A DNA stretch of 62,636 bases, counting the filler, from Hausera hauseri (taxonomy: Eukaryota): the NCBI GenBank assembly GCA_046269625.1. It is 12 parts of 12 records of this genome, joined end to end, with 100 filler letters (N's around TTAATTAATTAA, not from the genome) between each part and the next. Parts side by side here need not be neighbours in the genome. Positions count along the whole stretch, not along the records: positions 14,145 to 19,468 come from JBJURY010279396.1; positions 19,569 to 24,754 come from JBJURY010313608.1; positions 24,855 to 29,630 come from JBJURY010439471.1; positions 29,731 to 33,919 come from JBJURY010711548.1; positions 34,020 to 38,493 come from JBJURY010563450.1; positions 38,594 to 43,424 come from JBJURY010421142.1; 6 more parts are not named here. One strand, given 5' to 3'. Below are positions 1 to 62,636 of the stretch, one piece after another. Below the pieces are notes generated by a model that searched no databases, was not told where the DNA came from, and saw only the letters and a program-made list of their open reading frames with translations. Each line of letters begins with the position of its first letter. The stretch's first letter is position 1. The translations under genes were made by a program, and so were the position numbers.

Positions 1-309
1 GTCATTAATAAACTGTCATTTTCGATTTGAATGGTGACAAGATATCTTCTTGATACATTTTCATAAGTGGCACTTACACAGCAGTATTTATAGAAATTTC
101 AACAAAGTGGGGTAGGAATAGTGAAACCGCGATCAGATCACAAAGCTATTTTTTCTATTGGGTGGGAATAGTTATGATGCATATCAAGTGTAGAGAAAGT
201 GTACAGAAAGTGTACTTGTTAAGTAAACTCATAGCGGAAGAAAAAAGGTAAGTCATAGGAAAATAAAGGGGACAAAAAGGATCGGCACTGCGTATTCGCA
301 ATTTGTCTC

Positions 310-490
310 CAATATAAATACTAACGCAGCCCCCTGAATGTAAATATATTTATTATATACAATTTTAGCATTAATGCAGTGATCCATATCTCCTTTCTCT
401 TTTGCAATATAAATGCTAACGCAGCCCACTGAGTGTAAAATATATTTATTATATACAATTTTAGCATCAATGTAAAGATCTATATCTCCT
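310..490. repeat. ~95-bp imperfect direct duplication in the element 3' UTR
   Basis: caatataaat(a/g)ctaacgcagccc...atatatttattatatacaattttagcat...atatctcct at ~310-393 and ~405-490. Confidence 0.85.
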
Positions 491-607
491 TGTTTTGGTT
501 AAAGTACCCGTGCCTTGTGATAAACAAGTAAACAATCAGTCACAATTTTCTCTTGATAAGAGGAGTTATTACCAGTTTGTAGGATATATCGGTGACCGTG
601 GTTGTGG

Positions 608-1100
608 CTATTCCAGATTATTTTTGAGATTTCCATACTTGCAATCGCGCAGTGTGATCTCGGTATCGGAAAGACCAAGTTCTTTTAGCGCAGACTTATT
701 TGCCGGTGCCCACAATCCTAGCGCTCCGACGATTACAGTGTAAATATGGACTCTCCAACCAGGTAGCGCTGAACGAATATCTGACTGAAGATCTTTGCAG
801 TGCTGCGTGTTGAATGATGCAGCATTCTGGAAGTTTGTGACAGTGTAGTATGGCGTTTTTACATCAATGATGTAGAAGTCCTTGACAACTTCATATGTCA
901 CCTGAATGTATGGTAGGAGATTTCGGTTTGATAGTTCGCATAGTTAATCGAATATGCATTCGATATCAGGTAATTTGAAGAGTGCCCCAGCTATGATCCG
1001 TAACACTGTGTTGTGTCAATTTCGTACCAGGTGCATGTTTGCCGGGCAGTGGCATAGCACGTGTTGCAGCGACTTGTTGTCGTAATCGCATCGTCGGCAG
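608..1100 (-). pseudogene. CCHC zinc knuckle + restriction-like endonuclease domain
   Basis: RRCDYDNKSLQHVLCHC at ~1045-1100; FYIIDVKTPY and TVIVGALGLW in ORF 608-901. Confidence 0.8.
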
Positions 1101-1190
1101 GATTTGTTTTCGTTTTCCGGAGCATCACGAGTAGACAGGCAGTTGGTTCTTGTTCGATGGATAAACCGTCACGCGTATAAGATTAAACGA

Positions 1191-2760
1191 TTAAAAGTAG
1201 CAGTGTTTACCATGGGACAGAGTGCTAGCGCCATATTGCACTCGCCGTGTCGTTTCATTTTTTTCCAGTTGAATAAGTTTGCTCAACGTATCATATCGTG
1301 TAAAGCGTGAGTTATGCTTTGCTTCTTCTCCCGGCTGATGAACACTTTCTTGTAGGTAATGTTTGATGGCTCTGGCGTATGTCTGATCTTGATGTTGATT
1401 TCGGGTATTTGTGTGAATGTTATACGGATTTGACACGTCGAGGTTAGGTGACCAATTGCGTATCGGACTGTCTGCAACCTGTATGAGTTGGGATTGCGTT
1501 GAGTGCCAGCGTTGAGCCAATCAAGAGCGGAAGATAAATTTGAGGGACTATTAGAGTAGTTTGCAGCGGTTTTGATTAATTCATTTTCAATAATATGTAC
1601 CAAGGCTGTATGTTCAGCAACCAGCATTTTGAATGCTTGCACTGTGGATTGAATGCAGTATTCTTCGGTAATTGGTAAGAGGCCAACACCGCCCATAGAT
1701 TTGAACTTGCGAATCACTCCTTGAAGATGCCTGATTTTAGAGGGGTTGCTTGGGTCTGGCAAAATGTAGCGATTGAGAAATCCTATTGGAAACTCGACGT
1801 TACGAAATATAAACGTTAGCCTTGAAAAAATGAAGTTATGATTGGCATCGAGTTTCTGCCATGGTAATAAGTTGCTGTTCTGAATTTTAGAGAGATCAAG
1901 AATGCATTTCTGCATTTATTCGACTGGTGGAGTCTTACCTCATTTTGAAAAGTTCACTCCAAGGTATTTATAGGATAATCATTTTTCGATAATCGGGATA
2001 GGCTGATCGTGGATTATGAGATTCTGAGTATGCGTGTGATTGTGGCTACGATAACCACACTTCTTTGGATTAAAAGTGATGTTGATTCTCTAAGCAAACC
2101 TCTCCGCACATTGGATCATTTGTTGGTGTAAACTGTATCCAAAGCTTAGCTCTTTCGATAACTCTATCAGAAGCGGGTTGATTCCAATGCTGAATAATAG
2201 CATTGAAAGCGGACAGCCTTGACGAACACCAGTGCAAATTGGCAGATATCCCTTTTTGATTGATCCGAAGATGTATGCGCATTTGCTATTGGAGTATAGA
2301 GCTTCTATTAAAGATAGTGATTTTTCTTGCAGCCAATTTTGCGAAGGTTGACGCTTATCAGTTCAAGGGGCACTGTTGGAAATGCTTCGCAAATATCCAA
2401 GAATATCGCATGAATTGGGAGGATCTGGTTGCAACTTTGATAGTCAAGAATTGATTTCAGAGTAAAATTGTGCTCGGAGTATCCTTCGTATGGACCCATG
2501 TTTTTTTTGAAATGGGTGAAGAAGTCCCTCTGCTTTAAACCAATATTGTAACTGGTGTGCTAAGCAGCTTGTCAGGATTTTGTATATTGACGAGAGTAGA
2601 GCGATGGGTCTCCAAGAGTCGATGTTGTTATAAGAGCCATCTTTATCTTTTTTTTGGAATTAGCAAGGTCTTGAAACGTGTTCATTGTGTTGGAGCCGTA
2701 CAATTTTCAACCACTTTGTTGAAGACGTATTCCATAAGTTTTGCTTCACGATCAGCACAC
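1191..2760 (-). pseudogene. Reverse transcriptase and thumb region of RLE non-LTR element (fragmented)
   Basis: GPYEGYSEHNF...AIFLDICEAFPTVP (2308-2499); SNLLPWQKLDA...GGVGL (1283-1915). Confidence 0.8.
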
Positions 2761-3256
2761 AAAACGTCTTGATGAAAGATTGTGTCTTCTTCCGCCGCGG
2801 AATGTTTTAATCTCTTTAAGAATGTCATGATTTTGTCGGTCGATGGACTATGAAACTGGAATTCTGACCCCTAAATTGTTGGAAAGCTTCCCGTCCAATT
2901 AACAGCTTTTGGTGGGTTGCCTTTCTTTATGAAATGTGCGATAATTGTTTCTTCGCTGGGGAACTCCGTAATTGTGGATGCATTTAGTATTTTTTCGATT
3001 GTTCCTTTTTGTCTCTTAAATAGGATTTTCGAATGTTTTTACAATTTAGATCCCGTTCTGGTAGCTATGGATCGTGTCTGATATTTTGAGGCAGTGATTT
3101 ATCAGAGCGCAACTGAAGAATGTGATCATAAATTTTATCTGCTGTCATTTGTGTGTTAGCTAACCATAGTGATCGAAGTAGGTCACTTGCCGCTTGTTTT
3201 CGGAAGCATATAGAGTGTTTTTTAATTTCTGAGTTTTGAGTTTCCGGCTGTCGAAG

Positions 3257-3691
3257 TTAATGATTATGAATTTTCTTCAACTTATATCTGAGGCTTCTGA
3301 TGTCCCACTGTCGATTTGGAGCCTTTTGAATGATGTTTAGAATTTCAGCACAGATAATCGGTCCACAGTCGAGACATGTTTCTTCCTTTTGGATTATATG
3401 GGTATTTTCTGAGAATTTAAGTTTTGATGATCGTAGAAAGCTGTTGAACAATTCAGTTAAAATATGTCCATATATATTTGCTTTTGAGGAATTGTCTGAA
3501 TTTGCTGGATCGATTATGCTGCAAGTGCCGCCTGGTACCGATCCAATGAAGGCCTTTCGATGTCCAGTAGCAGTTGTAATTAAGCAGAAGAGATATTCAA
3601 TATATATGAAATCTGAAAATGAAATTGAGCGTTTGATGAAGTCCTCATCTTTCGCTAGTAATGCCGCTGTCGCTTGAACATCAAAGAGCAT
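3257..3691 (-). pseudogene. Second Ulp1/C48-like cysteine protease domain
   Basis: GHRKAFI...IIDP...IIQKEETCLDCGPIICAEIL follows the His-Asp-Gln-Cys order of the C48 family. Confidence 0.6.
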
Positions 3692-3775
3692 TGATGTAGG
3701 GGGTATGTATCTATTAAGTAAGGTCTTGATAGTAATATCTAGAGAATCACTAGATGCGGCTTTAAATTTGGATAG

Positions 3776-4948
3776 TCATGCGAGTTTGTGTTTGGAGGAG
3801 CTTTGAGTCAGCTTGTGGTGTTGATTGTTGTTGCTGCTGAGATTCTTGTAAGGAAAAATTTCTTGACAGCCAAAACAGTGTATGTTTGACTCAGGAGTGA
3901 GCTCCTCATGGTGACATTTAGACCAGTGACGTTCTATATTGTCTGTTGAAATTCGTGCACATTGAAATTGTTCGATGCATCGGAGAAAGCAGCATATAAG
4001 CTTTTGGCATTTGGATTTCGGTAGAAGTTCAAAGTTCCAGTCTTTTAGAAGTTGCTGCTTTGCCGTGTCGAATTTCATGCAATCCTTTGTGTGTGAGAAT
4101 GTTTCGTGCACTTTGAAGAAGCGTTTGCACTTGCATAAGATTCTTACTTGAGGATCATTTGCGTCATTGTGATATATCCGGATGTGGTCTATGATCTTTC
4201 CTTTGTTTAGTTGATCTGAAGTAAATTGACAATCCCCTTCCATGCATCGGAACATGTAATTCTTCTCGAGGATGAACGCATAGAATTTGCGCCCTTTATC
4301 TTCGCTGGGCAGCTTGGGGAGTGCTTTTAAAGTTTGCAGCAGTGCAAATTTGTGTCGTACTTGTTCTGGGTCAAACGAATCTAGTGATCTTTCTTCACAT
4401 AGATATTTTATAAAACCGCAAACGTATGGACCACAGTCTGTGTTGTTTGTTTGTTTTGGCAAAGTTTTCGGATATTTTTCGTATGTGAAGGTATTGCAGT
4501 TCAGAATTGTCGATAAAGTTTCGCATAGTGTGACTATGAATTGGTCCAACTCCGTATTACCATTATTCGAGAGAGAGAGAGAGTCAAGTAGTTAAATTTT
4601 CCCTTCGATGCGGTTAATTCTGAGAAGCATCCAATGATCATTTTGTAAGATTGGTGGTAAGATAAAATGCTCTTTCCGTAGTTTGGTGAGAAGATCTTGA
4701 CCGATTACTAGAGATGGATCAGCAGGTGAAGCTATAGCTAACGCAAGAAGCTGTGGGTACCAGACAGTTGTGTTTACTGGGACATCTACTGTTTCTGCGT
4801 AGTCCATGATGTCATCTTCCGAGAAGTAATCTGGATTAGGGTTGTCTTTTTTGGCAGTACCATAGTGTTTTTCAATATAGGAAGTGGGTGGGATAATTTG
4901 TAGCTGTTGGTTGAACTCGATGTGAGGCGAGCGATCAACTGATGGCAA
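3776..4948 (-). pseudogene. Ulp1/C48 cysteine protease followed by C2H2-like zinc fingers
   Basis: ILPPILQNDHWMLLRIN (4592-4948), PKQTNNTDCGPYVCGFIKYL, FRCMEGDC...IIDHIRIYH and CCFLRC...IERHWSKCHH (3776-4549). Confidence 0.8.
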
Positions 4949-5714
4949 TGATGGATTACAGTTGCTTGCGTTTTTTCCTTTCTCTGGAGGGTGTTAGTAA
5001 GTTCTTCATTCTGTTTTTGCTTGATAGGTGTTGCGTTCTTTACTGAGGGAGAAACTGTGTCGTAGCTAAAACATACTGTGGCAAATTCTTGGTAGTGAAC
5101 ATGCAGATCACCATCCAGATCTACCACCGTATTTTGTGAACAGCTTTCTGCGAGTGGTTTGCTTAAGCGTTGCTTTGCGTTTACTGTGATAGCAGAAGGT
5201 GGACACTTTGGTTTTGAGATGTTATTTTTGTACTTCTTGCTCTCCGTATTAGAGACTTCAGTAGAAATGTTGTTATTGCGTGTTAGTGAAGCTTTGGATT
5301 TTCGATTACATGTTACGATCGACGATAATAATTCGCTTGATGAAGTTTTTATTTCATTTGGTGAAGTTTTTTGTATTCTTTTGGGTCGCTTTCTGGTGGG
5401 GTCTGTAGCCATTTTTTGTACTGTGTAATTTGTATTAATAAATTCAGAGAATGAGTTTAATGCAGAGTCACTCTGTGCTGTGTTTGTCTGATCTGCTTGT
5501 TTTCGTGATGAATCCAATTGATAAAAACTATTTGATTTTCAGCATTATCAGAACACTTGGAACACTTCTCTGCCACCTGAATATTATTTGCTAGGAAGTG
5601 TAGTGCTCGATATCTCAACTTGTGTAGATATTGTCTTTCTTTAGGAATTGACACTGAGTTCTTCAATATATTAGGGACATATTGCATTATTCCTGCTTTA
5701 ATTGATGTATGTGT

Positions 5715-6497
5715 TCAAGCGCCATCGTAAAGCAGGATATAATTGAGAATAGATACAACAGTTTTTATTTTTTTGAGCTGTGACACCATTTCTTTTCGAT
5801 TAGCTTCTGCCGTTTCAGAGGACTTGAAATTGGCTTCTATATTGTCCTGTGACACCAACATGTTGCTTTTTGGTATACAGTTAGTTGTGTTGGCGTTGTG
5901 AATTAGGCCTTTCTGATTGTCTTTTGAAAAGTCGTTATAGTGTTTGCCTTTTTTGAGGTTCAACATGTCATTTTTGCCGGTGAATTTTCTGTCTGCTAAC
6001 CTTTTGTGAATTGCATCTGCGCAGCCCGGATGTTCAACGAACTCTGAGATCAAATTGGACAACTTTGAGAAGTTTCGTGTCTCGAATAGTTTTATACAAT
6101 TTAGCAGAAAATCCAGCAAGACAAATGGACTAATAACCTTCCGAGGTAATTTGTACATTGATGATTTGGGATTCAGTATTTTTTGTCTAATGATATTGGT
6201 GCATCGGAACAAATGACTGCGCATTTTGTATTCTTTGTACCAAGTAAATGGACGTAACCAAAATGCGAATCGATCATGTAGTGCATTTTGTAGATCAGCA
6301 CATATGACATTTAGACATTTGAACTTTTCGAGAAGCATTTGTTGTTGGTTGTACTTATCGTCTAAAGAAAAGCTGATTTCAGTGCTCCTGTATGACTCTT
6401 TCAGCGGAAGATTGCTTTGAAAGTTGCCGAAGAGAGTTCGATGCAGTGTTTGCCATTGGCAACATAGAACACCGATGATTTGTTTGATATTGTACAC
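5715..6497 (-). CDS. Unknown ORF at the 5' end of the non-LTR element (N-terminal/ORF1-like region)
   Basis: 260-aa ORF co-oriented with the element; no recognised motif. Confidence 0.35.
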   Translation of the reverse strand: MYNIKQIIGVLCCQWQTLHRTLFGNFQSNLPLKESYRSTEISFSLDDKYNQQQMLLEKFKCLNVICADLQNALHDRFAFWLRPFTWYKEYKMRSHLFRCTNIIRQKILNPKSSMYKLPRKVISPFVLLDFLLNCIKLFETRNFSKLSNLISEFVEHPGCADAIHKRLADRKFTGKNDMLNLKKGKHYNDFSKDNQKGLIHNANTTNCIPKSNMLVSQDNIEANFKSSETAEANRKEMVSQLKKIKTVVSILNYILLYDGA

Positions 6498-7666
6498 TGT
6501 TTCTTTGTTTATCGAATATTTTGAGATGAGGCTGAATTGGTGGTGATTGCCATGATCTGAGATTTGTTTGGGGTGTTTGATAAGCGGCTATTTTGATATC
6601 GAACGTCATTTGTAATCAAATCACATTTGTCATTTATTATCGATATTGTTAGATTCTTTTTGAGATTACACAATTTTACTCGACGTGAATTACGTAATTG
6701 TGTGTGTGCTTCTCGTTGATTGTACGCTGATTAAGTCATTTGCAGATTCGGATTAAGATAATGCATAAGTTATTCAGTAAACTGTTTACACGGATAAATG
6801 AGATAAATAAATAAATTGTATGTTTCTTTAATTAAAAAGAATTATCGATCACAAAAATTGCTCAATTTAAAGTCAAAAATACTGTATATAGTTTTCACAC
6901 AAAATAACTTACCTTCTTGCTTGATATAGTAACTTCCTTTTCGAATTAGTATTTTCTCTTGTTCCGAATTGTTCGTGATTGATTCTTGATGGGAAAAGTG
7001 GATGTTTCGTAGTTTTATCCAAATTTCTGTTGCCAATTTTTGAGTTTTCGATGCAGAATGTTCGAATTTTTCTTACACTGGGTGATTCTTGTCCGAAAAT
7101 TATCACAATAGAGAATTGAACAAAATACCAAAATTGGTAGTTTTAGAAATTCTATGATTTTGCAGCAGCAGAAAAATAATTTTCTTTTTGACGATTGAAA
7201 CGCGACTTTGGAATTGAGTTTGAGTTTGACGATTGATAGATCAAAATAATCGTGGTTGGCCGACGGACTGGATTTTCTTAGAAAATTATGAAATATCAAT
7301 TCTTGATTGCAAATATTCGAATACTGAATTGAATCTCGACCTACAAAATGTTCGCAATCTGACAACTAATAGAATTTTCACAAAAAATTCCAGGCAAATT
7401 GATGTGAATTCCAGAAACTTGAGAAGATTTCGGAAATTTGTAAACTGATTTTATTTTGAAGATTTCGAAATTATGATATCGACAGCTTGTTTAAATATTC
7501 TTAGAAAAATTGACTAACTGAATTTTCAAAAATCTTCCAGGAAATCGATGAGAGTTTCTGTAAATTGAGAATCATTGATGTGGTGCAGCTCATTATCAGG
7601 TCAGTAACCAGATCAATTAGTTTCATTCTTATCGTATATTTCTGGCTGCACACAGATTGGGACATC

Positions 7667-7827
7667 ATGGCCACGACTGCAGATGGCTGCGTTCAGTTCA
7701 CGCGGCACGCAGGCGACGTCCTGCTCAACTTCAACCGGCTCCGCAGCCGAAACCTCCTGACTGACGTCACCATTCAGGTGGACGGACAGCTTTTCTGCGC
7801 TCACAAGACGGTCCTGGTGGCTTGCAG
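7667..7827 (+). CDS. bcl6: BCL6-family BTB/POZ transcription repressor, first coding exon (teleost-like)
   Basis: [53 protein letters not shown] matches the BCL6 N-terminus; GT donor at 7828. Confidence 0.92.
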
Positions 7828-7909
7828 GTACATCAGACTGTTACTGTGACTCTGCTGCTCTGTTTTCATTGTTTTACTAACAACCTTTTTGGTTTCTGAC
7901 TCTCCACAG

Positions 7910-8131
7910 TGGCTACTTCTATTCTATGTTCATGCGACCTGAGAACAGCAACCTTCGTACCATTAACTTGGACCACCAAGTGGACCTACAAGGTTTCTCC
8001 CTCCTGCTGGACTTTATGTACACCTCCTGCCTGAACCTTAACGACAGTCTGGTTTTGACCACCCTGAACGCGGCTGCCTTCCTGCAGATGGAGCACGTAG
8101 CAGACACCTGCCACAGGTTCATCAAGTCCAG
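7910..8131 (+). CDS. bcl6: BCL6-family, second coding exon (rest of BTB domain)
   Basis: ctccacag acceptor; (S)GYFYSMF...LLDFMYTSCLNL...LQMEHVADTCHRFIKS; gtaaag donor. Confidence 0.92.
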
Positions 8132-8273
8132 GTAAAGAAAATCAAAGAAAGTCAAACACCCAGTTCAGTTTTCTTATACAGCACCAACGTGTATTAAAAC
8201 ATTCATGCACATGTTAAAATGACAAATGTGTTTGTGAAAATGGAAAGGGATCTGACCGAGTTTGCCTCTGCAG

Positions 8274-8484
8274 GCAGCAGTGTCTGAATGTGCAGATGGA
8301 GGAGCTGCAGAACAACTCGTCATATCTGCCTGAAGAAATCTTCAAAAAGTCTGTAGAGGAAAAAGAGCCAGACCTCAGAAGCAACCACTTCTCCAGATCT
8401 TCTGCTCTGCAGGAGCGTGCAGGTTACATCCCCAATGTTTTCAGGGGCATCAACACCACTGGCTCCTACCATGTCTATGGAGAC
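8274..8484 (+). CDS. bcl6: BCL6-family, third coding exon (truncated by contig end)
   Basis: ctctgcag acceptor keeps phase and frame: QQCLNVQMEELQ... Confidence 0.7.
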
Positions 8485-8584
8485 NNNNNNNNNNNNNNNN
8501 NNNNNNNNNNNNNNNNNNNNNNNNNNNNTTAATTAATTAANNNNNNNNNNNNNNNNNNNNNNNNNNNNNNNNNNNNNNNNNNNN
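8485..8584. other. Artificial contig-joining spacer N44-TTAATTAATTAA-N44 (also at 14045, 19469, 24755, 29631, 33920, 38494, 43425, 49601, 53876, 57971)
   Basis: Identical 100-nt spacer with six-frame stops occurs 11 times; composition and content change across each one. Confidence 0.98.
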
Positions 8585-8666
8585 AGAGTTTACCGAACCA
8601 CCATCGAACCAACCTTTAGATAATTCCATTCAAAATAAAATGTTTACAAATAATTGTAGCATTTTT

Positions 8667-8686
8667 TGGTGCCGTGACCCGGGATT
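8667..8686 (+). promoter_or_regulatory. Primer-binding site complementary to tRNA-His 3' end
   Basis: TGGTGCCGTGACCCGGGATT vs reverse complement of tRNA-His end TGGTGCCGTGACTCGGATT; 5 nt after a CA. Confidence 0.75.
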
Positions 8687-9984
8687 CTACGATCGAAGCA
8701 ATACTATTTTTAAGATAGCAAAAAGCTAGACCAAACAACATTGTATTTTATAAGTCTTTTGAACCCAGAGAAAAGAAAAAATTTTAATAAAAATATTATA
8801 TAAATTTGATAATAGATTTTTCCGTTGTGTTAAAAATATAAAATAAAAATAAAATAAAATAATAATAATTTTTATATCTATACGGTAGAAATTAGTAAAA
8901 ATTTGTACGATTGTGTAATATTAAGTGATTCGAATGTGAAATTAGTTAATGAAGATTTCAATTACATCGTACCAGAGTTTGAATATTCGAGGATGTTTTT
9001 TAGTTAATACAGTGTGATTCAGTTAGATATAATTAAATGTTAAATATTATTCTGTCATTGTAATTTAGTTAATATAATCTATATATATAAGCAAATCTAA
9101 TAACTAACAATTTAGACAGGATCATTGGTTAATATCTACACAGACTAGTGTCAAACAAAAATAGACATTTTATCTGTAAAATTACCGCAGGAATATTATC
9201 CCAACAAATGTTTTCTGTAATTTTAAAAAACACACATTCATATCAGAACTGTAGAATAATCCGAGAAAATCTTCTAACTCGGCGGAGCACACCAAAGTTG
9301 TCACTTAGATGGAATTAGACATCGAGTAACAGACACACCCAAACTTCATCAAAATTCATTAGTAAGTAGAACGCTTCTCAGTAATCTAAATACAAAGTAA
9401 CTTACGTAAATTTGTAAATTTCTAACAAAAAGAAAATGTTAAGAGTTAATTGAACAATACTTTATGCAACCACAGACAAGTGGAAAAAAGGCTTTCTTTA
9501 CACAACCAACATACACAACAAATACCACTACAATGAAATATGGGTGTTGAATAATTTTCTGAAATAATTTCTTAATAAAACAGTAGTTTCTTTATATATT
9601 TACCCTTAGCATACAAGTATTTCGTTTGTTTTTATTATAGTGTCACTAAATCCGCCTAATACCGAAAGTAATGTCGAGTATATTGATTAAAATATGTTAG
9701 TGAATCCGTGACATAGTATGTGCAATAAGCAGTGATTCATTTTACAGTAATGTTTATTATATACTAGCACATAAGAAGCCCTATTAAATACGGATCTTTA
9801 TGGTAAAACAGAAGCAAAAGAAATTTCATTATAATACGTTAGCAATACTTGTGTAAACCTCATCAATACAAGTTCCTTTTCCAATAACAATTCGTCTGTA
9901 AATTTTACTTCTCTCGAAAAAGGTAGACAATTTACTAATGTAAATAAAAGTTCAATCACATGGGCAAAAGAATCTCCAGGAAGT

Positions 9985-10910
9985 TCTGTTTGCAAATAAA
10001 ATCCGCCACTAACAGCAAGTGATCACTAGGATGAAACTCATTGGGCAAAGCCTGGTTCAGTCGTAATTTATCGGCAATTTGCAGACCGTACGTACGCACA
10101 ATATCCAGTGCGTCAGTCTCGACAGTCTCAACATAACACCAATGTAAAATTAATGAGTTCCACTCTATTCCTGAACGTGCCACCGGTTCAAAAACAACGG
10201 ATCGTTGCCAATGAAAGACTTAATTTCCAAAAAGCTTTCGGTTGTCTGATCATCGACCTACGTGGATGGTAGCGGAATAGAAATGTTTTCAACAAACGTC
10301 ATTTTCGACTTCCGTCAGAAAGCAGCAGTTCCTTCAACAACGAAACCCGGTTTCGATTGAAAAATACATCCGAAGTCGTTGTCTGTCAAAGATGGAAGAT
10401 ATTTGTAATAAAATGACGAATCGACTTTTTGTAACAAAATGGTGAGTTTATCTTGATTATTTCACACAAGAAATTGACGATATACTGGTGATAGAAAACT
10501 CGACGGGCAATGTTTGTACAATTCGGTTTTGACGCATTCCACACCAGTGTACCTTTTTAACAGAATATGGCATGAATAAATTATCATCGATACATATTCC
10601 CACAACTCGGTTGGTAATTTATAAGGTTCGCGGAAGTGCGGCAATTGATTTCGCAGATTTTATCGAGAACTGTTGAATGAAGCAGAAAATTTTCAGCCAA
10701 ATATTCCATTTAGCATGCCAATTTACATGAGCCAATGATGCAGTAAACAGAGAACCCACATGAATTTGCGTCCAAATTTAATAATTGTTATGATTCAGAA
10801 ACCAACCGAGAATGAAGTCTGAGATTGTTCTATTTTCCAGTTCAGTCTGAGAAACAATTGGTGAATCAACCATAATCACTTTTGGCAAACTGCAAGCATT
10901 TATCCATAAC
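9985..10910 (-). pseudogene. PDE12: PDE12-like (2',5'-phosphodiesterase, CCR4/EEP family) decayed copy
   Basis: LPKVIMVDSPIV...WTQI (N-terminal part), ELYKHCPSSFLSPVYRQFL...LLQKVD, VEGTAAF*RKSK, QALPNEFHPSDHLLLVADF parallel PDE12 motifs in order; stops, frameshifts and internal deletion. Confidence 0.75.
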
Positions 10911-12193
10911 AAAGTACTATTTTAAGAAATTAACACAAAAATTAAATGAGAAAACTTACATAAATGATAAATTTTTATACTCATTGCACTTTATATAATA
11001 AACATTTAGTGGCTTCAGAAAATAGTCGCAATAATCTCGATACATAATATTACTCTATATAAAATAAAATTAAAACATTGAAATTAAAATCATTGATTAA
11101 ATATGATTGATGTGCAATTGGAAAATTAAATATTCCATATACTATATAGTATTTTTTGAAAATTCTAGTTACTGTTATCAAACTTGAACTGAAATAATGA
11201 CAGACACCGTTACGTGTTTGTAAATTTAAAATTTCGTTTAATGACGAAAGAAAATCGCACTAGCATGTGAGATGATTGCTCAATAACTCCGTAATCATTC
11301 CATACAATTAGTTAAATTTAAAATTTTATGCGTGATATTTATTTTTACATAATATTTAGTGTTCGGTGCACATTGCGATTATGCAGGATATAATGAAAAT
11401 TATGTAATTTCTTTTCGATACAATTAATTTATCACGTAAAGGTATATAGTTTTATGAATCTTTGAGGATTTCGTCGATTTTTTAATTTTGTTTTTTGTGG
11501 ATGAATTGTCTCAGGTTGTTGATTTGCTGACTTCACTTTTGTCATCATTGATTGGTCGTTCTAATCATATGACTGTTTTGTATTTTGTTTTACTTCTGTT
11601 GATCTAACACGTGCTATGTACTCATTTGTATTACGTAATTGTATTTTATTTTTTGCAAATAGTTTTCTTTTAATGAATAAAGTATGTGAGAACTTCTATG
11701 GTTTCAATTATGTTAAATGTCTAACAAATTCGGTGCACATTATTTTTACTTTGTATTAAATACACGATTATGCAATGTTTAAATAACACGTTTCTCTTAC
11801 ACGTTGAGAAGATTAGTTGTTAGTTGATATTTAAATCGTTCATTTCCTGATTTATTGCAACTTATCATTTCTGTATTGGTTTTGCTTAGTAATTCAGTAT
11901 TTGTTTCAGAGCTTTACAGAATTTTTTACTTTCGGAATATTAAATTTTGAATATTTTTCATTATGCCTTTTTCTATTCACAAACTAGTGTATAAATTTTT
12001 TATTCAAAATTTATTGAATTCATTGTGTTTCTCTGATTAAATTTGAGCCTTTTTAATGTTTGGGTTTTTGCATAAAATGCTTTACTATGTTCTTTACTAT
12101 GAAGTTTCAGTCTATATCGATTTCTTTTAATAATTTATAAGAAATGGATTTCATTATAATTATTGTGCAAAATAGTCGAACATGTCTAGTTGA

Positions 12194-12277
12194 ATATATA
12201 TGTATGTATGTATGTGTATATGTATGTATGTGTATATGTATGTGTATGTATATGTATGTATGTGTATATATATATAT
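12194..12277. repeat. (TATG)n/(TA)n microsatellite
   Basis: Direct observation. Confidence 0.95.
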
Positions 12278-13713
12278 TGTAAATATCTTTACTATCATCT
12301 TCCCTCCATATAGTATATTTTGATTCAACGTCCATACTGTTCGTTTAAGTTAAAATTATATCCATTTTAATTTTTCTGTGCTGTATTGGAAGAAATCTGA
12401 TATGTATATTTGACTAATTCTTTGAGAACTATAATAATTATTGTGCTTATTATACTACTCAAAATATTAGAATCCTTATTCTAAATGAAGCATCCTTATT
12501 TGACAAATATTTTTCTTTTGAATGATTCTAGATATCTATAGAATATGCTCACTATTTATGTTTCCTCTTTTGATGCATTTTTTACTGTATGACTTGAAGA
12601 AATGTGGATTCCTATTTTTACAGTTGTATACAATTCATTTTCAGTTTGAAAAGTTTACTGATTTAGAACATCTTTACTGACAGTATTTAAGTAATCCCAA
12701 TGTATCACCTTTGAATAGTTACGTTTCAAGTTATAAATTTTTCTTTATTTTTAAGGTTTACTAATAATGTCCTTTAAAGTATTGACTGTCAGAATTACTC
12801 AAAGTACTAAGAAAACATTTTGATGTATGGCGGACATGTATGATAAATGTAATGATGTCATTTCGAAGTAGAGTTTAGCAAATCGTGCATATTAAGAAAG
12901 AGAATGTGATATGTAAAGGTCTATGTGAAAATTTAATGTATTATATTTATACTACCCTGACACCTAGAAGTAAATTAAGGTACGGAAAATTGTGCAGGAT
13001 TCTGAAATTTATCCTAAATGTACATATTTTTAATGATATAGGACATTGTTTTCTTGGGTGCTTAAATTTTGTCTGTAAAACATGATTTCTTTGGTGCTAA
13101 GAATTGAACTGCATTGGAGTTGTAAAGGACTCCGTATGTTGCAACCATGCGTGTGTTTCTGTTGAAACATTTGTATGGCTGTATGATTGCCTATTCTGTA
13201 TATTTATTGTATCCTAGTATGACTGTATAATTGTATATGTATTTTTCAATTCTATATTATCATATTCTGATATTCATCACCAAGCATGTCAGTTGTATAT
13301 TATTGTATCTGTTAATAACATTGTGAACAGTTCATGTTTTAGTGTAAATAACCCCCTTATTATCTTTTGGTTTTGTATTGGGACTGAAAATGGAGCCCTA
13401 TACAGGTTCACAGACCTTTTGCAGCGTGTTGACGTAATGCCTGAGTATAGGCCGGTTGTATCGCGTACTTCTTGGCCGGGTCGCTACTACGAATAGCTTT
13501 GAGTCCGAACAACATTCCAGAGTGGCATATTTTGTCCGTGTGGTCAGCAGTTATCATTTTGCTGCCATTTTTCGTATACCTACGAAGAACGATGTTAACG
13601 CCTGTGCAATTAGATTAACCCAGTAAATGATGCCATATTGGCGATAAAACACAGACTCCTCAGCTATATCGATGTCAGTAAGTAGATTGATCCGGAGGAC
13701 CAAATCTTTTTTC

Positions 13714-14044
13714 AAAGGGGGGAGAAATGTTATGGTTTCTTAATTGATTCAGAACCCGATTTCGAAAAAATAAACAAACCACAAAATGAAACAACAATTC
13801 AATACAAATTCAGAGAATTTGAACCGAAACAAAAACGACACGTGCTGACATCTATTCATGATTCAAAAAGCAGTAACACTAACAATAACATATTTGTGAT
13901 CCGAAATATTAACAATAACAACATTAACTATAATATCTTTGTGATCCGAAATTGTTCAGTGCAAATAAATCTGACTATGACTATGTGAATATTTTGTTAT
14001 AAATAATAAATACTTGTATATATATAAACGTCTTACTCTTGTGA
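13714..14044 (+). repeat. Polypurine tract (13714-13727) and start of 3' LTR (TG at 13728)
   Basis: GAGGACCAAATCTTTTTTCAAAGGGGGGAGAAA|TGTTATGG, typical Gypsy PPT/LTR junction. Confidence 0.65.
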
Positions 14045-15159
14045 NNNNNNNNNNNNNNNNNNNNNNNNNNNNNNNNNNNNNNNNNNNNTTAATTAATTAA
14101 NNNNNNNNNNNNNNNNNNNNNNNNNNNNNNNNNNNNNNNNNNNNTATGGAATTAATAGAAGCCACTGTTATTAATATCCCGTATAATTGATTCATCAATA
14201 TCATACTTTTGAATAATTTCATCGCATATCTCATTTAGTTTACTTTCAGAATCTTCACCATGAGTTCCTTTTAAACTATCTCCATCGATGGTAGGAATAA
14301 ATTTATCCAAATTTCTTGAAAATTCGGAACTAGCAAAAGATTGCTTTGCCCATTCAGAAAAATTAATCCCATCAGATAAACTCTTCAGATCAAGCAATTC
14401 TGTGTTTGATGATATATTAATTGTCTTAACGCTAGATAAAAAGAATTTGTAAACAGTTTCACAAAAAGAAAACTCCATTTTGAATTTTGGCACTAAAAGA
14501 TTTATTTTTGTCTAACAAAATTTCAAAACTCTTGGCACAGTAAAACAAAATCAGTTCCAATCAAGAAAAAAAACGAAAAACAAAAAATATAGTTCATTTA
14601 TATATGCACATGTACAACAAACGCCACAATGCATGCACACCGACTGCCACATGTGTTGCCCTGCCATTTTCTCGTGCAGAACGCAAAAGAATAGACATGA
14701 ATAATGTCGGTTTTATGCATGATTAGAACAAGTTCTGCCCGAGGAACCACTGCTGTTCAGAAGTCTGAGATCCTGCTTGTTCTTCATATAGCACTTTTCA
14801 CTACCCCACGACCGCCAAACAAAACCCGGAGAAAAGGGAGGCATTCGGTCCCGGACTTGCGCGTCGCCAGGGAACAACAAACACCCGATCTCGTCTCGCA
14901 AGTGGGCAAACCATGTGGTCACCACATCATCCCTCGTGTCTGAGTTGAAATACTCTAAAGTACTACAAAACGAGAAGCAGAAGCGGAAAAGGGTGAAAGT
15001 GTATTTAAAAGTGGACTGTTTCAAGGCGTTCAGTTTCCGGTTGGTATTTTACTCTGCACTATTTTTTGAATATTTACGGTTTTGCTTGCTCGTATACGTG
15101 GCTTGTTTGTTTGCAACTGATTTTGGTGTAAAACCGATGTTAGTTTTGGGATTGTGTTG

Positions 15160-15540
15160 AGTGAAAGTAGAAATGAAGAAGTATGTGTCAAAGGAGGATG
15201 AGACAAAGGATGAAAAGGACTAGAGTTTGAGAGAGGAGGAAGTTGCGATGTGGAAATGAAAGGAGTAGAAGATGGTGTGTTAGGAAAAGGGAGGAAAGAG
15301 AGCGCCGACGATGACGGAGGTGTGGAAGGAGAAAGAGAGAGGACGCCGAAGAGGGACAAGACGGAAGAGAGTAAGAAGATAAAGATGGTGAAGGAGAGGA
15401 GTTGGAAGGTGACATGCAGGAGGTTGAAATGATGAAAGGCGTAGATGGAGAGATTGGTGAAGTAGAAGTGGTGATTGGCGGAGAAAGTTTCGTAGGAGGG
15501 AAAGGCAGGTTGCCATCAGGGGATTAAGGAGGTGTTAAGA
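15160..15540. repeat. Purine-rich low-complexity tract (Ser/Pro-rich on minus strand) downstream of Gypsy integrase
   Basis: GA-rich composition; ORFs here are low-complexity. Confidence 0.6.
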
Positions 15541-15759
15541 GGCTTGAAGGTGCAGAATTGGATGGGGAAAAGGGGATGAACTGTCAGAAAAAGTTAAAGT
15601 AGAAGGATTGAGAGAAAAAGTAGGGGAAAGTGGATTAAAGGATTGAACAGAAATTTGCGAATTTTTGGACTGCTGCGCGTCGTGTAAAGATGTTGGTGGT
15701 GAAATGATCTCGATGGGAGACATATCGTTAATGAAAAGAGCTGACTTAATGTTGTTGAT

Positions 15760-17620
15760 GTGCACTGTCACTTCTTTGTCGTCTTTGAGGATAATGACGT
15801 TATGGAAATGTAAACGAATTACTTTGTAAGGGCGAATTTACTGAGGTTGAAAACCACACGGCGTCCTATTCTTTAGCCATACGAACTTAGCAGTATATAA
15901 ATTGTCGGGTATGTAGCGTTTATTTCCGTGTAATAGTCTACAAAATGAGTCTTTGCTAATCACAACAAAGTGTCTCTGGGCCGCTTGTATGGTTTCGTCT
16001 GTAGGAATATTTTCCAGCTCAACCAGCTCGAATAATGGTCTGATAGAAGTACCAAATAATGCTTCTGCAGGTGAACAGCCTGTAGAAGTAGATGGTGTGT
16101 TCCGCCAGCCAAGCAGAACCTATGAAAAGAGTGTAGTCCAACTGCGATTGGACTAAGCCAGGATTTTGAGATACGCTTTCATCGTTCGGTGAAAGTGTTC
16201 GAGAAGGCCATTCGATTGGGGATAATATGGTGATGTTGGAATGTGGTTAATTCCAAATCGATTGACAAGAGCTTTAAACAGGTTGGATTCGAACTGTGGG
16301 CCTTGATCCGAAATGATGTGGCGAGATGATCCAAACCTGCTGATCCAATTGCGTATGAAAACGTCTGCCACTGTTTCTGTGTTGGTACTCCGAAGCGGGA
16401 CAGCCTCGGGCCATCGCGAGGAACGGTCCATTATTGTGAGGATGAAATAATGGCCGTTGTCTAAGGGTAGTGAGCTTACGAGGTCAATGTGAACAGATTC
16501 AAGACGAGACGTGCAGGGAAAATGATACAGTGGTGGCTTTAAGTGCTTAGTAACTTTGTATTTTTGGCATGCCACACACTGTATAACCCATGCCTGCACC
16601 TCACAGCGCATAGACGGCCATAGTACTTGGCGTTGTAAAAGTCGAAAAGTGGCCTTGGCACTAGTACGGCGAAACGAATGGATTTTGTTGAATGCTTCTT
16701 TTTGAAGCGATTCAGAAAGGATGACTTTAGGATTATTAGGATTGGAGGTGTCAAAGGCCACACCGTCGATGGTTTTGCATGATTTAAAAGATTTAAGGAT
16801 GTCAGGAGATGGCTGGTTTTCTAGAAGTTTGGATTGAGGGAAAATTGATGTAAAATCAATCGAGCTGACTGATCGGGACAAGAAGTCAGCTACTAAATTT
16901 TTGACTCTGTTTAAGTGCTTAATTTCAAAATCAAATGCGGATAAATACGATATTTGTCTCTCCTGACGTAAAGAAGGCGATTTCATGGTGAGAATTTGAA
17001 GCAAGGGTTTGTTGTCCGTTTGTGTTGTAAAAGTTTTGTGCGGTTAGCAGATGCTTGAAGTGTTTTACGGCAAGGATCATTGCAAGCAACTCTCTGTCAA
17101 AGGTGAAATATCTTTGCTCTTGTGCCGTGAATTTCCGAGAAAAGAATTCTAATGGCTCATTGGATCAATTTTTGACTTGATGGAGGACAGCACCTACAGC
17201 TGTTGTGGACGCATCCGTGGTTAAGAGTTCTGCATGGGGGTCAGGATACGCGAGGATTTACACGGTTTTTAGACTATCTTTGAGGTGATCGAAAGCGTTG
17301 GCTAGCTTAACGGTCCATTAAATACGCTGCTTTTTCTTGCCAGAGCTTAGTGATTCAGATGGAGCAGTTAGAGTGGAGCAGTGTGGAATATACTTATGAA
17401 TAAAGTGCAAGGTTCCGAGGAAAGAACGCATCTCTGTTGATGTACGTGGCAGCTGTATGTTTTTGAGCTGTGTGATGCGCTCTGACTGAGGTGAATGTCC
17501 GGAGGAGCTAATAACATGTCCTAGGAAGTTGTCCTTGTGTTGAAAAAAAGAGAATTTGGAGGAATTAATTTGCAAATTGTTTTGGTGCAAGCGCTGGGAA
17601 ATTAAACGTAAGTGCTTAGT
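15760..17620 (-). mobile_element. Degenerate Ty3/Gypsy pol fragment (RT end - RNase H - integrase)
   Basis: NFLGHVISSSG...RSFLG (17318-17836 ORF); TDASTTAVGAVL...FDRELLA (17050-17220); integrase ORF 16153-17004. Confidence 0.9.
16153..17004 (-). CDS. Gypsy RNase H C-terminus + integrase (HHCC-like and DDE core)
   Basis: NLVADFLSR, WPSMR...CVACQ, VHIDLV, DRSSRWPEAVPL, ISDQGPQFES, YYPQSNGLLEHFHRTMK. Confidence 0.9.
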   Translation of the reverse strand: MLQILTMKSPSLRQERQISYLSAFDFEIKHLNRVKNLVADFLSRSVSSIDFTSIFPQSKLLENQPSPDILKSFKSCKTIDGVAFDTSNPNNPKVILSESLQKEAFNKIHSFRRTSAKATFRLLQRQVLWPSMRCEVQAWVIQCVACQKYKVTKHLKPPLYHFPCTSRLESVHIDLVSSLPLDNGHYFILTIMDRSSRWPEAVPLRSTNTETVADVFIRNWISRFGSSRHIISDQGPQFESNLFKALVNRFGINHIPTSPYYPQSNGLLEHFHRTMKAYLKILA

Positions 17621-19683
17621 ATAGATCTGCTGTTGTATATAGGTATCGGTCGCAGCTCCTTTGATGTAAATAATATGGTTAAAGCATTCAAAAATTTTAA
17701 CTATGTTTTGTTGGTGCATTGAAATGTTACTTGTTAGATTTCTTTGAACCAACAATGTTTTATCATTATTTCGTAAATTCAGGGCTTTGAAATGTATTGC
17801 AAGCAACAATGTAAGTTTATGTTGACTGGTTTTCATTATATGATCAAAGAAAATTCACATAAAACCTTCTGATATATATTTTTGATAATTCAATCACAGT
17901 GTAAAAATTTATTATTAGATATTGTTTTCTTAAAACAAAGTTTCCAGCTGTGATCCACTTGTAATGGGTTTTCGTGTGCACGACCTGCACGCGGGATGTC
18001 TCAATCTGGCAAATTCATCGGAAATTCCCCTGGACAAAAATGATTTGTAAAACAGATCTTGTTTTGCTTTTAAACATCCTCCCTCCCTCTTTCTCCCTGG
18101 GGATTCTATTTCTCTGTAATAGTTCACAAAGTATGCAGACAAGTTTGCATCTGTTGTAAAAAAAAAAAAAAAAAAGAACGAGACAGTTTTGAAGAACCGC
18201 GAAGGTAGAACGACTGGAGCAAGTGTATAACAAAATGATAGTTTAATGTCATAGTGAATATAATCACTGTTTTATTTTAAAGAGAATATAATCCCTCTTT
18301 AGAAAAAAAAAAGGATCTTATGCGACAAACTACGAAATAGAATTATCGGCATCCCGAATAAATGTGTCGCCTTGAAAAAAGGCACGCTATTTTTTTTTTT
18401 TTATAGCGTGACAGAAATCGCAGATTGAATCATATCAGGAACATCTCTTATGGCCAGAAACCTAGGCTTACAAACATTTACGAGGGAAACCCAGGAAGAG
18501 AGGCTTTGGTGTTTGCATTTCAAATATTACACGATTCAAAACCTGAGTACAACTGTGATGGTGACAAACGATTTTTTTTTCCACTGGTGTAAATGGAGGA
18601 GACAACCTGTCCTGGTACCAGGGTAAGCTGCCATGAAAATGTGGTCCTGTTAAAAGGGGGCGATAAATTCCAATGAGAAAATTTCCCTAATAGTTAAAAA
18701 TCGAAAAAGGGGTACTAACGAGCGAAAGAAACTTTTTTATTGTAAAGGTAAAGAAAGGGGCTGCCATAAGGCAACGATACGGTCATGCAATATAACATAC
18801 AGGTAAACTAATACAGTACAAAAAATAGAATGTAAAAAGAGACATTAACAGCATGTCTGAAACGGGTGGTGATAAGATTTATCATTTACTGTGGTGGTGC
18901 CAAGACTCACAGTGTGTGCTGAAAAATATTTACTGGCGTATGGTGAGTAAGAAATAATAATAAGAAGAAACTATTTTCAAAGGGTTGAGAATTGGGCATG
19001 CAGGCCCGTATTACACTCTGCCCTTCGAAAGAGTGGTTAATGAAGATTGGTTAATGAAGAGTGGTTAAAAAAGAAAGAGTGGTTGGTGCTTCTAGACAAG
19101 TTCATGCTTAGCAATATGTCACGGACATACGTTCTGGATCATACTTGAGTGAGAGGAAATGAGAAAGTAGATAAGATGGCTAGAAATTATTTGCACACAG
19201 TACCGAGAAAGTAAACTGTGGTAGGAGGAGAGAGAAAGCATTGGATGAACATTATAGCGCTACAAGGTTGTGGGGTCGATTCCTACTAGTGATAATCGAG
19301 TCTTTTTCAGACCAATTGGTTCCACCAGTTTCAGAAACTGATAATACTGTTTAAAAAAGTAAACTTTCTTTTGATTCGGGGACATATTGTGTCTTCCTAA
19401 TCCCTTATGACAAAAATAAAGAGAAATTCTCTATTGTCCCACACGGTCTTTGCTTTTGTTGTTTATAANNNNNNNNNNNNNNNNNNNNNNNNNNNNNNNN
19501 NNNNNNNNNNNNTTAATTAATTAANNNNNNNNNNNNNNNNNNNNNNNNNNNNNNNNNNNNNNNNNNNNACAGTATTTATGACTGTCTCTGCAAATGTTTT
19601 TGTAATTGATAGATTTTTGGCATTATATTCTTTTTTATATTCTTTCTTTTGTTCACTCGAAATTTTGATTGCTTTATCCAAAG

Positions 19684-21830
19684 TTAAAACTTTTCTCTGT
19701 CCACTAAGTATTCGAGTTGAGTTTTCCTCATTACTATAATCGCATTTGTTTTAGTCTTTAATCTCGATAACGCGTCAGCATCGACATGTTTACTACAGGG
19801 CTTATATTGAAATTCAATGTTANNNNNNNNNNTCGTGAGATCTCTGATCCATCTGTTGAGTCTGCATGTTGGATTGTTTACCCATTCTTTCAAAGTCGTG
19901 ACGGCTTTATGATTGGTAACAATTATAATTTTCTGTCCGTAGACATAGGCGTTAAAATGTCGCAGCGCTTCTTTTACAGCCAATGTTTCTAATTCCATAA
20001 CTGAGTAATTTTTGTCGGCTTTCTTCAGTGATCGTCCATCATAAGCGATCGGGTGCTGCCGTTCTTCGTCATCTCTTTTCTGGGCTAATTCATATCCGAT
20101 ACCTTCTTTACTGGCGTCAGTTTTAATAATAAATGGAAACCTAAAATGAGGTTATTTTAAAAATAGTTCACTTTTAAAATTTTCTTCATTTCATCGAAAG
20201 CATTTTGTTCGTCCTTTGACCATTTACATTTAATTCCCTTTTTAGTAAGCGGTACAGAGATGCATTTATTTTTGAATTATCTGGCACGTATGTAGCGTAG
20301 TATCCACACAAACTTAACCAATTTCTCAACTCCTTTTTGGTTTTGTGGTTCCACATAGTCCGATATCTTGTTTAATAATGACTTATCCGGTTTCGATCCT
20401 CCTTCTCCAACTAAATGTACAAGTTAGGATACTGCATTTCGGACCCATTTATATTTTTTAGGATTTAACTTTAATCATGCTTGCTCTGATCTCTTGAGTG
20501 TATCTTTTAAATGTTCTTCCGTTCTTGATGCGATCAATGCGTCATCTAAATAGGCAAATGCATGATCAAGTTCCATTAACATTTTATTCATCATTCTTGT
20601 GCTGATCCAGTTGTAATTCCGAATGGCGTTATAATAAATTAGTATATACCATCGTTAATTTTAAACGCCGTTTTATAACGGTCATCTTCAATTTCTACTT
20701 GCCAATATCAGGATTGTAAGTTCAGAATGGTAAACCATTTTGCACCCGAGAGTCTGTCTAAAGCTTCCTTTACTGATGGAAATGGAAAAGAATCTTTCAT
20801 CAGTAGAGCATTCAGTGCCGTACATTCAATACAAAATCTATGTTTTGTAGAACCTTTCTATTTGACCGTAAGTATCGGCGAATACCAAGATCGGTAACTT
20901 AAACTAATTGTATATGCTTTTACCATTTGTTCAACTTTTGTTATTTAGTATTAGTGAATGTGGCTGTGGATACCACTTAGGTATCTTTTGGTCCTCGAGA
21001 TCAATCTCGTCGTTAGACCTAGAGTTTTTCTTTAGTGGGGTCGTTAATCTCAGAGCTTTAGCTGTACCAATATATTCTTCCTTCGAAATAATTTATTTAT
21101 AACGGCGCAGACGGTCATAAAAGCGACAATAGGATTCAGATGAAAACTTGTTCTTAACATGAGGTGGAAATTCAGTGCATTTATAAGGTTTTTCTTCTAT
21201 AGTTATTGATTACACTTTATATGTATGGGCTAAAATAGTATTAGAGTATAGTTTGGTCGGAATTGGCGCGACCTGTCTATACTCTTGTCAATGTGTTACT
21301 GAGTACAATGCTTGGATTTAATGTTTCTTTTGGTTCGAAATATACTGGCTGGTCATCATCTTGTCGAATCCGTACATAAATCAGCATTTCTGTTCTGGGT
21401 GGAATATTTTCACCTACTGGAATCCACACTTCTCCGGATTTTTTATCTTTTGTAGTTTTTACTCTTTTTAATGATCCAAGTTCCATTAATTTACCAGCAT
21501 GAAAATCTATTGCCACATTTGGTAATTGTCTTACCAAATCATATCCTAACACTACATCGTCCGTTAGTTGTTCCATTATTAATGAAATGATTATCCTATC
21601 ATATGTATTTCGGAATTCCATCTGTATTCACATATTGAGGTCTGTCCAAAAGCTCCAATAATTTCTGGATCTGCTGCTGGAGACGAGTATAGTTGTTTTC
21701 GTAGAACCTGTAGTATCGAGTCATATTTTATCAGTGATATTTCGGATCACATATATATTAGTGCACAGACTTCCAAATCTTCTATATTAATTTTAGCGAA
21801 GGGTCTGCATTCCATGATTGTACCATAAAA
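19684..21830 (-). pseudogene. Gypsy pol: aspartic protease, RT, RNase H (fragmented)
   Basis: RPFAKINIEDLEVCALI, DVVLGYDL, RFCIECTALN, PFGI, AFAYLDD, KTDASKEGIG, ELETLAVKEALRHF, HVDADALSR. Confidence 0.9.
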
Positions 21831-22479
21831 GATCGGTGCTACTTTAGGATGCTTAATTACTGATACTTTATATCCATTAATTCTACTTTTTGGTGTCGTA
21901 ACCGGTTGATGAATTAACTGCCTCAATTCACCATTCGGATATAGTTCATTATTTACACAATTGACAGTTCCTGTTTCTTGGCTTCTGATTATTGGTTGTG
22001 ATTCTTGGTTTCTGAAAGTTTGCATTTCGCGGTCTCTTGAAAACATTGATCGTATTTCATTAGTTCTGTGTTTTTGGCGAATACAATATTTTATAGTCGT
22101 CAAATGACTGGCATCCGAACGGAGCATATGTTTATTTTTCTTCACGCATCTTCCATAGTACACCGTAATGTTTCATTCCGTTGTACGGATCTTCAAAACT
22201 AAACGGTTTTCTATAGATGCACGCTTGATACGAACTCGTCGATCGTTTATCGCAATCTTCATATATCAGTTCAGATGGCGGTAATATCGGCAACCGTGGA
22301 TTTATGACGGAGTACTTTTTGTGTCTAATTAACCTGGAGATGGCGTCTCCTGTCTTAGGCTCTTCATTACCCGAATTGTTTTTTCGCTTTTTCTGGTTGA
22401 GGAAAAATGTAGGTTTCTTTCATCGTTCACATTTATGATAGTCAACATGACGTTGTGCATCAGTTATCCACCTGCTTTC

Positions 22480-24290
22480 ATCACAAGCCCTTAACAATTT
22501 ATCGAACGGTGTTATAATTGCAGTCAAGATTTTGCATGAAAATCCGGTAAACGTAAATATCTCGTATCAATTTATAACTGCTTGAATTACGGCTTTGATT
22601 AATTGTACTAAGAAATAGATCGCTAAAAATCCAGATGCTGTTTGTACGGAAATTATAAATCTCCAATTTTTGTGTATTTCGGTGGTTACTCGTTGATAAT
22701 TATTTGCACCAAGTAATGATTCCCATTTTGCTTGATAGCGAATATCGTCTACAATTGCAGACATGGCTCGATTTAGGTCGTGTGTTCGTTGACATGGAAA
22801 AGCGATAATCTGTCTAAAAGCTTCAACGTCCTTTGGTCTATAATTGCCCTTTGTTGGGGTATCCTGAAATTTATCATCCGTTATTCCTTTTACGATATTG
22901 GTTCCTGTTAGTTTGTTAGTGGCAACATTCAGGCCCCCATTCAGTAGACTTACCCAATCCGTTTCACCACATCTAAACATGGGTTCTCCTAAGCTCGATT
23001 TACATTCTTTTAAGATTGTTGGCTAAGTTGCTTTAGCTAACAAGGCCCTAGTAAGTGACATAGCTAATCAGGATGTATTCTGGTACAAAACTGGAAGTTC
23101 TTGTATACACCGTTTTTCTTCGACATTAATAGTTCATCTCTCTTTCCACATTCATAAGTTAACAGGACTTTGCTCGTGACTCGACCGAAAATTCCTTCTT
23201 TCATTTGAATTATTGGTGACACTAATTCAGTATTGGTACAGATTAAAGCCAGTTTCGTTCTCATGATTTCCATATCTAATTTAAATCGTACGTTATCATT
23301 TTGCGGTATAGTTCCGTTATTCCGACTTGCCCTTGTAGTAGAAATAATCGTTTCTGTTCTCCACGTTATCTTCGAATCGTACATCTTGTGTTTCTTACTT
23401 ATGTCCGTGCATTTATTTCGGTTTCCGCTACAAAAAATGCCTCGTAATTTGTCTCGTGCATTACTACTTCGCAAAGTGAGAGAATTTCTTGATCAATTTT
23501 AATCCATAAGGGTCAGAAATTAGTATAGTTGGTGTAGCGTTCCTCCACGTCTTCTCGTGTCCTTATGCTACTATCTATCTTGTTCACATATCGGTTGCCA
23601 GTCATATCATTGAACTCCAGTTCCTTAACTTTGATGAAATTACAATCTTTTCCAGACGGTGGTTCCCAGGTTATGGCTGAACTCTTAAAAGCCCAAGTAC
23701 CCTACTGTAAATGACATTTTTGGTTTTCGAGATATAGTTTGGTGACGCTATGACACATCACTTTCCTTGTTTGCATTTCAGTTTCATAGAAATATACAAC
23801 TACCACACCTCCTTCTTTCCTTCTTCCAGTGTCGTATTATACGCCACCACAATATCCGGTATGGATGTATTATTTTCCCGCTGCTAATTTAAATGATCTA
23901 ATTATTTTCCCTTGCTGCAGTTCGAGTTCCATATCGTCTTATTTTAATCTACCGGTTTCTGTAGCTTGACTACAGTGTTGTCTTTCCAAGCTCATTGGGA
24001 TCGGTGGGGTTGGATTATTGATGGATGTCCATACATCTGTCAACAATGCAAAACACTACAAGATCTACGTAACATACATTCTATTCCATCTAGCGAAATC
24101 ATTTCACGTTATTGATATAGTACGTAGCTTTTCTCTTTTGATTCCAATTTATGTGGGCTGTCATCTCCAGACGTTTCCAAATCTATCAACGAATATTTTA
24201 GCCAAGTTTAAGTTTGTCACAGTCGTATACCATGATAACTCCCATTTATTTTATCAACATCATCGGGGTTAGAAAGTTAATTAACCAACT
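22480..24290 (-). pseudogene. Chuvirus-like (class III-type) envelope glycoprotein, decayed
   Basis: Signal-like WLINFLTPMMLI then MVYDC; GIECMLRRSCSVLHC; GYCGGV; AITWEPPSGKDCNF; EGIFGRVTSKVLLTYEC; CLQELPVLYQN...TRAL...EPMFRCGETDW; DVEAFRQIIAFPCQR; TM GFLAIYFLVQLIKAVIQAVIN. Confidence 0.7.
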
Positions 24291-24854
24291 TTGTTCGTTT
24301 CCTCGGTTATGACCCGTCTAATTTCGTACCACATTCTCGAGTCTGCTAGAGGATGACTTATTTTGGTATTCTTCCATTTCAAATAGTTTAGTCCAGTTTA
24401 TTTCTCGAAGTAATTTTCTGGCGGCTTTCCCTGCTACGTTATTAGCTCTGTTAAATTAATTTTCTCGCGTTGGATTTGTTTTAATGTCCAAATACAGTAA
24501 TACCTTTGTTAATTATTCTGTTATTTTCTACCGTGATCTTCTCAGTCACTGTTCGATCCGTTAAAGTGTTTTTAAATAATCTGAAACGAGAATTTCTCAT
24601 TGTTCTGACTGCGTTATATATAGCTTTTTCTCTTTCATCTGGTACATCGTCACGGAGACTAGATTATTTCATGATACGCATTAAATTCTTCATGAGTTCG
24701 GTTAATTCTTCGTTATCCGTGTTGAAAGTAGGTACAACATTTGCTTTAGTTCTCNNNNNNNNNNNNNNNNNNNNNNNNNNNNNNNNNNNNNNNNNNNNTT
24801 AATTAATTAANNNNNNNNNNNNNNNNNNNNNNNNNNNNNNNNNNNNNNNNNNNN

Positions 24855-25624
24855 CATTTGGCTGCCAGTGTAGGTGATACAAGTGCGAGGTCGATGACAC
24901 TGTCAGAATCACCCGGTCTGCTCGCCAATCTCGTCGCCCTGCCATCATTGGTGCACACCAGGTCAGCTGTTACAAGGGCGTCTTCTAAGTCCTCGCCTTG
25001 CTTGTTAAGGGTGACATTTCCCCACTGCCTGCCTCTGGCATTGAAGTCCCCACAGAAGATTATGTTCTTTTCATCCCGTGCGAACAGACTTTGCCACATG
25101 CTGGTATCAACCTTACCATTGCATGCGTACACGTTAACAACCAGTAAGGACACTGGGTCTTCCACTCTGACAGCGTGGGTCTGCAAAGCTTCATTGTTCC
25201 AGCTGGACATGTCCACCTCCGAGGCCCTCAAACTATCACGTACGAAGATGGCCTGTCCACGATGTTGTCTGTTAAAATATGCCTGGAAGCCCGCCACTCT
25301 TACTGTCTTATCATTGAGGTTGGTTTCTTGTAGACAGACGATGTCGGAGCCGTATACAAGTTTGTCAAGAATAGGTCTCCGTTGACTCACACTAGCGATG
25401 TTCCAATACATTATGCGAATATTTTTACGGCCTATCCTTTCACATTTCGTTTTTCTCCTGCTGCAGCCCGCTCGCTTCCCTCTCTGTCTCCCCTTACCTC
25501 GAGTTCCTCTGAATTTCTTGTTAGTTGTTTTGGTTGACATAGTTTCGTTCCCACGCTGACGGGATCCTAGCAACGCGGATCGCTGCGAGTCAGCACAAGC
25601 ACTGTAGCGACTGCGCGGATCCAT
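24855..25624 (-). CDS. Apurinic-like endonuclease (APE) N-terminus of a non-LTR retrotransposon, truncated by contig end
   Basis: IMYWNI, DIVCLQET, VNVYA, IFCGDFNARGRQWG, SVIDLALVSP. Confidence 0.92.
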
Positions 25625-25758
25625 TCCACGCTAACGACTGATACACCTCAGCCACACAGCCCCTCGGCACGTGGAAAAACCTTGGGCTTGGTAGATAACC
25701 GTTTCAAATCGTTTGCTGGATGGAAAAACCGACCTCTATCTGCGTAAACAGAAAAGAA

Positions 25759-38373: not shown

Positions 38374-38913
38374 TACAACAATTAGAACGAAACGTAAATG
38401 AATGATTCGGTAAACTGGGCAAAAAGATGAAAACTATGCACCCATATGGCCGAATAATCATATACTTACCGTCATTGTTTATACTATGATGCTNNNNNNN
38501 NNNNNNNNNNNNNNNNNNNNNNNNNNNNNNNNNNNNNTTAATTAATTAANNNNNNNNNNNNNNNNNNNNNNNNNNNNNNNNNNNNNNNNNNNNGGATCGT
38601 TGACTAGCAGTCAGTAGTCGGCTTATTTTTATGTTTCCGCTGGTCATTGCCTCTACCATTAACTTAAATCGGCCTTCCACGGTCGGTGGTAGATGACCTT
38701 TTTTTCTTTGACCTTGATTTCCATTTGTCCCATCACAGTTGGGTGGGTCTCTATCTCTCTCATTCCGGCTATGTGCGTTACTGGTATGTTTAATTTTTAT
38801 CATTCTTTCTACTTGATACCCCACTAAGACGTATCCGTAGAGACACTATGCTACTTCCTCTTAAACTAATTTGGAATCCTTTTTGTGGATTAATTGTTTT
38901 CTTTTAATCCCGG

Positions 38914-39189
38914 TCACTCCGCATATGTTTCTTGTACTTTGCTTCTTGGGTTAATGATTTTCGGATAGAATTCGGCCCCGTTTTCTTCTCGTATGGATAT
39001 TTCAATTGGGATATAATTTCCTTCTTCTCCTGCTCCATAATTTACTGCGGCAATCCTGAGATTCCTGTCATAGGTTACCAATCTAAATGAGTGTATATGT
39101 GCGTCCTGTTCTTCAGTGAGTCTTTGTTTAAACTCTAAGGGCGTCAATAAAGCGGCTATTGCTTCCTCTTCGGTTATTTCAACCATCAT
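38914..39189 (-). CDS. Unknown accessory ORF fragment
   Basis: 91-aa ORF, co-oriented with the element. Confidence 0.35.
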   Translation of the reverse strand: MMVEITEEEAIAALLTPLEFKQRLTEEQDAHIHSFRLVTYDRNLRIAAVNYGAGEEGNYIPIEISIREENGAEFYPKIINPRSKVQETYAE

Positions 39190-39282
39190 TTTTACAGGTA
39201 AGGTAGCTACTCGAAATTTTTGCTCGTAATTGTGGAAATTTCTACTGTTAAATACAAATGTGCTAAACCGGCTTTGTCTTCC

Positions 39283-39624
39283 TTAAAATGAATCCCATTT
39301 TTGGTCTTTCAGCCGATAATAGATTTCCCCGTCTTCTAAGTGTACATATATTTTCTGTTCCTTATCCATTCGGTGTTGGGTGATCTGTTTCAAAGGGTAT
39401 GCTCTGGCATACTTGTCCTCTCTCCAGGCATATAAATATATAGCTCTGGCCTTTTCAGTTGTTCCTTTTAAATTGTTTGGTATACCGTCAACTTTTTTGT
39501 ACTGGATGAAGTTTTGTCCTTGTAATTCTGTGTTGATTTGCCTACAAATGGCTTTGGAATTTGGGATCCGGACGGTTACGTACTGTTGCAGAACTTCGTC
39601 GATGCTAAGTCGACTCGTGTTCAT
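39283..39624 (-). CDS. Unknown accessory ORF of Gypsy element (probably continues via frameshifts into 38914-39189)
   Basis: 113-aa ORF preceded by a splice acceptor; no motif recognised. Confidence 0.45.
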   Translation of the reverse strand: MNTSRLSIDEVLQQYVTVRIPNSKAICRQINTELQGQNFIQYKKVDGIPNNLKGTTEKARAIYLYAWREDKYARAYPLKQITQHRMDKEQKIYVHLEDGEIYYRLKDQKWDSF

Positions 39625-39743
39625 TTCGATTCGCTTACTTACCAGTCTGAAAAGAAAACATAAATGTTAATCTTAAAATAAAGTATGGCCTTAAACCAAA
39701 ACAAATTCTTTGTTTGATAACAGAATAACCTGACCTGTAATTG

Positions 39744-41150
39744 TCAGATTATTTTATCATATGGGTCTACAGGGTTTTCCAATTCCCTTAGTTCCCATTC
39801 TGAGTTTTTATGACGCTTAGAATAACAGTTTTTGGTGACTAATCGAAAAATCGCAATTAGTATAATGCGAACAAATGTTGGCAGTACCGTGATAGATACG
39901 ATTGGTAGTGTAGTTAGTCCCATCGGTACTTGTGTGGTGACCAGAGTTGTGATCCGCTCATCTATATCCTCATATGTATGAGATTCTGTGCGAATTTCAT
40001 CTAAAGTTTGCAATGTAATGGTCTGATTTTGCTTATTCTCCGCACATATCTGTACTATATATTCGGCTTGTGGTTTTAATAAATTGCATTCTGTTCGATA
40101 TTTTTAAATAATTTCACTACTTGATTATTATACGTTGCCCGACAACTTATATATATATATTGTAATTTTGTTTCTCTTCCACGAAGAACACAATCTTAGA
40201 TCGATATGCCGAATATTTAATGGGGATACTTCCTAATTCTCTTTTAGGCACATTGGCCGATGTAATGATTGACGTAATGGTACTAATTTGAGTAGTTGGC
40301 CTCCTGGTGGTCGTCGTTACTAAAATTTCCCAATTTCTATTTTCTGGATAGTAAGTTCTCAATTGTACACTTGGTTTATTCGGCTGTACTTCATATAAGT
40401 CAAATCTTATTCTAAACTCTCGGTTTAGGGGTATTTTACAGCATGGTTTTTGCATGCCTGCTCGAATAGAACAATATTCTATCTTCGGGGTCGGTCCAAC
40501 TGTTGCTTCAAACGTGATACTAATTTCCTTACTGAATGTTAATCCTGTTCTAGCGTCTGCTTGAATGCACTGTTTGTCCTTAATCACAGTGATTCTCTGA
40601 ATATTTTCGTCTAGTATTCTTATCTCTGGGTCAGTGGATCGTAAGATTTCATTCAGTTTTACTCCTTGATGTCTGTTCCATGCAGGAATGACTAATTGCA
40701 AATGTGGTTTCACTTCAACATAAACTTCAGTTGAGTCTGGCAAGTATAGACGATAGGTGAGGTTATAAGTACGTCCAAAGTCTATATCGCAACACTGCGC
40801 ATTTTCTCCAGGTTCAAAATCGCAATTTTTCGTTCCTCTTGTGGTTGTGTCAAGTAAGACAATTTGAAATCTTCCGAAATCGTGATGCGGTTTCCAAGCT
40901 TTAAATCCAACACATACGGAGTTTGGCGAATAGTAATGAATTGTCATTGATTGCAGTAATTTAGTGTCCTCTTGTTTTTGAACTTCTGCTGTTGGCTTCT
41001 TTTCCGTCTTGGTAGTTTCCGATTTCGATCCACTCTTCCGAATTCCGTATGTCTCCTAACAATGATTCATCGTACCACCATTAGGCTTGTGTTCTCGGGA
41101 GGTAGGAGGCAATCAACGATAATACTAAGACTATCTGAACGTATGATATT
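39744..41150 (-). pseudogene. Putative type I membrane protein: signal-like peptide, 2-3 FN3-like domains, Thr-rich linker, TM helix, short tail
   Basis: SYVQIVLVLSLIASYLPRTQA; internal repeat NCDFEPGENAQCCDIDFGRTYNLTYRLY / YCSIRAGMQKPCCKIPLNREFRIRFDLY; ECNLLKPQAEYIVQICAEN (FN3 signature); LPIVSITVLPTFVRIILIAIF. Confidence 0.6.
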
Positions 41151-41236
41151 GGTCTAGTAACTATCGATGAAGTTTTTACTTCACGTTGACGTAGATTATA
41201 ACGTTTGCTGGGTCGTATTTCTGTCGTGATAAATCT

Positions 41237-43424
41237 CTATATTGACACAACTTCTTTTCCATTTTTGTTAATATATACTGTAGTTGGCGTAGCCTTTGTA
41301 ACCTCGTACGGTCCTCTACCTATACGAGTCAATTTTAGTGAGGTGCCTTTTTTGGCTACTGGGTAATGCACATAAACCCAATTTCCTCGTTCTATATCAT
41401 GCGGTTTCGCTTCCTTATCATATTGCTTTTTAAATTGTTCTTGATATTCTTGTGATAGTTCTTTGGCAATTTCCCAACACTTTTGTAATCGCGTTTGTAT
41501 CACTTCTCCGAAATTCTGTTCTAAATCTTCGGAATTAACTGTGCCAGGTGTCATTACTAAATCCGTGGGCAACACGGCTTCACGTCCGTACATCATAAAA
41601 AATGGCGTAAACCCTGTCACTGGATGTGGCGTGGTATTAATTGCAAATTGCGTTCCTTCCAAAAATTCGTCCCAATCTTTTTGGTCCTTAGACATACTGT
41701 AGACAGTATACGTATGACGGTAGCATTCATCCGTTCGACCATTCCGTTACATTGAGGATGATATGCAGTAGTTGTTAATCTCTCGATTTCGAATATCTTA
41801 GTGATTTTCTCGAATAATTCACTAATAAAATTTCTTCCTCTATGCGTTAGTATTTGGTCTGGGGGTCCGTATCGACAAATAATTCTTACAACGGCTTCTG
41901 CCAAGGTTTCGGCTTTCTGATCTATCAATGCTATCAATTCGACGAAATGAGTTAATCGATCAATACACGTTAAGATGTACTTATTGTTTTTGTGGGTCGT
42001 AGGGAGGGGTCCTACAATATCCATCGACATAGCTTGCATGGACCTATCGGGCACATTGATTGGTTTTAATTCAGCCACGTAGTTTTTCGTCTTTTTCTGT
42101 TTAGTTGCACACACTTCACAAGCATTTACCCAATTTTTCACATCGATATGAATGCTAGGCCAGAAGTATTTATTCATTATTCTTTCTAACGTCTTCCAGG
42201 ACATGTGTCCGGCTAAGTATGAATCATGTTCTGACATCAGTACTTCGGTTCGTAAACTCCGGAATAACTATCAGCTTCTTTCCCTTTCGTTCGTAATATA
42301 AAATGTCTCCTTCATTTCCGCCGTTTAAGACGCAGTATTTGTGTCCGTATCTGTGTAAATGTTTCTTTAATTGTCGCCCGTTTGGTATAATGTCTTTTTT
42401 AGCAAATTCTATAATCAGCTGGATAACTTTATCCTTCCTGTTCTGTTGAAATCTTGATTGCTCTATCTATTGTTAACACGCGTTGGCGGTCTATTATTTC
42501 TTCAAGTTGACTTTTCTTCATTACTGTGATTGCGCTTATTTTAGTCTTAAGTCTCGATAGTGCATCGGCGTCTACGTGTTTGTTCCCTGGCTTATACTGA
42601 AACTCAATGTTATATCTGGAGATTTCTTCGATCCATCTATTTAGTCTGCAGGTCGGGTTATTGGCTCGACCCTTTAAGGTCGTAACGGCCTTGTGGTCGG
42701 TGACAATTATAATTTTCTGCCCGTAAACATAAAGACTAAAATGTCGAAGTGCTTCTTTTACTGCTAGAGTTTATAATTCGGTAACAATAATTTTTCTCAG
42801 CCTTCTTCAAAGAACGTCCTCCATAAGCAATTGGATGCTCGAATTCTTGATCCTCTCTTTTCTGTGCTAATTCATATCCAATACCTTCCTTACTGGCATC
42901 TGTCTTAATTATGAATGGTAAACTTAAATCTGGGTATTACAAAACAGGTTCACTCGTTAATATCTTCTTCATTTCAAAGGCTTTCTGCTCGACGTCTGTC
43001 CATTTCCATTTAATCCCTTTTTTAAGCAGACAACATAGAGGCGCATTAATCTTTGAGTTATCTGGTACGTAGGTTGCGTAATATCCCCAGAGTCCTAGCC
43101 AGTGTCTCAACTCTTTCTGATTTTGTGGTTCCATGCAATCTGATATTTTGTTTAATAGTGATTTATCCGGTTTTGATCCTCCGTCTCCAACTATGTGACC
43201 CAAGTAGGATACTGCATTTTAAGCCCATTTGCATTTCTTCGGGTTTAACTTCAATCCGGCTTGTTCCAATCTCATCAGTGTGTGTTCAATATCCTTTAAG
43301 TGTTCTTCTTCTGTTCTCGATATTATCATCACATCGTCTAAATATTCAAAAGCATGATCCAATCCCATTAACATTTTGTTCATCATTCTCGTAAATATGG
43401 CTGGTCCGGTAGTAATACCGAACG
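41237..43424 (-). pseudogene. Gypsy pol (RT C-terminal half, RNase H, integrase)
   Basis: YLDD, LGHIVG, TDASKEGIG, HVDADALSR, HDSYLAGH...CEVC, MDIVGPLP, HPQCNGMVERMN, GPYEV. Confidence 0.93.
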
Positions 43425-45539
43425 NNNNNNNNNNNNNNNNNNNNNNNNNNNNNNNNNNNNNNNNNNNNTTAATTAATTAANNNNNNNNNNNNNNNNNNNN
43501 NNNNNNNNNNNNNNNNNNNNNNNNTTAAATTTTATTGCTCATTAGCATGTGTTACAGAATGAACTATGGAAAAGCCAAATATACAGTGTAATTAATAAAA
43601 TCTAGGAAAGCCATATCTTTAATAGGTTATTTAGGAAAATAGATAATCAGTAATTATACCTTCAATATGGAAATTAGACTGCGATGACTCTAATTGAACG
43701 TCCATAAAAATCATCGGAAAAATTGATATACTTGTCAAAAAACAACAGAAAACCTGAGATCAGAACAAAATCGGAAAGCAAATAAAATAAAATAAAGAAC
43801 ATCACAATGCCTACTTATAATCAGACTATAAGTCGAACCAAAGTTAACAGACAGATAAAATCGACAATTGTTATTACCTCGAAAAATTGTTATCGTGATC
43901 TTTCGTTATTTCTTTAACTGAATTAAGAGAAATTGTTATTAAGTAGGCAGAGTGAATTATTGTGTAGATATCAAAATTTCGCAGAAAAGTTACTGGAGAA
44001 AACTTGGCTCAGGATTGTTCTTTGAACGATATTCCTGTATTCAATTAACAATTGCCGATATGCTATATTGATCCGTATAAAACGACTCTATACGTCATAC
44101 GCAGACTGTATTGTATTTAAATATATTGTGCATAATAAATTTCTTTTAGTTTCCCACCGCCCCTTAAAGCAGGTTCGACTTCATTAGGCATAAAATTTTA
44201 TTTAACAATAAGTAGAAAATGGGAAGTCTGCACCACCACCCTCGGGGTGTGTGGGAATCGATGAAATCAATATAGCACATGTGCCAATCGATAGTGCACA
44301 TGGAGCACTATCGATCGGTAGGGTGCTAGGCGAAGGGGATGTTAGGTACCGTTTCTAAGCACATTTTTGCACATTTCACAAATCGATAGCTGCATATTGC
44401 ACAGTTCGTCGAATCGATCGGGACAAAGGATTAATTGATAGTGCACATCAAGCCGAATCTTCATATACACTGTGCAGGTGCGCAGCACATGTACAAGTGT
44501 GCAAAAATCAATAATATCGGTTTCGATATACGATGCATTATGTGAATGTGCAATTAGAATTTAAATCGATCGAGTCGATTTCGAATAATATCGATCCAAA
44601 TTGCAACTGGTACAGGCTTTCCAGTTTTAGGTCCCAAGGAGTCAAAATTCGACAAATGTTTAAAAGGGAACAGATAGGAAGTGCCACATTGTAACCCGGG
44701 TCCTCCATCTCAAATTTCCGAAATTCGATGGACAATTCGAATAAATATCGATTTTCACCAAATAGTATCGAATATCTTGACACCCATAAATTTTTTGAGA
44801 AATTTGAGAGCGCCAGTCGATTCCCCATGCACCTTTCAGATCTACCGCACATGTGCAAATGTGATTTAATCAATAATAAAGGTTTTCCGATAAAACCTAT
44901 AAAGTTGATTTTAGCACACAAGCTAGTGGAAGTCGAAAAATGTAAAAGCGTACACACAGAAACTAACATGTGCTGTATCCGATTATGACATCAAATATTC
45001 GAAAACTCGAATACAAGTCGAACTTTTCGAATAATTGATTTTCTATTCGAATAGAAGCAAAAATCGAAAAATCTGAAGGCGGAGAAGGATAGAAACCCAG
45101 ATATGTAGAATTCGAATATGACATCAGATATTCGAAAAGAGGCTGAAATAAAAAAGCCGATTTTTCGATTGAATTCGAATATTCAAATAGTACCATCGGA
45201 TTCCTCATGTTCGAAAACCTTTGTAGACCAAACATAGGGTGTACAAAATATTTAAAAGTGTCTCTAAATGAATAAAACATTGAAAATTTCGATACTATTC
45301 GGTCAAGCATGCATTATTGGAACAATCTGATAACTCCAATCAATTGTATTAATACCTATTTAGCGCCAAAGTGCATTTAATTTATTTTATGCATTAAAAC
45401 AAAGTGTTATAGAATGTTCAAAAATTCAAAATTTAAAAATCCATAAATGAGGCAGTATGCGTTGATTTGGCTATGTTTCATTATTTACAAAATCACTTAC
45501 AAGAATAGTGAGATTTTTATTTGTGCTCCTCAAATAATT

Positions 45540-48500
45540 GGTTGATTTTTAGATGTGAAATCTATACAAACAGTGCTTGGCGCAAATCAACGAGCTCAAA
45601 AATTGCCACAACATTATGCAGAAATACTTCAGCCATCTATACAACAGGGCTGAGTATTATATATGCCCTACATGTGAGGTAGTGTGCAAGACCAAATATG
45701 AAGACTTTTACATGCCCATAAACAACACCTGATTCCCTTCTCTAAGTCGAAAAAACAAGTATTCAACACAACTATGACAATAATGACTTCAATGTCTAAG
45801 CAAAATCAAAGATGCAGTTCATACTTGTATTGCACATGCGCAATACACAACCCTAAGAACCGTCATAATACTATGAGGAGCTATTATGGATATAAATTCA
45901 ATAGGATCCTCTATTATATATCCCCAAAATGTGAGACTGTATCATTTGAGTCACTTCGGATCAAAGTCAAGGAAAGCCATTTTTAATGAGCAACATAAAC
46001 TTGATGAACCTGCTTCGCAACATGATGATTCGCAGTATTCTGCCGAGCCTAGATGAAGTCGCGAAATTTGAAAGCGTCAACAACATCTCCATCAACATCT
46101 TTGGATTGGAGGAGGAAAAATTTTATCCCCTACATGTGTTCAAGGAGGAATTGGATGATAATATGGATCTGCTCCTGCTAGATTATGGAGAAACGAGGCA
46201 TTTCATCCGGATCAAGAATTTTGAGCGCATTGTAGGATCCCAAATATCCAGTCATAAGTCAAGGCTGGAAATCTGCAAATGATGTCTATCCCATTTCAGT
46301 GGTGACATGGCCTCGGCGAAGCTCAAGGAGCATAAGACCTATTGCAATACGAACTATTGCATCCGAGCAGAATTACCCAAGGAGGATTACCTGGAATTCA
46401 AAGAGTTTGAAAACGTTGAAGATGCCGATTGTCATATATTGTGACTTTAAAACTATCCTCAGCTCAGTTCACAGCTGCACTCCGAATCTGCAGAAAAGCA
46501 GATCGACAGCTTACCAATATCATTAGCTGTCATCATACTGCATGTATGCATTAGTCATGACAAGGAGCCACCCCTATACCGGGGTTTAGATATAGCGCTT
46601 CATTTCAAGAAGCGCTTGGAGGAAATTGCATATAAAATCGAAAATATGCATCATAAATGTAAGAATACTAAGAAAATGTGTCAGGAGGAGAAATGTGAAT
46701 GTCAAAATGCAACACAGTGTTACCTGTGTGAAAAAGCCTTCACATTACACAATCACAAAGTCCGAGATCATTGCCATACAACCGGCGTGTATCGAGGCGC
46801 AGCGTGCAATAATTGCAATCTACGTTGCAAAACATGTACATATGTGCCTGTAGTGTTCCATAATCTCAGTGGCTATGATTCCCATTTCATTGTTCAGGAA
46901 CTGAACAGCATTGAAGGAAACATTGATGTGAGTCCTAATAGTGAGGAAAAATACATCACCTTTACCAAGCATGTTGGGAAAATCAGGCTTCGCTTCGTAG
47001 ACAGTTTCCGTTTCATATCGTCTTCACTTGACAGTTTAGTGAAGAACCTCCTTGCAGAAGAACTTATGGAGACGAAGCGACTCTTCACTACTACATTTGA
47101 CCTTGTTAAAAGGAAAGGTGTGTTTCCCTATGACTATATAACATCACGGGAAACATTGGATGAGACCCCACTGCCGGCCAAGAAGGACTTTTACAATATC
47201 CGCTCAGACAGCGATATCAGTGATATGCGCAGAACGTTTGGCATGCATTTCAATGCCAAACAGAGACATATACTCAAGATGGACGTGCTGCTGCTGATGG
47301 ATGTCTTTGGGAGCTTCAGGGATGGTACGATGAAGAACCATGCATTGGATCCAGCTCATATTTTTAAGGGTACAGGAAAGAGTTTGGCAGCTAGGCTGCG
47401 CTATACATGTGTCCGGCTGCAGATCATAAAGGATTACGACATGATCCTCATGACTGAGAAAGGCATTAGAAGGGAATATGTCAGGACATTCACCGGTATA
47501 GCGAGGCCAACAACAAGTATATGTCCCAGTATAATCCATACAGGAAATCCTCGTATATATCATACCTGGATGCCAACAACATATATGGTTGTACAGTGAG
47601 CGCCCCATTGCCATATGATAACTTCAAATGGGTCGAGCATCCTGAAAATATCCCTATACTGGACCTGGATCCCACTGGAGATACGGAATACATACTCGAG
47701 GTGAATATGGAATATCCGGTTTCCATCCATGCAGGAAATCAACAACTGCCTTTCGTTTCTGGGTGCAAGCCTCCGCCTCATGGAAAGCATAGAAAGCTGC
47801 TCTTCCATCTGGAAAGTAGGGAAAGGTATATAGTCCACTACAGAAATTTCCAGCAAGGTGTCAGGAATGGATTCCGCATTACGGAGATCCATCTGGACCT
47901 CCAGTTTATCCAGTCCAACTGGCTGCAGCCGTACATAGATCTTAATATGAAACTGAGGACAAATGCCAAGAACGACTTTGAGAAGTTTTAGTTCAAGATG
48001 TACAACAACAGAGTTTTTGACAAGACCATGGAAAATATCCACAAAAGGATCAACATCGAACTGGTCTGTGAGTGGAAGCGGGCAAAAAAGCTCAATGCCA
48101 AGCCTAACTTTTACAGCAGCACCATATATGCGGAGAACATGGTCAGCATCCATATGCTGAAAACATCGCTTGAGTTAAACAAGCCCATATATGTGGGTAT
48201 GGCAATACTGGGCCTGTCAAATACCCTGGTGTACAAATTCCACTATGACATCATGGTCTCACATTCAAGTCCATACAGCTGACGTACATGGACACTAATA
48301 GTTTCATCTATCAAATCCATACTGAGGACATTTATGAGGACTTTGCTAAGTTAGCACAGCATATGGATACATCGGACTATCCGAAGAAGCATACCAACGA
48401 GAAAGTCCTTGTGAAATTCAAAGACGAGGTGAATTTGGCAATCATCTCGAGATTTGTGGCTCTTAGGTCCAAAATTACGATTGATGTATGTAGTCAAGTA

Positions 48501-48743
48501 AAGAAGAGAGCTAAAGGGGTTCAAAAAGCGACCTTAGCCAAGAAGAATGGCTTCAATGACTATATGCAAGTTCTGCATAAGGCGACTCATATCATATCAG
48601 AGATGCGAAGGATCAAGTCTAGGGCTCACAACATTGAGACAGTAACATTACAGAAGAAAATCTTAGATCGGATGGATAACAAAAGACAAATCCTGGATGA
48701 TGGAATAAGCACATTACCTCACGGGCATGTTGCATTAATGTAA
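45540..48743 (+). pseudogene. Polinton/Maverick-type protein-primed DNA polymerase B with N-terminal endonuclease VII-like Zn motif, decayed
   Basis: KFESVNNISINIFG; VIYCDF; VRDHCHTTGVYRGAACNNCNL; FHNLSGYDSHF; RFVDSFRF; RKGVFPYDY; YLDANNIYG; NKPIYVGMAILGLS; YMDTNS; KRAKGV. Confidence 0.93.
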
Positions 48744-49700
48744 ATATCTTTGCTACGAGATGCTGTATTTTTTGTATTAATAAATCTTATAAAAATATCG
48801 TGATGCCTTCTTGATAAAGTAATGTGGTATATAGGATAAGGCAAAGCAAATAAATAAATAAATTAGAAATTCAAATAAAAAATCAATGCAGAGAAAAATG
48901 ACAAAAACATGCCCAGTTTGTTTGAGTAGATGGTAGAAAAGACAATGCATATGGCTACTTGCAACACATACATTTTTTGTGGGACGTCTTCAGAAATGGT
49001 TACGTCGTAAAATTTCATGCCAAATATGAAGGATATTGCGATTTTGTCCTTAGTAGATGGAAGTGAGCACACTGGATCAGCCCCGCCCCCGCGGAGAAAA
49101 AATTGATGTGGTTCGCGGATGAGTCATGGGGTGGAGATGGGATATTTTCGACACACACTCACAAAGTGGATACACACAAGTAAGTGTACTGCATGGCTTT
49201 TAGACACGTGTAAAAATTTGAATTTCGCGCCAAACATTTTTTGTTTAAATTTTGGTGGTCGGGTATAAATATATATGTGTGCAAATAGCATGGCATTGTT
49301 TCAACAAATAGTACGACAAATGGTATGTTTTTAATTCTGCTTTCCGAAATTACTTTTATACTTAGAATTACAAAATAGATTTATAAGCTGATATTAAACG
49401 GCAAACAAATGAAATATGCAATGGGGAAATTTATTGTGTCCAGTTTTTAAATAAACTGGAGCAACAACACTTTCTACCAAACGAAGACTATGTAGAACTT
49501 GTTGTTGGATCGATATTAATGACAAACATTAAAGAGGAATATAGAAAAAGACAGAAAAATGTTTTACTTGTATATAGTATTCTTACTGGTGCATTTGTAA
49601 NNNNNNNNNNNNNNNNNNNNNNNNNNNNNNNNNNNNNNNNNNNNTTAATTAATTAANNNNNNNNNNNNNNNNNNNNNNNNNNNNNNNNNNNNNNNNNNNN

Positions 49701-52700
49701 GTTCTCGGGGTTGGAATAGGGAAACCACACTGAGGCCACAATGTTTTTTTTGGGGTGGGAACTGTAAAACCATAATAAGGCCGCAATGCTTTTGTTCTCA
49801 TGGTAGGAATAGTGAATGCATGATAATAATACAATGTTTTTTTTCTCGGGGTGGAAATAGTGAAACGAAAGTAAGGCCACAATGCTTTTGTTCTCCTGGT
49901 GGGAAATGTGAAACCATAATTAGGACAGAATGCTTTTGTTCTCAGGGTTTTCATAGGGAAACCATAATGACTCCACAGTGCTTTTGTACTCGGGATGGGA
50001 ATAGTGAAACCATAATAACGCCACAATTCTTTTGTTCTCGAAATGGGAACTCTGAAACCACAATAAAACAACAATTCTTTTGTTCTCGGGGTGGTTATAG
50101 TGAAACGATACTAAGGCCACTATGCCTTTGTTATCGGATTTTAACAGTGAAACCATTAAAAGGCCACAACGCTTTTGTTCTCGGGGTTGGAATAGGGAAA
50201 TCATAATAAGCCTACAATGTTTATGTTCTCGGGGTTGGAATAGAGAAACCACAATTAAGCCAGATTAATTTTGCTCTTGGAGTGGGAAGTGTGAAACCAT
50301 AAGAAGGCCACATTACTTTGTTCTCGGGGTGGGAATAGTGAAAGCATAATAAGAATTCAATGTTTCTGTTCTCTGGGTGGGAATAGTGAAACGAAAATGA
50401 TGCCAATATGCCTCTTATCTCGGGATGGGCACTGTGAAACCATAATAAGGCCACAATGCTTTTGTTCTATGGATGGGAGTAGTGAAACCATAATAATGCC
50501 ACAATGCTTGTGTATTCGGAGTGGGAATAGTGAAAACATAGTAAGATTACAATGCTTTTGTTATCGGGGTTGCGCTAGGGAAACCAAAATGAGTCCACAA
50601 TGCTTTACTATCGGGGTGGGAATAGTGAAAGTATAATAAGATTACAATGCTTTTGTTCCCGGCGTGGGAATAGTGAAACGAAAATAAGGCCACACTGCCT
50701 TTGTTCTCGGGATGGGAATAATGAAACCATAATAAGGCCACAATGCTTTTGTTCTCGGGGTGGGAACTGTGAAATCATAATAAGGCCACAATGCTTTTGT
50801 CATCGGGGTTGGAATATGGAAACCAAAATAAGGTCACTATGCGTTTGTTCTCGGGATGGGAATAGTGAAACTAAAGTAAGGTCACTATGCCTTTGTTCTC
50901 GGGATGTGAATAGTGAAACTATAATAAGGCCACACTGCTTTTGTATTCTTGGTTGGAACTGTGAAACCATAATAAGGCTGCAATGCTTTTGTTCTCGGGG
51001 TTGGAATAGGGAACCCATAATAAGTCCACAATGCTTTGCTCTTGGCGTGGGAATGGTGAAACGAAAGTAAGACCAATATGCCTTTGTTCTCGGGATGGGA
51101 ATAATGAAGACATAATAAGGCCACAATGCTTTTGTACTAGGGGTGAGAATAGTAAAACCCAATTTGCTGCAGAAAATGCGGCTATTTTCGTGACTGTGGG
51201 AATATTGAAACCATAATAAGGCCATAATGCTTTTGTTCTCGGCGCGGGAATAGTGAAACCCAGTCTGCGGCAGAAAAAGCAACTATTTTCTTCAGGGCGG
51301 TGATAGTGACACCATAATAAGTCCACAATACTTTGTTCTCGGTGTGGGAACTCTGAAACCATAATTAGGCCACAATGCTTTTGTTCTCTGGGTTGGAATA
51401 GGGAAACCACACTGAGGCCACAATGTTTTTTTCTCGGGGTGGGAACTGTGAAACCATAATAAGGCAACAATGCTTTTGTTCTCGGCGTGGGAACTGTGAA
51501 ACCATAATAAGGCCGCAATGCTTTTGTTCTCATGGTTGGAATAGTGTATATATGATAAGAATACAATGCTTTTTTTCTCGGTGTGGGAATAGAGTGAAAC
51601 GAAAATAAGGCCACTCTGCCTTTGTTCTAGGGGTTGGAATAGGGAAACCATAATGAGTACACAATGCTTTGTTCTTAGTGTGGGAATAGTGAAAACATAG
51701 TAAGACTACAATGTTTTTGTTCTCGGGGTGGGAGTAGTGAAACGAAAGTAAGTCCACTATGCCTTTGTTCACTGGATGGGAATAGTGAAACCATAATAAG
51801 GCCACAATACTTTTGTTCTCCTGGTGGGAAATGTGAAACCATAATAAGGACACAATGCTTTTTTTCTTGGGGTGGGATATGTGAAACCATAATTAGGCCG
51901 CAATGCTTTTGTTCTAGGGGTGGGTATAGTGAAACCATAATAAGGCCACAATGCTTTTGTTCTCGGGGTGGTTATAGTGAAACGATACTAAGGCCACTAT
52001 GCCTTTCTTCTCAGGGTGGGAACTGTGAATCCATAATAATGCTCCGATGCTTTTCTTCTCGGGGTGGGAACTGTGAAACCATAATAATGCCACAACGCTT
52101 TTGTTCTCGGGGTTGGAATAGGGAAATCATAATATCCTACAATGTTTATGTTCTCGGGGTGGGAATAGGGAAACCACAATTAGGCCAGATTAATTTTGTT
52201 ATAGGAGTGGGAAGTGTGAAACCATAAGAAGGCCGCATTACTTTGTTCTCGGGGTTGGAAGAGTGAAAGCCTAATAAGACTACAATATTTTCTTCTCCGG
52301 GTGGGAATAGTGAAACGAAAATAAGGCCACTCTGCCTTTGTTCTCGGGTTTGGAATAGGGAAACCATAATGAGTCAACAATGCTTTGTTCTCGAAGTGGG
52401 AATAGTGAAGTCATAGAAAGAATACAATGTTTTTGTTCTCGGGGTGGGAATAGTGAAACCCCGTCTGCTGCAGAAAATTCAGCTATTTTTTTGAGGGTGG
52501 GGATAGTGAATCTATTATAAGTCCACAATGCTTCTGTTCTCGGGGCGGGAATATTGAAAATCATTCTGCGGCAGAAAATGCAGCTACATTCCTGATGGTG
52601 GAAATGGTGAAACCATAATAAGGTTACAATGCTTTAATTCTCTGGGTGGGAACTGCAAAACCAAAATAAGGCCCCAATACTTTTGTTCTCGGGATGTGAA

Positions 52701-53875
52701 CTCTTAACCCGCATTAAGGCCACAATGCTTTTGTTCTCCGGGTTGGAATAGGGAAACCATAATATGTACACCATGCTTTGTTCTCGGGGTGGCAACAGTG
52801 AAATCATAAATACACAACAATGTATTTGTTCTCGGGGTGGGAATAGTGAAACCATAATAAGGCCACAATGCTTTTGTTCTCGGTGTGGGAACTGCGAAAC
52901 CATAAAAAGGCAACAATGCTTTTGTTCTCGGGGTTGCAATAGGGAAAGCAAAAAGAGTCCACAATGCTTTACTATTGGGGTGGGAATAGTGAAAGTATAG
53001 TAAGATTACAATGTTTTTGTTCCCGGGGTGGGAATAGTGAAACGAAAGTAAGGCCACACTGCCTTTGTTCTCGGGATGGGAATAGTGAAACCATAATAAC
53101 GCCACAATTCTTTTGTTCTCGAGGTGGGAACTCTGAAACTACAATAAGGCAACAATTTCTTTGTTCTCTGAGTGATTATAGTGAAACGATACTAAGGCCA
53201 CTATGCCTTTGTTCTCGAAATTTTAATAGTGAAAACATAAAAGGGCCACCATGCTTTTGTTCTCGGGGTGGGTATAGTGAAACCATAATAAGGCCACAAT
53301 GCTTTTGTTCTAGGGGTTGGAACTGTGAAACCATAATAAGGCAACAATGCTTTTTTTCTCGGCGTGGGAAATGTGAAACCATAATTAGGCGGCAATGCTT
53401 TGTTCTCGGTGTTGGAATAGTGAAAGCATAAAAAGACTACAATATTTTTTTTCTCGGGGTGGGAATAGTGAAACGAAAATAAGGCCACTCTGCCTTTCTT
53501 CACGGGGTTGGAATGGGGAAACCATAATGAGTCCACAATTTCTTTGTTCTCGGTGTGGGATCTGTGAAACCATAAAAAGGCAACAATGCTTTTGTTCTCG
53601 GGGTTGCAATAGGGAAACCAAAATGAGGCCACAATGCTTTACTCTCGGGGTGGAAATAGTGAAAGTATAGTAAGATTACAATATTTTTGTTCCCGGGGTG
53701 GAAATAGTGAAACGAAAATAAGGCCACACTGCCTTTGTTCTCGGGATGGGAATAGTGAAACCATAATAAGCCCACAATGCCTTTGTTCTCTGGGTTGAAA
53801 TAGGGAAACCATAATATGTACACCATGCTTTGTTCTCGGGGTGGCAACAGTGAAATCATAAATACACAACAATGT
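49701..53875. repeat. 48-bp tandem satellite, about 87 diverged monomers
   Basis: Consensus GGGGTGGGAATAGTGAAACCATAATAAGGCCACAATGCTTTTGTTCTC; period measured 50703 to 50751. Confidence 0.97.
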
Positions 53876-56056
53876 NNNNNNNNNNNNNNNNNNNNNNNNN
53901 NNNNNNNNNNNNNNNNNNNTTAATTAATTAANNNNNNNNNNNNNNNNNNNNNNNNNNNNNNNNNNNNNNNNNNNNATGTTAATATGAAACGCGTATCATG
54001 TGATCAATCACGCGTGAACATGACGTGTAGGCGCTCCACCCATGTGGCTCGCTTTTAAGCTAGAACCACGCTTTTTTTTTCTTCTGACCGACACTTTCTT
54101 TCAACCTCCCACTTGTCCAAAGCGTCCAACGTCCCCACCACATCAATCGAACGCCCGGACTCTACTCTACATTTTCACTTATCCATTACTGCTCAAATTT
54201 TGCTTCTGGAAAAAGTTCGTTTTTTTCTTTTGCATTTCCCGGCTTTGTCTTTTGCGACACCAAAAAACCCACGGCACCATTAAACTCGCCGTTGTCGAAC
54301 TGACCAATCAGCATGCGAGCGTTACGTGACTGGTCAATTGGTGCGTGAATGGACCCACTCCTTTGGTCCAGAACCATCCTTTTTCCCCTACTTATAATGT
54401 AGGCCATCCATTGTTCGCTATTTTTGGTGAAGATTATAAAATTGGCTAAATTTTGAAATACTTCTAAATGACAAAAATACATATAAATGCGTTCAAACAA
54501 ACTGGCATATTAATTGACAAATTAGTTCGAAAATAGAACATTTGTTTAAATTTGTTTTCATTTTTAAATTAAAGGCGTATTTTAAAATTCATTTAAACAT
54601 TTTTATTTATGAAAGTATGAAAATATAACAAATCTATATAGAACAGTTTCAATGTAGGTTAAAGTGTTTATTTCTTCATATTTTCACTCCTGTTTTAATT
54701 ACGTATTTAAATACGACATAACTTAAATAGTGGAATAAATAATTTTAAATAAATTTAAAAATATGCTCTTAATTTAAAAATAAAATAACAAATTTAAACA
54801 AATATCCATTCTCCGAACTTATTTATCAGACCATGTATGTTTTGGGCATCATTATGACATTTGTGACAATTTCTTGTAAACTTTAATTGAAAACTTTTTA
54901 CATAGTGATTTTTATTCAAAAATAAACTATTTTAATCAGCAATCCAAAATATATAACAAATTTTTGTACGAATATCTAATGTCTTTGTCCTGCTTGAAAT
55001 TTATGAAATTCAGGATTCCACAATTCAATTTATAGGCGGAAATTAGTAAAATTTATTGGACAAAATTAAAAATGAAAGTGATTGAATTGCTCACCAAAAT
55101 ATTATTTACACTTAAATCACCAAATCGTCTTAAAGTAGACTCAAATATAAGGAAGTGCAAAATAGTATTTAAGAAAAATGTGTGCAAAAATATTTATAAC
55201 AACTTGATGCACCCGTGTATCAAAACATGCTGCTACTTAACTAAAGTAAAGTCTAGAGAAATTAATTTCGAGAAATATCGTTACTGTTATGTACAAATTT
55301 TACTGTACAATATCTTTACAACAATAGTAAGGTCTTGATAACATCATCTAATTTTTGTCAGACTACCATCAAACAATATAAAGGAACATTGCATAGTTGT
55401 AATGCAGTGACCCGTTCTTCTCCTGAAAACTGCAAAAGACTTTTCGTCCATTTTGAAGTCATTGTTCAATTTATACTATGTCCGATCCCCATTCTGTGTA
55501 AAGACATTTTAGAGAGAATGTTAGTACTTGTATTCCAAAAAGCATAAAATTTACGTTGGAATCATTTTAAAACTTACTATAATATTTTGGATGTAATTTG
55601 CTGGCAATAAACTGCTCTGTAGCTTCTACTGGAACTAAAAATGACCATTCAACATTTAGTCTCTACCGTGTTGCTAACCCTGATGTATTCATTAAATTAC
55701 TTTGTCGATTTTATATATTCAGTCTTTAAGTATTAATATTTAGCCATTTTTAAGAATAAATATCTTAAGACGGCACAACACAAATTGTTTGAACTAAATT
55801 TTTGATTTTCTTATATCAAGAGGANNNNNNNNNNGCTAATATTTTTAGTTTTGAAGAATAGTGAGACAACTAGAAAACGAAATTGAACTTAGATAAAATT
55901 GAAAAACTCCAAGTATGTACATTTCTTGTTTGGGGTTATTAGCATATATGACGAGTAGTCATTCAAATTCATAATCTCTTGCTTTGTTTTAAACAATTAA
56001 TAGTTAATTTAATTTCTAAATTTTTTCAAATACGAATTTTATTTGATTTGAATGTC

Positions 56057-56592
56057 ATGGCCAAAAGAAAATCGGAAAGTGATGGTAGTAAACCAAGAAT
56101 TTTTTATTTGTTAAAATTTCATATAGAAATCATTCTGTCAGCAAAATTGAGCAGAATTGATGAAGTTTTATCAAGGGGAAATAATGCCCTCATGATGCTG
56201 AATGAGGTTGGTATCAAAGGACTAAAATGGAACATGGAACAGATCAAAAATTCTGTCCCACAAAAATTCCGAGCTACATGTCAATTTACCGAACCATTTG
56301 CTGGACGTGACAATGTTATCCAAACTGGAACGATGTTTTTTTCCGATGGATTAACTAAAGCGGCTTGTAAGCATGAAATTGCCGAACAGATTATCGGTCG
56401 AATTGCTGGGAAATCGTCAAATGGTGTTGTGAATAACATTCCAGTGGAAAAATCGGCTTTATCATCGGATGCTCCCAAATTAGAGGAATCTGTTAGAATT
56501 TCAAACGAGAAGGCAAAAGATTCGGAATATAAATTTATTCTACAAGAAGATGGATATTCGTGTTATGTGGATTTTCGTAGAGTCGTTGTCAA
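56057..56592 (+). CDS. ADAR: ADAR-like gene, 5' exons with dsRNA-binding domain (probable 57-nt intron 56085-56141)
   Basis: MAKRKSESD; NALMMLNE...FRATCQF...F.SDGLTKAACKHEIAEQII dsRBD pattern; exon 3' end approximate. Confidence 0.65.
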
Positions 56593-57315
56593 GGTTGGTT
56601 TTCAGTTGTTATTTCTCCTTTAAACAACTTTGCCATTGTTGATTGTTGTATAAAATTTACAAATATTCCTTATGTTGATTGCTTAAGATGACTTAAATTG
56701 ATTGTGGGAGCTTTTCGTGTTTCATGGCAAGACGGATACTTATTTCCCTATTTTAATATTTCTTTTAATCCAATAAGCTTAAGCAAGGCAGCCAATAGTC
56801 TGGAACATGTTTGGAGGATTCTCGAAATACGCTCATCCGTGGACGGAGGAAATGCACGAAGTTCGCCAGTGGTTCTCTCATCGATCGATGATCTCCAATG
56901 AATCCTAGTCATGGGATATCAGACAGTACTAAGTATTCCAGACGTGTTTATATAATGAGTTAATACTTACTGCACGGGCACGATTTATGCATACCTTGCT
57001 AAAAATTCCTATAAAAATGCGTTATCTAAATTGACTATTGTAAAATTTATGAAATCACGAATCTGTGAAACGTCAGATAATTCGTTAAATTGTTTTTAGA
57101 TGACGGGACCGAGTAAAAAAATAGCTAAGAGACTTGTTGCGCAACAAATTTTGAAGAACTATTTTAAATTGGTATTTGCTGAAGAAAGTAAAAGTTGTGT
57201 TGTACGAGAATTGTTTAGCCCAACATTTAGAGTTACCATCAATCGTTAGTCCAAGTAAATTAACAAATACAGAATCAGAGAGTGAGTTATTTACCATTTA
57301 CTGTTTATTAGAGTA

Positions 57316-57860
57316 ATGATAGAATTGCCGCCGGGTCGACAGAAAGCTTTTTCTAATCAGATTCAGGCACTGGTACGGAATGGATACGAAAAGCTAATTA
57401 GCAACGTTGATATGCAATATGCCAAAAGAAAAGTTGTTGCGGGCATTGTTTTGAGCCGTAGCATAAAGGCCGTCTTTCCTCAATATTGTAAGAGAGATGA
57501 TAACAAATTGGAATGTGCAATCGATCCTTCGACGTTTTTTGAAAAGACCGGCGGCTGGTCTGTAAACGAAGACGATCCGTGCGAAATGCTGAAGGTAATT
57601 GTCATCAGTTCTGGAACAAAATGCGTCTCGGGAAGTGTGCTAAACGCTGATGGACTGTCCGTGAACGATTGCCACGCTGAAGTAATAGCAAAACGATCCA
57701 TTCAGCTGTTCATTTACAAAGCTATCGCGCGTTATCAAAATGGGTTTAAATATGTACCCGGTCATGAATTATATGGTTGTGATATTGTCGAAGCTATAAA
57801 TGGTGAAAATCCTTGGATTTACAAATCTAATAAGGATGTGAAACTTCATATTTATGATAC
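57316..57860 (+). CDS. ADAR: ADAR-type adenosine deaminase domain exon (gene truncated by contig end)
   Basis: RKVVAGIVL...KVIVISSGTKC...VNDCHAEVIAKRS...KLHIY. Confidence 0.88.
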
Positions 57861-58149
57861 GTTTATGAGTTTCGAAAAGAAGTTTGGGTTTTCGCAACCC
57901 TAAACTTATATTCATTACTTAATTCAAAATAAGCCTAGTTTCTCCTTCCTCTAAGGCTACAGGTTTATTANNNNNNNNNNNNNNNNNNNNNNNNNNNNNN
58001 NNNNNNNNNNNNNNTTAATTAATTAANNNNNNNNNNNNNNNNNNNNNNNNNNNNNNNNNNNNNNNNNNNNTATACCTATACGCCTTCTTAGGCGTGTACA
58101 ATGGACTTTACTTACTTACTTTTTATTATTAATATTACTACAAAATAAA

Positions 58150-58170
58150 TGGGGGCCTCTCGTCCGGGAT
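58150..58170 (+). promoter_or_regulatory. tRNA-Pro-like primer-binding site
   Basis: TGGGGGCCTCTCGTCCGGGAT vs canonical TGGGGGCTCGTCCGGGAT; follows ...TACA. Confidence 0.7.
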
Positions 58171-58979
58171 GGCAAAAGAGATGACCGGAGAGATAGGAAT
58201 GGTCAAATAAAATAAACACCCGAACCTTCGTCTGGGATAACAAAATAGATCATCAGGGAGTAATAAAAGTAAACATAAACACCCGAACTCATCCGGGATA
58301 ACAAAATAGATCATCAGAGAGTAGTAAAAGTAAATTAATTAAACCGAACATTCGTCTGGGATGCCAAAATAAATCACCGGAATAGGCGCACATTCGTCCA
58401 GAGTTGACGAACATTGAAATCGTAGGATAGGAACGAGAGGGATCAATGACACAGAAGAGCTTACGCAACCGCTAGGATAGACAAGACGCCCTTGGTCAGT
58501 GGATTGATGAATCCAGAGAGGGAGATAAGTTAATTTAGGGGGAATTAACAGATAATTTAGTTAGAAAAATTTATTTTAGTTAGATGCATGTTTGCCTAAC
58601 AGCCTATTTTGCAGAATAGCAAAGCAAAGGCAAAGGCACAGAAAGTTCAAGCAAGTAAGCAAGCGCCTCTAATAATTTTAAAATATAAAAGGTTGAGTTA
58701 TAAAAGAATGGAGGCAAAGGTAAGTCGTCGGATACAATCGACGTACAAGACGCTGTGAAATTAAGAAGGTCTAAAGAGTGTTTGGGTAGCATTTAAAAAG
58801 GAAACTAATGGAAATACAAGATAAATAATCTTGGAAAGCGCAGACATTGGCGCGAATTTTAAAATTTAAGTAATAAAAATTAATCATTCATCTAAACTCA
58901 TACGCAGATACTTAGCGCATTTCAAGCAGACACTACAACTTCACTTATCATTGTCCATCGTCATATAAAACGAGAAAGG

Positions 58980-60140
58980 ATGGAACATAGTATAGAGAAA
59001 ATGTTAATGGACAGGTTACAGCCTGCTAAGGAACAAGGTACACCGAACGACGGACTCGCATTCCTAGTTGAACAATTTAATAAAGATTGTGCTATACAAC
59101 AATTGCGCGAGGCGACACCGGCGTTTAAGAGGGACAAGTCTACGCTACAGGCATGGTTAACCATGCTCGAATTCGTCGCCAGACAGAGGAATTTACCGGA
59201 GAAATTATATGTAGAGATGGCAGCGCTAACTTCCACTGACAACGTTCAAGCTACGATACAGCAGTGGATAATGTTCGAGAAGGATATCTCGTGGAAGGAA
59301 ATGAGAGAACGGTTGATCCGCACCTACGGAAAACCGGTAGACCAAGATATCACTATAAGAAAAATACATTCCGTGGTACAGGAATCACACGAAACGATAC
59401 TAGCCTATTACGAAAGAGTTAATAGAACACTCATACACGCATCTGTGTCAGCCGAAACCCAGAGAGGATTAGCCGCGTCGTTTGTGGATGGATTGTTAGA
59501 CGAACGTATGAGAAGAAAGCTAACAAAGAAACAACCGGCGACATTAATAGAGGCCATGGAAAGAGCGGTAGACATAGAAAATGAAACCATCAGGTTCCAG
59601 GCAAGATATGAGGTACGCCGACGGGCAAGAGCATCTCGAACAAGCAGAGGTGAATACCATAAGAGAGATGAGACAACCGCAAGAGTTAACCCCATACGAA
59701 ACTGAAGTCAAACCACCACTAGCCCATCCGAAAAGTCCTATAAGCCAAAGCGTGTCCCATTATAAACCCTCCCCTAAAGCTAAACGATACGACCTTACGG
59801 TGAAGATAATCGGGAGTAGCAAACCAGTCTGTAGATTCTGTCAGAATGAAGGTCATACAGCTATGAAGTGCCGAAAAGAACGAAATTTAGGAAGTATATA
59901 ACATGTAGCGTATGTCATCAGAGAGGTCACCTAGCCCAAGATTGCACCATTCCGAAAAGCAAACCAGGGAACAGAATGGCAGTCCACGCCATTGACGAGG
60001 TCCAAGAGAATTCAAGGGTGCAGCCAGCGCAAGATGAGTTAGAAGTGAAACAAACGTCCAGAACAGTAGAGCCGCAAGTATACACGATTACTGAGAAGTT
60101 AACGGAAACCGAACCTTGCTCAGCTTTGGTACAAATCTAG
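58980..60140 (+). pseudogene. Gypsy gag (capsid-like + two CCHC zinc knuckles), frameshifted
   Basis: SWKEMRERL...VQESHETILAY...FVDGL; CRFCQNEGHTAMKC; CSVCHQRGHLAQDC. Confidence 0.88.
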
Positions 60141-62636
60141 GATAACCTCATTCGAGCACTACTGGATACGGAGCGAACATCTCCGTGATGGATAGCAGGA
60201 CGATTGTAGAACTAGATATTACTCACCGGGTTAAACCGCACGAGTCATCGCTGGCAATGGCAGGAGGTGAGAGAATGTCGATCGTCAGGGAGATCAGACT
60301 TACTTTCTGGTTGGCAGGGAACAAGTTTAACCACACGTTCCAGGTGACACCCAAGTTGCAACAAAGGATGATACTTGGCAGCGACTTCCTACACTGGAAC
60401 AAGATAGAACTTAGCTTCCGGCGCAATGCGATTTGGGTTAAAGACCGGTGGCACGGGGTGGACAATGACATATATAACGCATCGCTGGTACAGGTGAAGG
60501 ATAACATGTGGATACCACCTCAGTCCATAAGTGTGGTGCAAGTGTATTTGAAGCCCTCAAACTACCTACGCCCGAGAGAGGACATATACCTCACCTATAT
60601 GGAAAACAATGAAGACTCTAACCCCAGTGAAATCAGTCAAGACCCTTGGATCCATATGCTAGATACCACTATAAAGCTGGAATCATCGAACGAAGTTTCG
60701 ATTACGATCGTAAACAACTCCAGCAAGCATGTATTTTTAAGAAAAGGACAAGCAATTGCCACTGCAGCAAAAATACACCACGTAGAATACAAGGCCATAT
60801 GAAGCATACAAGTAGAGCAGATACCGAGAGCCACCACAGCAAGACAAGATGAGAAAACCTCACAGGAAGAAGTGCAGGATAGACTTGAGACGTTGCTGAA
60901 ACAAAGGCAGAAACATGACACTCTAGATCGTGAAGTGGTGAAACTAGTCAAGGAGCATCCAGATACGTTTGCTGTAGACGATACTAAGTTGGAAACGACC
61001 GATACCGTGCATATGGGCATTGACACGGGTAACCAGGCACCAATTGCCATGAAACCATACCCAGTTCCCATACACAAACGGAAGTTAGTAGAGAAGGCCA
61101 TTAGTGAGATGTTGGAGAATGGTATTACCTCACACACGATATCCCCGTGGGCGTTCCCAATCGTGCTGGTGCAGAAAAAGGACGGAAGCACGAGATTTTG
61201 CGCGGATTTTAGAAATTGCAGTTTCAAAGTCGATTTCCTGTCCTCTGCTACACATTAATACTATAATCGATAGTCTAGCTAACAGTACTTACTTCTCGAC
61301 ACTTGACGCGAGAGCGAGATTTTGGGTCATTCCCATGACGGAGAGAGCTAAAGAGCGTTCAACTATCACTACTCACATGGGCACGTTTAACTTTAATGTT
61401 ATGCCATTTGGCCTGAAAGGGGCACCGGCAACGTTTATGGCCTTGATGAACCGCGTACTACAAGGACTGTCGAACATCGCGATGGCATACATCGATGATA
61501 TTATAGTGCATACCAACGGCACATCGGAAGAGCACATTAGAGATCTAAAGATAGTGTTCGATAGGTTGAAACAGCATCATGTCAGGCTCAAGTTGAGTAA
61601 ATGCTCGTTTTTTCAAAAGGAAACGAAGTACTTGGGATTCATTGTTGGACAAAAGGGCATACGACCAGACCCAGAAAAAGTGGAAGCGATACAACAAATT
61701 CCAGAGCCTACCTCGGTACGGGAAATGAGAAGCTTTATTGGATCCTGTAATTACTACAGAAGATTCCTACCGGCATTTTCAGCTATAGCCGAGCCGTTAA
61801 TTAATCTCACTAGAAGAGGTACCCGATTTAGCTGGTGAGACGAATGCATTGCCGCCTTTGTAGAACTCAAGGAACAGTTCACCAAGATACCCATCCTAGG
61901 CTATCCAGATATTGCGAAACCTATCATTCTATATACCGACAGCTCGGATTTCACAGTAGGAGTGGTACTCGTCCAAAGCACCGAAGAAACAAACCCGAAG
62001 AAGAATGAGAGATATATAAAGTTTAAAGATAGATTGTTATACCACATCCACTACAACAATATGCTCCGATTAGTGGTACCTAAAACGCTACAGCCGCACA
62101 TAATCCATCAGTACCATGATTTGAAAGGGCACTGCAATATCTCAAGAACCCTGATGACGATATAGTCCAAATATCTAGCGAAAGACGTTTACAAGCATGT
62201 TTCCACGTGTACACAATGTCAGCTCAACCATACAGACCCGACAAAAACACCATTATTGGAAACTAAACCACCGAAGTTCTCGTTTCAGAAGATTTCGTTA
62301 GACTTAACCGGGCCACACCCCAGAACATTACTAGGGAACCAGTACATACTCCATGTAGTTGATGAATATTCGGCATGGCAGGAAGCGTATCCGTTACCGA
62401 ATAAACTTAGTGAATACCCTGGTCCAGAAATATTTCACAGAATTCAGCATTCAGCAAAGATCCTCATGGACAACGGAGGAGAATTCGTTAACAACAAGTT
62501 CGAGGAGATGTGCAAACGATACAACATTGTACTTAGGAAGACCAGCATCTACCACCCGCAAGCGAACGGGAGAAATGAAGCGTCACACAAAACTCTATAT
62601 GATATAATGAAGATGTATGTCAATGACACGAGACAA
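60141..62636 (+). pseudogene. Gypsy pol: protease, RT, truncated RNase H, integrase
   Basis: ALLDTGANIS, ILGSDFL, SPWAFPIVLVQKKDGSTRFCADFR, MPFGLKGAPATF, YIDDII, YTDSSD, HPQANG. Confidence 0.92.

Follow-up and report, generated by a model that had tools for sequence, protein, structure and literature searches.

Does a decayed fusion glycoprotein gene that lies in front of the protease and reverse transcriptase (RT) of a Gypsy element belong to that element, or did it come to lie there from elsewhere? This question is raised by a 5.2-kb contig in the 62,636-nucleotide stretch of Hausera hauseri DNA that was analysed (the window). Twelve short contigs make up the window, strung together with an N44-TTAATTAATTAA-N44 spacer at each join, and the finding, at 19569-24754, is exactly one whole contig flanked by these spacers. 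As it is bounded by joining spacers on both sides, both of its ends are assembly ends, and because the window was built from joined contigs, the adjoining contigs carry no genomic neighbourhood. Other contigs of the window hold a BCL6-like exon, which we take to be vertebrate-type, and a very divergent ADAR, for which relatives were searched and none found. On account of these two observations, the window may mix organisms.

Organization of the focal contig

All genes of the element are on the minus strand, in the order decayed glycoprotein (env), protease, RT and RNase H. The ORFs of this focal copy are not intact: some 18 stops were counted, together with several switches of frame. The copy is thus a dead, divergent relic, which lowers the label 'intact errantivirus' but not the claim of lineage. 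We are confident that what this contig carries is a dead piece of a Ty3/gypsy-type element in which a chuvirus-like fusion gene of herpes gB fold, likely native, stands before protease, RT and RNase H, and that the element was probably arranged gag-env-pol, as Burro-like elements are.

The segment upstream of env (24285-24754) is cut by the contig end. The relatives have a BCL2-like domain at this point, with gag further up. A BCL2-like profile fell on 24464-24285, the expected place, at a non-significant E of 1.3, and the segment gave no blast match to the relatives. The preliminary description had seen neither a gag motif nor CCHC between env and pol, and this held for the whole contig: CCHC was absent from all six frames, with only 470 bp available upstream of env, and the gag profile scored -4.5 bits, compared with at most 1.1 in shuffles and 11.3 on a positive-control contig. 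From the relatives, we infer that gag and the LTRs lie beyond the upstream contig end and the integrase beyond the downstream end. Terminal repeats were absent from loci L001-L003, which are themselves cut.

The glycoprotein gene

The env gene, a decayed gene for a chuvirus-like fusion glycoprotein of class III (herpes gB fold), occupies 22372-24284 and has a signal-like start and a C-terminal transmembrane (TM) segment; it now consists of five frame pieces with about 11 stops. The motifs listed earlier for this region were all found on the minus strand, where they occupy three different frames: a signal-like segment at about 24287-24228, YDC at 24227-24219, CxxxxxxxxxHC at 24078-24043, PMFRC-x4-W and FRQIIAFPCQR. 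One of them had been misread, the actual wording near 23109 being CIQELPV and not CLQELPV.

For the Pfam scan, the single-frame piece 22132-23133 was translated with stops read as X. It matched PF24664 (Monjiviricetes_fusion) with an E of 9.8e-19 and 67 bits (cutoff, 27), and PF24664 was absent from two other glycoprotein pieces that were each scanned alone (P0002 and P0003). The gene was reconstructed by profile searches over six frames. An env profile of 12 intact relatives matched ordered pieces from 24284 to 22372, corresponding to profile positions 13-655 of 678, with a top score of 107.7 bits compared with a maximum of 1.5 in 30 shuffles. Conserved cysteines were retained in 13 of the 18 columns covered, and a predicted TM helix at 22573-22629 (Kyte-Doolittle 2.15) aligned to the TM region of the relatives. 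The Pfam match and the ordered profile cover bear out the proposal that the glycoprotein is chuvirus-like.

A structural match to viral fusogens, which had been named as a check, was obtained with an AlphaFold2 model of the intact relative P0018 (mean pLDDT, 73). Compared with the PDB, the model matched herpesvirus gB (best E, 4.5e-14; TM-score 0.33-0.39), and among viral models the best match was the G protein of a chuvirus, Tacheng Tick Virus 4 (E, 1.8e-42). The herpes gB fold is thus computed for P0018, and the focal copy would share it by homology.

Linker, protease, RT and RNase H

Env sits directly upstream of pol on the same strand, with a gap of about 0.6 kb (<2 kb); the distance of about 650 bp given previously from the glycoprotein match to the protease was right. 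This env-protease linker (21811-22371) contains one stop and a frame switch in the focal copy. The env-to-protease gap measures about 260 codons, compared with 89-172 aa in nine relatives, and the linker showed no homology to their linkers. Behind it, the aspartic protease and its following spacer (21220-21810) were identified by profile and by tblastn to P0011, P0041 and P0044. The protease is the weakest part of the contig: its active-site motif is broken, and the active-site piece (21806-21693) reached only an E of 0.16, whereas the next piece (21579-21292) reached 2e-12. The spacer matched the protease-RT spacer of the relatives, a region that the available text on Burro elements calls dUTPase-like, a label of that paper's own (PMC6431247).

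The decayed RT (20175-20941, with YLDD at 20552-20541) was assigned by tblastn to the relatives and by tree; its identity to them in tblastn was 33-46%, with the best relatives at about 45%. RNase H follows at 19711-20163 (PF17917, E 4.9e-28; PF17919, E 2.1e-22), and the contig then ends before the integrase. Polyproteins of the relatives aligned by tblastn collinearly along the contig, from env through RNase H.

The Gypsy type of pol and its position after env, both proposed beforehand, were upheld by the Pfam RNase H matches, tblastn and the RT tree. The focal RT is nested among Ty3/gypsy-labelled proteins, in a tree built without a BEL or Copia outgroup; the RT relatives carry Integrase_H2C2, and those with names are mostly of Ty3/gypsy type. 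The order is protease-RT-RNase H on the focal contig and RT-RNase H-integrase on a 74%-identical sibling contig, which is the Ty3/gypsy order. A BEL/Pao pol was rejected, since the RNase H matches are PF17917 and PF17919 and the Pfam scans brought up no family with Pao in its name.

Relatives and phylogeny

A HMMER search with env over 1.84 billion representatives returned 30 matches, 14 of which were scanned with Pfam. In eight of these 14, including seven of the nine best matches, a retroviral-type protease follows the glycoprotein in the same protein; the other two of the best nine are a protein with a DTG motif recognised by eye and a 203-aa fragment. Env, protease, RT and RNase H share one ORF in seven relatives (P0011, P0016, P0017, P0041, P0044, P0167 and P0168), whose ORFs span 1251-4844 aa and in six cases include the integrase. 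Gag or CCHC was found upstream of env in P0015, P0025, P0167 and L003, and intact relatives gave weak Pfam matches to ubiquitin-like (E, 0.005-0.018) and Bcl-2-like (E, 0.001) domains, as well as ankyrin matches. The set of relatives was widened by cluster members and metagenome loci, a locus scan of metagenomes with the env alignment yielding three loci among 394 pattern matches. No match was returned by a word-indexed search with the env piece, which HMMER did match, by the P0011 locus scan of metagenomes, or by scans of viral contigs with the env alignment and the sibling RT.

The RT-RNase H tree, built by a quick method, comprised 109 rows: 105 of the 158 database proteins, each with at least 340 aligned residues, and four copies from the window. 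As called for in the preliminary description, it places the focal copy by RT phylogeny: together with the sibling, the copy falls inside an 11-row group that holds all env-pol polyproteins (SH-aLRT 97) and also the nematode-labelled P0116, which has no env. The branch shared by focal copy and sibling is long (1.11). In the env tree (35 rows), a branch with support 100/99 places the focal env with all 14 polyproteins and five unlabelled fragments and sets it apart from 15 other chuvirus-like glycoproteins; its own end branch is long (2.88). Because the closest env relatives are intact single-ORF polyproteins of the form gag-env-protease-RT-RNase H-integrase, and because the RT and env trees both place the copy among them, the env sequence is very likely native to the element and not a nested insertion.

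Alternative readings of the env-pol order

A native env need not have formed part of one polyprotein: it could have been a separate ORF, or could have been expressed together with pol through programmed frameshift or splicing. In many Gypsy elements pol is expressed by frameshift, and in the focal copy the env frame closes at a stop, with the protease in a different frame. The treatment of GAG, ENV and POL as ORFs in the available text of PMC13524379 also speaks for this arrangement. Against it, env and RT are in one ORF in all seven relatives that have both. Moreover, at least two to four related contigs of run X1, of low depth and among those listed, lack the linker breaks of the focal copy, which weakly fits the decay of a once-continuous frame. 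We regard a separate env ORF as unlikely, and a single polyprotein, as suggested previously, as the likely reading of the element.

An origin of the glycoprotein as an independent endogenous chuvirus gene, or as part of some other element, brought beside the Gypsy pol by nested insertion or misassembly, is very improbable. The assembly is fragmented, and the linker is both longer than those of the relatives and without homology to them. In run X1, 6031 contigs, most of them below 95% identity, lay over the focal stretch, filling 30 of 30 bins and covering both env and pol; cover fell to 51-330 in the linker, compared with thousands in the env and RT cores, and among the contigs listed none spans env to protease. 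However, in the proteins nearest to it, env is likewise fused with protease and pol, and the two trees indicate one lineage. Env and pol of the focal copy are also alike in strand, in decay (env has 11 stops over 630 codons and pol 7 over 405, with approximate piece limits) and in base composition, with an equal strand A-richness of 0.37-0.38 and a linker that is likewise A-rich. A stand-alone endogenous chuvirus element in particular was rejected, the glycoprotein being nearer to retroelement env than to viral G and tied to pol. The two outcomes named in advance as fatal to the proposal were the lack of a fusogen match and an origin as a separate insertion; instead, a fusogen match was found, and the nearest env relatives are fused to pol.

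Least probable of all is an env-gag-pol order with a short gag concealed in the 550-bp linker, as in two mites: the linker exceeds those of the relatives in length and ENV-GAG-POL elements with a short GAG have been reported in Arachnida (PMC13524379, available text), but the contig has neither CCHC nor a gag-profile signal, and gag lies upstream of env in the relatives.

Proposed expression of the polyprotein

With env taken as a native part of a gag-env-pol polyprotein, a membrane topology was derived from the hydrophobic pattern of the relatives. The chain would begin with gag in the cytosol; an internal signal would lead into the env ectodomain, and the TM segment behind it would be followed by protease(s), RT, RNase H and integrase, again in the cytosol. 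The internal signal sequence would send the env ectodomain into the ER, and the TM segment would bring the chain back to the cytosol; signal peptidase and the element protease could between them cut free Gag, Env and Pol. Acting as a class III fusogen, Env would allow budding particles to fuse with adjacent cells, the probable targets being germline or stem cells, and thus to spread from cell to cell. A second signal-to-TM protein after the integrase, predicted from the sibling and the relatives, may serve attachment.

A sibling contig and a predicted second membrane protein

The sibling contig (38594-43424) shares 74% of its nucleotides with the finding across 1001 columns of RT-RNase H, and the RT tree pairs the two as sisters with a support of 100. 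On its minus strand lie RT-RNase H (42345-43422), assigned by this identity and by the RT tree, and an integrase (41174-42267) with tblastn matches to the integrases of P0011, P0017, P0041 and P0044 at 32-43% identity. A predicted second membrane protein follows on the same strand (39846-41164), with a signal-like stretch, a beta-rich ectodomain, a Thr-rich stalk and a TM segment; hydrophobic segments were located at 41164 and 39902. A trailing minus-strand ORF (39079-39522) weakly resembles the accessory RNase_T-like exonuclease ORF behind the L001 and L002 polyproteins, in both of which the accessory ORF has RNase_T matches. The trailing ORF was the best match in the whole window (iE, 0.022), and none of 100 shuffles reached its score.

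The pair was also compared for CpG change. The focal contig has a CpG observed/expected ratio of 1.12 and thus no CpG depletion. CpG sites of the sibling were altered in the focal copy in 12 of 62 cases and other C/G positions in 60 of 295, which is no excess; the reverse comparison, of focal CpG sites altered in the sibling, gave an excess (22 of 68 versus 34 of 261). Though mixed, the CpG picture leans against a vertebrate as host; a vertebrate host, for which no element of this kind has been reported, is very improbable.

All six relatives with a full integrase likewise terminate in a signal-ectodomain-TM unit, hydropathy giving the terminal TM segment in five and the signal in four, with the rest recognised by eye. 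P0168 has an extra unit of this kind between its proteases. Atlas feature searches returned FN3 clusters for the sibling (0.85) and L002 (0.87), which serve as leads only. The sibling ectodomain had no significant sequence match to the ectodomains of the relatives, and a model of the post-integrase ectodomain of L002 had a mean pLDDT of 37, with only a beta-sandwich-like part at 50-63.

Tentatively, and as a possibility that we consider doubtful, these elements could form a two-glycoprotein lineage. A gB-fold fusogen ahead of pol and, behind the integrase, a distinct FN3-like type I membrane protein on a mucin stalk would then belong to a single polyprotein and divide fusion and attachment between them, as in herpesviruses and paramyxoviruses. 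If the post-integrase protein, which may act in attachment, were the attachment protein of the particle, it would explain the choice of target cells by the elements and amount to a glycoprotein layout for which we found no precedent among LTR retroelements. The literature searched on env-bearing gypsy elements likewise gave no second membrane protein behind the integrase, with the proviso that the figure supplements of PMC13524379 may already hold the lineage; the available main text of that paper has no mention of 'fibronectin', 'polyprotein' or 'Burro'. The conserved post-integrase membrane protein, in the intact relatives and the sibling, is the lead most worth specialist follow-up.

Comparison with known systems

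The env-before-pol order is not new, having already been published for flatworms, nematodes and bryozoans. The preliminary description had implied that it is rare and had looked to tunicate Tor elements for precedent; going by the available text of the two accounts, the relevant precedents are Burro (PMC6431247) and the GAG-ENV-POL Ty3/gypsy elements (PMC13524379). Troyka was dropped as a candidate, the available text of PMC12440569 describing terminal features and no env-before-pol order.

Burro (GYPSM1) comprises giant Gypsy elements of planarians. In the available account (PMC6431247, citing Grohme et al. 2018 and Jurka 2007), their gag and pol are separated by an in-frame env akin to the fusion proteins of mononegaviruses, and they also have accessory ORFs and domains of ubiquitin-like, BCL2-like and ankyrin type. 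Compared by description only, Burro and the present lineage share an env in frame between gag and pol (here in the relatives), a protease-RT spacer and accessory ORFs. For the ubiquitin-like, Bcl-2-like and ankyrin domains of Burro, the intact relatives have Pfam matches, weak for the first two, and their ORFs reach 4844 aa. The single frame is kept in the relatives, whereas it is broken in the focal copy, and a second membrane protein after the integrase is not mentioned in the available Burro description.

Ty3/gypsy 'ancient errantiviruses' of GAG-ENV-POL order with a chuvirus-like HSV/gB ENV have been described from Nematoda, Bryozoa and Platyhelminthes (Chary and Hayashi, eLife 2026, PMC13524379). 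Its available text takes intact ORFs as the inclusion rule, cites Sacco et al. 2022 for nematode elements, and reports ENV-GAG-POL order in two mites and no such elements in vertebrates. By description, these errantiviruses resemble the present lineage in their Ty3/gypsy pol, chuvirus-like gB-fold env, env-before-pol order and multiple copies; theirs are intact elements, whereas the focal copy is a decayed fragment.

Captured chuvirus glycoproteins are also borne by Anakin BEL/Pao elements, according to the available text of Dezordi et al. 2020 (PMC7642597). These have the same glycoprotein family on an LTR retroelement, but the focal pol is of Gypsy type. The glycoproteins of Chuviridae / Jingchuvirales (PF24664) share the sequence family and the class III fold, whereas the focal env is in a retroelement and groups with retroelement envs. 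Since the focal copy extends an already published class by only a single example, decayed and divergent, the finding matters little in itself, and it supports the view that Gypsy elements with env before pol are old and widespread.

Sibling element

The second element of this lineage in the window (38594-43424, minus strand) encodes reverse transcriptase (RT), RNase H (RH) and integrase (IN) and, beyond these, another predicted membrane protein, behind which an accessory ORF lies. This contig shows the 3′ half that is absent from the decayed env-before-pol Gypsy element.

Other features of the window

Decayed Polinton/Maverick-like pieces were present at 43525-49600 (plus strand) and 34020-38493 (minus strand), in which a type B DNA polymerase was found along with endonuclease VII; integrase-like and capsid-like ORFs were also recognized in them by eye. 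Two decayed and unrelated Gypsy elements lie at 14145-19468 (minus strand) and 58071-62636 (plus strand), the latter with the ordinary gag-protease-RT-RH-IN order. An open non-LTR RT ORF of 665 aa (29733-31730, plus strand), which we take to be RTE-like, and an endonuclease ORF from a different non-LTR element (24857-25630, minus strand) were also identified. A satellite array with a 48-bp unit occupies an entire contig (49701-53875), and a single unit resembling it was observed at 109-153.

A BCL6-like BTB exon (7682-7843, plus strand) was found on a contig that also carries a decayed non-LTR-like element with a Ulp1 protease domain, and a tRNA-Lys(CTT) lies at 26068-26140 (plus strand). An ADAR-like deaminase gene (55952-57900, plus strand) is very divergent and contains a long insertion; a word-indexed search found no relatives of it.

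Related polyproteins and accessory ORFs

The gag-env-pol polyprotein P0011 (HBK71150.1) is labeled as originating from a Flavobacteriaceae MAG; its source is likely an animal contig that was mis-binned. In P0036 (1000 aa), immunoglobulin domains are followed by a fused chuvirus-like glycoprotein (PF24664), a fusion that is possibly domesticated or mis-called.

Among the intact relatives P0041, P0015, P0017, P0168, and P0009, a single polyprotein contains several aspartic-protease domains, from two up to four or more, some located after the integrase; P0041 (4844 aa) also has ankyrin and C2H2 matches. At two metagenome loci, an accessory ORF matching RNase_T (DEDD-type) exonucleases lies downstream of the polyprotein (L001:10617-12104 and L002:12085-13470), and these two ORFs share 37% identity.

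Follow-up and report, generated by a model that had tools for sequence, protein, structure and literature searches.

The stretch of DNA analysed here (the window; 62,636 nucleotides of the Hausera hauseri assembly GCA_046269625.1) consists of 12 contigs separated by N44-TTAATTAATTAA-N44 spacers, two of which raise the question of whether a single Ty3/Gypsy element could have carried both a fusogen before pol and a separate surface protein behind it. The contig designated K4 carries the fusogen and the contig designated K8 carries the surface protein gene (Table 1), and the three contigs that lie between them in the window are unrelated to both. The first-pass annotation had overlapped K4 and K8 through their reverse transcriptase (RT) and RNase H (RH) regions, had assigned them to one Gypsy family, and had proposed a retrovirus-like element of more than 9 kb that resembled a two-component entry system.

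Two sister lineages of Ty3/Gypsy pol

The homology proposed for the two RT-RH regions holds for both DNA and protein. By blastn, the DNA was 74.0% identical over 1001 columns (19650-20623 vs 42439-43422, E 1e-177), which was the sole between-contig match in the window at E 1e-5 once self-repeats were set aside, and the RT C-terminus and RNase H proteins were identical in 223 of 290 columns (76.9%). The five motifs quoted in the first-pass annotation were all present in both contigs on the minus strand. By comparison, the best database pol region reached 43% to either K4 or K8 among the 117 regions compared, these being drawn from 120 listed of 1207 database matches with three of the 120 dropped for short alignment. 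In a FastTree phylogeny of 121 rows, K4 and K8 were recovered as sisters with an SH-like support of 100 and a stem of 0.87, rather than in different lineages; the deeper placement of the pair carries a long-branch warning. The remaining Gypsy contigs in the window, K3 and K12, grouped elsewhere in the tree and were excluded as parts of the same element (RT identity 27% and 37%).

The assignment to one family did not survive closer comparison. Members of a transposable element family are by rule at least 80% identical in DNA, and K4 and K8 fall below this value with their divergence concentrated at third positions. Identity at codon positions 1, 2 and 3 was 0.85, 0.89 and 0.54, corresponding to 36, 28 and 114 differences among 245 gap-free codons (chi-square p 3e-17), and dS was 1.75 with a dN of 0.13 (dN/dS 0.074; 239-245 codons). 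Since decay after insertion would strike all codon positions equally, the second positions (28/245) cap the share of neutral decay in the DNA difference at about 11%, and the proteins of the active ancestors were therefore closer than 77%. On this codon pattern, the remaining divergence is that of active lineages under purifying selection. Because of the third-position identity and dS, together with the low dN/dS (0.07), K4 and K8 are, judged by their coding sequence, two sister families or lineages that parted while active and not one family.

On translation, K4 and K8 alike show decay in the form of numerous stops and shifts of frame. The RNase H of K4 is interrupted by 10 Ns (19823-19832), and the contig's terminal 254 nt beyond this gap may therefore derive from a different copy; K8 contains no N gaps. 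The Ty3/Gypsy pol order PR-RT-RH-IN was found, with RT-RH-IN in K8 and RT-RH in K4 recognised by Pfam and the protease (PR) by eye only. The RVT_1 matches in K4 lie in two frames (E 3e-4 and 1.7e-4) and fail the curated cut-off, and this contig terminates short of integrase. When overlapped, K4 and K8 span 8,962 nt in which no gag or LTR was identified, so that the length of more than 9 kb given earlier is an extrapolation. Both contigs terminate inside the element, and no gag, LTR, primer-binding site or target-site duplication was identified in them; there was no Pfam match to gag in either contig and no repeat of more than 25 nt within K4 or within K8.

Table 1. Positions in the window of the two contigs and of the features recognised in them
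Feature	Positions	Strand	Basis or content
Contig K4	19569-24754	element on minus strand	carries fusogen and PR-RT-RH part
Coding-like stretch upstream of fusogen	24300..24754	-	translation; cut by contig end
Broken gB/chuvirus-type (class III) fusion glycoprotein gene, ~620 codons	22420..24300	-	PF24664 Monjiviricetes_fusion and hydropathy
Linker (~200 codons), then degenerate aspartic protease and dUTPase-like spacer	21220..22420	-	by eye
K4 reverse transcriptase, broken; YLDD at 20552-20541	20442..20857	-	RVT_1 and motif
K4 RNase H, containing the 10-N gap	19690..20208	-	PF17917 E 2e-26, PF17919 E 8e-24
Contig K8	38594-43424	element on minus strand	carries RT-RH-IN and FN3-TM gene
K8 RT C-terminal part and RNase H, region common to K4	42439..43424	-	RVT_1 E 7e-16, RT_RNaseH E 6e-11, blastn
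K8 integrase, broken: zinc finger, core, C-terminal part	41200..42261	-	PF17921 E 2e-14, PF00665 E 3e-11; C-terminal part by eye
Broken type I membrane protein (FN3-TM) gene, predicted	39744..41161	-	P0121 mapping, Cys match, homologue folds
Accessory ORF, ~236 codons, one internal stop	38914..39624	-	translation, ORF calling
Short additional open frames to contig end	38594..38845	-	ORF calling; covered by contigs of both runs

The fusogen gene of K4 and the FN3-TM gene of K8

The fusogen that had been placed before pol is borne out by a match to PF24664 in K4 (E 2e-17 over about 23121-22474; 1.5e-13 on a sub-piece) and by a TM segment that begins near 22629 according to hydropathy. The gene contains numerous stops and several frame changes and lies directly upstream of pol, about 0.6 kb before the PR; K8 stops short of the corresponding position. 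Pieces without a Pfam match make up the N-terminal half, whose extent was set by eye from motifs like those of the Schmidtea env sequences (six C1a rows; PMC13524379, supplement 2). Against PDB sequences, the fusogen gave no match below E 0.9. In the approximately 450 nt upstream of it there was no significant Pfam match and no gag domain, and between the fusogen and RT lie segments which we take, by eye, to be protease and dUTPase-like, without Pfam support in that interval.

Directly downstream of integrase in K8, the separate FN3/TM gene reported in the first-pass annotation is real, with three FN3-like domains and not one, and the extra ORFs described behind it are also present. The predicted layout of its product comprises a signal peptide, two FN3-like domains, a Thr-rich stalk, a third FN3-like domain, a TM segment at 39902-39846 and a short tail that ends in YxxI and contains no signalling domain. 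The signal peptide shares its frame with the integrase C-terminus, the two being one stop apart, and has no preceding Met. The accessory ORF and the short open frames behind it had no TM segment and no significant Pfam match, and neither an LTR nor a polypurine tract was recognised near the short open frames at the contig end.

A search of 1.84 billion representatives with a 302-aa FN3 piece of K8 (HMMER) returned two matches, P0121 (E 1e-48, 35% identity) and P0122 (E 2e-10, 64% identity), both of which are unnamed singleton proteins from ENA. They are encoded on contigs of 4,939 nt (P0121) and 16,242 nt (P0122). P0121 is intact (479 aa) and has a signal peptide, three predicted FN3-fold domains, a stalk rich in Thr, a single TM helix and a tail with YxxI. 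It is collinear with K8 in three pieces and three frames, namely 41161-41036 (61%), 41055-40150 (33%) and 40094-39750 (31%), at E 8e-63 and without introns. All eight Cys of the 302-aa piece align with Cys of P0121, and the YxxI motif is terminal in the K8 piece, P0121 and P0122 alike. Hydropathy gave one strong peak in each of P0121, P0122 and the piece from the window; the signal segment gave a weaker peak of 1.83 in the window and was sub-threshold in P0121, the signal peptide otherwise being recognised by eye. Since homologues at 35% and 64% identity keep the Cys, the signal peptide and the YxxI tail, the comparison suggests that the FN3 gene has been long-lived under selection, and it is possibly older than the split between K4 and K8.

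The fold assignments come mainly from models of the homologues, with fold-model alignments of four rows only. The model of P0121 had an overall pLDDT of 47, with two beta-sandwiches at 55-73 that match tandem FN3 proteins (54 Foldseek matches at E <= 0.001, best Z 8.5-8.9). Domain 1 gave a Z of 8.5 with an rmsd of 2.9 over 87 residues (pLDDT ~65), and the model of domain 2 was weaker (pLDDT 55-61). Domain 3, modelled from P0122, had a seven-stranded FN3 fold at pLDDT 80-86 that matched 6msv with a TM of 0.74 and an rmsd of 2.1, and a second structure comparison gave a Z of 9.0 with an rmsd of 2.7 over 82 residues. Pfam fn3 reached an E of only 0.12 on the FN3-TM piece, and in the ESM Atlas the window ORF scored 0.77-0.79 and P0121 scored 0.83-0.88, for the most part against fn3 clusters, this recognition being sub-threshold and usable as leads only. 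From these models, the post-integrase gene of K8 is predicted to encode a type I membrane protein with three FN3 domains. The top fold matches were tied between fibronectin, cytokine receptors, tissue factor and RTKs, and no homology to gD or gH/gL appeared among the fold matches listed, where any such matches were weak and of low TM score.

Two public DNA runs contain words of K8, X1 with 0.32 and X2 with 0.09 of them, X1 possibly deriving from the source organism or from another member of its species, and from these 14,637 (X1) and 1,012 (X2) contigs were mapped at 80% likeness, to K8 only. Coverage was unbroken, with 30 of 30 bins of K8 covered in each run. The 3' part of the FN3 gene was covered by 38-68 X1 contigs at the places listed and the accessory region by 41-50 at two places (50 at place 39032), and the differences between these contigs and K8 were mostly transitions. 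Since tens of different X1 contigs lie over both the FN3 gene and the accessory region, the 3' genes of K8 are multicopy and part of a repeat rather than a single host flank. In each run the summed depth of pol exceeded that of the 3' genes, a measure that cannot rank genes. No RNA runs containing K8 words were listed, which has no bearing on expression.

A probable shared layout and its rivals

We consider it fairly probable that single elements carried both the fusogen and the FN3-TM gene, and that both were present in the common ancestor of the two lineages. K4 and K8 would then likely be dead copies of two sister Ty3/Gypsy lineages sharing one full-length layout, comprising gag (not seen), a gB-type env, PR-RT-RH-IN, the gene for the three-FN3 membrane protein and the accessory ORFs. 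The sister relationship of the two pol sequences (76.9% of amino acids, against at most 43% for any other pol compared; SH-like 100) is consistent with such a shared layout, as is the age that conservation of the FN3 gene suggests. Furthermore, since the env of GAG-ENV-POL errantiviruses is described as following the pol phylogeny and as rarely recombining (Chary & Hayashi, eLife 2026, PMC13524379), the fusogen is likely to have been present in the K8 lineage as well. A dS of 1.75, however, would have left ample time for a module to be gained or lost, and this counts against the shared layout.

A record with both modules was not found among the contigs, proteins and loci searched. With the RNase H alignment, none of 26 viral and none of 597 metagenome pattern matches in contigs was confirmed; the FN3 alignment gave 0/595 and 0/44 in two contig scans, and a piece of the fusogen gave 0/17 in viral contigs. 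Two weak protein searches likewise yielded none, among 1535 candidates of 530-2000 aa for the FN3 ORF and among 827 candidates of 950-3024 aa for the fusogen region. In favour of the shared layout, published GAG-ENV-POL elements have room behind pol: the space from there to the LTR is 1.1-2.2 kb in six of the ten bryozoan rows (the other four list no LTR), if the table coordinates include the 3-kb flanks given in the methods, and an LTR is listed in none of the six Schmidtea rows (PMC13524379). As a hint of extra 3' genes a missing LTR is weak, because 6 of the 15 nematode rows consulted in that source likewise give no LTR.

Could K8 itself be a chimera, with the FN3-TM gene and the following ORFs derived from another repeat or host gene family and joined to pol by nested insertion or misassembly? 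The assembly is fragmented, repeats collapse in short-read contigs, and a connection of integrase to the signal peptide occurs in no record seen other than K8: since the longest Logan pieces on K8 are less than 400 nt (among 16 listed of about 15,770) and none of the 16 bridges this junction, the junction is that of K8 alone. We nevertheless regard a chimera as highly improbable, given that the genes lie on the same strand with the signal peptide in frame with the integrase C-terminus, that base composition is uniform over pol, the FN3 gene and the accessory region (A 37-39%), that K8 has no N gap and is covered without a break in both runs, and that the gene is intron-free and collinear with P0121. 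A more serious rival, although in our view still unlikely, is that the modules are alternatives, the K4 lineage being an ordinary GAG-ENV-POL errantivirus and the K8 lineage having lost, or never had, the fusogen and having captured the FN3-TM gene together with accessory ORFs, which might serve spread between cells or modulation of the host. The ancient split between the lineages is in keeping with this, as is the failure of the searches to return a joint record of fusogen and FN3; moreover, rotifer elements are reported to gain family-specific ORF3s (PMC5408684) and insect elements without env are described as spreading via a small TM protein, sORF2. Against it stand the tendency of env to remain with its own pol lineage in the account of PMC13524379 and the divergence of the FN3 gene (at 35%), which suggests age. 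Furthermore, neither contig extends to the position of the other's module, and therefore no absence of a module has been observed.

If the shared layout is accepted, transcription from the 5' LTR would yield gag, env and pol, and the env and the FN3 protein would enter the secretory pathway by their own signal sequences, either freed from a polyprotein by signal peptidase or translated from spliced RNA. Entry itself would fall to the class III fusogen. The FN3 protein, directed by its YxxI tail to the membrane at which particles bud and raised on its Thr-rich stalk, would serve in adhesion or attachment, either on the particles or on the cells that produce them. Provided that the shared layout holds, we tentatively put forward, as a possible role for the FN3 protein, that it works alongside the fusogen in adhering or attaching to the target cell, ahead of a decoy-receptor or host-modulating role, which is close behind. 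The complete proposal, a herpesvirus-like two-component entry in which a gB-type fusogen before pol is combined with a captured three-FN3 attachment protein as a C-terminal extension of pol, followed by accessory genes, is an analogy and on present evidence quite unlikely to be correct in every part.

The nearest competitor for function retains the composite element, so that function alone differs from the explanation we prefer. It denies the FN3 protein a part in entry and sees in it a captured, host-receptor-like decoy or a modulator of superinfection or immunity on the host cell, one of several cargoes as in Burro, and we judge it somewhat unlikely. Tissue factor and class II cytokine receptors are among the top matches of the predicted folds, the tail is short and without a signalling domain, and Burro elements are reported to bear many host-modulating domains (PMC6431247). 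The receptor matches, however, tie with FN3 domains of simple adhesion type. Viral surface glycoproteins, too, typically have a Thr-rich stalk and a YxxI tail. Since FN3 folds are without functional specificity, they cannot decide between an adhesin and a decoy.

Comparison with known systems

The GAG-ENV-POL order with an HSV/gB-type env is known from Platyhelminthes, Bryozoa and Nematoda (PMC13524379). K4 resembles these errantiviruses in its Ty3/Gypsy pol and in the chuvirus-like gB-type env directly upstream of the PR. K8 differs in its post-integrase FN3-TM gene and accessory ORFs, none of which is described in that account, and gag and LTRs were unseen in K4 and K8. The gB-type errantiviruses are described there without a partner protein, other ORF arrangements lay outside the authors' search, and the main text of the paper contains neither "fibronectin" nor "accessory". 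The planarian giant Gypsy element Burro/GYPSM1 has an env in frame between gag and pol that matches mononegavirus glycoproteins (PMC6431247), and it is like the elements described here in having env before pol, a dUTPase-like segment between PR and RT, and accessory ORFs. It differs in its BIR, BCL2, MATH and ankyrin cargo and its length of up to 30 kb, and its description names no FN3-TM gene (PMC6431247). In K4, the 450 nt between the fusogen and the contig end contained none of these four domains; the interval between gag and env, in which Burro carries a multi-kb polyprotein with BIR/BCL2/MATH cargo, would lie beyond that end.

The Jingchuvirales-derived glycoproteins of arthropod Gypsy and BEL/Pao elements (PMC10084718, PMC7642597) represent the same fusogen Pfam family beside an LTR retrotransposon pol, with no second surface protein apparent in those accounts. 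The LTR elements of bdelloid rotifers are similar to K8 in having extra post-pol genes, some with TM domains, but differ in that F-type env, GDSL, DEDDy or small TM ORFs occupy a single slot (PMC5408684); the word "fibronectin" is absent from its main text. The CERV protein of Cer1, described as a nuclear protein, was set aside as a parallel.

Herpesviruses enter cells by means of the gB fusogen and separate receptor-binding proteins. If the composite holds, the elements would resemble this type of multi-protein entry, by analogy only, in having a type I membrane protein distinct from the class III fusogen. An element bearing both the FN3-TM gene and the fusogen would be an example of a retrotransposon that has two surface proteins and would help in studying how target cells are chosen or modulated by gB-type errantiviruses; if the modules are instead alternatives, K4 and K8 would provide a close natural comparison of two transmission strategies. 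In the literature searched, mostly open-access papers and their main texts, a post-integrase FN3-TM gene in a Gypsy element was not found. An env before pol is already known from the published errantiviruses and from Burro (PMC13524379; PMC6431247), and it is the conserved, multicopy FN3-TM gene behind integrase that is apparently new.

The signal-peptide segment of the FN3-TM gene

In contig K8, which carries an FN3-TM membrane protein gene after the integrase, the signal-peptide region (41161-41036, minus strand) is 61% identical to that of the intact 479-aa homologue P0121, compared with only 31-33% for the ectodomain. It may be that this stretch contains a concealed processing site, or else an RNA element acting in cis.

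Other features of the window

Two further Gypsy elements (contigs K12 and K3) are additional and unrelated to those of K4 and K8, and the K12 element looks, as judged by eye, to be missing most of its RNase H. Both strands of the tandem array in K10 have long open frames. Upstream of the editase fragment in K11, the ORF at 55952-56623 had no match in Pfam, and it is possible that its product is dsRNA-binding-like. A non-LTR-like element with an Ulp1 protease is also carried by K1, the contig with the BTB piece. This piece represents a vertebrate-like exon while the remaining contig set is invertebrate-looking, and it may have originated from a mixed sample, a chimera or transfer.

Additional features and their positions in the window
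Feature	Position	Strand	Contig	Remarks
N-terminal BTB piece	7664-7830	+	K1	top solved-structure matches vertebrate BCL6, E about 6e-18
Gypsy element	16153-17854	-	K3	
AP endonuclease ORF	24857-25630	-	K5	
LINE RT ORF	29733-31730	+	K6	665 aa, uninterrupted; RTE-like by eye
Maverick/Polinton-like piece	34020-38493		K7	integrase-like and capsid-like ORFs, by eye
Maverick/Polinton-like piece	43525-49600		K9	type B polymerase and endonuclease VII
Degenerate tandem array	49701-53875		K10	unit about 48 nt; fills whole contig
ADAR-type editase fragment	57286-57900	+	K11	PF02137, E 3e-12
Gypsy element	58896-62636	+	K12	gag present

The pol-to-LTR interval in published elements

In PMC13524379, the interval from the pol stop to the 3' LTR of GAG-ENV-POL elements measures 1.1-2.2 kb in bryozoans (six rows of supplement 1) and 0.2-2.1 kb in nematodes (nine rows of the same supplement), and it carries no annotation there in either group.

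Follow-up and report, generated by a model that had tools for sequence, protein, structure and literature searches.

Which protein is encoded directly behind the integrase of a decayed Ty3/gypsy element in Hausera hauseri, does it belong to the element, and what might it do there? The window, that is, the whole 62,636-nt stretch of DNA analysed, consists of 12 contigs that are unrelated to one another and are separated by N spacers, and therefore the real genomic context of the finding is limited to positions 38594-43424. The remaining contigs contain pieces of Polintons, non-LTR elements, other Gypsy fragments and an ADAR-like frame, a content suggestive of an invertebrate animal genome. The target features described below are located on the minus strand, as are the gB-type gene and the RT/RNase H region of a sibling element.

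The 4.8-kb contig carries a Ty3/gypsy pol in the order RT, RNase H and integrase, as identified with Pfam; it starts inside RT and ends ~220 nt past a second accessory gene, ORF4. The 3' part of RT (43189..43424; RVT_1, E 2.5e-16) is followed by RNase H in two frames (42612..43002; RT_RNaseH_2, E 4e-20; RT_RNaseH, E 2.5e-11) and by a frameshifted integrase (41183..42261) comprising H2C2 (Integrase_H2C2, E 1e-15), the rve core (E 1.7e-12) and a C-terminal part with a basic RYNLR-type end. Specifically, the C-terminal frame of the integrase, running from 41746 downward, is interrupted by a stop at 41237-41239, and RYNLRQR is encoded past this stop in the same frame (41183-41203). Because the contig starts inside RT, it lacks gag and protease as well as any env that might lie upstream. 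Within 38594-43424, no F-type or gB-type env was detected, and a repeat search, tandem repeats included, identified no LTR or other long repeat. Five purine runs were found in a search for polypurine tracts (PPT), none of them diagnostic, and Rfam gave no matches.

After a gap of 21 nt (41183 to 41161), the integrase-end frame continues unchanged into a hydrophobic, signal-peptide-like segment (41084..41161), in which 20 of 26 residues are identical to those of an intact homologue, P0001. This segment opens the coding region that we call ORF3. The earlier note had described the run of the integrase frame into a signal peptide, and the continuity was borne out; translation as part of Pol, however, did not follow from it, since P0001 is recorded as a protein in its own right, beginning with Met. 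In the window copy, Met is absent where the P0001 segment begins. An in-frame ORF3 of this kind would suit a polyprotein, as in Atlas virus and Burro, or a spliced mRNA.

ORF3 is then broken by a stop directly after the signal segment (41081-41083) and by a first frameshift between ~41078 and 41056, and resumes in a frame of 302 codons (40150-41055) with two Cys-patterned repeats and a Thr/Ser-rich linker inside. Repeat 1 (40681..40947) and repeat 2 (40321..40620) contain four Cys each, and the linker (40246..40323), present in all three sequences, is probably an O-glycosylated spacer. A third repeat with two Cys (40002..40245) is broken by two further frameshifts, near 40148 in an AT dinucleotide run and near 40098. 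It is followed by a transmembrane (TM) helix (39846..39911), which was recognized by hydropathy in the window copy (Kyte-Doolittle 19-mer up to 2.44), P0001 and P0002 and corresponds to helix 432-461 of the P0001 model. The cytoplasmic tail of ~27 residues (39744..39845) consists of a basic stop-transfer stretch, an acidic patch and a terminal Y-x-x-I, and the last frame stops at 39744-39746. The terminal YxxI is found in three of three tails and NPxY in none of them. The stops and frameshifts, Thr-rich linker, FN3-like segment, TM helix and short tail that had been noticed before were all present. Both Cys-patterned repeats were recovered as well, but with the spacing C-x9-CC-x7-Y/F instead of x6 before the aromatic residue. 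A search of the 62.6-kb window in all six frames found this pattern three times, two of them in the 302-codon frame.

A phmmer search with ORF3 against 1.84 billion representative proteins returned two proteins, P0001 and P0002, which are unnamed single ENA entries known without genomic context. In P0001 (479 aa, E 1.2e-48), a single frame holds the signal peptide, three repeats, linker, TM helix and tail; the protein aligns collinearly with the window ORF3, with 168 of 458 aligned residues identical (37%) and 11 of its 12 Cys kept. P0002 (189 aa) is a partial homologue extending from the linker to the tail. In repeats 1 and 2, identity is 32-38%. Queried with the 302-aa frame, a word-indexed search of proteins confirmed none of 471 candidates, and the same type of search with the ORF3 alignment confirmed P0001 alone among 3959. 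Additionally, no second ORF3 copy was found elsewhere in the window. At least three divergent versions, one of them intact, imply selection on the ORF3 protein, and on these comparisons ORF3 is a real, conserved gene.

Repeats 1 and 2 are homologous: in all four cross-comparisons, 0 of 500 shuffles reached the observed score (z 6.5-9.1), so that the two repeats are, judging from their sequences, a duplication. Repeat 3, compared with repeats 1 and 2, gave z of -1.2 to 2.7 in all eight pairwise comparisons and a best small-profile E of 5e-4, and is not demonstrably of the same family. The fragmented assembly and the many frameshifts might suggest that ORF3 is a chance pattern or an assembly chimera. 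Chance is already refuted, and this explanation is made exceedingly improbable by the significant internal repeat and by P0001, an intact protein that aligns collinearly with ORF3 from end to end (E 1.2e-48).

The fold of ORF3 was modelled with AlphaFold. The window frame, run as a single sequence, gave a model of low confidence (mean pLDDT 39); repeat 1 was better, with blocks up to 76, and formed an FN3-type seven-strand sandwich (model residues 37-125) with Z of 6.0-6.9 to FN3 chains. With a 5-row alignment, P0001 was modelled as three seven-strand blocks plus the TM helix at a mean pLDDT of 49 (repeat 1, ~64-78; repeat 2, 50-59; repeat 3, <50). In a Foldseek search of the PDB with this model, FN3 fragments of fibronectin occupied the first five ranks, with E values from 7e-6 to 5e-5. 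In VIA, a P0001 repeat matched FN3 chains with Z of 7.0-7.7 and an rmsd of ~3 over 83-90 residues; values of Z under 8 may arise from a widely shared arrangement, but FN3 domains nonetheless make up the bulk of the lists. ESM Atlas returned mostly fn3 clusters, whose scores of 0.79 and 0.88 (<0.9) mark them as leads. At the gathering cut-off of 25, Pfam fn3 (PF00041) gave no match for P0001 or the window frames, and P0002, which covers repeat 3, scored 13 bits (E 0.12). With moderate confidence, we therefore model repeats 1 and 2 as FN3-type sandwiches, as had been proposed; for repeat 3 the strand pattern fits, but the low pLDDT leaves an FN3-like fold weakly supported. Hydropathy and the P0001 model support the predicted type I membrane protein with a signal peptide, a single TM helix and a basic stop-transfer tail, and the anatomy of P0001 agrees with it. 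We hold this structural description of ORF3 with high confidence.

The absence of a furin site (R-x-K/R-R), of any F, gB or other fusogen family match in Pfam, and the all-beta repeat ectodomain led us to reject ORF3 as a class I or class III fusogen, in agreement with the earlier view that it is unlike a fusogen. A class II fusogen was not among the fold matches listed, and the low-confidence P0001 model has no region like domain I/II. ORF3 was also rejected as a FAST/sORF2 protein, since its homologue has 479 aa and a signal peptide, compared with 63-107 aa, a myristoylation motif and a ~30-residue ectodomain in the latter (as described in part of PMC11952523).

The module had further been described as captured from a cell. 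This origin was not confirmed, as no named host family or cellular homologue was found among the 1.84 billion representatives. The PDB sequence search gave nothing below E 1 for ORF3, none of 84 pattern matches in prokaryotic genomes was confirmed, and the matches in BFVD were generic FN3/Ig proteins of phages and viruses, with 6-12% identity. With no donor in these three collections, capture from a cell is plausible but unproven.

An FN3-type surface protein could also act on the cell that expresses it, as a receptor decoy, an immune modulator or a superinfection block. Captured receptor domains are carried by many viruses, and this possibility is favored by the extra disulfide-type Cys in repeats 1 and 2, by the fast divergence of the ectodomain (32-38% identity in repeats 1 and 2) and by Foldseek matches that include cytokine receptors and tissue factor (IFNAR1 at rank 6, IL-4R, IL-11R and gp130). 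However, fibronectin-type chains outrank receptors in the fold searches, and the WSxWS motif, a feature of class I cytokine receptors, is absent from P0001 and P0002. Moreover, a tail of this length is too short for signalling, and its terminal YxxI fits trafficking. We consider an action on the expressing cell unlikely.

Whether ORF3 belongs to the element at all was judged from its position, composition and decay. The 21 nt between the integrase end and the signal peptide leave no room for an LTR there, and ORF3 is intronless over 1.4 kb, as in P0001. On the coding strand, A content is 0.37 in ORF3, 0.40 in ORF4 and 0.36-0.39 in pol, and it stays at 0.35-0.42 in all sixteen 300-nt bins from pol through the contig end; third-position A is 0.41-0.42 in ORF3 and ORF4 versus 0.37-0.40 in pol. 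Outside the target, lower values were found in a LINE (0.27), a Polinton (0.24) and the ADAR-like frame (0.25), but an A-rich strand is not exclusive to the target, being shared by the non-LTR element of contig 1 and a Gypsy element at 58 kb. ORF3 contains four breaks in 1.42 kb (one stop and three frameshifts), a density similar to that of pol, in which eight breaks in 2.24 kb (four stops and four frameshifts) were read by eye. The lack of room for an LTR, the intronless structure, the continuous A-rich bias and the similar decay together indicate that ORF3 is part of the element, and its claimed place inside a Ty3/gypsy element was thus upheld.

ORF4 (38816..39624) is soluble, having no TM segment, and is broken by a stop at 39283-39285, a frameshift near 38918 and two more stops near its end. 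It has an intact homologue of 333 aa, P0004 (42% identity over 233 aa, E 1.2e-46), whose record lacks genomic context, and its family was found in neither Pfam nor NCBIfam. A weak 76-residue PDB sequence match to Cdc15 (E 0.007) was not trusted as a sign of relationship. Between ORF3 and ORF4, there is a splice-acceptor-like site (39637..39663), in which 12 of 14 positions are pyrimidines, with CAG at 39647 and GTAAGT 4 nt later. The acceptor-like site and GTAAGT are each the sole one of their kind on the minus strand of the contig, and they might serve in splicing.

Could ORF3 and ORF4 instead be host genes or retrocopies that adjoin the element or were picked up as passengers, with the intact homologues being host genes? 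FN3-TM proteins are common among host proteins, P0001, P0002 and P0004 come without genomic context, and an LTR was not seen in the contig. On the other side, ORF3 lies in frame 21 nt from the end of pol, is intronless in both the window copy and P0001, and matches no named host family; the composition is continuous with pol across the whole contig, and two conserved genes stand in tandem and have decayed like pol. A host origin of this kind is quite improbable, and the locus is best read as a decayed envelope-type (gag-env-pol-type) Ty3/gypsy element with a two-gene accessory cassette 3' of pol.

The closest element in the window to the target is found on contig 19569-24754. Its RT/RNase H region (19650..20623) is 74% identical to the target in nucleotides over 1001 columns, and amino acid identity across RT/RNase H is 43-75% in frame pieces, versus 27-34% for the other Gypsy contigs. 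Upstream of pol, this sibling carries a decayed gB/chuvirus-type fusion glycoprotein gene (22474..24287; PF24664 Monjiviricetes_fusion, E 7e-18, 64 bits). No gag was detected in it. Motifs at 21535-21773 resemble a protease, but this assignment was confirmed neither by Pfam nor by tblastn with the protease of the Gypsy element at 58 kb. The sibling contig ends before the integrase; therefore, the two contigs complement each other as halves of elements that are related but not identical. With gB placed before pol in the nearest relative, the slot after pol is left free.

This arrangement bears on the possibility that the family is without a fusogen and that ORF3 replaces env, targeting capsid-loaded vesicles in the way of Sas with Arc capsids. 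ORF3 occupies the usual env position, and Sas itself is a precedent (in the part of PMC10289811 available), as are the non-fusogen ORF3s of rotifer elements (likewise in part of PMC5408684). Additionally, among the ESM Atlas leads, ranks 23-24 are taken by Sas-like "epidermal cell surface receptor" clusters (score 0.83). Nevertheless, the nearest relative in the window carries gB, and Y(D/E)NP(S/T)Y and PxY are found in none of the three tails. Replacement of env is quite improbable as well, and the presence of ORF4 together with the sibling gB tilts the interpretation towards attachment beside a separate fusogen.

An attachment or targeting glycoprotein acting beside gB is a reading to which we give somewhat less than an even chance. 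Its anatomy suggests that ORF3 would enter the secretory pathway. YxxPhi motifs are sorting signals, and the YxxI type also occurs in viral envelope tails; the YxxI of the ORF3 tail may engage clathrin adaptors and so bring the protein to the site of Gag capsid budding at the membrane. On particles or on membranes where budding occurs, the FN3 domains, held out by the Thr-rich spacer, would bind a surface ligand of the target cells, probably the germline or its support cells, and thereby set tropism. Fusion would be left to a gB-type Env placed before pol, which is seen in the sibling, a member of a related family. Herpesvirus gB needs partner proteins for receptor binding. Sas and the Atlas virus glycoproteins are precedents for such targeting and for a split between attachment and fusion, respectively. 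The attachment reading is weakened by a target contig that contains no gag, env or LTR, by the scarcity of relatives (two among 1.84 billion representatives), which come without genomic context, by the low confidence of the models, by an A-rich composition that other elements share, and by the missing Arc-binding motif. More broadly, a lineage of such elements may represent a complex endogenous virus of invertebrates, in which gB precedes pol, and pol is followed by a separately acquired FN3 attachment protein of cellular type and by a spliced accessory gene. Entry would then be split into attachment and fusion by a cellular and a viral gene, and the same cassette may account for the 1-2 kb that precede the 3' LTR in published GAG-ENV-POL elements. 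We regard this broader proposal as tentative and rather doubtful.

The GAG-ENV-POL layout has been described in nematodes, bryozoans and flatworms (Chary and Hayashi, PMC13524379, available in part). These errantiviruses with gB-type Env have the same Ty3/gypsy pol order as the target, and the sibling likewise has a gB-type env before pol. In supplement 1 of that paper, we computed the distance from the pol stop to the 3' LTR for the bryozoan and flatworm rows, leaving out the nematode rows, and obtained 1.1-2.2 kb in the bryozoan rows with LTR coordinates (6/10) and 0.7 kb in the one flatworm row with them (1/9). The bryozoan stretches are about the size of the target cassette, which measures 1.4 kb for ORF3 and 2.4 kb with ORF4. 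In the available part of PMC13524379, the elements are annotated for gag, pol and env only, the stretches after pol are unannotated, and the main text contains neither "fibronectin" nor "FN3". Surveys limited to gag, pol and env would miss conserved genes in such elements. The same paper states that the transmission mechanism of envelope-bearing retrotransposons "remains elusive", and the FN3 surface protein is a candidate for their tropism outside Drosophila.

Extra ORFs in Ty3/gypsy elements and gB-type envs are already known. The ORF3s of rotifer Vesta and Juno (PMC5408684) and sORF2/FAST of the MDG1 group (PMC11952523) are genes of Ty3/gypsy elements that encode membrane or accessory proteins other than Env, in some cases behind pol; unlike the target, those described in the available parts of these papers are esterases, exonucleases, short TM proteins and myristoylated fusogens of 63-107 aa, none with FN3 repeats. 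Planarian Burro is a Gypsy element in which env lies between gag and pol, and it carries captured cellular domains, but its cargo consists of BIR, BCL2, ankyrin, MATH and SUMO-like domains, it exceeds 30 kb, and fibronectin is not mentioned in the available part of the paper (PMC6431247). In the literature covered, which does not extend to Repbase, GyDB or the study of nematode gag-env-pol elements by Sacco et al. (2022), no FN3 gene was found in Ty3/gypsy elements, and ORF3 is an apparently undescribed accessory surface protein, new to these elements.

In Atlas virus (Belpaoviridae), the glycoproteins follow in frame behind pol and are split into a separate attachment GN and fusion GC, as would be the case here (PMC9094657, available in part). 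Unlike the target, Atlas is a BEL/Pao element that acquired both proteins together from a phlebovirus-like virus and uses a class II fusogen (same part of PMC9094657), whereas the target is a Ty3/gypsy element whose FN3 protein is of cellular type and separate from the class III fusogen, which is seen in the sibling.

A further likeness in anatomy lies with Drosophila Sas/dArc1, as described in the available part of PMC10289811. Sas has a signal peptide, three FN3 repeats, one TM helix and a short Tyr-bearing tail, and directs vesicles with Gag-derived Arc capsids to receptor-bearing cells; unlike ORF3, it is a host gene with VWFC domains and the tail motif YDNPSY. No sequence similarity between Sas and ORF3 was detected, the Arc-binding motif of Sas and APP, Y(D/E)NP(S/T)Y, is absent from all three ORF3 tails, and Pfam gave no VWC match. 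As a new kind of accessory gene for Ty3/gypsy elements, ORF3 would be an independent counterpart of the host Sas-Arc system.

The signal segment of ORF3, the membrane-protein gene of the decayed Gypsy element (41,084-41,161, minus strand), was compared with P0001, its intact 479-aa homologue. Identity reached 20/26 in this segment, versus 29/92 and 36/96 in the mature repeats (binomial P of about 2e-5 against a background of 35%). Such high conservation is unusual for a signal peptide; the segment may serve an additional function, or an RNA signal may be embedded in the underlying sequence.

ORF4, the second accessory gene (38,816-39,624, minus strand), encodes a conserved soluble protein without a named family, of which P0004 is an intact homologue. 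Acceptor-like and donor-like sites separated by 4 nt were found at 39,637-39,663 on the same strand, a spacing that possibly represents a micro-exon. In the P0004 translation, a similar short peptide is retained at the same position, upstream of the ORF4-matching part.

The sibling Gypsy element (19,569-24,754, minus strand) carries a gB-type env located ahead of pol, whose tail appears to continue in the direction of the protease-like motifs, and about 470 nt of unassigned, coding-like sequence lie upstream. No gag match was found in this contig. Two more distant, decayed Gypsy elements occupy 14,145-19,468 (minus strand), with a low-complexity Ser/Pro-rich stretch beyond integrase, and 58,071-62,636 (plus strand).

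Polinton-like pieces (34,020-38,493 and 43,525-49,600) encode a DNA polymerase B of the protein-primed type along with endonuclease VII; integrase-like and capsid-like stretches were judged by eye in the first of the two contigs. An entire contig (49,701-53,875) consists of a degenerate 48-nt tandem repeat in about 80 units, and both of its strands hold long open frames; one copy is also present at 109-153. An ADAR/ADAT-like host gene (55,952-57,900, plus strand; A_deamin E 3e-12) has an exon-like frame upstream.

Additionally, LINE fragments encode an APE endonuclease (24,806-25,630, minus strand) and an RT (29,731-31,730, plus strand). The latter opens, on the contig edge, with a perfect 60-nt tandem duplication that is probably an assembly artefact. 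A non-LTR element at 600-6,600 (minus strand) encodes a Ulp1 protease (Pfam E 6e-8), together with Cys/His-rich segments and RT/endonuclease-like frames, and resembles NeSL/Utopia-type elements.
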